From contig CAYUOS010000001.1 of assembly GCA_964446435.1 (NCBI GenBank), positions 6,659 to 70,658 of the forward strand: a stretch of 64,000 nt of DNA, given 5' to 3'. The stretch comes from an uncultured Rikenellaceae bacterium. GTDB taxonomy: Bacteria; Bacteroidota; Bacteroidia; Bacteroidales; VadinHA17. This document shows positions 1 through 64,000 of this stretch, in pieces (position 1 is the stretch's first letter; each line of letters begins with the position of its first letter). The notes beneath the pieces are model-generated. The model did no database searches and was not told the origin of the DNA. It was given only the letters and a program-made list of their open reading frames with translations. A program made the translations under genes and the position numbers.

Positions 1-329
1 ACCTTGGAAGGTGGACACCGACAACCCATGAAACGGCAACCTACCCGGCACTCCATATCGGAGCTATCAGCCAGAATCACATTCAGAATACCTTCTTTGT
101 AAAGGACAACACCTACCTGAGGCTGAAGACAGCTGAACTCGCATACAGGCTTACTCCTGTTCAGGCAAGAAAGCTTGGTGTTAAGGGTTTGAGGGTGTAT
201 GTGAGCGGAGTTAACCTTTTTACCTGGGACAGGTTCAAGGTTCTTGACCCGGAAGTTCGTTCGGGGGCTACCACTCAGTGGTATCCGCAGTCGAGGAACT
301 ATAGTTTGGGATTTAACCTTAACTTCTAA
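1..329 (+). CDS. SusC/RagA-family TonB-dependent outer-membrane transporter, C-terminal fragment (5' end lies outside the window)
   Basis: The frame is open from the window edge (codons from nt 3) and reads ...FFVKDNTYLRLKTAELAYRL...LRVYVSGVNLFTWD...YPQSRNYSLGFNLNF*. This is the canonical SusC C-terminal strand ending in Phe. A SusD-like gene starts 9 nt downstream. Confidence 0.85.
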   Translation, partial: LGRWTPTTHETATYPALHIGAISQNHIQNTFFVKDNTYLRLKTAELAYRLTPVQARKLGVKGLRVYVSGVNLFTWDRFKVLDPEVRSGATTQWYPQSRNYSLGFNLNF

Positions 330-337
330 GAAAAGCG

Positions 338-2188
338 ATGAATATGAAACGAAATATCAGATTTACAATAATACTTGTGGTGTTCACAGGTCTTCTGATG
401 ACTTCCTGTGACAAGTTCCTCGATCAGGCGCCTGCCGGAGAGGAGACCAGCGAGTACATATTCGAGGATTATCTCAGGTCACTGCGATATATGGATATGT
501 TATACTACTACATGCCTCCATTGTGGGAAGGCGGTGGCGGCTTCGGGTCGAACTACGGTTTTATCGAGACCGGTACCGACATGGCACGTTACAATGCCAC
601 CTACGGAAGGGCCAATCAGTCAATAAATCAGGGTAACTGGAGACATTCACAGGCATCACCCGAGATTGAACGCTGGACCACCTACTATCAGCAGATAAGG
701 CGTGCCAATATGTTCCTGAAGAATATAGACAATTTCTCAAACGAACCAAAAATAGATGGTGTCAGCCGTAAGGTATCGATGAGAGGAGAAGTCCACTGGC
801 ATATTGCATGGAACTATTTTGAACTTCTCAGGCGCTATGGCGGTGTACCCATTATAAAGGAGGTACTGTCTCTTGATTCCAATTTCAAGATTCCCAGGGC
901 AACCTATGATGAGACACTCGAGTACGTTCTTGAGAATCTTGAGATTGCTTATGACCTCGTGCCTGACAAGTGGGCTGACGAGGAGTATGGTCGTATTACC
1001 AAGGCGATGGTAATGGCTTTGAAATCAAGGGCATTGCTCTATGCAGCCAGTCCGCTGAACAACCCTGGCAATGATCAGGCAAAGTGGCGTGCCGCAGCAG
1101 ACGCTTCCAGGGATCTTCTTGACTATCTTGATGACAAGGGTTATCACCCGCTATTTCATGATTATCAGAATATTTTCATGAGGCTGCCGGCCGACCAGAT
1201 TGAAGAGATAATTATGCCCAGGCACAGGGGTGTCGGTACGATTACATTCAACAGTAATGTGATTCTCTACGGTCAGGGTCTGCCAGGTGAGGGATTCCAG
1301 GCCTATGGAAACACTTCTCCGTCACAGAACTTTGTTGACAAGTTTGAGAGAATCACCTATGACGGCCTTGGTAATCCTGTTGGTACCGAATGGTTTGACT
1401 GGAACAATCCCGATCATGTCGCCAATATTTACAAGGACCGTGACCCCCGTTTCTATTATACAGTACTTTACAACGATGTATGGTGGGTTAAGAGGCCGAT
1501 CGAGGTTTGGCGCGACGGCGATAACTGGGGTAAGGATTACAATCCCAAGGTGCATTTCTACACCCGTACCGGATACTATATGCGCAAATTCTGGCCGCGT
1601 GAGTGCCAGGATTACCTGCAGCCAGGATCATCTAGGCTCATACCCTTCTATTTCAGGACCGCCGAGATTCTGCTGAACTATGCAGAGGCTATGAACGAAC
1701 TCTACGGACCTGATGCAGACGGATTGGGCAGGGCTACCGGATCATTTACTGCACGTGAAGCGGTGAACATGATCAGGGCAAGACTAAAGTGTCCGCCAAA
1801 CAGTGAGATATCAGGCGCCCAGGATCCCTATTACTACGTACTGGTCGAGAGGCAGCTGAATCCTGATTTTCCGGTGCTTCCCGATGGGCTGCCACCAATA
1901 CCATCAGGTCTTTCCAAGGATGTGTTCCGTGAGTGGCTGCTGAATGAGCGCACAGTAGAACTATCGTTCGAACAGCACTACTGGTTCGATGCCTTCAGAC
2001 TGAAAAGGGGAGAACAGAGGATCGGAGGGACCATTTACGGAGTTGATGTTGTAAAGTCAGGCGATGACTTTATCTACTCCCGTCAGGAGGTCGAGAAGCG
2101 TTTCTTCGACCCCTCAAGAATGTATCTCTATCCTATTCCGCAGAATGAGGTATTCATTATGGGAATACAACAGAATCCGGGGTGGTAA
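338..2188 (+). CDS. SusD/RagB-family outer-membrane lipoprotein
   Basis: 616-aa ORF with a lipoprotein signal (...GLLMTSCDKF) and a SusD-type C-terminus (...YPIPQNEVFIMGIQQNPGW). It also has an LLNYAEAMNELYGP block. It is located directly after a SusC C-terminus. Confidence 0.9.
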   Translation: MNMKRNIRFTIILVVFTGLLMTSCDKFLDQAPAGEETSEYIFEDYLRSLRYMDMLYYYMPPLWEGGGGFGSNYGFIETGTDMARYNATYGRANQSINQGNWRHSQASPEIERWTTYYQQIRRANMFLKNIDNFSNEPKIDGVSRKVSMRGEVHWHIAWNYFELLRRYGGVPIIKEVLSLDSNFKIPRATYDETLEYVLENLEIAYDLVPDKWADEEYGRITKAMVMALKSRALLYAASPLNNPGNDQAKWRAAADASRDLLDYLDDKGYHPLFHDYQNIFMRLPADQIEEIIMPRHRGVGTITFNSNVILYGQGLPGEGFQAYGNTSPSQNFVDKFERITYDGLGNPVGTEWFDWNNPDHVANIYKDRDPRFYYTVLYNDVWWVKRPIEVWRDGDNWGKDYNPKVHFYTRTGYYMRKFWPRECQDYLQPGSSRLIPFYFRTAEILLNYAEAMNELYGPDADGLGRATGSFTAREAVNMIRARLKCPPNSEISGAQDPYYYVLVERQLNPDFPVLPDGLPPIPSGLSKDVFREWLLNERTVELSFEQHYWFDAFRLKRGEQRIGGTIYGVDVVKSGDDFIYSRQEVEKRFFDPSRMYLYPIPQNEVFIMGIQQNPGW

Positions 2189-2213
2189 TTCATGAATAAC
2201 TAAAAAACAGATA

Positions 2214-5200
2214 ATGATGTCTTTAGATAAACATTATATATCATACGGCAGGACAGGCAGACTGATATTTTCACTGTTTGCAGCCGTGCTAGCATGGGCG
2301 ATGATATTGCCCGGGGCGAATGCCCAGGCCAGGCAACAGGTCCCCATTCTGGTGGAAGGTGTTGTCAGGAACATACAGGGAGAACCTGTTATGGGCGCAA
2401 CGATACTGATCTCAGAATCGACAAGTTTCACAATAACAGATGAATACGGCAACTTCAGCATAGAGGTGCCGGGTACCGGTTCGGTTATTAATATTGAGGC
2501 TGATGGCTTTGACATACTGTCAGTGACAATCTCAGACGGCAGGTTTCTGGAGTTGGTGCTTCAATTCTCGGATGAGGGACAGGGCATCCGTGACAGAGTG
2601 TTTATTCCATGGGGAGTTACAGACAAAAGAAGCCTGACTTCAGCGATTTCAACGATTTCTCATGCTGAGCTGAGGAAGAGCCCGGTGATGGCACTGAGTA
2701 CGGCAGTTTCGGGACGAGTGCCTGGTTTTACTGTTGTTCAGGGTTCAGGCGGCCCGGGTCTTGATTCATATGAATGGCGTGTAAGGGGTATCAGAACCCT
2801 AGAAAACGGCGGTATGAACAATATGGAAAAAGGCGGCTGGGGTGAACCTATCATAGTGGTCGATGGATTTGAACGTACTTTTGTCGATTTTGATGCGAGT
2901 GAGGTAGAGTCATTCAGTGTGCTGAAGGATGCAGCAGCCGTGGCTCTATATGGAATGAGAGGAGCAAACGGAGTTGTTCTTGTTACAACAAAGAGAGGTC
3001 AGGCCAATAAGAGGACGATCGATCTTGAACTGAGTCAGGGTTTGGTAACCCCCATGAGATTGCCCAAGATGCTTGGATCGTATGATTATGCCAGGCTACA
3101 CAATGAGGCAAGGGTAAATGACGGACTGGATCCTTTCTGGACTGCTGCCGATCTGCAGAAGTACCAGGACGGCTCAAGCCCGCTGACTCATCCCGACAAC
3201 GACTTCTATGGTGAATTTATCAGGGATTATACATTCCAGAGGAAGGCGGCCCTGTCTATGTCGGGTGGCAATAAGGTTGTGAAATACTTTGTCTCTCTTG
3301 CATACAACAGCCAGGGTGGGCTTTATGACCGCACCGATGAAGGGTCACTTTTTGAGACCAAAACCGGCTATTCAAGATACAATACACGTATTAATCTCGA
3401 TATTGCTGTTACCAGGAGGCTTACAACATCGCTAAATCTTTCAGGAAGAATCGAGGATCGCAGGTATCCGTTTGAATCCGAATCAGCGATTTTCAACCTG
3501 CTATCGAACACACCTCCCAACGCATATCCTCTCTCGTTTACCGGAATTGATCCCTCACTCAACAAGGAGATCTTCATGCTGGGTGGAAACTCTATCTATA
3601 CCACCAATCCTCTTGGTGCATTGTCTTACAGGGGCTTCCGTGAGGATACGAGGAGATATTACCAGTTAGGAATAAACATGAAATATGAACTTGATTTCAT
3701 CACGGACGGACTTAATCTTAACTTCCAGTTCGATGCTGACGGGTACAACTATTTCAGGTTGTCGCAAAGTATGACCTACCCTGTTTGGGACAGAAGAGTG
3801 AATCCTGACGAGAGCATAACCTACGTTCGGTTTAATACACCATCATCACTATCCAGAACCTATGGGAGTGAGGTTATAAACTATAATGGATGGAACCTTT
3901 ACCTCACATATGATAAAGATTTTGGTGACAGCAAGTTCAATGCACTCGGTATGTGGAGGAGGTTCACTACTATCTACCAACAAGCCAACCAGCCAAACCA
4001 GAAACTGGAGGATTTCGCTGTAAGAGCCAGCTACGCATTAAGGAATAAATACTTTGTTGAATCAATTCTTACTCTGACAGGTAGCGAGAATTTCTTCATG
4101 ACAAATAAGTCCCGGCTTCTTTTGCCGGTCATTTCAGGAGCATGGATAGTCTCAGAGGAGGATTTCCTCAGCGGAGTTGACTTCTTTCAGTATATAAAGC
4201 TGCGCGGTTCATGGGGTCTTACTGCAAATGACAACTACACCTTTACAGATCCCAACAACATTAAGTACAGGTACGCTTATCGTGACAGATGGTGGAGCCA
4301 GAACAGCCAGCATGCATTCGGAACGGCTCTTACATATTTCAATCCTATAGTCAGGGAGGGAGTTGTTCCCAACAGGAACATCACACCCGAGAAGGGCATG
4401 ATGACCAACATCGGAATCGAATCAAGGCAATTCAACGGCCATCTCTATTTCTCGACCGATGTGTGGTTTGAGAAGAGATATGATATCTTCACCCGTGGTG
4501 AAGGTAGTGTGCCGCTTGCCTTTGGTGCTCTGCCCAGCAACCTGCCTATTGAGAATGAGGGAATTGTTCACAGCAAGGGATTTGAGACTACACTTGGATG
4601 GAGCGGATCACCCTCAAGCACTTTCAGCTACTGGGTTAACGGAATGGTTGATTACTGGACCAACAAGATTGACTATATGGCTGAACCTTTCAAGGAGGAT
4701 GCCTATCGCGTTGAAACAGGTGGAATGGTACGTCAGAACTTCGGGCTGATTGCTCTCGGCCTCTTCAAAAACCAGCAGGAGATTGACAACAGCCCTGTTC
4801 AGATGTTCGGGCCCTATCAGCCGGGTGACATAAAGTACAAGGATATGAACAATGATGGTGTGATTGATGCTAATGATTTTACTTCGATCGGTCGCACCAC
4901 TTTCCCGCAACTGTCGTATGCGATGGACATGGGTATCAGGGTTGGTAACTTCGATGCTTCAGTTCTGTTGCAGGGTAGTTCGATGAAGAGCTTCTATCTT
5001 ACAAACAATGCAGTCAGGGCCTTTACCAGCAACGGTTCAATCTCTGAATACTCTCTTGGCAGGTATACAGACGAAGCCAGCTGGGCAACTGCTGACTATC
5101 CAAGGCTCACAACCCTAGCCAACAACAACAATTGGCGCATTTCGACCTTCTGGTTGAAGGATGCAGCATTCCTTCGTGTTAAGAACGTTGAACTGGGTTA

Positions 5201-5381
5201 CAACCTGCCTATGGCTTCAGCAAGAAGACTGGGAATGTATGGCATGAGGGTTTACCTGAACGCTTACAACCTGTTTACATTTGATAATTTCAAGGTGTTT
5301 GATCCCGAGGATCCGAACGCAGGAATATCGAAGTATCCAATGACACGCATTGTTAACATTGGTTTCAACCTCAAATTCTAG
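2214..5381 (+). CDS. SusC/RagA-family TonB-dependent outer-membrane transporter
   Basis: 1055-aa ORF. It has an N-terminal CarboxypepD_reg-like segment (VEGVVRNIQGEPVMGATILISE), a plug motif (VLKDAAAVALYGMRGANGVVLVTTKRG) and the C-terminal strand NIGFNLKF*. Confidence 0.93.
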   Translation: MMSLDKHYISYGRTGRLIFSLFAAVLAWAMILPGANAQARQQVPILVEGVVRNIQGEPVMGATILISESTSFTITDEYGNFSIEVPGTGSVINIEADGFDILSVTISDGRFLELVLQFSDEGQGIRDRVFIPWGVTDKRSLTSAISTISHAELRKSPVMALSTAVSGRVPGFTVVQGSGGPGLDSYEWRVRGIRTLENGGMNNMEKGGWGEPIIVVDGFERTFVDFDASEVESFSVLKDAAAVALYGMRGANGVVLVTTKRGQANKRTIDLELSQGLVTPMRLPKMLGSYDYARLHNEARVNDGLDPFWTAADLQKYQDGSSPLTHPDNDFYGEFIRDYTFQRKAALSMSGGNKVVKYFVSLAYNSQGGLYDRTDEGSLFETKTGYSRYNTRINLDIAVTRRLTTSLNLSGRIEDRRYPFESESAIFNLLSNTPPNAYPLSFTGIDPSLNKEIFMLGGNSIYTTNPLGALSYRGFREDTRRYYQLGINMKYELDFITDGLNLNFQFDADGYNYFRLSQSMTYPVWDRRVNPDESITYVRFNTPSSLSRTYGSEVINYNGWNLYLTYDKDFGDSKFNALGMWRRFTTIYQQANQPNQKLEDFAVRASYALRNKYFVESILTLTGSENFFMTNKSRLLLPVISGAWIVSEEDFLSGVDFFQYIKLRGSWGLTANDNYTFTDPNNIKYRYAYRDRWWSQNSQHAFGTALTYFNPIVREGVVPNRNITPEKGMMTNIGIESRQFNGHLYFSTDVWFEKRYDIFTRGEGSVPLAFGALPSNLPIENEGIVHSKGFETTLGWSGSPSSTFSYWVNGMVDYWTNKIDYMAEPFKEDAYRVETGGMVRQNFGLIALGLFKNQQEIDNSPVQMFGPYQPGDIKYKDMNNDGVIDANDFTSIGRTTFPQLSYAMDMGIRVGNFDASVLLQGSSMKSFYLTNNAVRAFTSNGSISEYSLGRYTDEASWATADYPRLTTLANNNNWRISTFWLKDAAFLRVKNVELGYNLPMASARRLGMYGMRVYLNAYNLFTFDNFKVFDPEDPNAGISKYPMTRIVNIGFNLKF

Positions 5382-5384
5382 AGT

Positions 5385-7286
5385 ATGAAAAGGTATTTAA
5401 ATGCAACAAAAAGAATAAGATACTCCGCAATAGTCCTTGTGACTGCGCTGGTGACCTTCGCCTCATGCGAAAGGCCATACCTGCAGCCATGGCCGCCTGA
5501 CGGAGCTAGAACACCCGAGGATGTTTGGAACTACTACTTCTTCACCAGGGGTTTTCTCGATGCACTCTATGCCGACCAGGGCATAACACAGTACTACAAC
5601 ACCATTCAGGGCGAGGGAATGTTTGCCTCAGCCTCTGATGAGGCGGTTCACTCCGATCCGCAGGGCGCAGTCCGTAACTTCGTGAACGGTATCTGGAACC
5701 CGACAAGTGTCCCCACGGAATACTTTGGTGGTCCATGGTCATCATATGCACAATATGCAAGTGTTTGGGACAACTCATATCGAGGAATAAGAAGGACGAA
5801 TATCTTCCTGGAGAACGTTGACAGGTCAGTCTTCATCGATGACGTTTCAAACCCGGCAAGGGCCTTTGACAGGACCTACGGAAAGGGTCAGGCCTATTTC
5901 TGGAGGGCATTGCTGCAGTTTGAACTTATGAGAAGATATGGCCCCTTCCCGATTATCACGAAGAGCCAGTCACTTGAGGATGACATCTTCCTGCCAAGAA
6001 ACACACTGGAGGAGTGCTTTGAGCAGATTATTGCCGACTGTGACAGTGCAATTGCAAAGCTGCCGACACTCTGGGCAGACAACAACTGGCACCGGGCCAA
6101 CCGTACTGCGGCACAGTTCCTTAAGGCCAGGGTTGCATTATACTACGCCAGTCCGCTCTACCAGGGCAACTATGAAACTTTCGGCAGTGCTGCCAATACA
6201 GTCGGTGATGTCGACAGATGGAAGTTTGCTGCCGATGCCGCCAAAGCTGCAATAGACGAGAACAACTTCTACCGACTGATGACGATTTCGAAGTATAACC
6301 GTCCTTATTCAGGGGCCGGTTCATATATCAGCCAGGTTGGCCTTGTACTTACACTCTCGAATTTTGAGAATATTTTCGGTTCAACAACAACGACCACTAA
6401 CGCGCATGTAAATGAGCGCAGGAACATGCCCACAGGTCTTGAAGGTTGTTCAGGACTGACCAACCCGACTCAGGAACTCGTTGATGCTTTTGAGGTTGTT
6501 CAGCTTGATGCAAACGGACGGCCACTTGCAAGCGCCGTGTCTCAGAAGTTTGACTGGAACAATCCGGTACATGCAGCCAATCCGTATGCCAACAGGGATC
6601 CGAGATTCTATGCTTCGATACTCTTTAACGGCTATTTCTGGGGTAATTCGACTGCATTAGGCTATACTGTTGACACCTATGACGGCGGAGTTCACCGGAA
6701 CATAATTCACCCGACCTCCACGAAAACAGGTTACTATTACAGAAAGTGGCTGCAGGAAGGTTTCTATGAGTTTGCATCGGGCCGCTATACAAACGTTACC
6801 AGGGGTCGCATTGAGTTCAGGTTTGCCGAACTGCTGCTCAACTATGCAGAGGCAATGAACGAAGCTTACGGTCCTGATGTAGCTCATCCCGACGGAGCAC
6901 TGAGGGTTGGAGGATCAACCGCAAGGGAAGCAATCAACCTCATCAGGGCAAGGGTATTCATGCCGCTGATTCCGCTGGGTCTGACACAGGATCAGATGCG
7001 TGATGCAATAAAGCACGAGAGAAGAATAGAGCTCTGCTTTGAGAATCACAGGGTATTTGACCTGCGTCGCTGGAAGATGGGAGAGATCCTTGGTCAGCCG
7101 GCTCACGGTATAAGGATTACCGCAACAGGTTTTGACGCCAATAACCGTCCGACCGGATTCAACTATGCTGTGGAAAAGGTAGAAGACAGGGTGTGGGCAG
7201 ACAGAATGTACTGGTGGCCAATACCTTACTCAGAGATCGTCAAGTACGAGGGTAAGCTGAAGCAGAACCCTGGTTGGGGTAATTAA
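5385..7286 (+). CDS. SusD/RagB-family outer-membrane lipoprotein
   Basis: 633-aa ORF starting 4 nt after susC. It has a lipobox (VTFASCERP), an LLNYAEAMNEAYGP block and a C-terminal ...KLKQNPGWGN. Confidence 0.9.
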   Translation: MKRYLNATKRIRYSAIVLVTALVTFASCERPYLQPWPPDGARTPEDVWNYYFFTRGFLDALYADQGITQYYNTIQGEGMFASASDEAVHSDPQGAVRNFVNGIWNPTSVPTEYFGGPWSSYAQYASVWDNSYRGIRRTNIFLENVDRSVFIDDVSNPARAFDRTYGKGQAYFWRALLQFELMRRYGPFPIITKSQSLEDDIFLPRNTLEECFEQIIADCDSAIAKLPTLWADNNWHRANRTAAQFLKARVALYYASPLYQGNYETFGSAANTVGDVDRWKFAADAAKAAIDENNFYRLMTISKYNRPYSGAGSYISQVGLVLTLSNFENIFGSTTTTTNAHVNERRNMPTGLEGCSGLTNPTQELVDAFEVVQLDANGRPLASAVSQKFDWNNPVHAANPYANRDPRFYASILFNGYFWGNSTALGYTVDTYDGGVHRNIIHPTSTKTGYYYRKWLQEGFYEFASGRYTNVTRGRIEFRFAELLLNYAEAMNEAYGPDVAHPDGALRVGGSTAREAINLIRARVFMPLIPLGLTQDQMRDAIKHERRIELCFENHRVFDLRRWKMGEILGQPAHGIRITATGFDANNRPTGFNYAVEKVEDRVWADRMYWWPIPYSEIVKYEGKLKQNPGWGN

Positions 7287-7304
7287 AGATTAACTTTTCA
7301 CAAA

Positions 7305-8654
7305 ATGAAGTTAAAATCTATGAAGAGAATAGCAATTATACTAGTAACAATTACTGCGGTCTTGTATTCCTGCAGTAAGACGGAGGTATGGCTCGACTAT
7401 GACGATCCGTCGGTATATATCCCGAGGCAGGGCGTGAGCTTCAATACTGCCTGGAACGTGGATACCAAACAATACACACTTGATCTGGGAGTATATCTCG
7501 GAGGTGTCCGTCCTGAGAACCAGAAGAGCGACATTGAGGTCACATTTGCCGTTGACCAGTCGCTTATCACGACCTATAACAATGACATTACCCAGCAGTA
7601 TTCGGGTCAGGTCATTGCATTGCCGGCCGACTGCTACCAGATCACGGGTACAAAGGTTACCATACCTGCGGGTGAGGTTATGACATACATTCCGATCAAG
7701 ATCTTCACCGACAAGGTTGAGGCCCTCGGAATGGGTCCTGATGATATCTATGTTGTACCTGTTAAGCTTGTGTCGACTACGAAGTACCGTCTGTCGAACA
7801 ATGCATGGCAGAATGAGGCGCTCTATGGTGTTAAGATCGATAACCCGAGGTTTTACTTTTGGCTTAACCGCAATGCAGAGGCTAACCCATCGACAATTGC
7901 AAGAAAGGTAATCTTCGGCGAAACACCCAGGGTTGAGAACTTTATGGTTACCAGCTACGGGCTTACCGCTGACGAATCCTATACCCTTACATTCGCGGTT
8001 GATCCTTCAAAGGTTCCTGCAGGCCAGCAGATACTTCCGGCCAATGCATACGAACTGCCATCAACTACCGTAACTATACCGGCAGGCTCGCTCACAGCCA
8101 ACTTCCCGGTGAAGATTATCAACTCCAATGTGGCGTTCCGACAGGTATATTTCCTGCCTGTCAGCATTACAGCTGCCAGTAAGTACGGAGGCGATCCTGT
8201 GAAAGGGACACTACTGCTTAGGGTTGACATCAAGAACGATTATGAGTGGACCTATGTCAGCAAAATGACGGTGCAGTCAGAAACAACCGGACGAAGCGCA
8301 AGCTACCAGGTAAATAAGCAGCCGACATCGCATGACGAGACGACTCTCAGAATACAGATGGCGGCTAACAACACCATTGCAGGTGGTACAACAGGTACGT
8401 CTTCAACCTATAACAACAAGTTCTATCGCCTGAAGGTTATTCCCAATCCTTCCGACAAACGGAACTGGGGTGTTGAGATAATCAGAATCACCGACGAAGG
8501 TACCACCTTCAATTCACCTGTTACCCTTGAGCTTGACCCTGAGAAGACCAGCTATTTTGACTGGGATTACGAGACATTCTACCTGAATTACAGGTGGAAG
8601 CATACTGACGGCAAATGGATCTGGGTCACAGAGGTACTTGAGGCACAGTTCTGA
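7305..8654 (+). CDS. PUL-associated surface lipoprotein (DUF1735/SGBP-like position; function unproven)
   Basis: 449-aa ORF with a lipobox (AVLYSCSK). It occupies the third position after susC/susD, which is typical of surface glycan-binding proteins. I recognised no catalytic motif. Confidence 0.6.
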   Translation: MKLKSMKRIAIILVTITAVLYSCSKTEVWLDYDDPSVYIPRQGVSFNTAWNVDTKQYTLDLGVYLGGVRPENQKSDIEVTFAVDQSLITTYNNDITQQYSGQVIALPADCYQITGTKVTIPAGEVMTYIPIKIFTDKVEALGMGPDDIYVVPVKLVSTTKYRLSNNAWQNEALYGVKIDNPRFYFWLNRNAEANPSTIARKVIFGETPRVENFMVTSYGLTADESYTLTFAVDPSKVPAGQQILPANAYELPSTTVTIPAGSLTANFPVKIINSNVAFRQVYFLPVSITAASKYGGDPVKGTLLLRVDIKNDYEWTYVSKMTVQSETTGRSASYQVNKQPTSHDETTLRIQMAANNTIAGGTTGTSSTYNNKFYRLKVIPNPSDKRNWGVEIIRITDEGTTFNSPVTLELDPEKTSYFDWDYETFYLNYRWKHTDGKWIWVTEVLEAQF

Positions 8655-8677
8655 TCATAACCAGATATGAAGCAAAG

Positions 8678-8712
8678 AGAGAGTGTGGAGATGATATGAC
8701 TTCACACTCTCT
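8678..8712 (+). terminator. Hairpin downstream of the PUL lipoprotein gene (putative intrinsic terminator)
   Basis: AGAGAGTGTG (8678-8687) pairs with CACACTCTCT (8703-8712) to give a 10-bp stem with a 15-nt loop. The trailing T-tract is weak (TTTCAT). Confidence 0.5.
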
Positions 8713-8808
8713 TTCATATCGCCTCTAACACATTTGTATGAACAGCTTGTCTGATTAACGGCATGATGTTTGAGGCGAGCATAGAGTTAAATTTAACAAC
8801 CCTGCAGC

Positions 8809-9504
8809 ATGAGACAATTAATTACATTACTGGCAGTTCTTCTGTGGTTGTCGCCTGTTCTTCAAGGACAGCAAAGGGTAACCATAGTTGCCAAGGGTGA
8901 AACATTCATCGAAAGCGTACTGCCGAAGGAGATGATGTACTCATTCGAGGAGTTCCGCGATGCAAAACTGATACGCATTGACGGACTTGAAAACGAGACC
9001 AAGATCAATATCAACCTTTTCACGGGTGATATTTTGTTTCTTTCTCCTGGCAATCAGATACTTGTGATGGCCTATCCGAAGGAGGTAAGCAGAATCATGA
9101 TGGGTAGTTCTCTGTGGGTTCCGGTTGAGGAAACCTTCGGAGAGGTTATTTTCTCAAAGGACGATATCTCGCTTGTGAGAGTTAAAAAGACCCGTATTAC
9201 CGACACCCGAAGGGAGACGGCATTCGGTGGTATGTCAAGCACCGTGTCGACGAAGTCGGTTACCGCATTTGCTGCCGACAACAGAGGGCATGTTGCAATA
9301 CCGGTTGGGGAGTATGATTTTGAAACGGCGACAACCTACAGGCTGAGCGACGGATCGCGAATGGTTATTGCCGACGCCAAGGGCTTTCGCCGGATATTCT
9401 CAAAAAACAGAAAAGAGCTTAACAATTTTATTAAGACCAACAGGATAGACTTTAAGGATGAGAGCGATCTCCTGAACCTTGTGAAAAAGAGCATATCTTT
9501 CTAG
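8809..9504 (+). CDS. Hypothetical secreted protein
   Basis: 231-aa ORF with an N-terminal signal peptide (MRQLITLLAVLLWLSPVLQGQQ). I recognised no family. Confidence 0.6.
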   Translation: MRQLITLLAVLLWLSPVLQGQQRVTIVAKGETFIESVLPKEMMYSFEEFRDAKLIRIDGLENETKININLFTGDILFLSPGNQILVMAYPKEVSRIMMGSSLWVPVEETFGEVIFSKDDISLVRVKKTRITDTRRETAFGGMSSTVSTKSVTAFAADNRGHVAIPVGEYDFETATTYRLSDGSRMVIADAKGFRRIFSKNRKELNNFIKTNRIDFKDESDLLNLVKKSISF

Positions 9505-9552
9505 CCTGTTGCCGGGTTGGAATAACAGGATACTAATCTGCTACATGCGATG

Positions 9553-9592
9553 CGCCGGTAATGCTCTTTTGCTGTACCGGCGTCTCATTTTT
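9553..9592 (+). terminator. Putative intrinsic terminator
   Basis: CGCCGGTA (9553-9560) pairs with TACCGGCG (9575-9582), followed by TCTCATTTTT. Confidence 0.6.
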
Positions 9593-9624
9593 ACACTCTT
9601 TCTGACGGGTGCGCGAAAAATTCC

Positions 9625-9632
9625 TATTTTTG
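9625..9632 (+). promoter_or_regulatory. Bacteroidetes sigma-AB -7 box (TAnnTTTG) for aspS
   Basis: TATTTTTG sits 22 nt upstream of the aspS ATG. Confidence 0.5.
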
Positions 9633-9654
9633 CTGAAAATTATCAGTTAACTTG

Positions 9655-11424
9655 ATGTACAGGACACATACTTGCGGAGAATTGCGTCTTGCCGACAAAG
9701 GCAGAGAGGTGACGCTATGCGGCTGGCTACAGCGATCGAGGGATTTCGGAGGAATGACTTTCACCGACCTGCGCGACAGGTACGGCATAACACAACTGGT
9801 CTTCAATATGGATGAGGATGCCGGATTGTGCAGGAAGGCCCGAGAGCTTGGCAGGGAGTATGTGATACAGGTTACCGGATTGGTAGCCGAGAGAAGCAAT
9901 AAGAACAATCGCATTCCTACCGGCGAGATAGAGATTATTGTGAAGAGTGTAACGGTATTGAATAAAAGCGAGATTCCACCCTTCACCATCGAGGATGAGA
10001 CAGATGGTGGCGATGAGTTGCGGATGAGGTATCGCTATCTTGACCTCAGGCGAAAGCCTGTGCGTGACAACCTGATGCTGAGGCACAGAATGGCAAGGGA
10101 AGTGAGGAGTTACATGGACGGCCAGGGCTTCATTGAGGTGGAGACACCGGTACTTTATAAATCCACTCCCGAGGGGGCACGCGATTATGTGGTTCCATCA
10201 AGGGTGCATCCGGGTGAGTTCTACGCCCTGCCACAGTCACCTCAAACACTGAAGCAACTTCTGATGGTGGCGGGTTTTGACAGGTATTACCAGATTGTAA
10301 AGTGTTTCAGGGATGAGGACCTTCGGGCAGACCGCCAGCCCGAGTTCACACAGATTGACTGCGAAATGTCATTCGTTGATCAGGATGATGTACTGAACAC
10401 ATTTGAGGGCCTGGCAAGGCATCTCTTCAGGCAGTTGAAGAGTATTGAATTCAATGATCCTTTCATTCGACTTCCATATTCTGAGGCTATTTCGTTCTAT
10501 GGATCTGACAAGCCGGATCTGAGATTCGGGCTGAAGATCAAAGAGATAACAGATATTGCCAGGGGGCGGGAGTTCCAGGTATTCGATTCGGCTGAATACA
10601 TTGGGGCAATTGCCTGCAGCGGGGCATCGCACTTTACAAGGAAGCAGACAGATGAGCTTACCGATTTCGTGAAGAGACCGCAGATAGGGGCGAAGGGACT
10701 TGTCTGGATAAAGCTGGATGCTGACGGATCGTTCAAGTCGTCAATTGACAAGTTCTTCGGTCAGGCTGACCTGTCTGGCATTGCTGCTGCAACAGGAGCA
10801 GAGCCCGGTGACCTTATTCTCATTCTTGCCGGTGAGCGGCAATCAACGCTGAAGGCTCTTGGTGAACTTAGACTTGAGATGGGATCGAGGCTCGGACTAC
10901 GGACGGGAGATGTATTCGTTCCACTGTGGGTTGTTGATTTTCCGCTTCTTGAGTGGGACGCCGAGCAGGGAAGGTACTTTGCCATGCACCATCCTTTTAC
11001 CTCACCGAAGGCCGAGGATGTTGAACTGCTGGAAACATCACCCGGTGATGTCAGGGCTATGGCCCACGACCTTGTGATTAACGGGGTTGAGATAGGCGGA
11101 GGGTCAATAAGGATACATGACAGTGATCTTCAAAGAAAAATGTTCAGGGTGCTGGGGTTTACTGATGAGGAGGCGCAGAAGCAATTCGGGTTCCTGCTGA
11201 ATGCATTTCGATACGGGGCACCCCCGCACGGAGGAATTGCATTCGGCTTTGACCGGTGGACAGCTCTTATGGGCGGATCGGATTCAATAAGGGATTTTAT
11301 TGCGTTTCCGAAGAATAACTCTGCCAGGGATATAATGATAGACTCGCCTTCACCTGTTTCAGGGAAACAACTGGATGAGCTGTCGCTGAAGGTCGAATCA
11401 GGGAAACAGGGAACAGGAAAGTAA
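9655..11424 (+). CDS. aspS: Aspartate--tRNA ligase (bacterial type)
   Basis: Class II aaRS motifs are present: [18 protein letters not shown] (motif 2), GGGSIRIH and [13 protein letters not shown] (motif 3). The N-terminus is [11 protein letters not shown]. The track ORF begins at a TTG at 9652, and the ATG at 9655 is preferred. Confidence 0.95.
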
Positions 11425-11433
11425 GCACGGTAT

Positions 11434-12129
11434 TTACCTGGTGCGGCGCCTGATTAGTATTACACCGTTGGCACCCCTGGAGCCATATATTGAAGCATCG
11501 GCTCCCTTCAGAACCTGTATTGACTGCACCTCCTGTGGAGAGATGTCGGAGATCCTGTCGACAACTACCCCGTCGAGAACAAAAAGAGGCTCGGTACTTG
11601 ACATTATACTTCCTATACCCCTGATTGTTATTGAGGTACCATTAACCTGCACACCGGGGAGTTCACCCTTGATCATATCGTAGATGTTGGTGTATGAGCT
11701 GAACTTCGGATTGTAGCCGTCAATCTTGCCGGTTGATGAGGAGGTTAGATGCCTTCTTGGGATGAAACCGTAGCCTATGTCAACCATCTCGTCTCCGGGC
11801 CCGGCCTCAATAAGCCTGATTATCTTTGCCTTGTTCAGTACAAGCCTGAACTCTGCAGCATCACCAATGCTATCTTCTGCAATTCCCTCATCGGCTTTAA
11901 CAGCGGTAATCTTTTCAGCTTCCTGCCTGATTCTGACCTTGAAATCGCCAGACCTGTTGGTACGTGAAGAGGTCTCAGCCTCGTCAATGAAAATGACAGC
12001 ACCCGAAACAGGCTTGCCCTCCTCGGTCAGAACCGTTCCGGTGATAATCCTCCTCTGCTGCTTCTGTCCGCTGGCAATTATCAGCGGCAAGGTGAGAGCG
12101 ACCAGTAATACCAATAGCTTTTTGTACAT
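11434..12129 (-). CDS. Stand-alone CarboxypepD_reg + TonB-receptor plug-domain protein (no beta-barrel)
   Basis: 231-aa ORF with a signal peptide and a CarboxypepD_reg-like segment (ITGTVLTEEGKPVSGAVIFIDE). The plug-like C-terminus is VQSIQVLKGADASIYGSRGANGVILIRRRTR*. The ORF ends there and aspS abuts it. Confidence 0.75.
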   Translation of the reverse strand: MYKKLLVLLVALTLPLIIASGQKQQRRIITGTVLTEEGKPVSGAVIFIDEAETSSRTNRSGDFKVRIRQEAEKITAVKADEGIAEDSIGDAAEFRLVLNKAKIIRLIEAGPGDEMVDIGYGFIPRRHLTSSSTGKIDGYNPKFSSYTNIYDMIKGELPGVQVNGTSITIRGIGSIMSSTEPLFVLDGVVVDRISDISPQEVQSIQVLKGADASIYGSRGANGVILIRRRTR

Positions 12130-12196
12130 ATTGAACCTTTGTTAGTCATTTACATACTAATATGACACCCGGTAGCCAAAAAACCCTGTAAGATAA

Positions 12197-13525
12197 TCAT
12201 ATGTTTTTAACAGGGTGTCCGATAAGTGTCGCCGAGGTGCTCCTTTCTATCCTGACATTTACCAGATCTCCTGGCCTGTGATCTTCTGCCGGAAAAACAA
12301 CGACCTTGTTTTGTGATGTTCTGCCATAGAGATGATCTTCAGATTTTTTCGACCGGCCTTCAACAAGGACCTCAAATACCATACCAACATCCTGCTTCTT
12401 CACCGAGGCTGAGATCCTGTTCTGCAATGCAATTACCTCATTAAGCCTTCTCTTCTTTATCTCATCAGGCACATCATCTTTCAGCTTCCTTGCGGCCCCG
12501 GTACCGGGCCTTTCGCTATAGGCAAACATATAAGCAAAGTCGAAACCAGCCCATTCCATAAGGCTTAATGTTTCACGGTGGTCTTCTTCCGTCTCGGAGC
12601 AGAAGCCTGAGATTATGTCAGTTGAGATTGCACAGCCGGGGAGTATCTCCCTGATTGCCCTTATCCTTCCCATGTACCACTCCCTGTCATATTTCCGGTT
12701 CATCAGCTTCAGAATACGCGAGCTGCCGCTCTGCAGAGGCAGGTGAATATGCCGGCATATATTGGGATGTTCTGCCATTGTCTCAAGTACCTTGTCAGAC
12801 ATATCCTTCGGGTGATTCGTTGAGAATCTCACCCGTAGTTTCGGATTTATCCCGGCGGTGAGAGAAAGAAGGGTACTGAAGTCAACCCTCTCTTCACCAT
12901 TGCTCCACAGATATGAATCGACATTCTGACCCAGCAGGGTTACCTCGCGATACCCCTGACTGAAAAGGTCGGCGGTTTCCCTTATTATGGAATGAGGGTC
13001 GCGGCTTCTCTCTGCACCCCTGACATAAGGCACCACACAATAGGAACACATATTGTTGCACCCCCTCATGATAGAGACAAAGGCACTGACACCGTTCTCA
13101 TCAAGCCTTACCGGAGCTATGTCTGCATATGTCTCCTCACGTGACAGGAGTACATTCACGGCCTTGTGACCCCCGATGGCCCCGGTTACCAGCGACGGTA
13201 ACTCACGATATGCATCGGGGCCAACCACTATATCGACCATCTTGTCGGTCTCAAGCAGTTTCTCCTTAAGCCTCTCTGCCATGCAACCGATTACTCCAAC
13301 CATGGTACCGGGCCTCTTTCGTTTCTCCTTCCTGAAGATATCGAGCCTGCCCCATATCCTCTGCTCGGCATTCTCCCTTATTGAACAGGTGTTGACCAGA
13401 ATCAGGTCAGCCTGGCTTATGTCACGGCAATGCTCCATGCCATGCTCAGTCAGCAATGAGACAACAATCTCGCTGTCAGCGACATTCATCTGGCACCCAT
13501 AGGTTTCAATGTAAAACTTCTTCAT
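12197..13525 (-). CDS. miaB: tRNA-2-methylthio-N6-dimethylallyladenosine synthase
   Basis: N-terminus MKKFYIETYGCQMN, radical-SAM motif CNNMCSYCVVP, and a C-terminal TRAM-like region. Confidence 0.92.
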   Translation of the reverse strand: MKKFYIETYGCQMNVADSEIVVSLLTEHGMEHCRDISQADLILVNTCSIRENAEQRIWGRLDIFRKEKRKRPGTMVGVIGCMAERLKEKLLETDKMVDIVVGPDAYRELPSLVTGAIGGHKAVNVLLSREETYADIAPVRLDENGVSAFVSIMRGCNNMCSYCVVPYVRGAERSRDPHSIIRETADLFSQGYREVTLLGQNVDSYLWSNGEERVDFSTLLSLTAGINPKLRVRFSTNHPKDMSDKVLETMAEHPNICRHIHLPLQSGSSRILKLMNRKYDREWYMGRIRAIREILPGCAISTDIISGFCSETEEDHRETLSLMEWAGFDFAYMFAYSERPGTGAARKLKDDVPDEIKKRRLNEVIALQNRISASVKKQDVGMVFEVLVEGRSKKSEDHLYGRTSQNKVVVFPAEDHRPGDLVNVRIERSTSATLIGHPVKNI

Positions 13526-13558
13526 TCGTGATACTGATGGGAGTGATTATGAAGGGAT

Positions 13559-13566
13559 CAAAGGTA
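13559..13566 (-). promoter_or_regulatory. -7 box (TAnnTTTG) for miaB
   Basis: The minus strand reads TACCTTTG, 33 nt upstream of the miaB ATG (13525). Confidence 0.5.
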
Positions 13567-13623
13567 GTAAAAAAAGAGGCTCGGTTGCTCCCATTCGGTC
13601 GCGAGCTCGCCTTCGGCTCGGTT

Positions 13624-13651
13624 CCGTTTGCCGTTAGCCGTTAACCGTTTA
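13624..13651. repeat. 4 x 7-bp tandem repeat (CCGTTNN)
   Basis: CCGTTTG CCGTTAG CCGTTAA CCGTTTA. On the minus strand it lies 6 nt downstream of the response-regulator stop codon. Confidence 0.9.
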
Positions 13652-13656
13652 CACTT

Positions 13657-14391
13657 TTACGTCAGAAGCCCCTTTTCCGACAGTTTATCGTAGAATGTAT
13701 TCTTGTAGCTGTCGCTTACAGGTATGAGTTTGTCTCCAATCTTGATGCGGTTACGGCTTACGTTTTCAATCTTATCAAGGGCAACAAGGTACGATTTGTG
13801 TACCCTGATAAAATTGCCTGCCGGCAAGACAGCCTCAAGCTTCCTGAAGTTCTGGAGTGTCATCACCTTCATGGTCTTTGCGATAATCCTGAGGTAGTCG
13901 CCCTGACCCTCGACATAGAGAATATCGTCGACAGCTATCTTCTGAAGCCTGTTTTCGGTCTTCACAAATATATACCTGCCTGATGCATGCAAATCTGGTG
14001 GTATGCCGGCCTCTTTTTGCTTCCCCTCCCTTGCAACAATCTGATTATATACCCTGTCGACCGACTTTACAAATCTCTCAAAGCTAACGGGTTTGAGCAG
14101 GTAGTCGGCGGCATCGAGTTCGAAGCCCTCGATGGCATAAGAGTCGTATGCCGTAATGAAGATAACCTCAGGCCTCTCCTTCAGGGCATGAATTAGCTGA
14201 ATGCCTGTCAGCGACTCCATCTCAATATCAAGGAACATAAGGTCAACCTTGTTTTTCCTGAGGAAGTCGATACATTCGATGGCGTTGTCAAATGTCCTTA
14301 ACAGTTTCAGAAAAGGGACCCTTTTGATATAGTCACGAATAATCTCGAGCGCCAGTGGCTCATCATCGATGGCAATGCAGTTTAGTTCCAT
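13657..14391 (-). CDS. LytTR-family two-component response regulator
   Basis: 244 aa. It has a receiver domain (IAIDDEPLALE...VDLMFLDIEM) and a C-terminal LytTR DNA-binding domain (...FIRVHKSYLVALDKI). Confidence 0.9.
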   Translation of the reverse strand: MELNCIAIDDEPLALEIIRDYIKRVPFLKLLRTFDNAIECIDFLRKNKVDLMFLDIEMESLTGIQLIHALKERPEVIFITAYDSYAIEGFELDAADYLLKPVSFERFVKSVDRVYNQIVAREGKQKEAGIPPDLHASGRYIFVKTENRLQKIAVDDILYVEGQGDYLRIIAKTMKVMTLQNFRKLEAVLPAGNFIRVHKSYLVALDKIENVSRNRIKIGDKLIPVSDSYKNTFYDKLSEKGLLT

Positions 14392-14394
14392 GGC

Positions 14395-15438
14395 TCAACT
14401 GTTTCTGTTATAATCACTGTACAATTCTATTGAAACCGTGTATTTCCCCCTGTTACGTGTGACCCTGAGATCATGCGAGCCGGGATAGAGGAGTTCCAGC
14501 CTTCGCCTGGTGTTCTGTATGCCTATGCCTGAACCCTCCTTGTCCTTTTTCAGCTGGTCGTCGATAGTGTAGTTTGTAACCAGGAACCGAAGCCTCTTGC
14601 CATCGGCCCTGATGTCAATCGTAATTCCGGGGTTGCTTACCCTCTTCTTCCCGTGCTTGAAGGCATTCTCTACTATTGAGATCAGCAGCATCGGAGGGAC
14701 CTGATGTGCAGAGAGGTCTCCCTCTGTTGTCAATGAAACAAAATCGGGGTCCTTAAGTCTCAGTTTCTCCAGCTCAAGGTAATATCCGAGATGCTCAATC
14801 TCCTTCCCGAGGGGCACCCTTTCAGACTTAGAGCCATAAAGCATGTATCTCATTATATCAGAGAGTTTCATAAGTGCCGCAGGTGCCTCATCAGACTTCA
14901 TGTAAACAAGTGAGTAAATATTATTGAGGGTATTGAAGAAAAAGTGAGGATTAAGCTGCGTTTTCAGAAAGTCCAGCTCCATGCGGTGTTCCTGGATAAG
15001 CAGGTCGGCAGCATGCTTTCTTTCGTTGTACCACCTGATTGAAAGCTTGATGAAAACGGCAAAGAGGGTATATATGATAATATTGATAAGATCGGTGATA
15101 TAATGGGTTATGCTGTAGATGTTGTATTTGTCAAGGCCGAGTCCGAACCGGTAATCAGTAATTACGGTCTTGCCTATTTTGATAAACCACAGGAATATAA
15201 CAGCCGCAAGAAATATTACAATGTTCCTGAATAATGAATTGGAGGAACCAAAAGTGATAGGAACGATAAGGAGGTATATGAAATAGAAGACAATGGCGTA
15301 GTAGACATGGGTCACCAGCTGGTAGATCATCATTCCCTGGGTTATCTGTGACTTATAGGTAAGAAGCAGTACCGAGGGGATCATCACGCTCAGGGCCCAG
15401 AAAGCCATATGTACAAGTATGACGGAGCTTCGTTTCAT
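14395..15438 (-). CDS. Sensor histidine kinase (LytS/YehU His_kinase family)
   Basis: A multi-TM N-terminus is followed by the signature LKTQLNPHFFFNTLNNIYSL and an HATPase region. The track ORF extends to 15585. The ATG at 15438 (MKRSSVILVHMAFW...) is preferred because the upstream 49 aa are hydrophilic and non-conserved-looking. Confidence 0.85.
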   Translation of the reverse strand: MKRSSVILVHMAFWALSVMIPSVLLLTYKSQITQGMMIYQLVTHVYYAIVFYFIYLLIVPITFGSSNSLFRNIVIFLAAVIFLWFIKIGKTVITDYRFGLGLDKYNIYSITHYITDLINIIIYTLFAVFIKLSIRWYNERKHAADLLIQEHRMELDFLKTQLNPHFFFNTLNNIYSLVYMKSDEAPAALMKLSDIMRYMLYGSKSERVPLGKEIEHLGYYLELEKLRLKDPDFVSLTTEGDLSAHQVPPMLLISIVENAFKHGKKRVSNPGITIDIRADGKRLRFLVTNYTIDDQLKKDKEGSGIGIQNTRRRLELLYPGSHDLRVTRNRGKYTVSIELYSDYNRNS

Positions 15439-15659
15439 TAATGACCTGTTCAGTCGCAAAGGAACACTAAATAAAGCCAAATGCATAGCTGCCACAAATT
15501 TTTTTCTGTGAAACGCCGATTCTGACCGGTAAGTTTGATCACCCTGTCTCTTGGGCGATTTTGGCTGTCCTATTGAGTCATTCACAGAATAGTTTTTATT
15601 ACCCGGAATAACTTTAAGACTTTAGCCACGGATTACGACAACACCAAAAAACTTATTTC

Positions 15660-18083
15660 ATGAAAACCCGTATTACATTTACACTAATGATGCTTATAGC
15701 AGCATCATCGCTATTGATATCACAAACAACTTTCAGGGGGGTAGTAAAGGGAAGGGTTCTTAACTCTTCGACAGGCGAGCCTTTCGGCAATGTTACTGTT
15801 GCCCTGTGGTCTCTTCCCGATTCAACACTGAGGGGAGGTACTGCCACAGACAGTTCGGGTGAGTTCATACTGCAGGCCGCCAGTGAAGGCAGTTATTATA
15901 TTGTGCTGAGTTTTGTGGGATATCAGTCGCAGGTATTTCCATTCATTCTGGCTGCTGATGTTCCCGAGACCGATCTGGGCGATTTTACCATGCGCGAAGT
16001 GACAGGTGATGCAGGCGATGTTACTGTTACGGCAGTTCGTCCACAGGTGATCTACCAGCAGGACAAGAAGGTCGTCAGGGTTGACGAGTTTCGCAAAGCC
16101 GGGGCAACAACACTTGCGCAGATTCTTGAGAATGTCCCATCGGTTACGACTGATTTAGAGGGGAATGTCCTTCTTCGAGGAAGCTCAAAATACACCCTGC
16201 TCATTGATGGCAATCCGGCTCCCCAGACAGGAGGTAACCTGTTGCGTCAGATACCGGCTGAAATGGTTGAGTCGATTGAGGTTATGACAAACCCGTCAGC
16301 AAGGTATGACCCTGACGGAACTGCTGGGATAATCAACCTGATACTGAAGAAGCAGCAGCAGGCAGGATTCAACGGAATGGTAACGCTGATGGCGGGTCTT
16401 GGCGGTAAGTATACCGGAGATGCCCGTTTCAATTACAGAAAGGGAAAAGTAAATCTCTTCGCAGGAGTTACCGGCATGCGCTATGGCACTGAAGTATCTG
16501 TTGATCTTTCGCGTGAGGCAACCCTGCCGGGCGGAAGTTTCATGATGGATTCGTGGCTCGATCAGGATATAGTTATGAAAACAGGCAGTTTCAACGGCGG
16601 AGCCGATATTAACTTCGACGAAAGGAACTCACTCACAGTATCAGGAACATTCGGTCCGATAAACCAGGGAGTGATGATATCGACCAGGGTATTGCGCAGT
16701 TACGGGTCAGCATCGACAACTTCATACGCCCTTAATAATAATGACCTTGCACTTACCGGCTACATGTTTAATCCTTCGGTTAATTACACACATAAATTCA
16801 AGAGGAAGGGTGAGCAGATAAGGTTTAATCTTTTTGGTGGCGGGGCAATGGTTGAGATAGCTCAGTCACTTTCAGAATATGAGACCGACAACCGATGGGT
16901 GCCCGTCGCCGGCCTTCCCTTGCTGAGGGAGTCAGTACTGGCACTTGACCTTATGGATATCAGGCTTAAGGCTGACTATGAACGTCCCGTAGGCGAGAGG
17001 TCAAAACTGGAAGCAGGCCTGCAGTACAATATAATGAATGACACAGATAATAACAATTTCAGGAACTACGATCATGGGTCTGATACCTGGGTTCCTGATA
17101 ACCAGTATTCAAATGAATTTTCTTTCAACCGCGATATCTGGTCAGCATATTCGACATGGTCGTCGGCCCTGGGTAAATTCAACTATCAGATTGGGCTCAG
17201 GGGTGAGTACGAATATCGGATTATTGATCAGATCACTCTGAATGAGAAGTATAACTACGATAAGTTCAGTCTTTTTCCTACGGCACATATAACCAGACCG
17301 CTCAAGAACAATCAGCAGCTGCAGCTGAGTTATTCACGTCGCATCAACCGTCCTAACTGGAATGTGCTGAATCCCTTCCCTCAGTTTATCGATGAACAGA
17401 CGATTGCAAGGGGCAACCCACAGGTAAGGCCTGAGTATACCGGCAGTTGGGAACTGAACTATCAGAAGCAGGTTAAGATCGGCTTCATGTCGGCAGAATC
17501 GTTCTACAGGCAGTCGAATGATCTGATCACCAGCGTTGTCGTGGTGGACGATGAGGGTACGGTATTCCTGACCTCAGGCAATGCCAACAGGTCTCACTCG
17601 GCGGGTCTTGAGTTTATGGCAAATCTTCAGCCTGTCAAATGGCTGCGCCTGATGGCATCTGGCTCTACTTACTATTATCTGCTCGATGAGGAGGTGCCTA
17701 CACCCGATATTGATAAAAGCACCTTTACCTGGAACCTGACCAGTAACTTCATCTTTCTCTTTACCTCTTCGACGAGGTTCTCACTTCAGGGAGTATACAC
17801 CGGGCCCTCAATCAATCCGCAGGGAAGTACGAGTGGAGCCTTTATGCTAAACGCAGGTCTGAGCCAGAGCCTTATGAAGCAGAAACTCTCGCTGAGTCTC
17901 GGTTTTCGCGACATTCTTGGGTCATACAGGATAAAGAGCATTTCGGAGGGAGCCGGCTTCAAGGTGAAGACGGTTGCTATTCCCGAGCAAAGGGTATTGA
18001 CGCTTACGGCAACATATAATTTCAACAACTATCAGAGGCGCACTGATCAGCAGGAGTCATTGGACATGAACTTCATCCGCTAG
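15660..18083 (+). CDS. TonB-dependent receptor / outer-membrane beta-barrel family protein with CarboxypepD_reg N-terminus
   Basis: 807 aa. It has a signal peptide, a CarboxypepD_reg segment (FRGVVKGRVLNSSTGEPFGNVTVAL), a plug (IESIEVMTNPSARYDPDGTAGIINLILKK) and the C-terminal strand ...SLDMNFIR*. Confidence 0.88.
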   Translation: MKTRITFTLMMLIAASSLLISQTTFRGVVKGRVLNSSTGEPFGNVTVALWSLPDSTLRGGTATDSSGEFILQAASEGSYYIVLSFVGYQSQVFPFILAADVPETDLGDFTMREVTGDAGDVTVTAVRPQVIYQQDKKVVRVDEFRKAGATTLAQILENVPSVTTDLEGNVLLRGSSKYTLLIDGNPAPQTGGNLLRQIPAEMVESIEVMTNPSARYDPDGTAGIINLILKKQQQAGFNGMVTLMAGLGGKYTGDARFNYRKGKVNLFAGVTGMRYGTEVSVDLSREATLPGGSFMMDSWLDQDIVMKTGSFNGGADINFDERNSLTVSGTFGPINQGVMISTRVLRSYGSASTTSYALNNNDLALTGYMFNPSVNYTHKFKRKGEQIRFNLFGGGAMVEIAQSLSEYETDNRWVPVAGLPLLRESVLALDLMDIRLKADYERPVGERSKLEAGLQYNIMNDTDNNNFRNYDHGSDTWVPDNQYSNEFSFNRDIWSAYSTWSSALGKFNYQIGLRGEYEYRIIDQITLNEKYNYDKFSLFPTAHITRPLKNNQQLQLSYSRRINRPNWNVLNPFPQFIDEQTIARGNPQVRPEYTGSWELNYQKQVKIGFMSAESFYRQSNDLITSVVVVDDEGTVFLTSGNANRSHSAGLEFMANLQPVKWLRLMASGSTYYYLLDEEVPTPDIDKSTFTWNLTSNFIFLFTSSTRFSLQGVYTGPSINPQGSTSGAFMLNAGLSQSLMKQKLSLSLGFRDILGSYRIKSISEGAGFKVKTVAIPEQRVLTLTATYNFNNYQRRTDQQESLDMNFIR

Positions 18084-18122
18084 TCTTAAGTTTTCCATCA
18101 AGGTTTGGCTGCGCCAACAGAT

Positions 18123-18154
18123 GGGGGTGTCTTCCCAGGACACCCCCTCTTTTT
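18123..18154 (+). terminator. Intrinsic terminator
   Basis: GGGGGTGTC (18123-18131) pairs perfectly with GACACCCCC (18139-18147), followed by TCTTTTT. Confidence 0.85.
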
Positions 18155-18196
18155 GTTCAGGACTCTTAAAATTCGTACTTTTACCACTTGTAAATA

Positions 18197-19303
18197 ATGG
18201 ATAAGATGAGGAAAACAGTACTGCTTTCATTTCTTATGCTGGTTGCCATCATTTCATGCAACAGGGAGACGGACGATTTTATCTGGGAGTACACAGGTGG
18301 TACAGGAACCGCCTATTTCCTCTCATTGACCCATGATTCAGGCTACATCAGCGCCGGATCATCAGGCGGGAACCCATTTATTCTGAAGACCGGCAGATCG
18401 GGCAAGAGCCTCTTCAGCTACACCTCAGCAGAGACGGGCAGCTTCAAGGTGGTATATAGCGATACCGCTTTCCATATCGCGGCAGGAGGATCGGAAGGTG
18501 ACCTGCTCATCACGATGCTTGACAACCAGGGTAGCCTTTTATGGGAAAAGAGGGTGCCGTCAACTATCTCGGTTACCGAGGTGTTTCTGTTTCCGGGAGA
18601 GGATGAAGGAGAGATGATAGCTCTCTGCGGTACCGGGCCCGATGAACCGTCTGGTGCAATTTCAGGCCTGATGAAGGTTGGTTTTGATACTACTGGGAAT
18701 ATAGGAACTGTAACCACACGAAATGAAGCAGCATTTTTCAGGGTTTCGGGTGCCGTTGTTCTTGCTGACGGCGGTTTCATGCTGGCAACAACTGAATCGG
18801 CAGGCACTGCGAAACCTGTTGCTGCGATGCGAAGGGTAAGCAGCACCCTTTCGAATTCAGGCAACAGGACTGAATTGTCAAATAACCCGGCCTACAGTGC
18901 AGCCTCGCTGGATATCTGCAGGGCTGCGTCGGGTGAGTTTATAGTAAGCGGACGAACAGAGCTGGCATCAGGTGATAATCTCTTCATGAACTCATTTGTT
19001 AGCATGGTAAGGTCATCGGCTGCATGGAAAAAGTATCCCGAGAACTCAAACGAGGGTGTTGCACTCTGGTATGACGGACACGGACTGGTATACATACTCA
19101 ACAGAAACTGTTTCATTGTAACGGTGCTAAGCACTGATGACGGATCAGATTACAGAAGGTTAAAGGTTTTCAATGCCTGTGACTCATACGATACAGAGGC
19201 TGTTGCCGAATCATTTGCGATTAACCATGATGGGAACCTGATAATGGCAGGCACAAAAGGAGGCAGATACTATCTTGCGCTGAAACCCGTTAGTTTGGAA
19301 TGA
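18197..19303 (+). CDS. Hypothetical lipoprotein
   Basis: 368-aa ORF with a lipobox (VAIISCNRE). The sequence is repetitive and Gly/Ser-rich in a beta-like pattern. I recognised no family. Confidence 0.6.
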   Translation: MDKMRKTVLLSFLMLVAIISCNRETDDFIWEYTGGTGTAYFLSLTHDSGYISAGSSGGNPFILKTGRSGKSLFSYTSAETGSFKVVYSDTAFHIAAGGSEGDLLITMLDNQGSLLWEKRVPSTISVTEVFLFPGEDEGEMIALCGTGPDEPSGAISGLMKVGFDTTGNIGTVTTRNEAAFFRVSGAVVLADGGFMLATTESAGTAKPVAAMRRVSSTLSNSGNRTELSNNPAYSAASLDICRAASGEFIVSGRTELASGDNLFMNSFVSMVRSSAAWKKYPENSNEGVALWYDGHGLVYILNRNCFIVTVLSTDDGSDYRRLKVFNACDSYDTEAVAESFAINHDGNLIMAGTKGGRYYLALKPVSLE

Positions 19304-19788
19304 AAAAAGAGTACTTTTACACCATGAAAAGATTCATCCCGATAGTTTTGATTTTGATATTCTGCTTTAACAGCCTGCATGCACAGAGGGTTGTAAAAAC
19401 AGCAGATCTTTTCAATACCGGCACCTTCGATCCATACAGGGGAGACCTGTTTATCTTCCAGGATGCTTCAATCGACACCCTTATCAGCAGGCATATAGAA
19501 GCAAACAGGCTTGCCGGGGGAATCGACGGCTTCAGGATACAGGTTTTCAGGAAGGCGGGTGCTGATGCCCGTGAAGAGGCCGCGAGAGTGATGGCTAAGG
19601 TAATAAATGACTATCCTGAGATGAGGGCATATCAGGAATTTGAGCGCCCCAATTTCTATATTGTCCGCCTCGGTGATTTCCGTACCAGGATTGATGCAGC
19701 GCGGGCCCTGTCACGGGTAAGGAGATCGTTCAGTGACTCCTATCTTGTGAGGCAAAAGATTAATACTCCTGAAATAACCAACCAGTAA
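19300..19788 (+). CDS. SPOR (peptidoglycan-binding) domain protein
   Basis: 162 aa with a signal/TM segment. The C-terminal GFRIQVFRKAGADAREEAARV...YIVRLGDFRTRIDAARAL matches the SPOR repeat pattern. It has a 4-nt ATGA overlap with the upstream gene. Confidence 0.75.
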   Translation: MKKEYFYTMKRFIPIVLILIFCFNSLHAQRVVKTADLFNTGTFDPYRGDLFIFQDASIDTLISRHIEANRLAGGIDGFRIQVFRKAGADAREEAARVMAKVINDYPEMRAYQEFERPNFYIVRLGDFRTRIDAARALSRVRRSFSDSYLVRQKINTPEITNQ

Positions 19789-19789
19789 A

Positions 19790-21691
19790 ATGAGCGATCC
19801 GGTCAGGCATGAATGCGGGATAGCACTTCTGAGACTGCTTAAGCCCGTTGAGTTCTATATTGAAAAGTATGGAACCTGGAAATACGGACTCGGGAAGATG
19901 TACCTGATAATGGAGAAGCAGCGCAACAGGGGTCAGGATGGAGCAGGACTTGCAGGACTGAAGCTGAATGCCCCGGCAGGGAGAAGGTACATTTTCAGGG
20001 AGAGGTCTAACCATTCAGATTCAATAAAGGAGGTCTTTTCACGGGTTTACGACGATATCGAACTTGTCAGGGAGAGAGTGCCGGAGGAATCTGAGAATCC
20101 GGTATTCCTCAGGGAGGAGATGCCATTTGCATGCGACATCTACCTTGGTCACCTGAGATACGGAACATTCGGCAACTACAATATTGATTATGTTCATCCG
20201 GTAACCAGGGAGAACAACTGGAGGTCGAGGAGCCTGATACTTGCAGGAAATTTCAACCTTACCAATGTCGACGAGATATTCGATCACCTGGTGGAGATCG
20301 GACAGAATCCTGTCGACTTCTCTGACACCGTTACAGTGCTTGAGAACCTCGGGCATTTTCTCGATGAGGAGAATGAAAGATTGTACAGGGAGTTCAAGAC
20401 TCAGGGGTTTTCAAAGAAGGAGATTACCCCTATGATAGAGAGGGACCTGAACATAGCCACGGTTCTTGAGAGCGCGGCCAGGAGGTGGGACGGGGGTTAT
20501 GCCATGGCCGGAATAACAGGATTCGGAACAGGCTTCGTGCTGAGAGACCCGGCGGGAATAAGGCCCGTATTCTGGTATCACGACGATGAGATAGCCATTG
20601 CTGCTTCAGAGAGGCCGGTGATTCAGACTGTCTTCAGGAAGAAGACAGTCGACATAAAGGAGCTAACCCCGGGTCATGCGTTGATTATAAGTGCTTCAGG
20701 CTCGGTTAAGGAGGAGAAGGTACTTGACCCTGTTCCGGCAAGCAAATGCTCATTTGAAAGAATATACTTCTCGAGGGGCACCGACAAGAATATCTACAGG
20801 GAGCGAAAGATGCTGGGAGAACTTCTTACCCCCGATGTTCTGAAAGCAGTCGGTTACGACATAGAGAACACAGTATTCTCGTATATACCGAATACGGCTG
20901 AGAGTGCATTCTTCGGACTGGTAAAGGGACTGGAAGATTACCTCAACGGATTCAAGGTCGATGCCATCATGAAACAGGGCAACGTTCCGGGCAGGGAGCG
21001 TATGGAAGAGATAATGTCGGTCAGGCCCAGGATTGAAAAGATAGCAGTAAAGGATGTCAAGCTCAGGACATTCATAACTGAGGATGCTGCCCGTGAGGAT
21101 CTTGTCGGCCATGTATATGATGTTACATATGGAGTTGTAAGGAGAGGTGTGGATAATCTTGTTGTGCTTGATGACTCAATTGTAAGGGGAACCACTCTCA
21201 AGAACAGCATTATAAGGATACTTGACGGTATTGGGCCGAAAAAGCTTGTAATTGTATCATCCTCACCGCAGATACGGTATCCCGACTGTTATGGCATTGA
21301 TATGGCGAGACTTGGTGACTTCATCGCCTTCAGGGCCGCCATTTCGATTATACGGGAACAGGGCAGGGAGAGTCTGATTGATGAGGTTTACAGTCAGGCA
21401 AAGGCTGAGCTTGGGAAGCCTGTTGGAGAGATGGAGAACGTTGTCAGGGAGATTTACAGGGGAATCACGGCTTCCGATATTTCCGTCAAGATAGCCTCAA
21501 TGCTTAAGACACCCGGTATTAAGGCTGAGCTGGAGATAGTCTATCAGTCAATTGAAAACCTGCATATTGCCTGTCCGGGCCATAAAGGTGACTGGTATTT
21601 TTCCGGTAATTATCCCACGCCAGGTGGAAACAGGGTGGTTAACCGGTCGTTCGTCAATTTTGTTGAGGGAATAGACAGAAGAGCTTACTAG
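19790..21691 (+). CDS. purF: Amidophosphoribosyltransferase (class II glutamine amidotransferase, long Bacteroidetes form)
   Basis: An N-terminal nucleophile context (...RHECGIALLRL) and the PRTase motif VVLDDSIVRGTTL; 633 aa. Confidence 0.8.
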   Translation: MSDPVRHECGIALLRLLKPVEFYIEKYGTWKYGLGKMYLIMEKQRNRGQDGAGLAGLKLNAPAGRRYIFRERSNHSDSIKEVFSRVYDDIELVRERVPEESENPVFLREEMPFACDIYLGHLRYGTFGNYNIDYVHPVTRENNWRSRSLILAGNFNLTNVDEIFDHLVEIGQNPVDFSDTVTVLENLGHFLDEENERLYREFKTQGFSKKEITPMIERDLNIATVLESAARRWDGGYAMAGITGFGTGFVLRDPAGIRPVFWYHDDEIAIAASERPVIQTVFRKKTVDIKELTPGHALIISASGSVKEEKVLDPVPASKCSFERIYFSRGTDKNIYRERKMLGELLTPDVLKAVGYDIENTVFSYIPNTAESAFFGLVKGLEDYLNGFKVDAIMKQGNVPGRERMEEIMSVRPRIEKIAVKDVKLRTFITEDAAREDLVGHVYDVTYGVVRRGVDNLVVLDDSIVRGTTLKNSIIRILDGIGPKKLVIVSSSPQIRYPDCYGIDMARLGDFIAFRAAISIIREQGRESLIDEVYSQAKAELGKPVGEMENVVREIYRGITASDISVKIASMLKTPGIKAELEIVYQSIENLHIACPGHKGDWYFSGNYPTPGGNRVVNRSFVNFVEGIDRRAY

Positions 21692-22635
21692 TCGACCGGG
21701 TCAAATTCGAATCCCTCACGGTAGGAGGCGAGGTGACGGTTAATCTTCTCAACGTAAATGTCTTTTATGGTGATCATTATCCCGGTTTCCTCAACGTTTC
21801 CGAAATGGTAATTGATAAAGGTGCCGAATGTCCTCATTGTTGGCGAAAGGTTCATGTAGGCATTGAAAAGAGGGGGGATGTTTTCTCCAAGTTTTCTCAC
21901 CTCACATGAGAGAACCTTATAGTCGTAATCATAATCTCCTGTGAATAGTTGCTTCAGTTCATTCTCATGGAAATCGATTTCGATAGGTTCCTTAGGGACG
22001 ATAAGGTTGTCGTGATCGCCGAAATGCTTTCGCATAAAGCAAAGTATCATGTCGCGGGCCTTCTGGTTATAGTGCCTGTACATGGTGACCTTCCCGAACA
22101 TGTACCTGATATGGGGGGTATTAATGGCAATTGCCCCGAGGCCGTCCCAGAGATTGTCAAGCGAGAATATGCTCTTCCTGCCCATTGCCTTTGACTGGTA
22201 TGCCGGTTGTACGAATGATCTGCCCAGTTCCATAAGGTACGGATAGTAGTTGTTTCTGAACTCCTCTGAGAAGTGAAAATATGAGTATGATGCCAGCCTT
22301 GAAAGGTCATCAGAGGGGTTATGATCATCATTTATGTAGAACCTGTAACCGCCTACTATCTCAAGGTTGTCGGGGTCCCATACAATAAGCTGCTTATGAG
22401 GATTACGGGAGTCGATGTCGTAACTGTCGATATCAACCTCCTTTCCCGTTCCTCCTCCCGCACTCCTGAAAGCATGCTCACGAACCCTTCCAACCTCGCG
22501 CATCAGCACAGGCGACTCGGTTCCTGTGAAGATGTATACCTCGTTGTTGCCATTATTGGTCTTTCGCAACAACCTTTCGGAGGTAAGTTCTGCTACTATC
22601 TCTTCTACAGGGGTGCGTTGAGCTATGTCGTTCAT
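21688..22635 (-). CDS. GNAT-like N-acyltransferase (OlsB/GlsB-like N-acyl amino-acid lipid synthase)
   Basis: 315-aa ORF immediately downstream of, and co-oriented with, a lysophospholipid-type acyltransferase. The length and gene pairing match the Bacteroidetes glycine-lipid gene pair. The assignment comes from family recollection, not from a motif. Confidence 0.55.
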   Translation of the reverse strand: MNDIAQRTPVEEIVAELTSERLLRKTNNGNNEVYIFTGTESPVLMREVGRVREHAFRSAGGGTGKEVDIDSYDIDSRNPHKQLIVWDPDNLEIVGGYRFYINDDHNPSDDLSRLASYSYFHFSEEFRNNYYPYLMELGRSFVQPAYQSKAMGRKSIFSLDNLWDGLGAIAINTPHIRYMFGKVTMYRHYNQKARDMILCFMRKHFGDHDNLIVPKEPIEIDFHENELKQLFTGDYDYDYKVLSCEVRKLGENIPPLFNAYMNLSPTMRTFGTFINYHFGNVEETGIMITIKDIYVEKINRHLASYREGFEFDPVD

Positions 22636-22651
22636 CTGTTGAGTTTTATTG

Positions 22652-23503
22652 TCAGATTTCAGTTTGCCGGCCTTTAGTATCAGTTATTCCCGATTCAAGG
22701 TCATAGGACTTTTTCTTCATAAATGCAGCCCACTCAGTGGCGCTCTTTGTCTTGTCAAATGTCTTCCAGCTTACCGGTTTTCCGAATACGATAAATATCT
22801 GCCTTCCTTTCTGGCGAAACATCTCGTCGGGCAGATAGAGCATCTCGATATTGGTTTTGATGCCAAGACTGGTTCTGAATTTTGCGAGCGAATAGAAGAA
22901 GGAGGAATTCCTGCCTGAGAAAAATACGGGAATAATATCCCTGCGATGCCATACAGCCTTTGTGATAAAGCTCTTCTGCCATCCGGGGTCGGTGATTGTG
23001 CCGCCTGTTCTCCGTGAGCATATGCCTGATGGAAAATAGAGTATCTGGTCATCTGAGGCGTAGGCATTGTCGATTGCCCGAACGGCCTCCCTGTCCTGTA
23101 CCCCATGCTTGTTAACCGGCAGGAATATCCCTGAAAAGTTGTTTATGTTCAGCAATAGGTCATTGACCGGGAATTTAACCTTCGGGTAGTACTTCGATAC
23201 TGCATCAATGAAGACCATGCCGTCGAGCCCTCCCAGCGGATGGTTCGAAGCAAATATGTAGCGCCCTGATTGCGGAAGATCATCGGCACCTACCGTCTTG
23301 TAGCTGATGCCCATGAAGCTTAGAACGGCTGATACGAACTCCTTGTCCTTAAGGTGCCCGTATTCTGAAAGAATGAAATTGATTTCGTCCTGGTGAAGAA
23401 TCCTTTCTAGGTACCTGATGATGAACCCTGGCATCCGCCTGGCCAGTTTTGGGCTTTTTGATTCAAGCACCCTGCGTACATCGATTCTCTGAGGTTCTTC
23501 CAT
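22652..23503 (-). CDS. Lysophospholipid/1-acyl-glycerol-3-phosphate-type O-acyltransferase (GlsA-like)
   Basis: Acyltransferase block FASNHPLGGLDG and a later block YFPSGICSR. The track ORF runs to 23683, but that extension covers the mraZ operator region. The ATG at 23503 (MEEPQRIDV...) is preferred. Confidence 0.7.
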   Translation of the reverse strand: MEEPQRIDVRRVLESKSPKLARRMPGFIIRYLERILHQDEINFILSEYGHLKDKEFVSAVLSFMGISYKTVGADDLPQSGRYIFASNHPLGGLDGMVFIDAVSKYYPKVKFPVNDLLLNINNFSGIFLPVNKHGVQDREAVRAIDNAYASDDQILYFPSGICSRRTGGTITDPGWQKSFITKAVWHRRDIIPVFFSGRNSSFFYSLAKFRTSLGIKTNIEMLYLPDEMFRQKGRQIFIVFGKPVSWKTFDKTKSATEWAAFMKKKSYDLESGITDTKGRQTEI

Positions 23504-23544
23504 CACTTTTTCAAGGGTGTTCAGCCAGAAGGTTCCGGCCTTTG

Positions 23545-23552
23545 CAAAGGTA
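23545..23552 (-). promoter_or_regulatory. -7 box (TAnnTTTG) for the acyltransferase operon
   Basis: The minus strand reads TACCTTTG, inside the 12-bp palindrome CCTTTGCAAAGG (23539-23550), 41 nt upstream of the ATG at 23503. Confidence 0.45.
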
Positions 23553-23596
23553 ACTGAAAATGATATCTGATGCAATCTGATGCGAAAGTTATTAAC

Positions 23597-23636
23597 AAAG
23601 TGGAAAAAAATGGAGTAAAGTGGGATAAAGTGGGTA
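23597..23636 (+). promoter_or_regulatory. MraZ operator: four 10-bp-phased direct repeats (AAAGTGG-like)
   Basis: AAAGTGGAAA / AAATGGAGTA / AAAGTGGGAT / AAAGTGGGTA have GTGG cores at 23600, 23610(TGG), 23620 and 23630. The last repeat ends 40 nt upstream of the mraZ ATG. Confidence 0.7.
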
Positions 23637-23675
23637 AAAATATATATTTTAGCGTTTTGAAACAGGTAAAACGGT

Positions 23676-24140
23676 ATGGCCACATTTATAGGCGATTATC
23701 CATGCAAGATTGATGACAAGGGGAGAGTGAACCTTCCCTCGCCATTCAAGAAGCAGATGCCCACTGCATCGGAGGACCGTTTTGTGGTAAGGAAGGACAT
23801 CTTTGAGAGCTGCCTTGTGCTTTACACTCTTGATGACTGGAACCTTCAGCTTGAGAAGATAAGGAGCAGGATCAATCCTTACAATCGTGAACACAACAGG
23901 TTTCTGCGTAACTTTTTCATGGCTACTGCCGAGGTGACCCTTGACAGCAACAGTCGCATGCTGATACCGCGTCGTCTGCTTGAGATGGCTGGTATAAGCA
24001 GGGATGTTGTAATGGCCGGGCAGGATGGCCGTATTGAGATATGGCCTGAGGAGTCTTACGGTTCTGCGTCGCTGCCTCCGGGTGATTTTGCTGACCTTGC
24101 CGAGAGGCTTTTGGGCGGAGGTACCAATCAAACTGACTAG
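23676..24140 (+). CDS. mraZ: Division/cell-wall cluster transcriptional regulator MraZ
   Basis: 154 aa with two SpoVT/AbrB-like halves carrying DxxGR-type motifs (IDDKGRVNLP; LDSNSRMLIP). It is the first gene of the dcw cluster. Confidence 0.93.
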   Translation: MATFIGDYPCKIDDKGRVNLPSPFKKQMPTASEDRFVVRKDIFESCLVLYTLDDWNLQLEKIRSRINPYNREHNRFLRNFFMATAEVTLDSNSRMLIPRRLLEMAGISRDVVMAGQDGRIEIWPEESYGSASLPPGDFADLAERLLGGGTNQTD

Positions 24141-24142
24141 CG

Positions 24143-25039
24143 ATGACGTATCATGTACCTGCCTTGCTCAAACAGAGTGTTGACGGGCTTGATCTGAGGT
24201 CCGGAGGGGTCTACGTCGACGTTACATTCGGTGGCGGTGGCCATTCATCCGCGATATTGTCGAGGCTTGAGGGGGGCAGGCTTATAGCCTTTGATCACGA
24301 CAGCGATGCAGGGGCGAATGTTATTTCAGACGAACGGTTACTGTTTCTGGCTCAGAATTTCAGGTTTCTGAGGAACAATCTGGTTTATCATGGTATTGAG
24401 AAGATTGACGGGCTGATTGCCGATCTGGGGGTGTCGTTTCATCAGTTTGATGTTCCTGAGCGAGGCTTTTCATTTCGCTTTGACGGACCTCTCGACATGA
24501 GGATGAACCGTGACGGCAGCCTGACGGCGGCGTCGGTTCTCAACAGCTACGCTGAAGAGAGGCTCGCTGATATCTTTTACAGGTATGGTGAGATAAGCAC
24601 ATCGAGAGCTGTTGCGAGGGCTCTTGTGGCAGCGAGGGAGTCATCGCCGCTTGTTGCGGTTGGAGATCTTATTTCAGCCGTAAAAGCCCTGGTTCCCCCG
24701 AAAACTGCGAACAAGTTTCTGGCGAAGCTATTTCAGGCATTGCGGATTGAGGTCAACAGCGAACTTGACAGTCTGAAGGAGATGTTGCGGCAGGCACTTG
24801 AGATGCTGGTTCCGGGAGGCAGGCTGGTGGTGATAACCTACCATTCACTGGAGGACCGGCTGGTTAAGAATTTTATGAGAAGCGGATCTTTTGAGGGAGA
24901 TATTGAGAAGGATTTTTACGGTAATGTGCAGACGCCGTTCAGGATTATTACCAAACGTGCCATTGTTGCGGGCGAGGAGGAGATTGCTGCCAACCCGAGG
25001 GCCAGGAGTGCGAAGCTGAGAATAGCTGAAAAGATTTGA
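24143..25039 (+). CDS. rsmH: 16S rRNA (cytosine1402-N4)-methyltransferase
   Basis: SAM-binding motif DVTFGGGGHS and a C-terminal NPRARSAKLR; conserved position after mraZ. Confidence 0.95.
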   Translation: MTYHVPALLKQSVDGLDLRSGGVYVDVTFGGGGHSSAILSRLEGGRLIAFDHDSDAGANVISDERLLFLAQNFRFLRNNLVYHGIEKIDGLIADLGVSFHQFDVPERGFSFRFDGPLDMRMNRDGSLTAASVLNSYAEERLADIFYRYGEISTSRAVARALVAARESSPLVAVGDLISAVKALVPPKTANKFLAKLFQALRIEVNSELDSLKEMLRQALEMLVPGGRLVVITYHSLEDRLVKNFMRSGSFEGDIEKDFYGNVQTPFRIITKRAIVAGEEEIAANPRARSAKLRIAEKI

Positions 25040-25401
25040 TGATGGAGGAGAAGAATAACGGAAAGAAGAAGGCGCAAAAGGGCAGGCCGGGGCTGATCAG
25101 GGAGCTGATGAGCGGAAGCCTGCTGTCTGACAAGATTATCCTTAAGAACCTGGGATACATTGTTTTCCTGACATTCCTGGGGGCTGTATACATTGCCAGC
25201 AGGTTTCATGCCGAGAATCTTGTGCGCAGGATTACGAGGCTGCAGAATGAGGTAAAGGAACTGAGGGCAGATGCCTTGTCTACCTCTGCCGAGCTGATGC
25301 AGGCCTCGAGGCAGTCGGAGGTAACCAGGCTTATAAGGGAACGGGGCCTGGGACTTGAGGAGCTTACTGAACCGCCGTACAGGCTGGTGGTAAAGAAATG
25401 A
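25036..25401 (+). CDS. ftsL: FtsL-like cell division protein
   Basis: 121 aa with a basic N-terminus, a single TM (LGYIVFLTFLGAVYIA) and a coiled-coil tail. It holds the conserved slot between rsmH and ftsI. Confidence 0.7.
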   Translation: MMMEEKNNGKKKAQKGRPGLIRELMSGSLLSDKIILKNLGYIVFLTFLGAVYIASRFHAENLVRRITRLQNEVKELRADALSTSAELMQASRQSEVTRLIRERGLGLEELTEPPYRLVVKK

Positions 25402-27534
25402 ATGCGTATGTCGAAGCGTGATGAGATAGTAATGCGGAGCGGAATAATCTACCTGGTGGTGGTGCTGCTTTCTGTTGCAGTGCTTGCCAGGATCATCATA
25501 CTTCAGTTTGTGCAGAGGGAGAAATGGGAGGCGATGGGTGAGTCTTATATTTTCAAGAAGGACATCATACAGGCGAACCGGGGAGACATACTTGCATATG
25601 ACGGCAGGTTGCTTGCCAGCTCGGTGCCTTACTATACGGTTTATATGGACACCCGCAGTACCGGAATGGCCGACTCGGTATGGGTAAAGGGGATCGACGG
25701 TCTCGCTTCAGGACTGTCCTCGGTCTTCGGTGACAAGTCGGCGGCTGCCTGGAAGGCAGACCTGACTGCTGCGAGGAGCAGGGGTGAAAGGTATTACCTG
25801 ATAAAGAGGCATGTAAGCCATTCAAACCTGAAGAGACTTCAGCAACTGCCCATTTTCAGGCATGGCCAGTACAGGGGAGGGCTTCTGACACGACCCGAGA
25901 ACAGGCGCATACTTCCCAACATTGAGTTGGCGTCGAGAACGATAGGGTACCTTACCGAGGGGAGCAGTGGCAATGTTGTAGGTCTTGAGGGTGCTTTCGA
26001 CCGCGATCTTTCGGGATCAAACGGGGCAGTGATGATGCAGAGGCTCACCGGCGGCGACTGGTTTCCCGTCAGTGACAACCGCGATGTGCTCACCAGGGAT
26101 GGGAATGACATAATCACAACAATTGATCTCGACCTTCAGGATGTGGCACACAGCGCTCTGCTGGGGCAGCTCAGGAGGCACAATGCCCACCATGGTACAG
26201 CGGTGCTGATGGAGGTCAGAACCGGTGATATAAAGGCGATAGTTAACCTCGAGATCAGGGATGGAAGGTACCGTGAGGTTTACAACTATGCGATTGGCGA
26301 GAGCACTGAACCCGGTTCAACCTTTAAGCTTCCTGCACTGATGGCAGCGCTTGAGGAGGGGTCTGTTGACCTTGATGATATCATTGACACCGGTGACGGA
26401 ACAATAAGATTCTACGACAAGATAATACGTGACTCGAGACAGGGTGGGCACGGGAAGCTCACTGTTCAGCAGGTGTTTGAAATGTCGTCGAATGTCGGAA
26501 TGGCTAAGATCATACACGAGACATTCAAGGATAAGCCGAGGGTGTTTGTCGACAGGCTCTACTCGATGAAGCTCAACGACAGACTCGGTATACAGATTAA
26601 GGGAGAGGGCTCTCCGCTCATCAGGTACCCGGGAGACAAGCTCTGGTCGGGTCTCTCGCTTCCAATGATGTCGCATGGCTACGAGGTGCAGCAAACACCA
26701 CTGCAGATACTTACCTTCTACAATGCCGTGGCGAACAACGGGAAGATGGTAAAGCCCAGGTTTGTGAGTGCTGTGGCCTATCACGGGGATATTATGAAGG
26801 AGTTTCCTACAGAGGTGATAACCACATCTATAAGCTCACGTTCGACAGTATCAAAAGCAAGAAAGATGCTTGAGGGTGTTGTGGAAAACGGAACAGCCAC
26901 GAACCTCAGGAATGCCAACTACTCTATTGCAGGCAAGACAGGAACGGCACAGATAGCGAATGAGAAATATGGCTACAGGCAGGGATCGAGCGTATCATAC
27001 CAGGCATCATTTGTCGGTTATTTTCCTGCCGACAATCCGCTTTTCTCATGCATAGTCGTGGTCAATGCTCCCTCGAACTCAATCTATTACGGCAATCTTG
27101 TAGCAGGGCCGGTATTCAGGGAGATAGCCGACAAGGTCTATTCGAAGTATTTCTACCGGTTTCATGATGCAGCGAGAGACGAGCAGGCACCTGCGGTCAG
27201 GCTTGCCATTGCACAGCCTGAAATTGGAGGAGGCTATGGAGAGGATGTAATTCGGACTATCAGGGACCTGAAATTGAATATACGGAACATGCCATCGTCT
27301 GAGTGGATAATGGCAAGACGCGTAAATGACACAATAAGGCTCAGGCCCCTGATTATGGAAGATGGGGTGATTCCCGATATCAGGGGGATGAGCCTCAGGG
27401 ATGCCCTATATCTTCTTGAGAACTCGGGGTGGCATGTGAAATACAGCGGTTCCGGAAGGGTGACCAAGCAGTCGCCTGCAGGCGGAAGCCGCCTGAAGAG
27501 AGGGGCAACAGTATATATAGAACTTGATATATGA
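25402..27534 (+). CDS. ftsI: Penicillin-binding protein 3 (peptidoglycan D,D-transpeptidase)
   Basis: SxxK (GSTFKL), SxN (MSSNVG), KTG (AGKTGTA); C-terminal PASTA-like domain; 710 aa. Confidence 0.93.
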   Translation: MRMSKRDEIVMRSGIIYLVVVLLSVAVLARIIILQFVQREKWEAMGESYIFKKDIIQANRGDILAYDGRLLASSVPYYTVYMDTRSTGMADSVWVKGIDGLASGLSSVFGDKSAAAWKADLTAARSRGERYYLIKRHVSHSNLKRLQQLPIFRHGQYRGGLLTRPENRRILPNIELASRTIGYLTEGSSGNVVGLEGAFDRDLSGSNGAVMMQRLTGGDWFPVSDNRDVLTRDGNDIITTIDLDLQDVAHSALLGQLRRHNAHHGTAVLMEVRTGDIKAIVNLEIRDGRYREVYNYAIGESTEPGSTFKLPALMAALEEGSVDLDDIIDTGDGTIRFYDKIIRDSRQGGHGKLTVQQVFEMSSNVGMAKIIHETFKDKPRVFVDRLYSMKLNDRLGIQIKGEGSPLIRYPGDKLWSGLSLPMMSHGYEVQQTPLQILTFYNAVANNGKMVKPRFVSAVAYHGDIMKEFPTEVITTSISSRSTVSKARKMLEGVVENGTATNLRNANYSIAGKTGTAQIANEKYGYRQGSSVSYQASFVGYFPADNPLFSCIVVVNAPSNSIYYGNLVAGPVFREIADKVYSKYFYRFHDAARDEQAPAVRLAIAQPEIGGGYGEDVIRTIRDLKLNIRNMPSSEWIMARRVNDTIRLRPLIMEDGVIPDIRGMSLRDALYLLENSGWHVKYSGSGRVTKQSPAGGSRLKRGATVYIELDI

Positions 27535-28988
27535 AGAGATTAAGTGATCTGAAGGAGGGGATGAAGGTGCTGCAAATAACCGGCGATGCAGAGGTTATTG
27601 TCACTGCTGTTACTGCTGACTCACGCAGGGCCGGACCGGGTGTACTGTTTGTTGCCGTCAGGGGAACCAAAACCGACGGGCATCTCTTTATCGATGCGGC
27701 TATCTCGGCAGGTTCTCCTGTGGTGGTTTGTGAGAAGGCACCCTCGGGCGGGTTCCCGGGGATAACCACAGTAACTGTACCTGACAGTGCTGAAGCTCTG
27801 GGCCTGATCTCTTCGGCGTTTTATGGCTACCCTTCTGCTTCACTCAGGCTTACGGGTGTTACCGGCACGAACGGAAAGACAACGATTGCCACCCTTCTCT
27901 ATAATACATTCATGTCACTCGGGTATAAGTGCGGGCTGCTTTCAACGGTTTGCAATTATGTCCATGACAGAAAGAGTGATGCGACACATACGACTCCCGA
28001 TCCCGTGGCCCTCAATGCCCTGATGGCCTCAATGGTTGAAGAGGGATGTGAGTTTGTCTTCATGGAGGTCAGCTCTCATGCCATCGATCAGAAAAGGATT
28101 GCAGGCCTCAAATTCGCCGGAGGGATTTTTACCAATCTTACCCATGATCATCTCGATTACCACAAGACCTTTGACAATTACCTTGGGGTAAAGAAGCGTT
28201 TCTTCGATAGTCTTGAGAGCGAAGCCTTTGCCCTGGTGAATTCCGACGATCGCAATGGCAAGGTAATGGTTCAGAATTGCCGTGCTGCCGTTCATACCTA
28301 TTCCCTTGCCTCACTTGCAGAGTATCGTGCCTCGGTTGTTGAGCTGCGACTCGACGGGATGGCAATGAAGATAGCCGGTAAGGAGGTCTGGACCAGCCTT
28401 ATCGGGGATTTCAACGCGTCAAACATTCTTGCGGTCTATGCTGCGGCCAGGTTGCTGGGGGCCGGTGAGGAGGAGACCCTTAAGGTAATCAGCAGTCTGA
28501 AACCTGTACCCGGAAGGCTTGAGGTTGTCGGGTCTCAGGCCGGAATAACCGGTATTGTTGATTATGCACATACCCCCGATGCCCTGAAGAATGTAACGGA
28601 TACCATAAACAGGATCAGGCAGGGAGCTGTAAGGCTGGTCACAGTGGTTGGTGCGGGTGGCGACAGGGACAGGACCAAGAGGCCTTTGATGGCCTCTATA
28701 GCGGCAATGGCCAGTGATACCGTAATACTTACCAGCGACAATCCGCGCACTGAAGATCCTGATATGATACTCAACGAGATGGAAGCAGGCCTTGACCCGG
28801 TACTGAGACGAAAATCAGTCAGGATAAGTGACAGGAGAAGTGCAATAAGAACCGCCGTAAAGCTCGCCTCACCGGGTGATATTATCCTGGTTGCCGGCAA
28901 GGGTCATGAAACCTACCAGGAGATCAGAGGTGTCAGGCACCATTTCGATGACAGGGAAGAGTTGCTGAGTGCATTTACAGACAGATAA
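27531..28988 (+). CDS. murE: UDP-N-acetylmuramoyl-L-alanyl-D-glutamate--2,6-diaminopimelate ligase
   Basis: P-loop [10 protein letters not shown] and the DAP-type DNPR motif ([10 protein letters not shown]). Confidence 0.93.
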
Positions 28989-28998
28989 GATACAGATC

Positions 28999-30252
28999 AT
29001 GTTATACTACCTTTTTCAATATCTCGACCGAATGACCGACCTGCCGGGAACAGGGCTCTTCAACTATATCTCATTCAGGGCGGCTATGGCTGTGATAACC
29101 TCACTTCTGATATCGATGATAATCGGTAAGAAGATTATCAGGTATCTGCAGTACAAACAGATAGGAGAGGTGGTAAGGGATCTGGGTCTCGAGGGGCAGT
29201 ACAGGAAGGAGGGAACTCCCTCTATGGGCGGAATCATTATTCTTATTTCGATAGTGGTACCTGTGCTTTTGTTTGCGAGACTCAACAACGTATACATAAT
29301 CCTGATGCTGGTTACCACCATCTGGCTGGGGCTTGTGGGATTTGTTGACGACTACATCAAGATATTCAGGAAGAACAAGGATGGTCTGGCCGGACGCTAC
29401 AAGATCTTTGCCCAGATTGTTATGGGGCTGGTTGTAGGGGTGACTCTTTTCTTCAGCGACCAGGCGGTTGTCAGGGAGATTGTGCCCGGGTCGACTACAG
29501 GTGAGGTGGTTGCCACTGAGCAGCAGGCGTACGACTTTGAGGATACAAGGTATGAGTACCGGAATCTTAAAACGACAAAAACAACAATTCCCTTTGTGAA
29601 GAACAATGAGTTTGACTACGCCTGGCTGGTACCCTTTGCAAAGGAGGAGAGCAGACAGCTGTGGGGATGGATAGTGTTCGTGGTGATGGTAATCGTGGTG
29701 GTCTCGGCGGTGTCGAACGGGGCCAACCTTACCGATGGTCTTGACGGCCTTGCCACCGGGACATCGGCAATAATAGGTGTCACACTCGGTGTCTTCGCCT
29801 ATGTATCGGGCAACATAATCTATTCAGGGTACCTCGACATAATGTATATACCATACAGCGGCGAGCTTGTGATTTTTGCAGCCGCATTCATCGGGGCTGC
29901 AATCGGCTTCCTGTGGTACAACAGCTATCCGGCCCAGGTATTCATGGGTGATACCGGAAGCCTGGCAATCGGTGGAATTATAGCCGTAATGGCGATCATA
30001 CTGCGAAAGGAGTTGCTGATACCAGTATTGTGCGGTGTCTTCTTCGCCGAGAGTCTTTCGGTAATGATTCAGGTAGCCTGGTTCAAGAGAACAAAAAGAA
30101 AATACGGTGAGGGGAGGAGGGTTTTCCTTATGGCGCCTCTTCATCATCACTTCCAGAAGATGGGGCTTCCTGAGTCGAAGATAGTGGTGAGGTTCTGGAT
30201 TGTGGCAATAATGCTGGCAGTTCTGAGTGTGGTAACGCTGAAAGTAAGATAG
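28999..30252 (+). CDS. mraY: Phospho-N-acetylmuramoyl-pentapeptide transferase
   Basis: [10 protein letters not shown] and [12 protein letters not shown] motifs. The ATG at 28999 (MLYYLFQYL) is preferred over the upstream start at 28969, which overlaps murE. Confidence 0.93.
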
Positions 30253-30273
30253 AAACAACGACGCTGAGATAGA

Positions 30274-31611
30274 ATGAAGAGACTGATTGTCATACTCGGA
30301 GCAGGAGAGAGTGGAACCGGAAGCGCAGTGCTTGCAAAGTCCAGGGGGTTTGACGTATTCGTATCAGACAGCGGTTCCATCAGGGAGAAGTACCTCGCCA
30401 TGCTCGTCTCGAAGGGGATAGAATATGAGGAGGGGCGGCATACTGAGGAGAGGATACTTCAGGCCTTCGAGGTGATAAAGAGTCCCGGGATACCTGAAAA
30501 TGCCCCAATCGTAATGGCAATCACCAGGAAGGGTATACCGGTGATATCGGAGATTGAGTTTGCGGGCAGGTATACCGATGCAATGAAGATATGCATCACC
30601 GGGAGTAATGGAAAGACCACCACCACCAGCCTGATATATCATATTCTGAAAAAGGCAGGGTTAAAGGTGGCGATGACAGGAAATGTGGGTAACAGTTTTG
30701 CCCTGGCAGTAAGTGAGGGTGGGTATGATTATTATGTAATCGAGCTGAGCAGCTTCCAGCTTGACAATATGTACAACTTCAGGGCAGATATCGGAGTACT
30801 GTTGAATATCACACCCGATCATCTTGACCGCTATGGATATGAGATGAAAAATTATGTCGCTTCAAAGTTCAGAATAATCAATAACCAGGGTCGCGGGCAA
30901 TATTTTATCTATTGTGCCGACGATCAGGTTATTGCAAAAGAGCTCGCTTCAATCAGCATCGAGGCAGTGAAGTTGCCATTCTCACTTGAACTGAGTGAAG
31001 GGATGGCAGGCTATATCGAGAATGAGGAACTGGTAACAGATTATAACGAAAAAATCAGGCTTATGACCATGCATGACCTGGCCCTTAAGGGCCGGCACAA
31101 CACCTACAATTCGCTGGCCGCTGCCATTGTGGCCAATGTGCTGAACATCAGAAAGGAGACTATCAGGGAAAGCCTCTCTGATTTTCAGGGAGTGGAACAC
31201 CGCCTTGAGCCTGTGCTTACGGTATGTGGTATCAACTTCGTGAACGACTCAAAAGCCACCAACGTCAACTCGACATGGTATGCCCTCGAGTGCATGCCTA
31301 CAGGTATCGTCTGGATAGCCGGAGGCATAGACAAGGGCAATGACTATTCTGAGCTGATGCAGCTCGTCAGGAGGAAGGTGAAGGCGATAGTATGCCTTGG
31401 AAAGGACAACAGAAAGATCATGAGTTCCTTCAGCGAGGTTGGCACCACCATTGTCGAGACAGGCTCAATGGAAGAGGCAGTCAGATCGGCCTATTACCTT
31501 GCAGGCAAGGGTGATACAGTGCTGCTTTCACCTGCCTGTGCAAGTTTTGACCTCTTCGACAACTACGAAGACAGGGGAAGGCAATTCAAGCAGGCGGTGA
31601 GAAATCTTTAA
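30274..31611 (+). CDS. murD: UDP-N-acetylmuramoylalanine--D-glutamate ligase
   Basis: N-terminal GAGESGTGSA Rossmann motif and the P-loop ITGSNGKTTT. Confidence 0.93.
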   Translation: MKRLIVILGAGESGTGSAVLAKSRGFDVFVSDSGSIREKYLAMLVSKGIEYEEGRHTEERILQAFEVIKSPGIPENAPIVMAITRKGIPVISEIEFAGRYTDAMKICITGSNGKTTTTSLIYHILKKAGLKVAMTGNVGNSFALAVSEGGYDYYVIELSSFQLDNMYNFRADIGVLLNITPDHLDRYGYEMKNYVASKFRIINNQGRGQYFIYCADDQVIAKELASISIEAVKLPFSLELSEGMAGYIENEELVTDYNEKIRLMTMHDLALKGRHNTYNSLAAAIVANVLNIRKETIRESLSDFQGVEHRLEPVLTVCGINFVNDSKATNVNSTWYALECMPTGIVWIAGGIDKGNDYSELMQLVRRKVKAIVCLGKDNRKIMSSFSEVGTTIVETGSMEEAVRSAYYLAGKGDTVLLSPACASFDLFDNYEDRGRQFKQAVRNL

Positions 31612-31622
31612 TCGATTAACTG

Positions 31623-32834
31623 ATGGGAGCATCAAAGCTGGTTAACATTTTCAGGGGCGATCGTGGTATCTGGGCCATGGTTGTACTCTTCATGTTTTAC
31701 AGCCTGCTGGCGGTATACAGCTCATCAGTAAGTGTTGCCTTCACCAGCTTCGGAGGCAATACCACCTATTTCCTCAGGAGTCAGTTCTTCATGCTTCTGT
31801 TTGGTCTTATCATTATCATAATTACGAGTCACCTGAACTACAAGATATACTCCACCCTTGCCAACATTATTCTGGTTGTGGCGATAGCACTGCTGGTGCT
31901 GACACTCTTTTTCGGGGTGCGCATCAACGAAGCAACGCGGTGGATTGAGATTCCCGGTACCGGATTCAGGTTGCAGACCTCTGATCTCGCCAAGGCAGCA
32001 CTGGTCATCTACCTTTCGAGGGTTCTTGCCAAATACCAGAACGAGCTCAACGACTTCGGCCTGGTAACCAGGATATTCATCGTGCCCATCGCCATAGTCT
32101 GCGCCCTGATAATGTCAGAGAACCTCTCTACCGCCGTAATGATATTTGGTATTTGCATGATTATCATGTTCATTGGTCGTGTGCCTGTAAAGTTCCTTCT
32201 GGCTTATACGGGAATGGCTCTGGTCGGTGTGATTCTTTTTGCACTTGTACTTACGGTTGTTTCAAAAGATAACAGGGTGGAGGTCTGGAAGAACAGGATC
32301 GAGGCATTTGTGAGCGACGAGTCGTCACAGAGTGATAATTACCAGCTCAACCAGGCTAAGATCGCCATTTCGACAGGCGGGCTATTTGGCAAGATGCCCG
32401 GCAAGAGTGTGCAAAGGAATATGCTGCCTCAGTCGAACTCAGACTTCATATTTGCCATAATCGTCGAGGAGTACGGTCTGCTTTTCGGGGCAATACCTCT
32501 CATTATGGCCTACCTTATCCTTCTATACCGCGGCATCGCAATTGCCCGACGGTGCGAAACGGCTTTCCCCGCATTTCTTGTTCTCGGCCTGGTGATGATG
32601 ATAGTCATTCAGGCAATACTGAACATGATGGTGGCTGTCGGGCTTTTCCCCGTTACCGGCCAGACGCTGCCTCTCGTCAGCTGGGGGCGCACCTCGGTTA
32701 TGGTAATGAGTTTCTCAATAGGTGCCATCCTCGGTGTGAGTCGTGTTGTAAATGCCAGAATGAAGCAGGAGGAGCTGCCTGATGAAGAGAAATCTGATAA
32801 TGAATCGAGAATTTATGAACCGTCAAGGGGTTAA
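31623..32834 (+). CDS. ftsW: SEDS-family peptidoglycan glycosyltransferase FtsW
   Basis: Polytopic membrane protein with SNSDFIFAIIVEEYG and PVTGQTLPLVSWG motifs. Confidence 0.9.
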   Translation: MGASKLVNIFRGDRGIWAMVVLFMFYSLLAVYSSSVSVAFTSFGGNTTYFLRSQFFMLLFGLIIIIITSHLNYKIYSTLANIILVVAIALLVLTLFFGVRINEATRWIEIPGTGFRLQTSDLAKAALVIYLSRVLAKYQNELNDFGLVTRIFIVPIAIVCALIMSENLSTAVMIFGICMIIMFIGRVPVKFLLAYTGMALVGVILFALVLTVVSKDNRVEVWKNRIEAFVSDESSQSDNYQLNQAKIAISTGGLFGKMPGKSVQRNMLPQSNSDFIFAIIVEEYGLLFGAIPLIMAYLILLYRGIAIARRCETAFPAFLVLGLVMMIVIQAILNMMVAVGLFPVTGQTLPLVSWGRTSVMVMSFSIGAILGVSRVVNARMKQEELPDEEKSDNESRIYEPSRG

Positions 32835-33930
32835 ACATATAATTATAAGCGGTGGGGGAACCGGGGGGCACATCTTCCCGGCACTCTCCATCGCAAATGC
32901 TCTACTGGCAATCGACGGGAGGGTTGAAATATTATTTGTCGGTGCATCGGGCAGAATGGAGATGGAACTGGTTCCCTCTGCCGGATACCGTATAATAGGT
33001 TTGCCTGTTGAGGGTCTTGACAGAAGAAGGCTCTGGAAGAATTTCGGGGTTCTGGTCAGGGTGCTGAAGAGCCTGTCTATGGCGCGCAAGGTAATTGAAG
33101 AGTTCCGACCCGACGTTGTGGTAGGGGTTGGGGGCTATGCCAGCGGGCCTCTTCTCTGGGCAGCCGGTCAGCTCACGATACCCATACTGATACAGGAGCA
33201 GAACAGCTATGCAGGCATTACCAACCGTATCATGGCAAAAAAGGCGTCAGCGATATGTGTTGCTTACAAGGGAATGGAGAAATACTTTCCGGCCGGAAAG
33301 ATACTACTCACAGGCAATCCGGTGCGAAGCACCTTTGCTGACCTTGAAAGGCTTAGGCCGGAAGCCAGAAGATATTTCAATGTTGACGGGAACAAGCCCG
33401 TTGCTTTGGTACTTGGCGGTTCGCAGGGTGCAGGAGCCATAAACAGTGCCCTTACTGAAGCGACAGAGAGTTTCAGGAGAAGCGGGGTTGAGTGGGTATG
33501 GCAGACCGGCAGAAACTACTTTGAAAGAGTCAATACATGTGTAATCTCCTCAGGAGCAGGCAATGTAAGGGTAAGAAGTTTCATTGATCGCATGGACCTT
33601 GCTTATGCCGCGGCCGACATTATTGTGTCACGATCGGGTGCCGGAACTATATCGGAACTCTGCCTCGTGGGAAAGCCTGTTATTCTGATACCCTCACCAA
33701 ATGTTGCTGAGGATCATCAGACAAAGAATGCAATGGCACTTGTTGAGGAGGGAGCAGCCATGCTGCTAAAGGATAGTGAGGTGAAGCAGGGCCTTGTCAC
33801 TATGGTCTCTGACCTTTCGTCCGATGCGGTTCGCATGCAAACGCTTTCAGCGAATATCAGCAGGCTGGCCCTTCCGGGTTCGGCGGCCATGATTGCAAAT
33901 GAGGTACTTAAACTTGCGGAAAAGAGATGA
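32782..33930 (+). CDS. murG: UDP-N-acetylglucosamine--N-acetylmuramyl-(pentapeptide) pyrophosphoryl-undecaprenol GlcNAc transferase
   Basis: SGGGTGGHIFPALS motif. The start is ambiguous (ATGs at 32782, 32800 and 32815), and all candidates overlap the ftsW end. Confidence 0.92.
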   Translation: MKRNLIMNREFMNRQGVKHIIISGGGTGGHIFPALSIANALLAIDGRVEILFVGASGRMEMELVPSAGYRIIGLPVEGLDRRRLWKNFGVLVRVLKSLSMARKVIEEFRPDVVVGVGGYASGPLLWAAGQLTIPILIQEQNSYAGITNRIMAKKASAICVAYKGMEKYFPAGKILLTGNPVRSTFADLERLRPEARRYFNVDGNKPVALVLGGSQGAGAINSALTEATESFRRSGVEWVWQTGRNYFERVNTCVISSGAGNVRVRSFIDRMDLAYAAADIIVSRSGAGTISELCLVGKPVILIPSPNVAEDHQTKNAMALVEEGAAMLLKDSEVKQGLVTMVSDLSSDAVRMQTLSANISRLALPGSAAMIANEVLKLAEKR

Positions 33931-35318
33931 TAAACGGCAGCAAAACAGCAAGGTTCTATTTTGCAGGTATCGGGGGTATCGGTATGAGCGCCCTGGCCAG
34001 GTATTTCCTTGCAGGCGGGTTCGAGGTTGCCGGGTATGACCGTACCGGCAGTGACCTTACCGATGAACTCGGGCGGGAGGGTTGCCTTATCTCTTTTATC
34101 GACGACCCCGGTTCCATTCCTGAGAAATACCGGAACACCGACCTGCGCGAAGAGGTAATAGTGATATATACTCCTGCGATTCCGGCATCAAGCAGGATAC
34201 TGTCATGGTTCAGGCTTAACGGATATGCCATGCACAAGAGGTCGGAGATACTTGGCTCAATCTCACGCAAGACAGATACCCTTGCTGTAGCGGGTACTCA
34301 TGGCAAGACCACGGTATCTACAATACTGGCACATATCCTCAAGCTTTCTCATGTCGATTGTACCGCCTTCCTTGGTGGCATATCGAAGAACTACAATACC
34401 AACATGCTTACCGGAGAGAGTCGCTATACCGTGATGGAGGCCGATGAGTTCGACCGCTCTTTCCTGAGGCTCAGGCCGCTGATGGCTGTTGTAACAAGTA
34501 CTGATGCCGACCATCTTGACATCTACGGCGACCTTGCAACCATGATAGAGGGATACAATGAGTTCTGCGGACTCGTCAGGCCGGGAGGCTTTATGGTGGT
34601 AAACAAGAATGTCGAACCTGTTTTAAGAAAGCAGCCGGATGTTGGTTACCTAACCTATGGCCTTGATGAGGTGGCTGATTATTGTGCACTGAATGTTGCT
34701 GCAGACGAGCACTTCTACAGGTTTGACCTTAAGACGCCATCGGGAATTTTCAGGGATATGCACTTCTCATTTCCGGGCATAATCAATGTTGAGAATGCTG
34801 TTGCCGCCTGCGCTGTTGCCCTGCTTAGCGGAGTGATGATAGAGGAGATCAGGAAGGCCCTGGTATGCTTCAGGGGCGTAAAGAGAAGATTCGATATAAG
34901 AATCAATCTCCCCGGGTTTGTCTATATAGATGATTATGCCCATCACCCCGTTGAGATCAGGGCATTCATAAATTCAATCAGGACCCAATACCCCGGCAGA
35001 AGGATCACCGGTGTGTTTCAGCCACATCTTTTCAGCAGGACGCGCGACCATGCAGGTTCCTTTGCCCGGGTTCTCGACCTGCTTGAGAATGTTATCCTGA
35101 TGCCCATTTACCCGGCCCGTGAAGAGCCGATTCCGGGGGTTGATTCAGAGATGATATTGAAGGAGATGAAGAACAAAAACGTCAGGCTGCTACCTGCCGA
35201 CCAGGTGGTTGATGCTGTACCATACGACAAGACTGATATTCTTGTAACAATCGGAGCCGGAAGTATCGACAGGCTTGTCCGGCCCCTGGAAGAGAGAATT
35301 TTAAGAATCAGTGGATAG
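33927..35318 (+). CDS. murC: UDP-N-acetylmuramate--L-alanine ligase
   Basis: FAGIGGIGMSALA and the P-loop AVAGTHGKTT. Confidence 0.93.
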   Translation: MINGSKTARFYFAGIGGIGMSALARYFLAGGFEVAGYDRTGSDLTDELGREGCLISFIDDPGSIPEKYRNTDLREEVIVIYTPAIPASSRILSWFRLNGYAMHKRSEILGSISRKTDTLAVAGTHGKTTVSTILAHILKLSHVDCTAFLGGISKNYNTNMLTGESRYTVMEADEFDRSFLRLRPLMAVVTSTDADHLDIYGDLATMIEGYNEFCGLVRPGGFMVVNKNVEPVLRKQPDVGYLTYGLDEVADYCALNVAADEHFYRFDLKTPSGIFRDMHFSFPGIINVENAVAACAVALLSGVMIEEIRKALVCFRGVKRRFDIRINLPGFVYIDDYAHHPVEIRAFINSIRTQYPGRRITGVFQPHLFSRTRDHAGSFARVLDLLENVILMPIYPAREEPIPGVDSEMILKEMKNKNVRLLPADQVVDAVPYDKTDILVTIGAGSIDRLVRPLEERILRISG

Positions 35319-36106
35319 TGAAACGGATACTTAAAATATTGCTGCTGATACCGATACTCTATATCGTGGTAATGCCTTTCTGGTTCAGGCATACCTCAGG
35401 CAGTGTTGCATGCGGTGGTTTGAACATAATAATTACTGATTCGAGTGAGTACAGGTTTGTCAGTGAGCAGCAGATAAGGGAAAGGCTCTACAGCAGCCCC
35501 CTGAAGTTCGCCGGCATACCGATGTCCGATATCAGGCTTGATGAGATTGAGAGCCGTGTAGCCTCAATCAACGAGTTGCGAAGAACAGAAGCCTATTTTA
35601 CAATCGACGGCACCCTTCACATTGAGGTAGGCCAGAGGAAGCCTGTGTTGCGGATACTATCGGCAACAGGTTCGGAATATTACATTGATGAAGAGGGGTT
35701 TATACTCAGGAAAAGGGGCCTCTATCCACCAAGGATTCATGTTGCAATGGGAAGGATCGACATACGTGAAGGCTATATCTCAGGTTCGCGGATTGGTGAT
35801 CAGGGAATACCTTCAGTATTGCAGGATCTTTATGAGCTGGTGATCTGGCTCAGGAAGAGTCAGCTATGGTCTGCGATGATTGACCATATTGAGGTTTCAG
35901 GCGGCGGAGCCATTACTCTGATTCCGCGGACAGGGGGCCACAGGATATTTCTTGGAGACATCAGCAACCTTGAGACTAAGATGAACACCCTGGAGGCATT
36001 CTACCGCCAGGTGCTTCCTGTTACCGGCTGGGACACATACAGTGCAATTGACCTCAGATATGAGGGACAATTAATAGCAAAAAAGAGAAAACAGAACCTA
36101 CGATAA
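35318..36106 (+). CDS. ftsQ: Cell division protein FtsQ
   Basis: 262 aa with an N-terminal TM and a POTRA-like region. The GTG start overlaps the murC stop by 1 nt. It holds the conserved slot before ftsA. Confidence 0.8.
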   Translation: MKRILKILLLIPILYIVVMPFWFRHTSGSVACGGLNIIITDSSEYRFVSEQQIRERLYSSPLKFAGIPMSDIRLDEIESRVASINELRRTEAYFTIDGTLHIEVGQRKPVLRILSATGSEYYIDEEGFILRKRGLYPPRIHVAMGRIDIREGYISGSRIGDQGIPSVLQDLYELVIWLRKSQLWSAMIDHIEVSGGGAITLIPRTGGHRIFLGDISNLETKMNTLEAFYRQVLPVTGWDTYSAIDLRYEGQLIAKKRKQNLR

Positions 36107-36117
36107 ATTTTTCAAAC

Positions 36118-37464
36118 ATGAGCAGTAAAGAAAACTATGTAGCAGCAATCGACATTGGCACCACCAAGATAGTGGCAATAGTCGGCAAAAGGAACGACCG
36201 GGGGAACATTGAGATCCTTGGTCTCAGCAAGGCGCCCTCTCTCGGTGTAAGAAGGGGTGTTGTGCAGAATATCGAAGAGACTGTCAACGCTATTCAGAAA
36301 ACCGTTGATGATGTTCAGAACCGGTCGGGGATCAGGTTCAGTGAGGTATTTGTTGGTATCGCAGGCCAGCACATAAAGAGTATGCGGAGCCGTGGCTATA
36401 TCAACAGGGAAAGGCCTGATGATGAAATTACCCGCGATGATGTTTACAGGCTTGTTGAGGATATGTACAATATTCCCATCGAGATAGGCGAGGAGATAAT
36501 CCATGTACTTCCTCAGAGTTTCATTGTTGACGGCGAAACCGGAATCAATAATCCGGTCGGTATGTGCGGACGCAGGCTTGAGGCCAACTTCCATATTGTC
36601 ATAGGTCAGGTATCATCAGCCAAGAACATCGACAGGTGCATAAGGAGATGCGGACTTAAGGTAAAGGATCTGATACTGGAGCCGCTGGCCTCATCAGAGG
36701 CGGTGCTTACCGATGAGGAGAAGGAGGCAGGCGTTGTGCTGATAGACATCGGCGGAGGCACGACAGATGTGGCAATTTACCATGACAACATAATCAGGCA
36801 CACTGCAGTGATACCCTTTGGCGGTAATGTTGTTACCAACGACATCAAGGAGGGGTGTGCGATTCTTACCAAATATGCCGATGCCCTCAAGCACCAGTAT
36901 GGTTCTGCCCTTGGAGACATTGCCCCTGAAGACAAGGTGGTTTCGATACCTGGCATAGCAGGCAGGGAGCCCAAGGAGATATCATTCAAGAGCCTTGCCT
37001 ATATAATCCAGTCAAGGATGGAGGAGATACTCGATGCCGTTAACTTCGAGATACAGCTTTCGGGTTACTCTGACAAGCTTGCAGCGGGTGCCGTAATTAC
37101 CGGTGGTGGCGCGATGCTTAAGAACCTGCCTCAGCTGGTGAGGTTCAAGACGGCCATGGATGTAAGGATAGGTTACCCCAATGAGCATCTGCATGGTGAG
37201 GCCCGCAATGAGATCAACCAGCCTATGTTTGCAACCAGCGTCGGCCTCGTCATGAAGGGTTTTGAGTACCTCGACAGTCATCATGAGGCGTTTGGCGCCG
37301 ACAGGGCTGAAGAGTATGATCGCAATCAGAGCGACCCGAAGAGTGAAGAGAAGGATGACTTCTCAGGTGACGAAGGCGCCTACAACAAGAAGACTATCGT
37401 CAACAAGATCAGGGAGGCGCTCAACAGTCTTTTTGAATTGAAAGATCAGGATATAAGCCAATAG
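36118..37464 (+). CDS. ftsA: Cell division protein FtsA
   Basis: Actin-fold motifs AAIDIGTTKIVAIVG and LIDIGGGTTDVAIY. Confidence 0.95.
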   Translation: MSSKENYVAAIDIGTTKIVAIVGKRNDRGNIEILGLSKAPSLGVRRGVVQNIEETVNAIQKTVDDVQNRSGIRFSEVFVGIAGQHIKSMRSRGYINRERPDDEITRDDVYRLVEDMYNIPIEIGEEIIHVLPQSFIVDGETGINNPVGMCGRRLEANFHIVIGQVSSAKNIDRCIRRCGLKVKDLILEPLASSEAVLTDEEKEAGVVLIDIGGGTTDVAIYHDNIIRHTAVIPFGGNVVTNDIKEGCAILTKYADALKHQYGSALGDIAPEDKVVSIPGIAGREPKEISFKSLAYIIQSRMEEILDAVNFEIQLSGYSDKLAAGAVITGGGAMLKNLPQLVRFKTAMDVRIGYPNEHLHGEARNEINQPMFATSVGLVMKGFEYLDSHHEAFGADRAEEYDRNQSDPKSEEKDDFSGDEGAYNKKTIVNKIREALNSLFELKDQDISQ

Positions 37465-37468
37465 AGCC

Positions 37469-38998
37469 ATGAAAACCCCCTATGACATATTGTTTAACAA
37501 AAAGCCAAAGACAATGGAGACAGAGATAATGAGCTTCGATCTTCCGGTTGAAAGGTCGTCCATCATCAAGGTCCTCGGTATCGGTGGCGGAGGTAATAAT
37601 GCCGTCAATCATATGTTTGAGCGAGGCATTAAGGATGTGAATTTCGTGATCTGCAATACTGACCAGCAGGCACTGGCCGGTAGTCCTGTTCCGTTGAAGG
37701 TACAGCTTGGGGAGTCACTGACTGAGGGCCGGGGTGCCGGCAGCAAGCCTGACATTGGCAGACAGGCTGCGATCGAAAACCTCGATGATGTGATGAACAC
37801 CCTTTCGGGAAACACCAAGATGGTATTCCTGACAACCGGGCTGGGAGGCGGAACCGGTACCGGAGCAGCACCTGTCATAGCGAAAGCCTGTCGCGAAGCA
37901 GGTTACCTTACAATTGCTGTGGTAACAATACCCTTTAAGTCTGAAGGGAAGGTAAGGATATCTCATGCCATCAAGGGTATTGAGGAGTTAAGGGAAGATG
38001 TTGACTCACTTCTTGTGATCAATAATGAGAAGCTGCGGGACATCTATGGTGACCAGACTGTATCTGTGGCATTTGAAAAGGCCGATGACGTTCTGGCAAC
38101 TGCTGTGAAGGGAATAGCTGAGATTATTACAGTAACCGGTTATATCAACGTTGACTTTGCCGATGTTGAAACGGTTATGAAAGATTCTGGTGTGGCGGTA
38201 ATGGGAATGGGTCGGGCCTCAGGACAGGACAGGGCAAGGGTTGCTATTGAATCGGCACTTAACTCACCCCTGCTCGACTCAAGCGATATAACCGGTGCAA
38301 AGTCTATTCTGATAAATATAATCTCAGGAACCGGTGAATCGGAGATAACCATGGATGAGCTGGGAGAGATAACCGACTACATGTATGCCGTTGCTGCCGA
38401 TGATGCTTTGATAATAAGGGGTTTGTCAAAGGATCCTTCGCTGGGAGATGAGATAAGCGTGATTGTGATTGCCACTGCCTTTGAGTCGAAGAATCCGATT
38501 GACCTGTACAGGCAGCCCGCTGCTGAAAGGCAGACTGTTGTACTCAGCAATGTAAAGTATGCTGATAAACTGAATTACACTGCACCTTCTGAAGATGAGA
38601 GCTTTGCCTCCACCGGCAAGGGTAAGATCGTAACTGACATTGATGGTGACAAGGCACAGGGAAGGCTTAACTTCGGCTTTGAAGACAGGGAAGAGCAATC
38701 ACCTGCCAGGGTTAAGAGGTCAGATTCGCCCGGCGTTCAGGAAGAGGGCAGGAAAAAGCTTGACAAGATAAAGGAGATTCAGTCGATGATGCATCAGGAT
38801 GGGCTTACCAGCAAGACTATGACCGACAACATTGACAGTTTCGAGGATGTTCCGGCCTATGTCAGACGCAACATTCCGCTAACGAAACTCGAAGGTGTCA
38901 GGGGGTCGAAGGTGTCAAAGCTTACCCTGTCGACTGATGAAAATCAGCAACCGGTAATAAGAGAGAATAATGCCTATTTAAACGATAATGTCGATTGA
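37469..38998 (+). CDS. ftsZ: Cell division protein FtsZ (long C-terminal linker form)
   Basis: GIGGGGNNAVNHM and the tubulin signature GLGGGTGTGAAPV. The C-terminal tail is ...NNAYLNDNVD*. Alternative internal starts exist (Met16, Met21). Confidence 0.95.
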   Translation: MKTPYDILFNKKPKTMETEIMSFDLPVERSSIIKVLGIGGGGNNAVNHMFERGIKDVNFVICNTDQQALAGSPVPLKVQLGESLTEGRGAGSKPDIGRQAAIENLDDVMNTLSGNTKMVFLTTGLGGGTGTGAAPVIAKACREAGYLTIAVVTIPFKSEGKVRISHAIKGIEELREDVDSLLVINNEKLRDIYGDQTVSVAFEKADDVLATAVKGIAEIITVTGYINVDFADVETVMKDSGVAVMGMGRASGQDRARVAIESALNSPLLDSSDITGAKSILINIISGTGESEITMDELGEITDYMYAVAADDALIIRGLSKDPSLGDEISVIVIATAFESKNPIDLYRQPAAERQTVVLSNVKYADKLNYTAPSEDESFASTGKGKIVTDIDGDKAQGRLNFGFEDREEQSPARVKRSDSPGVQEEGRKKLDKIKEIQSMMHQDGLTSKTMTDNIDSFEDVPAYVRRNIPLTKLEGVRGSKVSKLTLSTDENQQPVIRENNAYLNDNVD

Positions 38999-39077
38999 CA
39001 TTTTTTTATTTTCTACTGCTCAACTTGGGGGGCGCGGCATTTTGCTGCGCCTCTTTTTTGGTTTATCTTTGCTCTTC

Positions 39078-41000
39078 ATGAAAAGAATAGCCGGGTATAT
39101 TCCGTTGCTGGCACTTGCGACACTTGGTTTTGCCAGGGCAGAAGCCCAGAGCAGTGCAGTGACAATGAGGCAGTATGGCCTTACGAGGGATTTTACCGGC
39201 ACCGTTAATATTGATATTGATACCGCATTTTCGCTAGCTCACAGGGTGCGAAAGGCAGACCGGTACTCGGCATTCAATGCTTATCCCGGCAATTACGGCC
39301 TTCCGCTTTACCAGATAAACTTTTTCGACCGTAACAGAAACCCCGACCAGTTTCTCTATCAGTACTACTACCCGTTTATGTACACTCCCGGGAGGGCGGT
39401 TTTTGCAGACACCCAGGTTCCATTCACCGAGATGGTCTTCACCTACGCCGGTCCGGCCATCAATAAGGCCGAACAGACCTTCAGGGTGAGGCACACCCAT
39501 AACCTTAGCAGGTACCTCAACTTCGGGCTGATTTACGACATTGTCTACAGCCTGGGGCATTATTCTCATCAGAAGGCAGAAGACAAGAACTTCATCCTTC
39601 ACACATCGATGCTGAGGGAAAAGTACAGGTTCTACGCTGCACTTGGCATCAACAACCTCTACTCAAATGAGAATGGAGGTGTCGTCAACCCTGCAACAGT
39701 CGGGCAGTTCGATACGAGGGATGTCCCGACAAGGCTTGGGGGCCTTAACAGGGCTAAGAGCTCGTTGTTGAACCGCAATCTTCTCTTTGTGCAGCAATAC
39801 TCACCGACAGGATTCACTGAGGGTTCTGAAGCAGAGGATGCGAGCGGGCTTCTGGCCCGATTCAGTCATATTCTCACCGTCGAAACCAACAACCGCACCT
39901 ATTTTGATGCCATGCCGCGCTCAGGATTTTATGATACTGTATACGTTGCATCTTTAAGGGTGACGAATGACTCACTGAAGGCATTCATTGTCAGCAATAC
40001 CTTCAGGGCAGATTTCGGGTTCAGGACAAAAGGAGGCTTCGAGCTTCTGGCCGGCGGGGGCATCAGGCATGAGTATCATACCCATATGCAGATGATGCCC
40101 TATCTGTTCCCGAATGACTCAATAGGAGAATCACCGTTTTCATGGAACCATCAGAATGTCGCTGTTGTAGGCAGGATAGAGAACCGTATAGGCAGCAAAT
40201 TCGGCTGGCAGGCTGATGGCACCCTCTTCTTCGCGGGCCATCGTGCCGGTGACGTCGAGGCAAGAGGGGAGGCTCTCAGGGATTTCAACCTGAAAAAGGG
40301 TAAGTCAGAACTGGCAATCAGTGGTGGCTTTTCACGAACTACTCCATCTGTATGGTTCATGCGATGGGGCAGCAATCATTTCAAGTGGAGCACTGTGATG
40401 GACGGAAGGGAGTTTTCGGTAACCACAGGGGCTGCCTACAGGTATCCGGCACGATTATTCGAGGCCGTACTGAATTACTCTATCATCGATAATTACACCT
40501 ATTTCGGAAAGGATGCCCTGCCGGCTTTCCATACCGGAGCTCTCTCAGTTGCTGCCCTTACGGTTGACAAGACATTCAGGGCAGGCGGTTTCAGGTTCGG
40601 CACAAGGCTTTTATTACAGCAAAGCAGCAACGGTGATGTACTCGACCTTCCTCTTGCTACAGCCAGGGGAGCATTATGGTATGACAAGAACATATACTTT
40701 CAAATAACCGGAGGTAATCTTCATATTGAGACCGGTGTTGAGGCGTTCATTCATACCCCCTACAAAGCCATGACGTACATGCCTGCCACTGGCAGATATT
40801 ACAACCAGGAGACTGATGAGGTTGGAGGCTATCCGTTCGTAAATGTTTTTCTTAACGCCAAGATAAAGCGCACCAGGATTCTGCTATGCTTTGACCATAT
40901 AAACCAGGGTTTTACCGGTGGCAACTATTTTCTTTTGCCACGTTATCCGCTGAATGCCAGGGTTTTCAGGTATGGAATTGCCTGGACGTTCTACGATTAG
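39078..41000 (+). CDS. Putative outer-membrane beta-barrel/porin-like protein
   Basis: The signal peptide MKRIAGYIPLLALATLGFARAEAQ begins at the ATG at 39078. The track start at 38988 overlaps ftsZ. The sequence is rich in alternating aromatic/Gly beta-strand patterns and ends ...FRYGIAWTFYD*. Confidence 0.55.
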   Translation: MKRIAGYIPLLALATLGFARAEAQSSAVTMRQYGLTRDFTGTVNIDIDTAFSLAHRVRKADRYSAFNAYPGNYGLPLYQINFFDRNRNPDQFLYQYYYPFMYTPGRAVFADTQVPFTEMVFTYAGPAINKAEQTFRVRHTHNLSRYLNFGLIYDIVYSLGHYSHQKAEDKNFILHTSMLREKYRFYAALGINNLYSNENGGVVNPATVGQFDTRDVPTRLGGLNRAKSSLLNRNLLFVQQYSPTGFTEGSEAEDASGLLARFSHILTVETNNRTYFDAMPRSGFYDTVYVASLRVTNDSLKAFIVSNTFRADFGFRTKGGFELLAGGGIRHEYHTHMQMMPYLFPNDSIGESPFSWNHQNVAVVGRIENRIGSKFGWQADGTLFFAGHRAGDVEARGEALRDFNLKKGKSELAISGGFSRTTPSVWFMRWGSNHFKWSTVMDGREFSVTTGAAYRYPARLFEAVLNYSIIDNYTYFGKDALPAFHTGALSVAALTVDKTFRAGGFRFGTRLLLQQSSNGDVLDLPLATARGALWYDKNIYFQITGGNLHIETGVEAFIHTPYKAMTYMPATGRYYNQETDEVGGYPFVNVFLNAKIKRTRILLCFDHINQGFTGGNYFLLPRYPLNARVFRYGIAWTFYD

Positions 41001-41010
41001 AAAAAAATGC

Positions 41011-41018
41011 TATCTTTG
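41011..41018 (+). promoter_or_regulatory. -7 box (TAnnTTTG)
   Basis: TATCTTTG sits 36 nt upstream of the TTG start at 41055. Confidence 0.5.
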
Positions 41019-41054
41019 CACCCAATTTTTTAGTATTTACTAATTGTTCTTATT

Positions 41055-42473
41055 TTGAGAAGCAGATTATCAATTTATATAATAATATCATTCATTTTAT
41101 TCTTTTCATGCAGCAGGACCAACACCACCGAACATTCGGTGCAGACTTCCTGGCGTGATCTTGACGGAATAAAGGAACGAGGCAGGCTTGTGGCCGTCAG
41201 TGATTTCAATGCGACAAGCTACTTTATCTACAAGGGTGAGCCTATGGGGTTCAATTTCGAACTTCTGGGCGCTTTCGCCGCTCACCTTGGTGTTGAACTG
41301 GAGATCATCACAGAGAATGATCCGGTTAAAGCCCTTAACATGCTGAACATAGGAGAGGCTGACATACTTGCAATGGGTCTTCCTGTAACAGGTCCGTGGA
41401 GCGATCAGGTAAGGCTGACATCAACCATACACGAGACACGTGAAGTTCTGGTTCAGAGGAAGCCCGAACGCTGGAGAACCATGTCGCCTGAGAGGATAAG
41501 CTCGATGATGATAAGGGATCACCATGACCTTGGAGAGAAGGTTATATATATCCAGCGGGGGTCATGGTATACACGCAGGATCCAGCAATTGCAGAAGGAG
41601 ATAGGCGATACCATATATGCAGTTGAACTGCCATATGAAGTGGAAGGCCTGGTGTCACTTGTTGCGAGGGGTGAGATTGATTACACTCTTTGCGACGAGA
41701 ACTATGCCAGCGTTGCGCGCAGTATATATCCTGATATTGATGTTGATACACATGTAAGCTTTACCCAGAAGAGAGCATGGGCCATGCGCAGGCTTGAGTC
41801 TGATGACCTGGCAGAAGGGTTCAATTCATGGTTTGAGAGTTACCGTCGCACAGGCACTTACGCTCTTCTTTATGCGAAGTATTACCGGAATCCCCGGTCA
41901 GGTGTTATTCTGACGAGCCGTTACTATGGCAACAGCACAGGAAGGATATCTCCGTGGGATGAGCTTATCAGGCAATACAGCGACTCCATATCGTGGGACT
42001 GGAGGCTTTTAGCCTCCCTTATATATCAGGAGTCAAGGTTTGATCCCTACGTGACATCAAGGGCCGGGGCATACGGACTTATGCAGATAATGCCTGCCAC
42101 AGGGGCAAGGTACGGGATAGATGTGAATTCCTCGCCTGAGCATAACATCAGGGCAGGTGTAATGTATATAAGGTCACTCGAAAGGTTGTTCAGTGAGAGA
42201 ATCCCTGACCCTGACGAGAGACTTAAATTCATTCTTGCCTCGTACAATGCCGGACCGGGCCACGTGCTTGATGCAATGCGTCTTGCCGACAGCGAAGGAG
42301 GAGACTCAACCACCTGGCATGGAAGTGTTGAGGAGTATATACAGAAGAAATCAATACCTGATTATTACAATCATCCTGAGGTACAGCATGGCTTTTTCAG
42401 GGGCAGGGAGACTACGAGATTTGTAACTGACATTATGAAGCGGTACGATCATTACCGCAACATCATAAAGTAA
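41055..42473 (+). CDS. Membrane-bound lytic murein transglycosylase (MltF-like: solute-binding domain + SLT domain)
   Basis: Lipobox ILFFSCSR, an SBP-like N-terminal half, and the SLT catalytic block IYQESRFDPYVTSRAGAYGLMQIMPAT...ASYNAGPGHV. The start is apparently a TTG. Confidence 0.85.
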   Translation: MRSRLSIYIIISFILFFSCSRTNTTEHSVQTSWRDLDGIKERGRLVAVSDFNATSYFIYKGEPMGFNFELLGAFAAHLGVELEIITENDPVKALNMLNIGEADILAMGLPVTGPWSDQVRLTSTIHETREVLVQRKPERWRTMSPERISSMMIRDHHDLGEKVIYIQRGSWYTRRIQQLQKEIGDTIYAVELPYEVEGLVSLVARGEIDYTLCDENYASVARSIYPDIDVDTHVSFTQKRAWAMRRLESDDLAEGFNSWFESYRRTGTYALLYAKYYRNPRSGVILTSRYYGNSTGRISPWDELIRQYSDSISWDWRLLASLIYQESRFDPYVTSRAGAYGLMQIMPATGARYGIDVNSSPEHNIRAGVMYIRSLERLFSERIPDPDERLKFILASYNAGPGHVLDAMRLADSEGGDSTTWHGSVEEYIQKKSIPDYYNHPEVQHGFFRGRETTRFVTDIMKRYDHYRNIIK

Positions 42474-43104
42474 AGCTGATACCTTCCCTGTGGAAAAGGG
42501 TTATCAGTTCATGCAGCAGCATAGCTGTGGCACCCCATATTATGTAACCCTCATAATCATAATACTTTACATCAAGCATTTCGTTCCTTACCGGAAATGA
42601 TTTGACCTTAATGATTGAGGGATTGGCGAGTTTCTCAAGGTCGGCTTCAATTATATGCACCACCTCTGCCGGGTCTATGTCGATATTGGGTTTGCTGTTT
42701 TGCCAACCTATCACAGGTGTTACCTCGGTGTCGCTGACCGGTATGAAAAGAGGTGTAAGGCATCCCAGAACAGTGACTTCATCCGGATCGATACCGGTCT
42801 CTTCCGATGCTTCCCTGAGGGCTGTCTCTATCAGGTCAGTGTCTTTCTCCTCTGCCTTTCCACCGGGAAAGCTTATCTGGCCGCTGTGAACCCCTTTATA
42901 TGTGGGTCGCTGTATCAGGATTGTATTTAGAGACCTGTTGTCGGGGTAAATCAGAATCAGTACTGCGGCAAGCCTTGAGTCCTCCCTTTTAATCCTTGGA
43001 AAGTCCTTAATCATCCGGTCTGAGGATGCCATTTCCCACTGCACGCCGGTTCCGGGCAGCCCTTTACTGATGGCATCCCTAATTGTTTCGGGCAGGGGCT
43101 TCAT
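42463..43104 (-). CDS. NUDIX hydrolase (CoA pyrophosphatase-like)
   Basis: Nudix box GGKAEEKDTDLIETALREASEETGI. Confidence 0.85.
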   Translation of the reverse strand: MKPLPETIRDAISKGLPGTGVQWEMASSDRMIKDFPRIKREDSRLAAVLILIYPDNRSLNTILIQRPTYKGVHSGQISFPGGKAEEKDTDLIETALREASEETGIDPDEVTVLGCLTPLFIPVSDTEVTPVIGWQNSKPNIDIDPAEVVHIIEADLEKLANPSIIKVKSFPVRNEMLDVKYYDYEGYIIWGATAMLLHELITLFHREGISFTL

Positions 43105-43126
43105 AATTGCTTGCTGATGCAGATTC

Positions 43127-44512
43127 CTATTTGCGGAACTTCCTTACGAAATCTTCTACTTCAGGCACACCTCCCTGGTAAACGAGGTAGCCGTTATAGG
43201 GTTCCTTCTCGGTAATCTCATGACTTACCGGGGTAAGCATTATCCGCTTAATCTCTTCGGGATCGTCGCTCTGGCCCATTGCCCATCCGAGTTTTACCCA
43301 GGCCACCTCAGGAAGCATGTTGCCGAGAGGTATCACTCCCTTTGCCATCATGTCGCGGCCTGTTTCGTAAACGAACATGTGAACATATCCCCATATGGTT
43401 TGCAGGGTCATATAGACGCTGACGCCTTCCTCCTTTGCCCTTTCGAGGGCTGGATAGAGTTCCCTGTTCACATGCCCGAGACCGGTTCCGACGATTACAA
43501 TACCCTTGTAGCCCATGTCAATCAGCGAATGCATGATGTTGACGTCCATGTGCGGATAGTAGTAGAGCATGGTGACTTTCTCGCTGAAGTAGGGGAGTAT
43601 TTTTACCTGCTTATCCTTTCGCCTGTGTTTGTAATCCTTCTTCAGGTGGCTCAGACCGTTTCTTGTAACGGTTGCCACTGGTGTATCTCCTATGGTACGG
43701 AAGGTTGAGCGGTATGAGCTGTGCATCTTCCTCACCCTTGTACCACGGTGCAGGAATCCATACTCGTCTGAAGTGGGACCGAACATACAGACAAGCACCT
43801 CAGCGATGTCTCCATGTCCGGCAGCATACGATGCATGTATCAGGTTCAGGGCAGCATCTGATGACGGCCTGTCTGATGAGCGCTGCGAGCCTACCAGGAT
43901 GATCGGAACGGGTGAGTCCTGTATCATGAACGACAGGGCTGCTGCGGTGTGGTGAAGGGTGTCGGTGCCGTGGCCGATTACAATGCCGTCAACATTATTT
44001 GCAATCTCTTTACCGATAGCCCTGGCAAGGGTCATATACTGGTCGGGCCCCATGTTTTCACTGAAGACGGCGAAGAGTTTCTCTGTCGATATATTGCAGA
44101 CATCAGCCAGTTCGGGAACTGCTCCGTAGAGTTCTCCCGGTGAAAATGCGGGTATTACTGCGCCGGTGCGGTAGTCGAGCCTCGAGGCTATGGTTCCCCC
44201 GGTACCAAAAAGCTTAACGTTGGGCTTGTCTTCAGAGTAGGGGAACTCCTTTTCGGGAATCTTGTAGTTTGCCTTCTTGTAGCCCGTCTCCTTCATCGAA
44301 GTGATTGTAGAGATGTCGATGCCGATATTGTAGCCTGTGTCGATTTTGAGCACGATGTGCATGTCATCGTCATTTTCGGCCCTTGGAAGGACGGTTCCGC
44401 GAAAGGTGCCCCTGGTAGTCTCAATGACGGCCTGGCCCCACACCCTCACGTTGAAATTTCTCAATACATTGAGAGCTGCGCCCTTATAACCCTGAAATAT
44501 CTCTTCTGTCAT
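43127..44512 (-). CDS. gatD: Archaeal-type Glu-tRNA(Gln) amidotransferase subunit D (asparaginase-like glutaminase)
   Basis: 461 aa. A GatD-specific N-terminal domain is followed by asparaginase-family motifs FGTGGTIASRLDYRTGAV, GHGTDTLHHTAAALSF and LVGSQRSSDRPSSDAALNL. It starts 5 nt after the gatE stop. Confidence 0.85.
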   Translation of the reverse strand: MTEEIFQGYKGAALNVLRNFNVRVWGQAVIETTRGTFRGTVLPRAENDDDMHIVLKIDTGYNIGIDISTITSMKETGYKKANYKIPEKEFPYSEDKPNVKLFGTGGTIASRLDYRTGAVIPAFSPGELYGAVPELADVCNISTEKLFAVFSENMGPDQYMTLARAIGKEIANNVDGIVIGHGTDTLHHTAAALSFMIQDSPVPIILVGSQRSSDRPSSDAALNLIHASYAAGHGDIAEVLVCMFGPTSDEYGFLHRGTRVRKMHSSYRSTFRTIGDTPVATVTRNGLSHLKKDYKHRRKDKQVKILPYFSEKVTMLYYYPHMDVNIMHSLIDMGYKGIVIVGTGLGHVNRELYPALERAKEEGVSVYMTLQTIWGYVHMFVYETGRDMMAKGVIPLGNMLPEVAWVKLGWAMGQSDDPEEIKRIMLTPVSHEITEKEPYNGYLVYQGGVPEVEDFVRKFRK

Positions 44513-44517
44513 AGTTA

Positions 44518-46497
44518 CTATCCGTTGGAAATTTTCTCGCTGATTTTGCGGTGGAGCAATGCAAGGTCGGTGTTGCCGAGTGCCTGCTTGTGAACCTGGC
44601 CCATGAGCCAGTCTGCCGCTGCCGTCTCCCTGTCGGAGTGCCTTATCTCCCTGAATTTTTCGTTCAGGAACCCGATAGGAGCCAGCAACTCCTCGAGACT
44701 TTTTTTCTTGTAACCGACAATCGTCAGGACCGATCCGAATTCCATCTCGGGATTGTCGTAGATAACAGGCAGCATCAGTCTTGCTATTGAGTGATGTATC
44801 TTCTTCCCTGAAAGAAATCCAAACATGCCGTATATTTTCCTGTAGGAGAAGTGCTTATTGGGTTCTCTCTTGCCCTCAAGGTTTTTAAGGGTGTGTCCGA
44901 GGAAGCAGCCGATGAGTTTATGAGGGTAGCCGAAATCGTCGGCAATGCTTTCAATCATCGGCAGCAGGTTGCGGCTAAGGAGATATTTCCAGGTATCTTC
45001 CGGTATGCCCCAGCCGGCCATCTGCCGGAATCTTTCAGCTACTTCTGTCGGGAGATCCTCACTCAGTGAATCGATATAATCATTCGCGAGGGGGATTGGA
45101 GGAGAATCGGTATCGGGATACATACGGTCGCGGCCGGGAAGCACCCTTTCGAAGATTGTTGTACCGTCTTCAAATGATTTTCTGGTCTCGTTGGGTACGC
45201 CCTGGAATGCCAGCATAAACCTCTCTTCAACAGTCTCAATTGCGGTTGGTATGTCGTCATCGGGGCCCCACAGTACAATCTGTGCATCGGCGCCGTTTGC
45301 CCCCACGAATTTGCGTATTGTCTTGAAGTCTGTGGTGATACTTTTCGGGTCGATCTCTTCTGAGTGGACCATGTTTGGTTTTTCGATGCAGGCGATCACC
45401 TTCAGCCTGTCTGATATCTCGTCGGCAAATATTTTGCCCGGCTGGGTAAAGTGCGACAGTATACCCTGGCAGTCAGGCAGGTTGATGGCAATCACCCTGT
45501 AGCCCTTGTCGAGAGCCTCCCTTATTTCAGCCGATTGTACCACGGTATCGGCGAACCCGATCTCCTTCCATGAGATTTTCCAGTTGTCGGTATTCGCGAT
45601 CTTCTTCCTTAGCAACGACCGTATGTGAAGCAGTGCATACTGCCTGAATGATTCGTTGTGTGACAGTTCAGGTATCCATTTGTTATGCGCTACTCCCTTG
45701 ATTTCAACCCTGCTGCCACCCTCACAGCTGACATTCACATCCTCCCGTCCGGCCCCGATTCCTGTTCTCACGAGACCTGAGCTGCGGTTGAGAAACCTTA
45801 TATATTCTGCTGCCTCAGCAAGTTCGTCGGGTGTCTCCATATCGGGATATGTGACGGTCTCAATCAGGGGCATGCCCAGACGATCGGTCTTGTAGACACG
45901 CCTGTGTCCCACATCAGATATCTCGCGGCACGAATCCTCTTCAATGCTGAGCTGGATTACCCTGACCTTCTTGTTCTTAAGCTGGAGTTCCCCTTCCACC
46001 CCCAGGATGGCCGTTCTCTGAAAACCTGTCGGGATACTCCCGTCGAGGTACTGCTTGCGGGTAATATGGACTTCTCCAACGATGTTGAGCTTGCAGAGGA
46101 GAGATATCCTGAGTGCTATATCGAGAGCTTCCCTGTCGATTGGAAATGGCGGGGTGTCGTCAACCTCGTAGGTGCAGGCGGTCTCATTGTTTATGCGGTA
46201 GATAATCTCCTTCCGCGTCTTGAATTCCATCAGTGCTGTACCGTCATACACCCCCAGCTCACTAAGAGTTGGTCTCATGTGCCTTATAACCTCGGCATCG
46301 TAGTCGTTGTGGTCATGATATATTCCGGCCGGACAACGGCAGAAAAGCTTGCTTTTGGTATTTAGCTGCTGGTGGACTTCCAGTCCTGACTTGAATCCTA
46401 TTCTTCGGTAATCGGCTAAGGTGGCTTTCTTACGTTCCACATAACCAATGGCCTTCATCGTTTTGGCATAGTTCCTGGCCGGGTTGAATTTCTCCAT
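44518..46497 (-). CDS. gatE: Archaeal-type Glu-tRNA(Gln) amidotransferase subunit E
   Basis: GatB/E cradle motifs GFKSGLEVHQQLNTKSKLFCRCP and ITRKQYLDGSIPTGFQRTAIL. A long inserted domain lies between the cradle and the tail, as in GatE but not GatB. The tail domain is YqeY-like. The ATG at 46497 is preferred over the TTG at 46509. Confidence 0.85.
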   Translation of the reverse strand: MEKFNPARNYAKTMKAIGYVERKKATLADYRRIGFKSGLEVHQQLNTKSKLFCRCPAGIYHDHNDYDAEVIRHMRPTLSELGVYDGTALMEFKTRKEIIYRINNETACTYEVDDTPPFPIDREALDIALRISLLCKLNIVGEVHITRKQYLDGSIPTGFQRTAILGVEGELQLKNKKVRVIQLSIEEDSCREISDVGHRRVYKTDRLGMPLIETVTYPDMETPDELAEAAEYIRFLNRSSGLVRTGIGAGREDVNVSCEGGSRVEIKGVAHNKWIPELSHNESFRQYALLHIRSLLRKKIANTDNWKISWKEIGFADTVVQSAEIREALDKGYRVIAINLPDCQGILSHFTQPGKIFADEISDRLKVIACIEKPNMVHSEEIDPKSITTDFKTIRKFVGANGADAQIVLWGPDDDIPTAIETVEERFMLAFQGVPNETRKSFEDGTTIFERVLPGRDRMYPDTDSPPIPLANDYIDSLSEDLPTEVAERFRQMAGWGIPEDTWKYLLSRNLLPMIESIADDFGYPHKLIGCFLGHTLKNLEGKREPNKHFSYRKIYGMFGFLSGKKIHHSIARLMLPVIYDNPEMEFGSVLTIVGYKKKSLEELLAPIGFLNEKFREIRHSDRETAAADWLMGQVHKQALGNTDLALLHRKISEKISNG

Positions 46498-46693
46498 CTT
46501 TGTTTGCAAAATAGAGCAAGCAATTTAGCGAGTAACTTTGATTATTCAAAGTGTAGATAATCAGAAAGTTCGCAGGCTTTATTGATTACAATCGATTGGT
46601 CTGTTTGGGCAAAACAGGATAAGGATTTGTGGTTTGCGGCTTCAAAAAATAAATCAAAAGCCGTGAAGTAGCTAAAAAATTAGAATGTCAGGG

Positions 46694-47938
46694 TCAGTCG
46701 TATCTTATTGACTTTACCGGTGTGATTCTGCCGATAAGGCGGGCAGGGATAAGCAGCATCAGGATTATTGCGGCCATGGTTCCGGCATTGAGAATGATAA
46801 TGTGAACAGGGTCGAGGTTTATCGGTACGGTACTGAGATAATACGAAGCCGGGTCGAGGCTTATGAACCCTGTTGTCTTCTGCAGCCAGGCGAGGCCGAT
46901 ACCTATGAGGTTACCCCAGAAGAGGCCTTTCCCCGTGAGCCATGCAGCCTGGTAGAGGAAAGCCTTGCTGATCAGATTGTCGCCCGCACCTACTGCCTTG
47001 AGGATTCCTATCATGTTGGTTTTCTCGAGGATCAGAATCAGCAGGCCCGACACCATATTGAAACCGGCCACAATAAGCATCAGTACAATGATTACAATTA
47101 CGTTCAGATCCTGGAAATTGAGCCAGTCGAATATCTGCGGATACCGTAACCTTATGTTTGATACCTTGAGTCTCTCATCATCCTCGGTAATCTGGTAACC
47201 TATTGCATCGCGCACCACCCATGTGAGATACTCGAGGTCACGGAAATTGTCGATCACTATCTCGAAGCCGCTTACCTGGTCGTTTTCCCAACCATTGAGT
47301 CGCCTTATATGCCCTATGTCGCCGAATACATATATCCTGTCAAACTCCTCAAGACTGGTTTCATAGATTCCTGTTATCGTGAAGCGCCTTACCCTGGGCG
47401 GATCCTGCACGAAGTGCATTGCAAATGAGTCACCTGTCTTCAGCTCGAGCAGGTCGCACAGCTTTCTTGAAACCACCACGCTGTTTGTTGTTGCCGAGTC
47501 GTTCACTACGAATACCTCTCCCTCAACGAGGCTCGACGAGAAGAAGCTCCAGTCATAGTCGCTGCCCACTCCCTTCAGTACCACTCCCTGGATGTTTTCA
47601 TTTGCCTGAATGATGCCTGCCTTTGTTGCAAAGACCTGTATATGGCTTATTCCCGGTACCTTTTCCACCTTCCCGATAAACTCCTGGCTCATGCTTACCG
47701 GCGCTGTTTCGTATGAGATGTTCGAATCGAAGTTTATGACCTGGATGTGAGAGCCGAAACCGGCTACCTTGTCGCGAATCTCCTGCTTGAAGCCTGTAAG
47801 TATCGATATTGCAAGTATCATAACCGCCAGACCCAAAGCGATGCCTGTGATGGCTATCACATTGATGGGTCTCGAAAAGGAGGTATCTCCTTTACGATCC
47901 TTAATGAGTCTTTTTGCTATGAAATAGGGTGTATTCAT
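46694..47938 (-). CDS. FtsX/MacB-type ABC transporter permease (LolE-like lipoprotein-release permease)
   Basis: 414 aa with N-terminus FIAKRLIKDRKGDTSFSRPI, a large periplasmic loop and a C-terminal FtsX 3-TM bundle ending ...PVKSIRYD*. Confidence 0.85.
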   Translation of the reverse strand: MNTPYFIAKRLIKDRKGDTSFSRPINVIAITGIALGLAVMILAISILTGFKQEIRDKVAGFGSHIQVINFDSNISYETAPVSMSQEFIGKVEKVPGISHIQVFATKAGIIQANENIQGVVLKGVGSDYDWSFFSSSLVEGEVFVVNDSATTNSVVVSRKLCDLLELKTGDSFAMHFVQDPPRVRRFTITGIYETSLEEFDRIYVFGDIGHIRRLNGWENDQVSGFEIVIDNFRDLEYLTWVVRDAIGYQITEDDERLKVSNIRLRYPQIFDWLNFQDLNVIVIIVLMLIVAGFNMVSGLLILILEKTNMIGILKAVGAGDNLISKAFLYQAAWLTGKGLFWGNLIGIGLAWLQKTTGFISLDPASYYLSTVPINLDPVHIIILNAGTMAAIILMLLIPARLIGRITPVKSIRYD

Positions 47939-47951
47939 TTCATTAAAGGCT

Positions 47952-47959
47952 CAAAATTA
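47952..47959 (-). promoter_or_regulatory. -7 box (TAnnTTTG) for the lolE-like/gatE/gatD/nudix block
   Basis: The minus strand reads TAATTTTG, 13 nt upstream of the ATG at 47938. Confidence 0.45.
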
Positions 47960-48045
47960 ATAAATTTGAACCAATAAGATAACTTGCCGCCGGTTATCAG
48001 GTGGCCCGATTATCACATTTACAGATTATTCAAAAAACTGAAACT

Positions 48046-49215
48046 ATGAGAAAGATTGCATTTATCATTATTCTGGTGCCGCTTCTGGCATGTTCGCGCA
48101 ACGGTGAGTCAGTGAAGGTGATGACAGGTGCCGACAGAATTGATCAGTACCTCGGGCTTCTCAGCGGCAAGGCTGTGGCACTGGCTGCCAACCAGACCAC
48201 AATGGTCGGAAATACTCACCTTGTTGATACCCTGCTGAGCCTGGGGGTCGACTTGAAGGTCATTTTTGCACCTGAGCATGGTTTCAGGGAGATGGCGGCT
48301 GCCGGTGTACACATAACAGGAGGTATAGATGAAAGGACCGGGGTTAAGATTGTAAGCCTCTATGGCAGCAGGTTCAAGCCGACTCCCGAAGACCTTGAGG
48401 GTATCGATATTGTGATCTTCGACATACAGGATGTGGGGGCGAGGTTCTACACCTACATCTCAACCATGCACTATGTAATGGAAGCCAGTGCCGAGAATGG
48501 CATTGGTTGCATTATACTCGACAGGCCCAACCCGAACGGATTCTATTTTGACGGACCGGTGAGGGAACCGGGGTTTGAATCTTTTGTCGGAAAGCACCCG
48601 GTGCCCGTGGTACACGGTATGTCGGTGGGTGAGTACGCCCGCATGGTGAACGGAGAGGGATGGCTCGCCGGTGGTATTAAGTGCGACCTGACGGTTATCG
48701 AGTGCGTCGGGTGGACACATAAGGATATGTACGAGCTTCCGGTAAGGCCTTCGCCAAACCTGCCCAACCAGAACTCGATTTATCTCTATCCTTCAATATG
48801 CTTCTTCGAGGGAACCAGCATTTCACTTGGCCGTGGCACCGACTTCCCGTTCCAGGTTTTCGGGGCGCCGGAATTTGAGGGAATATATGGTTTCAGCTTT
48901 ATGCCTGTAAGCAGGCCTGAGGCAGGCAATCCGCCACACAAGGACAAGATGTGCTATGGCCGCGACCTGCGTGATGCCACAGCACACGGGCTGGTGCCAT
49001 CAGGCATACTTGACATGTCGTGGGTGATAGAAGCCTATAATGCATTCCCTGACAAGAGCAATTTTTTCAGGAACTACTTCGATACCCTTGCCGGAACACG
49101 CAAGCTGAGGGAGCAGATCGAGGCCGGAATGTCGGCTGAAGAGATCAGGGAGACCTGGAAGGAGGATCTCGAGGCGTTTGGAAGGATAAGGAGTAAGTAT
49201 TTGTTGTATCAATAG
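48046..49215 (+). CDS. namZ: DUF1343-family protein (NamZ-like exo-beta-N-acetylmuramidase)
   Basis: Signal/lipobox LVPLLACSRN from the ATG at 48046. DUF1343-type blocks are present: VALAANQTTMVG, LKVIFAPEHGF, DIVIFDIQDVGARFYTYISTM, ILDRPNP. The track GTG start at 48001 is rejected. Confidence 0.75.
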   Translation: MRKIAFIIILVPLLACSRNGESVKVMTGADRIDQYLGLLSGKAVALAANQTTMVGNTHLVDTLLSLGVDLKVIFAPEHGFREMAAAGVHITGGIDERTGVKIVSLYGSRFKPTPEDLEGIDIVIFDIQDVGARFYTYISTMHYVMEASAENGIGCIILDRPNPNGFYFDGPVREPGFESFVGKHPVPVVHGMSVGEYARMVNGEGWLAGGIKCDLTVIECVGWTHKDMYELPVRPSPNLPNQNSIYLYPSICFFEGTSISLGRGTDFPFQVFGAPEFEGIYGFSFMPVSRPEAGNPPHKDKMCYGRDLRDATAHGLVPSGILDMSWVIEAYNAFPDKSNFFRNYFDTLAGTRKLREQIEAGMSAEEIRETWKEDLEAFGRIRSKYLLYQ

Positions 49216-49221
49216 GTATGG

Positions 49222-49249
49222 GGTGTGAGGTGTGAGGTGTCAGGTGTGG
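49222..49249. repeat. 4 x 7-bp tandem repeat (GGTGTGA) within a G-rich tract
   Basis: GGTGTGA GGTGTGA GGTGTCA GGTGTGG, beginning 7 nt after the namZ-like stop. It continues as CGCGGGGTGAAGGGTGA to 49266. Confidence 0.9.
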
Positions 49250-49288
49250 CGCGGGGTGAAGGGTGATTAATTAATAATTGGATTTATA

Positions 49289-50008
49289 ATGAAGAGAGGG
49301 ACAATATTATCGTTGCCGGTGCCGCAGGCGGCTGAGATAATGGCTGATGCAGGGTTTGAATGGGTATTGATTGACATGGAGCATTCATCGCTTGGTCTGG
49401 GTGAGGTACATAATATAATAAATGCCGCAGGCGACAGGTTGCTGAAGATAGTGCGTGTGCCGGGTAACGACGAGATATGGATAAAGCGGATTCTTGATCT
49501 GGGTTGTGACGGCATCCTGGTACCGATGGTTAACACACGCGAAGCCACAGAGGCGGCTGTTAGCTCTTCGCTATATCCTCCTGCGGGAAGAAGGAGTGTA
49601 GGCCTCAGTCGCGCTCACAGATATGGTCCGGGTTTCGGAGAGTACGTCGCCGGAGCCAACCGTAAACTGATTGTCATGATTCAGGTAGAGCATATCGATG
49701 CAGTGAGGAATCTTGACGATATCCTTTCCGTTAATGGGATCAGTGCGATATTCATCGGTCCCTACGACCTCTCTGCCAGCATGGGCCTGACAGGCCAGAC
49801 AGGTCATCCTGAGGTTGTGGCAGCAATCGATACGGTTAAATCAAAGTGCAATTCTGCCCGACTGCCATGGGGCATATTCTCGTTAACACCGGAAGGACTC
49901 GATAAGCATATTGCCGACGGATGCACCTATGCCCTGTGCGCAACAGATTCCTTTATGCTGGCCGGAGAGGCAGCAAGGACCTCTGCCCGGTTAGGATCGG
50001 CTTCTTAG
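49289..50008 (+). CDS. HpcH/HpaI-family aldolase
   Basis: 239 aa. Family blocks AGFEWVLIDMEHSS, IVRVP, ILVPMVNT and MIQVEH are present. The N-terminus is short and an in-frame stop lies 5 codons upstream. Confidence 0.8.
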   Translation: MKRGTILSLPVPQAAEIMADAGFEWVLIDMEHSSLGLGEVHNIINAAGDRLLKIVRVPGNDEIWIKRILDLGCDGILVPMVNTREATEAAVSSSLYPPAGRRSVGLSRAHRYGPGFGEYVAGANRKLIVMIQVEHIDAVRNLDDILSVNGISAIFIGPYDLSASMGLTGQTGHPEVVAAIDTVKSKCNSARLPWGIFSLTPEGLDKHIADGCTYALCATDSFMLAGEAARTSARLGSAS

Positions 50009-50010
50009 GT

Positions 50011-51324
50011 TCACTTTGCGGGAAGGAATGTTATCCTTATTCTGACAGTGTCGTTTACAGCTGTTCCTGACCTCATTGCCGGCGACCATCCGGGTCCTCT
50101 TGAAAGAAGCCTGACAGTCTCGGCAGAGTATGGCTCGCCGTTACTGCTGACAATTACAGGGGTCCCTTTCCTTCCTCTTAAGGAGACAGGAAGTAGGGCT
50201 TCAACTATGACCACCTGCATCCCCTCTTCATATTTTGGATTCCTGATATTCCTTCTGATATAGTCATGGAAGGCAGGGTAACCACCCACAGGCAGCGGCG
50301 GAGTATAGTCAGGTGACATCATGGAATCAGGCAGAACAATTTCTGATAGTTCTCCGGCAAGCATCAGGCCTTCAGCAGCCTGCTCCTGTTCTGCCGACCT
50401 TACTGCTGCTGTTACAGGTGTCTTCCGCCTTTCGCCGTAACCTACAACAATCACCTCATCGAGGGCTTTCATGTCAGGTTCCATCCTGATGCTTACCATT
50501 TCTGATTTATCGGCCTGCACAAGCAACTGTTTATATCCAACGAAGTTGGCTACCAGAATAATTGAGGTATCAGGTTTATCAGGAACCATAAGGATGAACC
50601 TTCCATCTGCACCGGTAACGGTTCCGGCAGCGGGTTGGCCTTTTATGTAGATGTTAACAAAGGGAAATGGTTTTCCGGTTTCGTCGGAAACCATCCCGGT
50701 TATCTTTCCTGCTTCTTCGACTTTCATTTGAATGGTGGCAACGAAAGGATCAATTATCAATGGTTGTACCACACCTGCAGCCTTAAGCAGAGTCTCTTTC
50801 ACGGCAACTTCCCTGTCAGCAACCACACTTACCGATATTATTTCTGATCTTTCCTTCGAAGCATCTGCGGCAACCTGTTTTGTTACCGCGGTCAGTTTAA
50901 GGGAGTCTGCCCGGGGACGGGCAGTGTCATCCGAGGTTGCTGCAATCTTTTCTTCACCTCCGGGCTTTTCATCTCCTTTTTGTGTTCTCTCTTCAGCAAC
51001 AGCAGGATGTGGCGGTGACAGCTTACCGGCGGGACGGAGCAGAACCACCGAGGTTACTATGAACACCAGCGCCACTGCGGCAATACCTGAGTAGAATACT
51101 ATATTGCGCCTGGCTGAACGCGCATTGATCCTCTTCCTGAGAAGAGAAAGGTCAGAGGCTGCATCTGACGGGTCGAGCATGGATAAGCCTTCGGCGGCGT
51201 CTGCGGCGAACTGATCGCGCTGCATCTCCTTCTCAAAGGAGTTGCGCTCCCTGTCAGACATCTCTCCGGCAGCATACCGGAGGAGGTCCTCGCGTTTTCC
51301 GTTATTTTTCTTCATACCTGACAT
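50011..51324 (-). CDS. Anti-sigma factor-like membrane protein with CarboxypepD_reg and TonB C-terminal-like domains
   Basis: 437 aa. The N-terminus is LLRYAAGEMSDRERNSFEKEM, followed by a TM (IVFYSGIAAVALVFIVTSVVLL) and a charged linker. Next comes a CarboxypepD_reg segment (ITGMVSDETGKPFPFVNIYIKG), then a TonB_C-like end (PPLPVGGYPAFHDYIRRNI...). It overlaps the upstream ECF sigma gene by 23 nt. Confidence 0.7.
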   Translation of the reverse strand: MSGMKKNNGKREDLLRYAAGEMSDRERNSFEKEMQRDQFAADAAEGLSMLDPSDAASDLSLLRKRINARSARRNIVFYSGIAAVALVFIVTSVVLLRPAGKLSPPHPAVAEERTQKGDEKPGGEEKIAATSDDTARPRADSLKLTAVTKQVAADASKERSEIISVSVVADREVAVKETLLKAAGVVQPLIIDPFVATIQMKVEEAGKITGMVSDETGKPFPFVNIYIKGQPAAGTVTGADGRFILMVPDKPDTSIILVANFVGYKQLLVQADKSEMVSIRMEPDMKALDEVIVVGYGERRKTPVTAAVRSAEQEQAAEGLMLAGELSEIVLPDSMMSPDYTPPLPVGGYPAFHDYIRRNIRNPKYEEGMQVVIVEALLPVSLRGRKGTPVIVSSNGEPYSAETVRLLSRGPGWSPAMRSGTAVNDTVRIRITFLPAK

Positions 51325-51904
51325 TTTTCCCCTCCAGGCAGATTTTAAGGTTTCTCTTACCGTTCTGCAGCAGGCTTTTCACTCTCTTTTCATCCGATCG
51401 CATTCTCTCTGCTATTTCACGGTAACATTTATTTTCGAAGTAGAAAAGTTCCACCGATTCTCTCTGCAACTGAGAGAGTTTTTCGATGCACTCCCTCAGA
51501 GCCCTGTCGGTTTCACTTCCTTCCCTGTCAACAGGATGCAGAAATGGCTCCGATTCCACAAATAATTCCTGTTCAATTGCCCATTCCTCATGCTTTGCCT
51601 TTCCCGATGCCTCTGACCTGAGAGCCATAAGACAGAAGTTTTTTGTTACCACATAGAGCCATGCCCTGAAATTATCGGGCCGGTGCCTGGCCGGTTCCGA
51701 GGCAATCTTCTCAAAAATGCCCATAACAGCATCCCGTGCTTCCTCCCTGTTCCGGAGGTACTTCATGCAAACACCGTAAACAAGATGCATGTACCTTGAA
51801 TAGAGTTCTCCGAGTGCCTTAAGGTCGCCTCCTTCATGGAACCTGACGAGCAATTCCCCGTCAGAGAGTTCCCTGTTTTGTTTGCGCAGAATCCTTAAAG
51901 GCAT
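51302..51904 (-). CDS. ECF-type RNA polymerase sigma-70 factor
   Basis: 200 aa with region 2 (LYSRYMHLVYGVCMKYLRNREEARDAVMGIFEKI...FRAWLYVVTKNFC) and region 4 (LSQLQRESVELFYFENKCYREIAERM). Confidence 0.88.
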   Translation of the reverse strand: MPLRILRKQNRELSDGELLVRFHEGGDLKALGELYSRYMHLVYGVCMKYLRNREEARDAVMGIFEKIASEPARHRPDNFRAWLYVVTKNFCLMALRSEASGKAKHEEWAIEQELFVESEPFLHPVDREGSETDRALRECIEKLSQLQRESVELFYFENKCYREIAERMRSDEKRVKSLLQNGKRNLKICLEGKNVRYEEK

Positions 51905-52031
51905 GAAATCCAGATTGATCAGTTCTTAAGTCAGACATAAAAGTACTGATTTCTGTTTTTTTTCTGTTGATTTTATGGAATTATTCCTCAGGCAGCATCA
52001 TGATGATGTAAACCAATTAATAACTGTAACA

Positions 52032-53870
52032 ATGAAAAATTCAATAACAATTATGATCCTGCTGCTGATCGCTTCAGCAACAATGGCACAGACCCGGACA
52101 ATAAGCGGTCTCGTGACAGATGAGAATGGCAAGTCGTTTCCGTATGTAAATGTCTTTGTTGAATCGAACAAATCGGTTTCGGCCGTTACTGACAGCCAGG
52201 GCAGATACAGCATTACAGTGCCTGAGAAATCTGTCCTGGTATTTGCATTTGTGGGGTATAAGACACAAAAGGTACAGACTGGCATTTCAGACATCATAAA
52301 TGTTAAAATGGAGCCTGATCTTACCACACTCCAGGAGGTAATAACTGTTGGATATAATGCTGGCCGGCATAAGATTGTGACAGCGATGGAAATGTCGCCG
52401 GCCTCTGTCAGCAGGCCCGGATGGGGATATTATGATGCAATGGACAGGGAGGACTATTCGCGTATAAGGGAGTCAGGTTTCCACAGTGTGGCTCATAATC
52501 CCCTCTCGACCTTCTCGATTGACGTTGACAACGCGGCTTACTCAAATATTCGCAGGTTCCTCAATATGGGACAGATGCCTCCTGCCGATGCAGTGCGCAT
52601 TGAGGAGATGATAAACTACTTTACCTACGACTATCCCGAGCCCTCAGGGAGTCATCCCTTTTCTGTTTATACCGAAGTTGCGACCTGTCCGTGGAACAGC
52701 AATAACATGCTTCTTCATATAGGACTAAAGGGAAAGAGTATTGAAAAGAGCAAGCTTCCGCCGTCAAACCTGGTGTTCCTGATTGATGTTTCGGGCTCGA
52801 TGGATGCCCCAAACAGGCTGCCCCTGCTCAAATCGGCATTCCGTATGCTCGTAAATGAGATGAGGCCTTCTGACAGGGTTGCCATTGTTGTTTATGCAGG
52901 TGCAAGCGGTGTTGTTCTTGAATCGACTCCCGGAAGCAAAAAGGATGTAATAATATCTGCCCTTGACAGGCTTCAGGCCGGAGGATCAACAGCAGGAGGG
53001 GCGGGTCTCAGGCTTGCATACAGGGTTGCCCAGACGAACTATATCAAGGGAGGCAATAACAGGATTATCCTTGCAACCGACGGCGACTTCAACGTAGGCG
53101 TTACCAGCAATGCCGAACTGGAGAGGATGGTTGAAACAGAGCGTGAGAAGGGGGTTTTCATAACAGTGCTTGGATTTGGCATGGGCAACTACAAGGACAA
53201 CAGGCTTGAGACCATTGCCAACAAGGGAAACGGCAACTATGCCTACATCGACAATATTCAGGAGGCGCGCAAGGTGCTGGTGCAGGAGTTTGGCGGTACA
53301 CTTTTCACCATTGCAAAGGATGTGAAATTCCAGCTGGAGTTTAATCCTGCACATGTCCACTCATACCGGCTTATTGGTTATGAAAACAGACTGTTGGATG
53401 ATGAGGACTTTAACGATGACCGGAAGGATGCCGGTGAGATGGGCGCAGGACATACAGTTACCGCACTTTATGAACTGGTGCCGGCTGGCCGTTCCGGTGC
53501 CAATCCACTGGTTGACCCGCTTAAATACCAGGCCGGTAATCGTCAGCCTGCGAGGTCACTGAATGATGAGATTGTTACCGTTAAGCTAAGGTACAAGGAC
53601 CCTTATGGAGCCGAGAGCCGGATGTTCGAGGAGGTTGTAAAGAGCGGAGAGCGCAGTTTTGAGCGCAGCAGCGAGGATATGAGGTTTTCAGCTGCCATAG
53701 CTGCATTCGGTATGATGCTTAGGGATTCTGAGCATAAGGGAGATATTACCTATGACAGGATAATCGCGATAGCTTCAGGGGCCAGGGGTAATGACCCCGA
53801 TGGCTACCGTGCTGAGTTTATCAGGCTTGTCTCATCGGCAGCAGGCTTAAGCTCAAGGCACAGGAATTGA
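52032..53870 (+). CDS. von Willebrand factor type A protein with N-terminal CarboxypepD_reg domain (YfbK-like)
   Basis: Signal peptide from the ATG at 52032. CarboxypepD_reg segment ISGLVTDENGKSFPYVNVFVES and MIDAS motif FLIDVSGSMD...GGSTAG...ATDGDFN. Confidence 0.85.
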   Translation: MKNSITIMILLLIASATMAQTRTISGLVTDENGKSFPYVNVFVESNKSVSAVTDSQGRYSITVPEKSVLVFAFVGYKTQKVQTGISDIINVKMEPDLTTLQEVITVGYNAGRHKIVTAMEMSPASVSRPGWGYYDAMDREDYSRIRESGFHSVAHNPLSTFSIDVDNAAYSNIRRFLNMGQMPPADAVRIEEMINYFTYDYPEPSGSHPFSVYTEVATCPWNSNNMLLHIGLKGKSIEKSKLPPSNLVFLIDVSGSMDAPNRLPLLKSAFRMLVNEMRPSDRVAIVVYAGASGVVLESTPGSKKDVIISALDRLQAGGSTAGGAGLRLAYRVAQTNYIKGGNNRIILATDGDFNVGVTSNAELERMVETEREKGVFITVLGFGMGNYKDNRLETIANKGNGNYAYIDNIQEARKVLVQEFGGTLFTIAKDVKFQLEFNPAHVHSYRLIGYENRLLDDEDFNDDRKDAGEMGAGHTVTALYELVPAGRSGANPLVDPLKYQAGNRQPARSLNDEIVTVKLRYKDPYGAESRMFEEVVKSGERSFERSSEDMRFSAAIAAFGMMLRDSEHKGDITYDRIIAIASGARGNDPDGYRAEFIRLVSSAAGLSSRHRN

Positions 53871-53895
53871 TTTGATGGCAGTATGATCAGATTTA

Positions 53896-53934
53896 CCGGG
53901 GCGTGGTTTTGCAACTGCGCCCCGGCTGTTTCTG
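53896..53934 (+). terminator. Putative intrinsic terminator
   Basis: CCGGGGCG (53896-53903) pairs with CGCCCCGG (53918-53925), followed by CTGTTTCTG. Confidence 0.6.
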
Positions 53935-54069
53935 TATGGCTATCCATTCTCATTACCCATGGTCAGGGGTTGAACATTACTCTGCTTCAGATTGTTATAA
54001 AAATAGTTAAAAATGTATTAAAATCGTTTGGGCTGATGGCCCGCGCTGCTGCAGATCCTGAATAAATTC

Positions 54070-54077
54070 TATATTTG
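54070..54077 (+). promoter_or_regulatory. -7 box (TAnnTTTG) immediately upstream of the small His-rich ORF
   Basis: TATATTTG ends 6 nt before the ATG at 54084. This implies a leaderless or near-leaderless mRNA. Confidence 0.5.
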
Positions 54078-54083
54078 CACATC

Positions 54084-54452
54084 ATGCGGAAAAGGTTCAC
54101 CAGGCTGTTTTTTAAAGTTGCTGCCATCATGATGATTGCAGCCCTGGGAGCGTTCCAGTTCAACAGAACATCCAACCTTCATTACCATGTTGATGATTAC
54201 GGAAGAGTTGTTTCACACTCCCATCCGTATGACAAATCAAAAGATGCCGGTCCGTTCAAGACTCATTCACATGGCAAGTGCGATATTACAATCCCCTCAG
54301 GGTCAATTGATATGTCGGTGGCGGAATGGTCGCAGGCAATATTGCAGGCTCCATCAGAAGAGGTCAGACAATACACAGATTACCTGGTGTCAAGGGAACA
54401 GGATGGACTCCACCCGATAAGGGGCAGGGCGCCTCCTTCCATTACCATTTAA
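54084..54452 (+). CDS. Small membrane-anchored His-rich hypothetical protein
   Basis: 122 aa from the ATG at 54084. It has an N-terminal TM (LFFKVAAIMMIAALGAFQF) followed by NLHYHVDDYGRVVSHSHPYDKSKDAGPFKTHSHGKCD. It ends 101 nt upstream of a TonB-dependent receptor gene on the same strand. Confidence 0.55.
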   Translation: MRKRFTRLFFKVAAIMMIAALGAFQFNRTSNLHYHVDDYGRVVSHSHPYDKSKDAGPFKTHSHGKCDITIPSGSIDMSVAEWSQAILQAPSEEVRQYTDYLVSREQDGLHPIRGRAPPSITI

Positions 54453-54553
54453 CCAGTTCCCCCGCGAGAGACTATTCTCTCAGTCTTCTGCTGCCGCGAT
54501 CAATAAGGCAGAGGATACTTATGGAAACAAAATGGTAATTAATTTCAGGAACA

Positions 54554-56929
54554 ATGAGAATTAGAAGATTTAGTGCATTACTTGCTATTGCCATGTTTTG
54601 CATTTCGATAATTGATGCCCAGACCAGGCGTACCGACGCCAATATTTTCGGACATGTGGTGTCGGAGGGCTCTCACGTGCCATTCGCCAATGTATATATT
54701 AAGGGTACAACCATAGGTGTTTCGACCGATGAGACCGGTCATTACAGAATGATCAATCTCCCTGTGGGAAGGCATGTTGTGGTTGCCCAATTCGTGGGTT
54801 ACAAGCCGGCCGAACAGATCATTGTAATAGCACAAGGCCAGACAATAGAGGTTAACTTCGAACTTGAGTCAGACATGCTGGGCCTCGATGAAATAGTCGT
54901 GACTGCCGACAGGAATGACAAGAACAGGAAGGAGGCATCGTCAATAGTAAACACAATCACGCCCAGGATGTTTTCGTTCACACAGTCGGTAACCCTCAAT
55001 GAAGGACTTGTCTTTTCTCCCGGGCTGAGGGTTGAGAACAACTGCCAGAACTGCGGATTCAACCAGGTAAGGATGAACGGGCTTGAGGGACCCTATTCGC
55101 AGATACTGATTAACAGCAGACCTGTTTTCAGTGGTCTTGCCGGGGTATATGGCCTTGAACTGATTCCCTCAAACATGATTGAAAGAGTTGAGGTTATCAG
55201 GGGTGGAGGTTCAGCCCTCTATGGCAGCAATGCCATAGCCGGTACCATTAATATTATACTGAAGGACCCCATAAGGAATTCGTTTGAGATCAACAGTACC
55301 GGAGGACTGACCGGTCTGGGTATTGCTAGCAACGGAGGGCTGGCCCGCGATTACAACGTCGGGGTAAACAGCTCAGTTGTCTCAGCCGACAGTAAGACGG
55401 GCCTCTCAGTATTTGGATTCAGCAGGGGAAGGGATCCTTATGATGCAAACGGAGACTCCTTTTCGGAGATCGCAATGATCGACAATACAACAGTAGGTGC
55501 CAGGGCATTTCACCGTTTCGGGAACAGGAGCAAGCTGGCTATCGATCTGTTCAACATAAGGGAGGAGCGAAGGGGAGGCAACAAGTTCGACATGGTATAT
55601 CATGAGGCTGATATTGCCGAGGCGGTCACTCACAATATTAACAACGCCGCTGTGACCTACGACAGGTTTTTCAGGGACTTTGACAAGCTGTCTGTGTTCT
55701 TCTCGATGCAGGACGTGGCGAGGAAGTCCTACTACGGAGCCAATAAGTCGCTGAAGGATTATGGCAAGACAGATGGCTTTACCTGGGTGGGTGGAGCACA
55801 GTACAATCTCGATGCCGGTGAAAGAACCAGTATTGTATCAGGCCTGGAGTTAAGAAAAGAGAAGCTCACTGACACCAAGCTTGGTTATGCTGACTTTGAG
55901 AACGCTGTGATCGAAGATGGAGTGATTGTAAGCGTGCCCCATACTGAAAATACGATTGTTGCATGCCAGACTTTTACAACAGGCGGATTCTTCTCACAGG
56001 TTGAGCAGGGAATAGGAAGGCTGCGGCTTTCAGGCGGATTACGGTTCGATCTGTACGAGGTGAAATGCAACCTGACGGGAGAGAGAGAGCCGGGTGTGGT
56101 GCTTAGTCCGAGACTGAACCTCCTATATAATTTCTCAACATCCCTTCAGGGAAGAGTCTCCTACTCACAAGGGTATCGTGCCCCGCAGGTGTTCGATGAG
56201 GATCTCCACATTCTGACCTCAGGCCTTAGGCAGGTAATAATCAGAAACGATCCTGATCTTATAAGAGAGAAAAGCCATAGTTTCATGGGGTCGCTGGATT
56301 TCAACCGCAAGGTGGGTTCAGTTAACCTCAACCTGCTCGCAGAGGGCTTCTACACGAGGCTGCAGGATCCGTTTGCCAATGAGTTCGGAACTCCCGATGA
56401 GAATGGCACCGTAATATATATAAGGAGTAATGCTGCTGAAGGAGCGACGGTAAGCGGTGTTAACCTTGAAATGAACATGATTCCGGTTGCCGGTGTCACC
56501 ATTTCTGCAGGTGCCACACTGCAACAGAGCAAATTTGACACACCTGTTGAATTTGACGAGCGCAGATTTTTCAGGACACCCGACAGGTATGGATTCGCCA
56601 CCATTAACTGGCAGCCCGCCAGGAAATTCGAAGCATCTCTGACAGGAACATACACCGGCCCAATGCTGGTTCCCTACTTTGGAATGCTGTCACCTGATCC
56701 TGAAGAAGGTATGCTTATCAGAAGTAACTCGTTCCTCGATCTGGGTTTCAACATCAGGTATGATATCAGGCTCAACGGCAGCCGTGCCCAGCTGTTCGGC
56801 GGAATGAAGAATCTCTTTAACGCTTATCAGAAAGATTTCGACACCGGACTGGACAGGGACCCTGGATTTATATATGGTCCGCTGGCACCACGCTCTGTTT
56901 ACCTTGGTATCAGAATAGGAATCTTTTAG
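54554..56929 (+). CDS. TonB-dependent receptor with CarboxypepD_reg N-terminus
   Basis: 791 aa. It has a signal peptide, a CarboxypepD_reg segment (IFGHVVSEGSHVPFANVYIKG), a plug carrying ENNCQNCGFNQVRMNGLEGPYSQILINSRP and IERVEVIRGGGSALYGSNAIAGTINIILK, and the C-terminal strand YLGIRIGIF*. Confidence 0.9.
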   Translation: MRIRRFSALLAIAMFCISIIDAQTRRTDANIFGHVVSEGSHVPFANVYIKGTTIGVSTDETGHYRMINLPVGRHVVVAQFVGYKPAEQIIVIAQGQTIEVNFELESDMLGLDEIVVTADRNDKNRKEASSIVNTITPRMFSFTQSVTLNEGLVFSPGLRVENNCQNCGFNQVRMNGLEGPYSQILINSRPVFSGLAGVYGLELIPSNMIERVEVIRGGGSALYGSNAIAGTINIILKDPIRNSFEINSTGGLTGLGIASNGGLARDYNVGVNSSVVSADSKTGLSVFGFSRGRDPYDANGDSFSEIAMIDNTTVGARAFHRFGNRSKLAIDLFNIREERRGGNKFDMVYHEADIAEAVTHNINNAAVTYDRFFRDFDKLSVFFSMQDVARKSYYGANKSLKDYGKTDGFTWVGGAQYNLDAGERTSIVSGLELRKEKLTDTKLGYADFENAVIEDGVIVSVPHTENTIVACQTFTTGGFFSQVEQGIGRLRLSGGLRFDLYEVKCNLTGEREPGVVLSPRLNLLYNFSTSLQGRVSYSQGYRAPQVFDEDLHILTSGLRQVIIRNDPDLIREKSHSFMGSLDFNRKVGSVNLNLLAEGFYTRLQDPFANEFGTPDENGTVIYIRSNAAEGATVSGVNLEMNMIPVAGVTISAGATLQQSKFDTPVEFDERRFFRTPDRYGFATINWQPARKFEASLTGTYTGPMLVPYFGMLSPDPEEGMLIRSNSFLDLGFNIRYDIRLNGSRAQLFGGMKNLFNAYQKDFDTGLDRDPGFIYGPLAPRSVYLGIRIGIF

Positions 56930-56975
56930 CAAGGTTAGAAACCCGATCGGCATTAAGAAAAACCGGTTGGTATAC

Positions 56976-57016
56976 AAAAGAAAAAGTTCCGGGAGAACCC
57001 CGGAACTTTTTCTTTT
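56976..57016. terminator. Bidirectional intrinsic terminator between the convergent TBDR and csp genes
   Basis: AAAAGAAAAAGTTCCGGG (56976-56993) is perfectly complementary to CCCGGAACTTTTTCTTTT (56999-57016). This gives U-tracts on both strands. Confidence 0.85.
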
Positions 57017-57043
57017 ACAGTAACACTATGTATCAGATATCTT

Positions 57044-57235
57044 CTATATCAGTTTAACGTTTACTGCATTTAGGCCTTTTTTGCCTTCTGTGAGTTCGAA
57101 TGTTACCTCGTCACCTTCGGAGATGCGGTCTTTCAGACCAGTAGAGTGTACAAAATACTCCTTGCCTGTTTCTTCTTCCTTAATGAAGCCGAAACCTTTT
57201 GACTCATTGAAAAATTTAACAATTCCTTTATTCAT
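57044..57235 (-). CDS. Cold-shock protein (CspA family)
   Basis: 63 aa with RNP1 KGFGFI and RNP2 FVH motifs (MNKGIVKFFNESKGFGFIKEE...YFVHSTGL). Confidence 0.95.
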   Translation of the reverse strand: MNKGIVKFFNESKGFGFIKEEETGKEYFVHSTGLKDRISEGDEVTFELTEGKKGLNAVNVKLI

Positions 57236-57258
57236 GATGTTGATTAATTATTACCCGG

Positions 57259-57266
57259 CAAAGGTA
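57259..57266 (-). promoter_or_regulatory. -7 box (TAnnTTTG) for csp
   Basis: The minus strand reads TACCTTTG, 23 nt upstream of the csp ATG (57235). Confidence 0.5.
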
Positions 57267-57307
57267 TTAAAAAAATCGAGAAAGCAATAGAACAGCGATA
57301 AAAGCTG

Positions 57308-58507
57308 TCAGATTGTCCTTCCGGGGTACTTCACAAGAGCCTGTGCCAATGACTCCATGGCGTTCTTAAGGTCTTCAATCTTAAGGACATAGGCTATGCG
57401 AACTTCGTTTTTTCCGCTACCCGGCGTTGAATAAAAACCCGAGGCCGGAGCCAGCATCACAGTCTGGTTCTTATGTTCAAACTCCTCAAGAAGCCACTGT
57501 GAGAACCTGTCAGCGTCATCAACCGGCAGTTTTACAACGGTGTAGAAGGCTCCCTTTGGCTTTGGGCAATAGACTCCCGGCATCTTGTTCAGTGCCTCCA
57601 CCATATAGTCGCGCCGTGTTATATACTCATCATAGACGTTTTTGAAATATTCCGCAGGCGTGTCGAGAGATGCCTCTGCAACTATCTGTCCCAGTCCCGG
57701 AGGGCTGAGCCTCGCCTGTGCGAACTTCAGTGCTGTTGCCACAACCTCGCAGTTCTTGCTTATCAGAACCCCGATCCTTACACCGCACTCACTGTATCTT
57801 TTTGATACTGAGTCTAGCAGTATCACATTTTGTTCGATACCCTCAAGGTGCATAGCAGAGATATGCTTTTCTCCGTCATAGCAGAACTCGCGGTAAACCT
57901 CGTCTGAGAAGAGGAACAGGTCATGCTTCTTAACTATGTCGCGAATCTTGTAAAGCTCATCGCGCGAATAGAGGTAGCCGGTAGGGTTGTTCGGGTTGCA
58001 GATTATTATTCCCTTGGTTTTGGGGGTAATCTTCTTCTCTATCTCTTCAATGGGAGGCAGGGCAAAATCCTCCTTTATGTATGATGTCACCGGTACCACG
58101 GTAACCCCGGCGGTGGTTGCAAATCCGTTGTAATTGGCATAAAACGGCTCGGGTGTAATCACCTCATCACCAGGGTTAAGGCATGTCATTAGTGCAAAAA
58201 GCACAGCCTCGGAACCTCCGGCGGTGACTATCATGTTTGTATGGTCGATATCGATGTTGATGCCCTGGTAGTACTGCGCAAGTTTCCTGCGGTAAGACTC
58301 ATTACCGGCTGAGTGTGAATACTCCAGCACCTTCAGGCTGATGTTCCTGAGCGCCTCCATCGCCACCTCCGGCGTTGGAATATCGGGCTGCCCGATATTG
58401 AGATGATAAACCTTGCGACCCTTTCTTTTTGCTTCTTCTGCATATGGAACCAGCTTTCTTATCGGGGAAGCCGGCATTGCTTTGCCCTTTTCTGATATTG
58501 ATGGCAT
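57308..58507 (-). CDS. Class I/II pyridoxal-phosphate-dependent aminotransferase (aspartate aminotransferase-like)
   Basis: The PLP-lysine context is LLDSVSKRYSECGVRIG, with PIRKL near the N-terminus and NPNNPTG. The ATG at 58507 (MPSISEKGK...) is preferred over the TTG at 58555. Confidence 0.88.
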   Translation of the reverse strand: MPSISEKGKAMPASPIRKLVPYAEEAKRKGRKVYHLNIGQPDIPTPEVAMEALRNISLKVLEYSHSAGNESYRRKLAQYYQGINIDIDHTNMIVTAGGSEAVLFALMTCLNPGDEVITPEPFYANYNGFATTAGVTVVPVTSYIKEDFALPPIEEIEKKITPKTKGIIICNPNNPTGYLYSRDELYKIRDIVKKHDLFLFSDEVYREFCYDGEKHISAMHLEGIEQNVILLDSVSKRYSECGVRIGVLISKNCEVVATALKFAQARLSPPGLGQIVAEASLDTPAEYFKNVYDEYITRRDYMVEALNKMPGVYCPKPKGAFYTVVKLPVDDADRFSQWLLEEFEHKNQTVMLAPASGFYSTPGSGKNEVRIAYVLKIEDLKNAMESLAQALVKYPGRTI

Positions 58508-58536
58508 GATTATCTGGTATTGGTTAATATATCCTA

Positions 58537-58544
58537 CAAATTTA
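58537..58544 (-). promoter_or_regulatory. -7 box (TAnnTTTG) for the aminotransferase
   Basis: The minus strand reads TAAATTTG, 29 nt upstream of the ATG at 58507. Confidence 0.5.
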
Positions 58545-58596
58545 AAAAAAATCAACCCGCCTGTCCATGACTTCAGTCAACATGGGTAAATATTTT

Positions 58597-58604
58597 TAAT
58601 TTTG
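58597..58604 (+). promoter_or_regulatory. -7 box (TAnnTTTG) for the phosphodiester glycosidase gene
   Basis: TAATTTTG sits 20 nt upstream of the ATG at 58625. Confidence 0.5.
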
Positions 58605-58624
58605 ATGGTTAACAAACTACAAAT

Positions 58625-59479
58625 ATGCAACATACTTTACGATTGAGGCTCATCATACTGACGCTTCTTATTGCGGGAACCGGGGCCACCATCTCAGGGC
58701 AGAGAGGTCACAACAGCAAAATTAAGTGGGAAAAGGAGAAGATCGCTCCCGGCCTGGTACTAAAAACAGCTCAGGTGATACCCGGCGACAGCCTGCCACA
58801 GAATCTGAATATCCTTTTAGTAAACACCCGCAAGCGTGATATCGCAATTGTATATAGTCCCGACAAAGGCAGGCGACTAACCGGGGTGCAGGCTGAGGAG
58901 GCAGGAGGCATTGCGGCAGTCAATGCAGGCTTCTTCAACCCTGCCGGAGGCTCGGTCACATACCTGCGCACCGGGGGAATTATTGCCGATGCCGACACCG
59001 CCGGGGCCTGGCCTAGGAATGTGAACCTTAACGGGGCATTGATGGTAAACAGAAGCGGTGAGGTCACGATAATGAAGAAGATGACCAACCAGTGGTATGA
59101 CGACAATCGCCATCAGGTCGACGTACTGGTAACGGGACCGCTATTGGCAGAGGGAGGAATGATAAGCGAACTTCCTGCAACCTCGCTGGTAACGGCAAGG
59201 CACCCACGCACTGCAGTCGGAAAGGCAGGCCGGAAAAAGGTTATCCTTCTGACAGCAGACGGAAGGTCAGATCAGGCAGCCGGATTAACCCTACACCAGC
59301 TGGCCGGGCTGATGCTTTACCTGCGTTGCAGCGAGGCGCTCAACCTCGACGGTGGAGGTTCGTCCACCATGTGGATAAGAGGCAAGCCTTTTGGCGGAGT
59401 GGTCAATATGCCCAGTGACAACAAGCTGTTTGACCATGAGGGAGCGAGAGCAGTCTCCAGTATAGTGATCGTAAGGTGA
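58625..59479 (+). CDS. Phosphodiester glycosidase family protein (DUF2233/NAGPA-like)
   Basis: 284 aa with a signal peptide and the family blocks AAVNAGFFNP, RHPRTAVG and ALNLDGGGSSTMW. Confidence 0.75.
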   Translation: MQHTLRLRLIILTLLIAGTGATISGQRGHNSKIKWEKEKIAPGLVLKTAQVIPGDSLPQNLNILLVNTRKRDIAIVYSPDKGRRLTGVQAEEAGGIAAVNAGFFNPAGGSVTYLRTGGIIADADTAGAWPRNVNLNGALMVNRSGEVTIMKKMTNQWYDDNRHQVDVLVTGPLLAEGGMISELPATSLVTARHPRTAVGKAGRKKVILLTADGRSDQAAGLTLHQLAGLMLYLRCSEALNLDGGGSSTMWIRGKPFGGVVNMPSDNKLFDHEGARAVSSIVIVR

Positions 59480-59500
59480 GTGATCGGAGAAAGCTAACGT

Positions 59501-59554
59501 TCACAGAGATCACAGAGATCACAGAGATCACAGTGTTTGCAGAGATCACAGGGC
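59501..59554. repeat. 6 x 9-bp tandem repeat (TCACAGAGA; 3 perfect + 3 degenerate units) carrying phased GATC sites
   Basis: TCACAGAGA x3 (59501-59527) is followed by TCACAGTGT, TTGCAGAGA and TCACAGGGC. GATC sites lie at 59508, 59517, 59526 and 59544. The array starts 22 nt after the upstream stop codon. Confidence 0.9.
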
Positions 59555-59611
59555 TCATGGAATATCCCCGGTTCAGACGGGAAGAAATTCGTTACCTCTG
59601 ATGTTTTTTTA

Positions 59612-59619
59612 TAGATTTG
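59612..59619 (+). promoter_or_regulatory. -7 box (TAnnTTTG) for valS
   Basis: TAGATTTG sits 30 nt upstream of the ATG at 59650. Confidence 0.5.
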
Positions 59620-59649
59620 CACTCTGAATTGAGAATCACTGCTATTACT

Positions 59650-62277
59650 ATGAATATTCCCACAAAGTACGAACCGGCAGGAGCCGAGGCAAAATGGTAC
59701 AAATACTGGCTTGAGAATGGTTTTTTCAGAAGTGTTCCCGATGAGCGGGAGCCTTACACTATTGCGATACCCCCACCGAATGTGACGGGCGTGCTGCACA
59801 TGGGCCACATGCTCAACAATACCATTCAGGATGTGCTGGTAAGGCGGGCTCGTATGACCGGGAAAAACGCCTGCTGGGTGCCGGGAACCGACCATGCATC
59901 GATTGCAACAGAGGCGAAAGTGGTAGCCAAGCTGCGGGATGAAGGAATTGACAAGCGTGAAATAGGACGGGAAAAATTCATGGAGCATGCGTGGGAGTGG
60001 ACTCACAAGCATGGCGGAATCATTCTCGAGCAGCTTAAGAGACTTGGTGCGTCATGTGACTGGGAAAGGACCCTCTTTACCATGGATGACGAGCGGTATG
60101 ATTCGGTAATCAGGGTATTTATTGACCTCTACAATAAGGGTTTGATATACAGAGGCGTAAGGATGGTCAACTGGGATCCCCAGGCCAAGACTGCAGTATC
60201 AGACGAGGAGGTGAACTATACTGACGAAAATTCGAAGCTTTATTATGTAAAATACCGGATTGCCGGGACCGATGAGTTCATCTCTGTCGCCACCACAAGG
60301 CCGGAGACCATACTTGGTGACACTGCAGTATGCGCCAATCCCTCCGATGAACGTTACAGACACCTGAAGGGCAGAAAGGTGATAGTTCCGATGGTGAACC
60401 GCGAGGTTCCGTTCATCTTTGATGAGTATGTCGAGCAGGAGTTTGGCACAGGATGCCTGAAGATAACACCGGCACATGACATCAACGACTATGAAATAGG
60501 ACTGAGGCATAACCTTCCTGTCATTGATGTTTTCAACGAAGACGGTACAATGAGCGAACAGGCTCAGCTGTTTGTCGGAAAGGACAGGTTCGAGGCTCGC
60601 GAGCTGGCTTATCGTGAACTTGAAATGAGTGGTTCCCTGGTACGGGTTGAGAATTACAAAAACAAGATAGGTCGTTCTGAGCGTACCAACGCGGTTATAG
60701 AACCGAGACTTTCGGTGCAGTGGTTTCTCAGAATGGAGGAGCTGTCAAAACCGGCGCTCGATGCAGTACTTAACGGCGATGTTACCATTTATCCGAAGAA
60801 GTTTGTAAATGTCTACCGCCACTGGATGGAGAATGTACGTGACTGGTGCATAAGCCGTCAGCTCTGGTGGGGACACAGGATACCGGCATGGTATTATGGA
60901 GATGGCAAATTTGTCGTGGCCGCCGATGCGCAAAGCGCCCTGGAACTTGCAAGGAATGAGAGCGGAGACAATTCACTCACTGAATCATCACTGAAGCAGG
61001 ATGAGGATGTGCTTGACACCTGGTTCTCAAGCTGGCTGTGGCCCCTTACCTGTTTCAATGGTATCAGTGAACCGGGAAACAGGGAGATGAAGTACTATTA
61101 TCCTACCAACGACCTTATAACTGCACCCGAGATACTCTTCTTCTGGGTTGCAAGAATGATAATTGCCGGATATGAGTATACCGGCGAGAAGCCCTTCAGC
61201 AACGTCTATCTTCACGGGCTGGTCAGGGACAAGATGCGTCGCAAGATGTCAAAATCGCTTGGCAATTCCCCTGAGCCGCTGAGACTTATTGATACTTATG
61301 GTGCTGATGGTGTAAGGGTAGGGATGCTTCTCTGCTCTCCCGCAGGTAATGACCTGCTTTATGATGATTCGCTTCCCGAGCAGGGCAGGAATTTCTGCAA
61401 CAAGATATGGAATGCCTTCAGGCTTGTTAAGGGATGGGAGCGTGACGAAACACTTGCACAGCCTGAATGGTCGGCAGAAGCTATTGGCTGGATGAGGAAT
61501 GTTACCGATGCAGCCCTTGAGGAACTTGATCAGCACTTCGGTAAATTCAGGATATCGGCAGCGCTGATGACCTGTTACAGGCTTTTCTGGGATCAGTTCT
61601 CATCATGGTATCTTGAGATAGTGAAGCCTTTGTCAGGCAAGAAGATTGACGCAACAACCCATGACGCAACGCTGGAGATATTCGACAGGCTGCTGCGGAT
61701 GATGCATCCTTTTGTACCATTTCTTACAGAGGAGATATGGCAGCTGCTTGATGAAAGAAGACCCGGCGAAAGCATCATGATATCGACAATGCCCGTTGCA
61801 GGCAGGGTTAACCGGAAGATGCTGGCCGATTTTGAGATGGCCTGCCAGATAGTCAGTTCGGTGAGGATGGTAAGGAAGGAGAAGAACATACCCAACCGCG
61901 AGACTGCAGACCTTTATGTGGTTTCTTCTGCCGATGACTTTAAACGGTATTTCCCGACGGTTGTGAGTCGTCTTTGCAACATCGCGACCATTCATTACAC
62001 AGACTCGAAGATTGCGGGGGCGGCTTCATTCATGGCCGGTACACTCGAATTCTTTGTCCCTCTGAAGGTAGCCATCGATGTTGAAGCTGAAAGGGATAGA
62101 CTTGCGAAGGAGATAGCTTATTATCAGGGCTTCCTTGATTCGGTCAACGGTAAACTGTCAAACAGCAACTTTGTTTCCAATGCCCCCGAAAAGGTGGTTG
62201 AAACCGAGAAGAAGAAGCGTGCCGACTCAGAGGCGAAGCTTGCAGCCCTGAAGAATCAGCTTGACGAGCTTGGCTGA
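59650..62277 (+). CDS. valS: Valine--tRNA ligase
   Basis: The HIGH-type motif PPPNVTGVLHMGHML, the KMSKS motif (RKMSKSLGN) and a C-terminal coiled coil. The ATG at 59650 (MNIPTKYEP...) is preferred over the track start at 59617. Confidence 0.95.
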   Translation: MNIPTKYEPAGAEAKWYKYWLENGFFRSVPDEREPYTIAIPPPNVTGVLHMGHMLNNTIQDVLVRRARMTGKNACWVPGTDHASIATEAKVVAKLRDEGIDKREIGREKFMEHAWEWTHKHGGIILEQLKRLGASCDWERTLFTMDDERYDSVIRVFIDLYNKGLIYRGVRMVNWDPQAKTAVSDEEVNYTDENSKLYYVKYRIAGTDEFISVATTRPETILGDTAVCANPSDERYRHLKGRKVIVPMVNREVPFIFDEYVEQEFGTGCLKITPAHDINDYEIGLRHNLPVIDVFNEDGTMSEQAQLFVGKDRFEARELAYRELEMSGSLVRVENYKNKIGRSERTNAVIEPRLSVQWFLRMEELSKPALDAVLNGDVTIYPKKFVNVYRHWMENVRDWCISRQLWWGHRIPAWYYGDGKFVVAADAQSALELARNESGDNSLTESSLKQDEDVLDTWFSSWLWPLTCFNGISEPGNREMKYYYPTNDLITAPEILFFWVARMIIAGYEYTGEKPFSNVYLHGLVRDKMRRKMSKSLGNSPEPLRLIDTYGADGVRVGMLLCSPAGNDLLYDDSLPEQGRNFCNKIWNAFRLVKGWERDETLAQPEWSAEAIGWMRNVTDAALEELDQHFGKFRISAALMTCYRLFWDQFSSWYLEIVKPLSGKKIDATTHDATLEIFDRLLRMMHPFVPFLTEEIWQLLDERRPGESIMISTMPVAGRVNRKMLADFEMACQIVSSVRMVRKEKNIPNRETADLYVVSSADDFKRYFPTVVSRLCNIATIHYTDSKIAGAASFMAGTLEFFVPLKVAIDVEAERDRLAKEIAYYQGFLDSVNGKLSNSNFVSNAPEKVVETEKKKRADSEAKLAALKNQLDELG

Positions 62278-62286
62278 GGAACAGCA

Positions 62287-63606
62287 TCAGGGCTCAGGCC
62301 GCTTTACATAATAATCCTGGTCAACCTTTATCAGTTCCCAACTGTCATTGAGAATAAGTGTCCAGTCGTCACCTGAAGCATGATTTCTTGAGATTTTGAT
62401 ATTCCGTGCCGGAACCCTGAGCTCTTTCAGGTTATGTGATACCAGGCATCCCGACTGGTGTACGACCAGCTTGCCCCAGTTGTCAGACACTCTCAGGGAC
62501 TTGTAGATGGTGCCAAGGGTGTCGAGGGTATTGGGGTCATCGGGCTCGAATCCGAATGCCGGACTCTGAAGCTGGAAGTATACTACAGGCTTCTCGGTAA
62601 AGGCACTTAGCTCCTTATTCATAGCCTCCTTGATTCGCCTTTCACGTTCGGCCTCCTCTTCCCTTATGCTGTCGATGTCGTAGTTTATTGCGATACTACC
62701 TGCCACATCCCTGACAATATCAGGCAGGGTGATGTCATACAGTCTGGCAGTGAGTTTTCCAAGGTCGGTGTTGTCAGCATCGATCGATGCCAGTGAAAAA
62801 CCCTTGTCTTTGAGCAGGTATGCATAGAGGGCTCCGTGTATGAACCCGAATGACTGACCGAATGACCGGTACCTGTAGTATTCATTGATTCCTGCCAGCA
62901 GCCTCTGCCTTTGTTCCTCAACCGAGCCGGTGCAGAGCCTGGTATATGTAAAGGTCGCCAGGCCCTCATAGTTTTCGAAGCGGAGCTCATCATTTACGTA
63001 TGATGGGAATGCCTCATGCCTTGCACCCCTGAAGATAAGCGCGTCGCGGATGGCGAGGTCACGCATCTCTTCATCATCTGATGAGATGGCCTTGTGCAGG
63101 GCCTTCCATTCGAGTTTCAGCCACAGGCGGGCATTTTTTTCGTTCATATGCCTGTTGTTGAAAGAGCGGGGTGAAATGCCCTTTCTTTTCTGCATGGCGT
63201 GGGTAAAGGCATGAAAGGCATAGGCCTTGATCCGGTATTCGTCCTCTCTTGATGGTACCGGAACCATGGCAAAAGTTGTACTGCCGAAGTCAATGGCTAC
63301 CACATCTATTATCTTCTCTTTAGGATAGAGACCTGTCCAGACACCATCCTTAAGCTTGAGCAAACCCTCTGCATCAGGTGCCGAAGCAACTATCCTTCTT
63401 GACTCCCTCTCAACAAACATCACCGGAATACAAAGGTCAGTACCCCAGAGCTTTCCGCCATCGCGGTCACATATGGCTCGAATCTCACTGAAATAGTAGA
63501 GTGCTCTCTCCGGGGTCAGGTATGTAGCCGGTGGTTCGTTCCTGCATGAGCCTAAAAGGCAGATAATCAATATAACCGGCAGACTGTATCTCATTTTATA
63601 ACTCAT
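62287..63606 (-). CDS. Hypothetical lipoprotein
   Basis: 439-aa ORF with a lipobox (ICLLGSCRNE). I recognised no family or catalytic motif. Confidence 0.6.
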   Translation of the reverse strand: MSYKMRYSLPVILIICLLGSCRNEPPATYLTPERALYYFSEIRAICDRDGGKLWGTDLCIPVMFVERESRRIVASAPDAEGLLKLKDGVWTGLYPKEKIIDVVAIDFGSTTFAMVPVPSREDEYRIKAYAFHAFTHAMQKRKGISPRSFNNRHMNEKNARLWLKLEWKALHKAISSDDEEMRDLAIRDALIFRGARHEAFPSYVNDELRFENYEGLATFTYTRLCTGSVEEQRQRLLAGINEYYRYRSFGQSFGFIHGALYAYLLKDKGFSLASIDADNTDLGKLTARLYDITLPDIVRDVAGSIAINYDIDSIREEEAERERRIKEAMNKELSAFTEKPVVYFQLQSPAFGFEPDDPNTLDTLGTIYKSLRVSDNWGKLVVHQSGCLVSHNLKELRVPARNIKISRNHASGDDWTLILNDSWELIKVDQDYYVKRPEP

Positions 63607-63616
63607 TTTGCAGAGC

Positions 63617-63624
63617 CAAAATTA
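63617..63624 (-). promoter_or_regulatory. -7 box (TAnnTTTG) for the hypothetical lipoprotein gene
   Basis: The minus strand reads TAATTTTG, 10 nt upstream of the ATG at 63606. Confidence 0.4.
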
Positions 63625-63732
63625 ATAAAAATGGAACAATTTAAAACAAATTAACAATTAAGAGTGATAATAGCTGTTCAGATCAACATTCAAATCATGA
63701 TAAAGGTAATTTGGAATAGTGGGTTTAATTAA

Positions 63733-63740
63733 TATTTTTG
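63733..63740 (+). promoter_or_regulatory. -7 box (TAnnTTTG)
   Basis: TATTTTTG sits 27 nt upstream of the ATG at 63768. Confidence 0.5.
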
Positions 63741-63767
63741 CTGTTTGCATTTTAATACACAAACAAT

Positions 63768-64000
63768 ATGAAAAACAACGAGATAACTTTAAACCCCAAT
63801 GAATTGGTTCAATTTCTCAAAAAGCCTGCAGGAGAATTTACCAGGGAGGATCTGATAAAATTCATTGAGGCACGATCGATAAAGAGTCTGAATTTCAGGT
63901 ATGTGGCAGAAGACGGTAAGCTGAAGGCGCTTAACTTTGTGCCTCACAATCGCGAACACCTTGAAACAATTCTGTTCGCAGGCGAGAGGGTTGACGGCTC
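63768..64000 (+). CDS. Glutamine synthetase-like protein, N-terminal fragment (3' end outside the window)
   Basis: The frame is open to the window edge: MKNNEITLNPNELVQFLKKPAGEFTREDLIKFIEARSIKSLNFRYVAEDGKLKALNFVPHNREHLETILFAGERVDG. It resembles my recollection of the N-terminal beta-grasp region of the ~500-aa Bacteroidetes glutamine synthetase family. This is unverified. Confidence 0.5.
   Translation, partial: MKNNEITLNPNELVQFLKKPAGEFTREDLIKFIEARSIKSLNFRYVAEDGKLKALNFVPHNREHLETILFAGERVDG

Follow-up and report, generated by a model that had tools for sequence, protein, structure and literature searches.

The gatE–gatD locus

Two adjoining minus-strand genes that encode the subunits GatE and GatD are found in the window, the whole 64,000-nucleotide stretch of DNA analyzed here (Table 1). 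The ORF coordinates agree with the sequence-only reading of this DNA, which had described two ORFs 5 nt apart, and all the peptide motifs quoted there (GTGGTIASRLDYRTGAV, HGTDTLHHTAAALSF, QRSSDRPSSDAALNL, GLEVHQQLNTKSKLFCRCP, and RKQYLDGSIPTGFQRTAIL) are found in the translations. The upstream frame is listed as an ORF of 663 aa (44518..46509, minus strand); the ATG at 46497 gives a protein of 659 aa, which is the length of a 100%-identical NCBI protein (P0001).

Table 1. Positions of the gatE and gatD genes, their domains, and neighboring features in the window
Feature	Position	Strand	Remarks
NUDIX (CoA-pyrophosphatase-like) gene	42463..43104	(-)	context only; 22 nt downstream of gatD
gatD CDS	43127..44512	(-)	461 aa; NCBIfam GatD equivalogs, Pfam domains, PDB-chain alignments
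GatD C-terminal extension	43130..43204	(-)	aa 437-461, EPYNGYLVYQGGVPEVEDFVRKFRK; bacterial-clade-specific
GatD catalytic motifs			aa 104-107 TGGT (T107); aa 181-185 HGTDT; aa 260-264 VRKMH
gatE-gatD spacer	44513..44517	(-)	5 nt, as the gatE stop codon ends at 44518 and the gatD ATG lies at 44512
gatE CDS	44518..46497	(-)	659 aa from ATG at 46497; stop codon 44518-44520
GatE helical and tail (tRNA D-loop side) region	44521..45057	(-)	aa 481-659; strongly diverged
GatE-specific insertion domain	45223..45597	(-)	aa 301-425; interrupts GatB_N
GatE cradle (kinase/transamidase), N-terminal part	45598..46416	(-)	aa 28-300
Promoter-like element upstream of gatE	46520..46550	(-)	TTTG (46550-46547), 19 nt, TAAATTGC (46527-46520)
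LolC/E-type ABC permease gene	46694..47938	(-)	context only; 196 nt upstream of gatE

The flanks are bacterial, as had been recognized: in addition to the LolCE-type permease and NUDIX genes, the window harbors SusC/RagA, FtsA, FtsZ, a PBP, and ValRS. In 79 of 80 related loci, gatD comes immediately after gatE, and the two genes are the sole invariant unit. A lolE-like gene lies upstream in 61 of these loci; the NUDIX gene is located downstream in only 27 and therefore falls outside the conserved unit. In other lineages, the neighbors of gatE and gatD are unrelated. The four-gene operon (lolE-like, gatE, gatD, and nudix) that had been proposed is positional only, as a promoter-like element additionally splits lolE from gatE. 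This putative promoter ends 22 nt before the gatE ATG, and eight lineages share its TTTGA and TAAnTT blocks without change, with the rest of the intergenic sequence being ~61% identical. The blocks fit the published Bacteroides promoter consensus (-33 TTTG/-7 TAnnTTTG), which suggests that a single gatE-gatD transcript would be made from a promoter of the Bacteroidetes type directly before gatE.

The GC content, GC3, and codon usage of the pair lie within the range of the window and show no break, in line with what had been judged by eye. The correlation between its codon usage and that of the remaining window is 0.80-0.82 (mean gene 0.77), and its GC3 lies ~1.8 sd above the mean. The tetranucleotide comparison is less uniform, as the profile of the pair falls into the low tail (3rd percentile of the window). 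Together with the origin of the sequence from a metagenome-assembled genome, this low correlation would fit an assembly or binning chimera of archaeal DNA and a Bacteroidales contig. However, such a chimera is refuted by the recurrence of identical lolE-gatE-gatD-NUDIX-MltF junctions in assemblies that were made independently in different studies (L001, L002, and dozens more). The pair is also found on a closed 4.27-Mb chromosome, on a 5.98-Mb contig, and in the genome of a cultured isolate, and neither protein is close to any archaeal sequence. With the GC, GC3, and codon usage values also speaking against it, the chance of a chimera is practically nil.

Structure of GatD

GatD passes both NCBIfam GatD equivalogs (NF003217, 491.5 bits, cut-off 310; TIGR02153, 487.8 bits, cut-off 324) and is composed of GatD_N (PF18195), Asparaginase, and Asparaginase_C, which bears out the earlier assignment of the 461-aa product with its extra N-terminal domain. 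With type I L-asparaginases it shares the catalytic motifs and both asparaginase domains (N and C) in full, and the corresponding model TIGR00519 is matched with 367 bits, above its subfamily cut-off of 260.5. A plain bacterial asparaginase is nevertheless ruled out by the higher GatD equivalog scores and by the N-terminal domain, which belongs to GatD; furthermore, gatD is always coupled to gatE. The archaeal structures 2d6f_A and 1zq1_A are matched with 381 and 379 bits, compared to at most 132 bits for any asparaginase structure. In the alignments to the solved archaeal GatDE (E-values 6e-113 and 2.9e-112), TGGT, HGTDT, and VRKMH are in register. The most visible difference compared to archaeal GatD is a conserved 25-residue extension at the C terminus, which is kept in Bacteroidales, Ancylomarina, Calditrichia, Aminicenantales, and the 5.98-Mb genome and was not found in Methanothermobacter thermautotrophicus GatD on alignment.

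Structure of GatE

GatE scores 470.8 bits against NF003107 (cut-off 456) and 421.5 bits against TIGR00134 (cut-off 319.55), with a full-length match of residues 28-657 to positions 4-625 of the 630-position model. A GatB identity was rejected, as all GatB models remain at or below 126 bits, far under their cut-offs of at least 314.8. Both proteins thus score above the GatD/GatE cut-offs and beyond the asparaginase and GatB models, and, judged from these profile scores, their family assignment is far beyond chance. In profile alignments GatE aligns end to end with 2d6f_C and 1zq1_C, and the E-values against the solved archaeal GatDE structures are 3.9e-91 and 8.4e-80. The AF2 model (pLDDT 91.3, pTM 0.88) finds 1zq1_C and 2d6f_D as its best PDB matches (E ~1e-45, TM up to 0.83), followed by GatB chains.

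The active site was located by mapping onto M. thermautotrophicus GatE (H15, E157, E184, and others). The metal and active-site residues H42, E186, and E213 are conserved, as are E40, K148, D152, Q160, R161, and D205; the cradle further contains Q44, E187, and D188. The cradle is 65-68% identical to that of other bacterial phyla and 41-49% to that of archaea. The Pfam GatB_N match is split over residues 37-475, which shows that an insertion interrupts it. This inserted domain aligns with few gaps to the insertions of both archaeal GatE structures and takes on a high-confidence fold in the model; some homologs have a precomputed PF02938 match. Residues 481-659 are all-helical with high pLDDT and lie within the NCBIfam and PDB-chain alignments. 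This tail is only 14-23% identical outside of Bacteroidales, the GXXAXGX motif is absent from it on alignment, and LGN takes the place of RG in the D-loop pocket. The sequence-only reading of the ~660-aa product as GatE therefore stands for the cradle, the inserted domain, and the C-terminal tail; GatB_Yqey was not detected by the Pfam search of the protein.

Comparison with archaeal GatDE and bacterial GatCAB

The overall architecture strongly resembles archaeal GatDE (2D6F from M. thermautotrophicus and 1ZQ1 from Pyrococcus abyssi): two subunits, a GatD with N-domain and asparaginase fold with the Thr/Thr-Asp/Lys catalytic set, and a GatE cradle with a His/Glu/Glu metal site, an inserted domain, and helical and tail regions. 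Both proteins also pass the curated “arch” equivalog models. In contrast to the archaeal enzymes, they have a bacterial host, form a separate clade, are only 31-38% (GatE) and 45-46% (GatD) identical to them, and are encoded by genes that always adjoin in the order gatE then gatD. The loop that reads the first base pair is VKRGL-GTIR in archaea and VRTGI-GAAR here. GXXAXGX is missing from the tail, and Bacteroidales have also lost the D-loop-pocket RG.

Bacterial GatCAB carries out the same chemistry, in which a mischarged tRNA is activated with ATP and then amidated with ammonia that is channeled from a glutaminase subunit, and the cradle and tail of GatB are paralogous to GatE. The GatE described here differs from GatB by the inserted domain and by the absence of both the 3-10 turn insertion and the Lys-rich KXGKXK tail motif. 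Its glutaminase partner is the asparaginase-type GatD instead of the amidase-type GatA, and GatC is missing.

Distribution and selection

Close relatives of the pair occur in at least 468 species-representative genomes, nearly all from environmental Bacteroidales, with Ancylomarina salipaludis as one cultured carrier among them. Further relatives are found in MAGs labeled Calditrichia, KSB1, Latescibacteria, Krumholzibacteria, Aminicenantes, and Desulfobacterota, whose contigs are plainly bacterial (SecA, DnaA, sigma-70, RecO, FtsEX, RodZ, and L28) and keep the gatE-then-gatD order. In total, the sequence matches amount to >8000 clusters at 90% identity; in phages and bacterial plasmids, the pair was not found by searching. 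Across loci, GatD is 72-95% and GatE 64-91% identical, while MltF is only ~50% identical. The dN/dS is ~0.014-0.033, and none of the neighboring genes has a lower dN; purifying selection on the pair is very strong. The pair is passed on within Bacteroidales, and its synteny is preserved.

GatDE is universal in archaea, and reviews up to 2022 call it archaea-only. Intact GatD and GatE in Bacteroidales run counter to this textbook status. The caveat that the pair might be ubiquitous and already described applies in part: it has a wide distribution, and PGAP and IMG annotate it as a matter of routine, but no paper describing a bacterial GatDE branch was found in the searchable literature and reviews treat the enzyme as exclusive to archaea. 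The pair belongs to a large, old, and purely bacterial GatDE branch that is annotated in databases.

Phylogeny and origin

In GatE trees, all built by neighbor joining, the bacterial sequences form one clade (100% bootstrap). Bacteria and Asgard-like sequences together separate from the other archaea at 89.5% bootstrap, and Heimdall-type Asgard GatE is the nearest neighbor of the bacterial clade in 69% of the replicates. Among archaeal sequences it also scores highest (38% identity, 409 bits), and the exact motif RKQYLDGSIP.GFQRT adjacent to the active site is, among the sampled sequences, common only to the bacterial clade and the Heimdall type. The Heimdall sequences differ by their archaeal hosts, the archaeal loop VKRGI-GTIRQDLN, and a Gly-containing tail motif.

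A recent transfer from an archaeon into Bacteroidota followed by amelioration, as had been suggested, would fit the universal presence of GatDE in archaea, its standing as an archaeal signature, and the low-tail tetranucleotide profile and raised GC3 of the pair. However, the closest sequences are all bacterial: identities are 64-91% in Bacteroidales, ~40-53% in other bacterial phyla, and only 31-38% for the best archaeal relatives. The monophyly of the bacterial clade, the synteny that persists even where flanking genes are only ~50% identical between genomes, the native-type conserved promoter-like element, and the codon usage correlation likewise speak against it, so that a recent inter-domain transfer is effectively refuted and highly improbable. 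That this particular genome or lineage received the genes by transfer is not supported, given the single bacterial clade, its spread over hundreds of genomes and other phyla, and the conserved gene order. From the same three observations it follows that any inter-domain event was ancient and single and long predated this organism. Archaeal origin is plausible in this deep sense, as the bacterial sequences group with Asgard GatE, and not as a recent or private import.

Most likely, the multi-phylum bacterial lineage goes back to a single ancient transfer, with a Heimdall-like Asgard archaeon as the donor, and would then have been passed on vertically in environmental Bacteroidales. When rooted with GatB, all placement nodes stay below 25% bootstrap, and with such a root and neighbor-joining trees it is inferred how old the transfer is and which way it ran. 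Alternatively, the bacterial GatDE may not be derived from archaea, having descended vertically from a pre-LUCA or early bacterial GatDE or having been passed from bacteria to Heimdall-type Asgard archaea. Bacteria are sister to all archaea in 14% of the GatB-rooted replicates (no alternative exceeds 25%), the DGS motif of bacteria and Asgard archaea, with its Y and P, looks like that of GatB and may be the ancestral form, and GatDE has been proposed to be already present in LUCA. Against this, the bacterial distribution is patchy and FCB-centered with a few Acidobacteriota- and Desulfobacterota-labeled MAGs, while the archaeal one is universal. In addition, unrooted trees join bacteria to one Asgard subgroup and not to the archaeal stem, and the next cluster partners of the Heimdall-type sequences are other Asgard sequences. 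A non-archaeal origin is thus considered quite unlikely.

Proposed function

The most likely activity of the pair is that of a Glu-tRNA(Gln) amidotransferase. In this scheme, the glutaminase would be GatD, whose asparaginase fold is preceded by an additional N-terminal domain; it would free ammonia from glutamine. GatE, a GatB paralog with an inserted domain, would hold the acceptor end of Glu-tRNA(Gln), phosphorylate the glutamyl side chain with ATP, and subsequently amidate it to yield Gln-tRNA(Gln). The presumed substrate would have to be supplied by a nondiscriminating GluRS. GlnRS, GatCAB, and nondiscriminating GluRS were not found in the window or in 80 Bacteroidales-group loci (~1.3 Mb in total). 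In a 2014 survey, 12 of 14 Bacteroidetes had GlnRS without GatCAB. If GatDE genomes also carry GlnRS and a discriminating GluRS, GatDE would be without its canonical substrate.

The same family may act on a changed substrate, for example Asp-tRNA(Asn), both mischarged tRNAs (as in bacterial GatCAB), or a nontranslational aminoacyl-tRNA or carboxylate. The use of GlnRS by most surveyed Bacteroidetes, which leaves a Glu-specific amidotransferase without substrate, points this way, and the altered elements are those linked to tRNA discrimination in the literature. GXXAXGX is absent, with basic residues at this place in other bacterial phyla that recall the Lys-rich GatB motif; Bacteroidales have a changed D-loop-pocket motif; the loop at the first base pair carries systematic substitutions; and the tail has diverged far more than the cradle. 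However, the catalytic residues for the canonical chemistry are all conserved, all published work on archaeal GatDE shows strict specificity for Glu-tRNA(Gln), and no linked gene in the 80 loci and the other-phyla contigs points to another pathway. The tail motifs also differ among true archaeal GatE (Thermoprotei, Parvarchaeota, and Heimdall), so their loss is not diagnostic. A changed substrate is accordingly regarded as rather unlikely.

Taken as a whole, the locus probably encodes a functional GatDE-type heterodimeric tRNA-dependent amidotransferase of a bacterial lineage that is anciently Asgard-derived, vertical in Bacteroidales, and remodeled in its tRNA contacts. The first base pair is U1-A72 in bacterial tRNA(Gln), the presumed substrate tRNA, and A1-U72 in archaeal tRNA(Gln). 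Remodeled tRNA-contacting elements are what would be expected if the pair now serves a bacterial tRNA(Gln) with U1-A72.

Identity of the gene pair

The bacterial GatDE proteins represent a correctly annotated, apparently undiscussed lineage of an "archaeal" enzyme in which the tRNA-recognition parts are remodelled. As described in the sequence-only reading, the pair in the window consists of two adjacent minus-strand ORFs, with a spacer of 5 nt between gatE and gatD, and all the peptide motifs quoted there are found in the translations. The features of the locus are listed in the table.

Features of the gatDE locus and of other genes discussed in the text (window positions)
Feature	Position	Residues	Strand	Description
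gatD	43127-44512		-	461-aa ORF
gatE	44518-46509 (as ORF)		-	659 aa from ATG 46497, the start from which GatE homologs align; same length as the 100%-identical NCBI protein P0001
GatE motif RKQYLDGSIPTGFQRT	46009-46056	148-163	-	next to the active site; identical in the bacterial clade and Heimdall-type GatE
GatD C-terminal extension	43130-43204	437-461	-	~25 residues, EPYNGYL.YQGG.PEVE.F..., conserved
Promoter-like element upstream of gatE	46520-46550		-	TTTG, 19 nt, TAAnTT(T/G); conserved in eight lineages
valS	59617-62277		+	
670-aa ORF	38988-41000		+	signal-peptide-like N-terminus

The 461-aa protein had been read as GatD rather than a plain asparaginase, which is confirmed by the NCBIfam models. 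The GatD equivalogs NF003217 (491.5 bits, cut-off 310) and TIGR02153 (487.8 bits, cut-off 324) outscore the type I (367 bits) and type II (155 bits) asparaginase models. The assignment of the ~660-aa protein to GatE stands as well. It passes the GatE models NF003107 (470.8 bits, a narrow margin over the cut-off of 456) and TIGR00134 (421.5 bits, cut-off 319.55) and fails the GatB models, the best of which yields 126.4 bits (cut-off of that model 338, all GatB cut-offs at least 314.8). A GatB identity of the 659-aa protein is rejected on these scores of at most 126 bits, on the lack of both the 3-10 insertion and the KXGKXK motif, and on its partner, which is an asparaginase-type GatD. No better asparaginase or GatB score, no absent insertion, and no composition break was found, which are the observations that had been named as counter-evidence to the assignment. 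Judged by sequence, the pair has every molecular property of GatD and GatE that was tested except the tail motif, which is absent, and the Pfam identity of the tail, for which the signs are mixed. The restriction to archaea is a distributional claim and not a molecular criterion, so family membership is unaffected by it.

Structure of GatD and GatE

GatD is composed of the Pfam domains GatD_N (PF18195, aa 32-70), Asparaginase (PF00710, aa 98-288), and Asparaginase_C (PF17763, aa 312-425), with the N-domain placed ahead of the asparaginase domains. Compared with the two solved archaeal GatD chains it reaches 381 and 379 bits, whereas no asparaginase structure exceeds 132 bits. Nearly all of the protein is included in these alignments, and the one with the Methanothermobacter thermautotrophicus chain (2d6f_A) begins at residue 8. 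The TGGT (T107), HGTDT (aa 181-185), and VRKMH (aa 260-264) motifs are in register, column by column, with 2d6f_A and the Pyrococcus abyssi chain 1zq1_A. The catalytic Thr, Thr-Asp, and Lys expected of a glutaminase site (T101, T177, D178, and K254 in M. thermautotrophicus GatD numbering) are all present. GatD is 63-68% identical to the proteins from other bacterial phyla and 45-46% identical to archaeal GatD. The C-terminal extension is confined to the bacterial clade and is kept in every bacterial lineage examined (window, L047, L018, L081, L082, and L083, the latter five being related loci in other genomes); it is missing from M. thermautotrophicus GatD and matched only partly in P. abyssi GatD. 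A subunit or partner contact is a possible role for it.

In GatE, the metal/kinase site H42, E186, and E213 corresponds to H15, E157, and E184 of M. thermautotrophicus GatE. Nine more active-site positions are conserved (E40, Q44, K148, D152, Q160, R161, E187, D188, and D205), and all of these positions are invariant in an alignment of 45 bacterial and archaeal sequences. Both subunits thus look catalytically competent in their sequences, and the chemistry of bacterial GatDE is probably conventional. The Pfam GatB_N match is stretched over aa 37-475 even though the model has 277 positions, and is therefore broken by an insertion. Few gaps are needed to align this inserted domain with its counterpart in 2d6f_C and 1zq1_C; it is absent from GatB.

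An AlphaFold2 model built from the 45-sequence alignment (mean pLDDT 91.3, pTM 0.88) is confident in the inserted domain and superposes on GatE structures over 514-540 alignment columns. In the PDB it matches the GatE chains of P. abyssi and M. thermautotrophicus best (E ~1e-45, target-normalised TM 0.78-0.83), with GatB chains clearly ranked in a second tier. Matches of the model to AspRS structures are nonsignificant (E 0.09-0.8) and PF02938 is detected in some homologs, so that an AspRS-like nature of the inserted domain is only hinted at. The tail is of the expected length; the NCBIfam match extends over it, up to model position 625 of 630, and the PDB-chain profile alignment reaches it as well. 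It is predicted with high confidence to be all-helical; Pfam GatB_Yqey is undetected in the window GatE.

Predicted tRNA-reading elements of GatE

The divergence of GatE from other bacterial phyla is very uneven, with a cradle that is 65-68% identical and an insertion that is 27-35% identical. The helical/tail region shares 38-55% identity within Bacteroidales and 14-23% outside of them (14-20% with other bacterial phyla).

According to the literature, tRNA(Gln)'s first base pair is U1-A72 in bacteria and A1-U72 in archaea, and it is read by an element between cradle α2 and β11 that takes the form of a 3-10 turn in bacterial GatB and of a short, basic loop in GatE. The tail is described as responsible for D-loop binding and Gln/Asn discrimination, with a GXXAXGX motif in GatE and a KXGKXK motif in GatB. 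In the bacterial clade, which comprises the Bacteroidales and other bacterial phyla, the first-base-pair loop is of the GatE type, as the two-residue insertion relative to archaeal GatE that is present in GatB is lacking. In the window the loop reads VRTGI-GAGR, which is one basic residue fewer than in the archaeal VKRGL-GTIR; the bacterial form is given as VRTGI-GAAR. The GXXAXGX tail motif is missing: GMGAMGPLMG of M. thermautotrophicus and P. abyssi is replaced by ETAAADWLMG in the window and Bacteroidales sequences, and the other bacterial phyla have basic residues at this position. Several archaeal GatE likewise deviate from the motif, which is therefore not universal. In the D-loop pocket, the widely conserved "...RG+xDG" is changed to LGNTDL in Bacteroidales.

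Differences of this kind are what one would predict for an enzyme that now serves a bacterial tRNA(Gln) with U1-A72. The remodelled loop, tail, and D-loop elements are equally compatible with a changed substrate, in which bacterial GatDE would amidate something other than Glu-tRNA(Gln).

Distribution in bacteria

Papers of 2009, 2021, and 2022 describe GatDE as exclusive to archaea. It is a classic archaea-only marker of the aminoacyl-tRNA field, a view that reviews from 2009 to 2022 repeat. A restriction to Archaea is not what is found here, given bacterial host contigs, at least 468 species representatives, an isolate, and closed chromosomes. The first protein search with GatE returned at least 8000 matches, the best 120 of which are all at least 68% identical, and many of these already bear the name "GatE [Bacteroidales bacterium]". 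When each species was represented by one genome, a close relative was detected in at least 468 genomes, a lower bound since the peptide patterns used were subgroup-specific. The best 80 of these loci show 64-91% identity and are labelled, among others, Bacteroidales, Marinilabiliaceae, Marinifilaceae, Salinivirgaceae, and "Rikenellaceae", with a few labelled Neomarinimicrobiota or Lentisphaeria. Among the carriers are a closed 4.27-Mb chromosome, contigs exceeding 1 Mb, and one isolate in culture, Ancylomarina salipaludis SHSM-M15. Closed or near-complete carriers are OY764960.1 (4.27 Mb), NZ_SAXA01 of Ancylomarina salipaludis, and ERZ25042269 ctg13255c (5.98 Mb); CAWDHN010000010.1 and CALOFK010000001.1 are long contigs with the pair.

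An exhaustive GatE search of 1.84 billion cluster representatives separates three tiers. The first is the Bacteroidales cluster, the second consists of ~30 clusters with 41-53% identity (400-610 bits), and the third holds the bulk of GatE with 31-38% identity, the level at which M. thermautotrophicus GatE is found (309 bits in the PDB search). The second tier is bacterial. Its MAG labels are Calditrichia, KSB1, Aminicenantes/Aminicenantales, Krumholzibacteria, Latescibacteria, Candidatus Desulfaltia, and "Deltaproteobacteria," and its contigs carry sigma-70, SecA, DnaA, RecO, FtsEX, RodZ, L28, and PNPase. The order of gatE followed by gatD is retained in these loci, with the genes abutting or overlapping.

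Automatic pipelines already name these proteins correctly. The caution that the pair might be ubiquitous and already described proved right in part: it is widespread and correctly auto-named, but a full-text literature search, whose coverage of subscription journals was thin, found no report on bacterial GatDE.

In nine loci labelled Candidatus Neomarinimicrobiota (L018, L024, L025, L029, L031, L032, L038, and L048) or Lentisphaeria (L026), GatE and GatD fall within the Bacteroidales subgroup. They are 67-69% (GatE) and 84-87% (GatD) identical to the window proteins and lack the lolE/MltF synteny. They would be explained either by a recent transfer from one bacterium to another or by Bacteroidales contigs that were given a wrong label or bin. 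Among mobile elements, no phage match was found for GatE, and the only plasmid match is a haloarchaeal megaplasmid. This replicon, CP031304.1 of Natrinema thermotolerans (987 kb), encodes a GatE homolog of 37.8% identity at 706602-707959, where the PLSDB gene table has no feature; it is probably a chromid with a normal archaeal gatE. The Asgard GatE P0449 from Promethearchaeota archaeon CR_4 is named "aspartyl-tRNA(Asn) amidotransferase, B subunit," a GatB/GatE misannotation.

Evolutionary origin

GatE trees were built by neighbor-joining from 617-620 well-occupied columns with 150-200 bootstraps. Bacterial GatE forms one clade in 100% of the replicates, and in the GatB-rooted analysis the Bacteroidales group is likewise monophyletic (100%). 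In 89.5% of the replicates, the bacteria and ten Asgard-like sequences split from all other archaea. The named members of this neighboring group are Heimdallarchaeota, Hodarchaeales, Thorarchaeota, and Odinarchaeota, and a profile of the group retrieves archaea only, Asgard lineages first. When 24 labelled Asgard/TACK sequences were added, a Heimdall-type group was nearest to the bacterial clade in 69% of the replicates and unnamed neighbors were nearest in a further 30%.

The motif next to the active site follows the same division. RKQYLDGSIP.GFQRT occurs in Heimdall-type GatE and in all but two of the 48 bacterial sequences (46 of 48), and it differs in all other archaea sampled. The corresponding motif is RKNY(V/L)DGSVP in Loki, Thor, and Hel sequences and RK.VIDGSN in TACK, Euryarchaeota, and DPANN. 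Its Tyr and Pro are common to GatB (RK.YFYPDLPKGYQIS), so the motif state could be ancestral, and RKQYLDGSIPTGFQRT either goes back to a common ancestor or marks the source of the transfer.

All archaea have GatDE, and its occurrence in bacteria is patchy, which makes one ancient transfer the most economical reading. The enzyme would have passed once from a Heimdall-like archaeon to bacteria and would then have been inherited vertically, with some exchange among bacterial lineages. An ancient vertical origin of bacterial GatDE, or a transfer in the reverse direction, is improbable. It would fit the Tyr and Pro shared with GatB. Rooting with GatB segments recovered from PDB alignments did not favor any placement, all of them having bootstraps of 9-24%. 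With a single ancient transfer, the link to Heimdall-type Asgard archaea would provide a dated-looking case in which a core component of translation passed from archaea to bacteria.

Function in the host

A large, old, and strongly conserved bacterial clade implies that GatDE can work outside archaea, and its scale and age would surprise a specialist. Models of glutamine's entry into the genetic code rest on an archaea-only GatDE, among them the proposal that co-evolution of GatDE with archaeal tRNA(Gln) blocked the acquisition of GlnRS. Bacterial GatDE raises the questions of how a bacterial tRNA(Gln) is recognized by the enzyme and what its job is in a phylum in which the members studied rely on GlnRS. 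In a 2014 survey of 14 Bacteroidetes, 12 had GlnRS without GatCAB, one had both, and one had GatCAB only.

Probing with the cradle of GatE and with E. coli GlnRS, whose sequence was confirmed in the PDB, found no homologs of GlnRS, GluRS, or GatCAB/GatB in the window or the 80 loci (~1.3 Mb in all). The 64-kb window contains no tRNA gene, none of 85 loci contains a tRNA(Gln), and no Rfam family reaches its threshold anywhere in the window. Among 14 window proteins scanned, valS is the only other aminoacyl-tRNA-related gene.

GatDE could replace GlnRS in Bacteroidetes, act in parallel to it, or do something else. A tentative reading, to which we give rather less than even weight, is that the Heimdall-affiliated, monophyletic bacterial GatDE is an unrecognized third bacterial route to Gln-tRNA(Gln). 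Much of the environmental Bacteroidales and other FCB-group phyla would depend on it solely or mainly, in place of GlnRS and/or GatCAB, and its recognition would have shifted from the archaeal A1-U72 pair and D-loop to the tRNA(Gln) of bacteria. If true, a third route would overturn the textbook view of an archaea-only GatDE and offer a natural experiment in which a tRNA-dependent enzyme has been moved between domains. The cultured carrier Ancylomarina salipaludis and the closed genomes make the function directly testable.

Genomic neighborhood and composition

The flanks of the pair are bacterial, as had been stated, and encode a LolCE-type permease, a NUDIX/CoA-pyrophosphatase-like protein, SusC/RagA, FtsA, FtsZ, PBP, and ValRS. 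In 79 of the 80 related loci, gatD directly follows gatE. Ahead of gatE lies a lolE-like gene in 61 of them, and the downstream side has MltF and NUDIX genes in 43 and 27, respectively. The neighbors are unrelated in Ancylomarina, in the contigs labelled "Neomarinimicrobiota," and in other phyla, where histidine kinase, RND efflux pumps, acyl-CoA dehydratase subunits, SecA, DnaA, and RecO are encoded instead. The functional unit is therefore gatE-gatD alone, and the proposed four-gene operon of lolE-like, gatE, gatD, and nudix is positional only, with gatE-gatD as its one constant part.

Upstream of gatE, the TTTGA and TAAnTT blocks are invariant across the eight lineages, lie 19 nt apart, and end 22 nt before the gatE ATG, while the rest of the intergenic region is ~61% identical. 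The Bacteroides promoter consensus is -33 TTTG / -7 TAnnTTTG. The conserved element fits it and looks like a Bacteroidetes sigma-A promoter with an implied 5′ leader of ~13-16 nt. This speaks for a native-type promoter that belongs to gatE-gatD itself and is independent of lolE, and the position of the element makes the upstream TTG start at 46509 unlikely. A sigma-70 promoter/terminator scan, whose consensus is unsuited to Bacteroidetes, returned sites no more commonly than in shuffled sequence.

The gatDE genes are among the most constrained of their neighborhood. Compared to the related loci L001 and L002, dN is 0.03-0.04 for GatD, 0.05-0.07 for GatE, and 0.06-0.15 for the neighbors; compared to the more distant L004, it is 0.10 for GatD and 0.42 for MltF. 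The dN/dS of gatDE is ~0.014-0.033, an approximate ratio because dS is saturated.

The absence of a GC or codon break across the pair, noted by eye, is borne out by GC, GC3, and codon usage, which lie inside the spread of 42 window genes. GC is 0.514 and 0.507 (window mean 0.491), GC3 is 0.615 and 0.613 (mean 0.556), and the synonymous codon usage correlates with the rest of the window at 0.80 and 0.82 (mean 0.773, 42 genes). The tetranucleotide profile of 43127-46509 correlates with that of the whole window at 0.777, which is the 3rd percentile of sliding windows (mean 0.858) and above their minimum. This low value may reflect unusual amino-acid constraint and not foreign origin.

A recent archaeal import into this lineage, as a version of the inter-domain transfer proposed in the sequence-only reading, is rejected on the recurrence of the junctions, the composition, and the phylogeny. 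An assembly chimera is rejected because the same junctions occur in independent assemblies; composition and phylogeny also speak against it.

Next to MltF, the 670-aa ORF recurs in 39 of the 80 loci with 34-81% identity. It is without a match at E ≤ 1e-10 in NCBIfam, the one collection searched, and is a conserved Bacteroidales protein left unnamed by NCBIfam.
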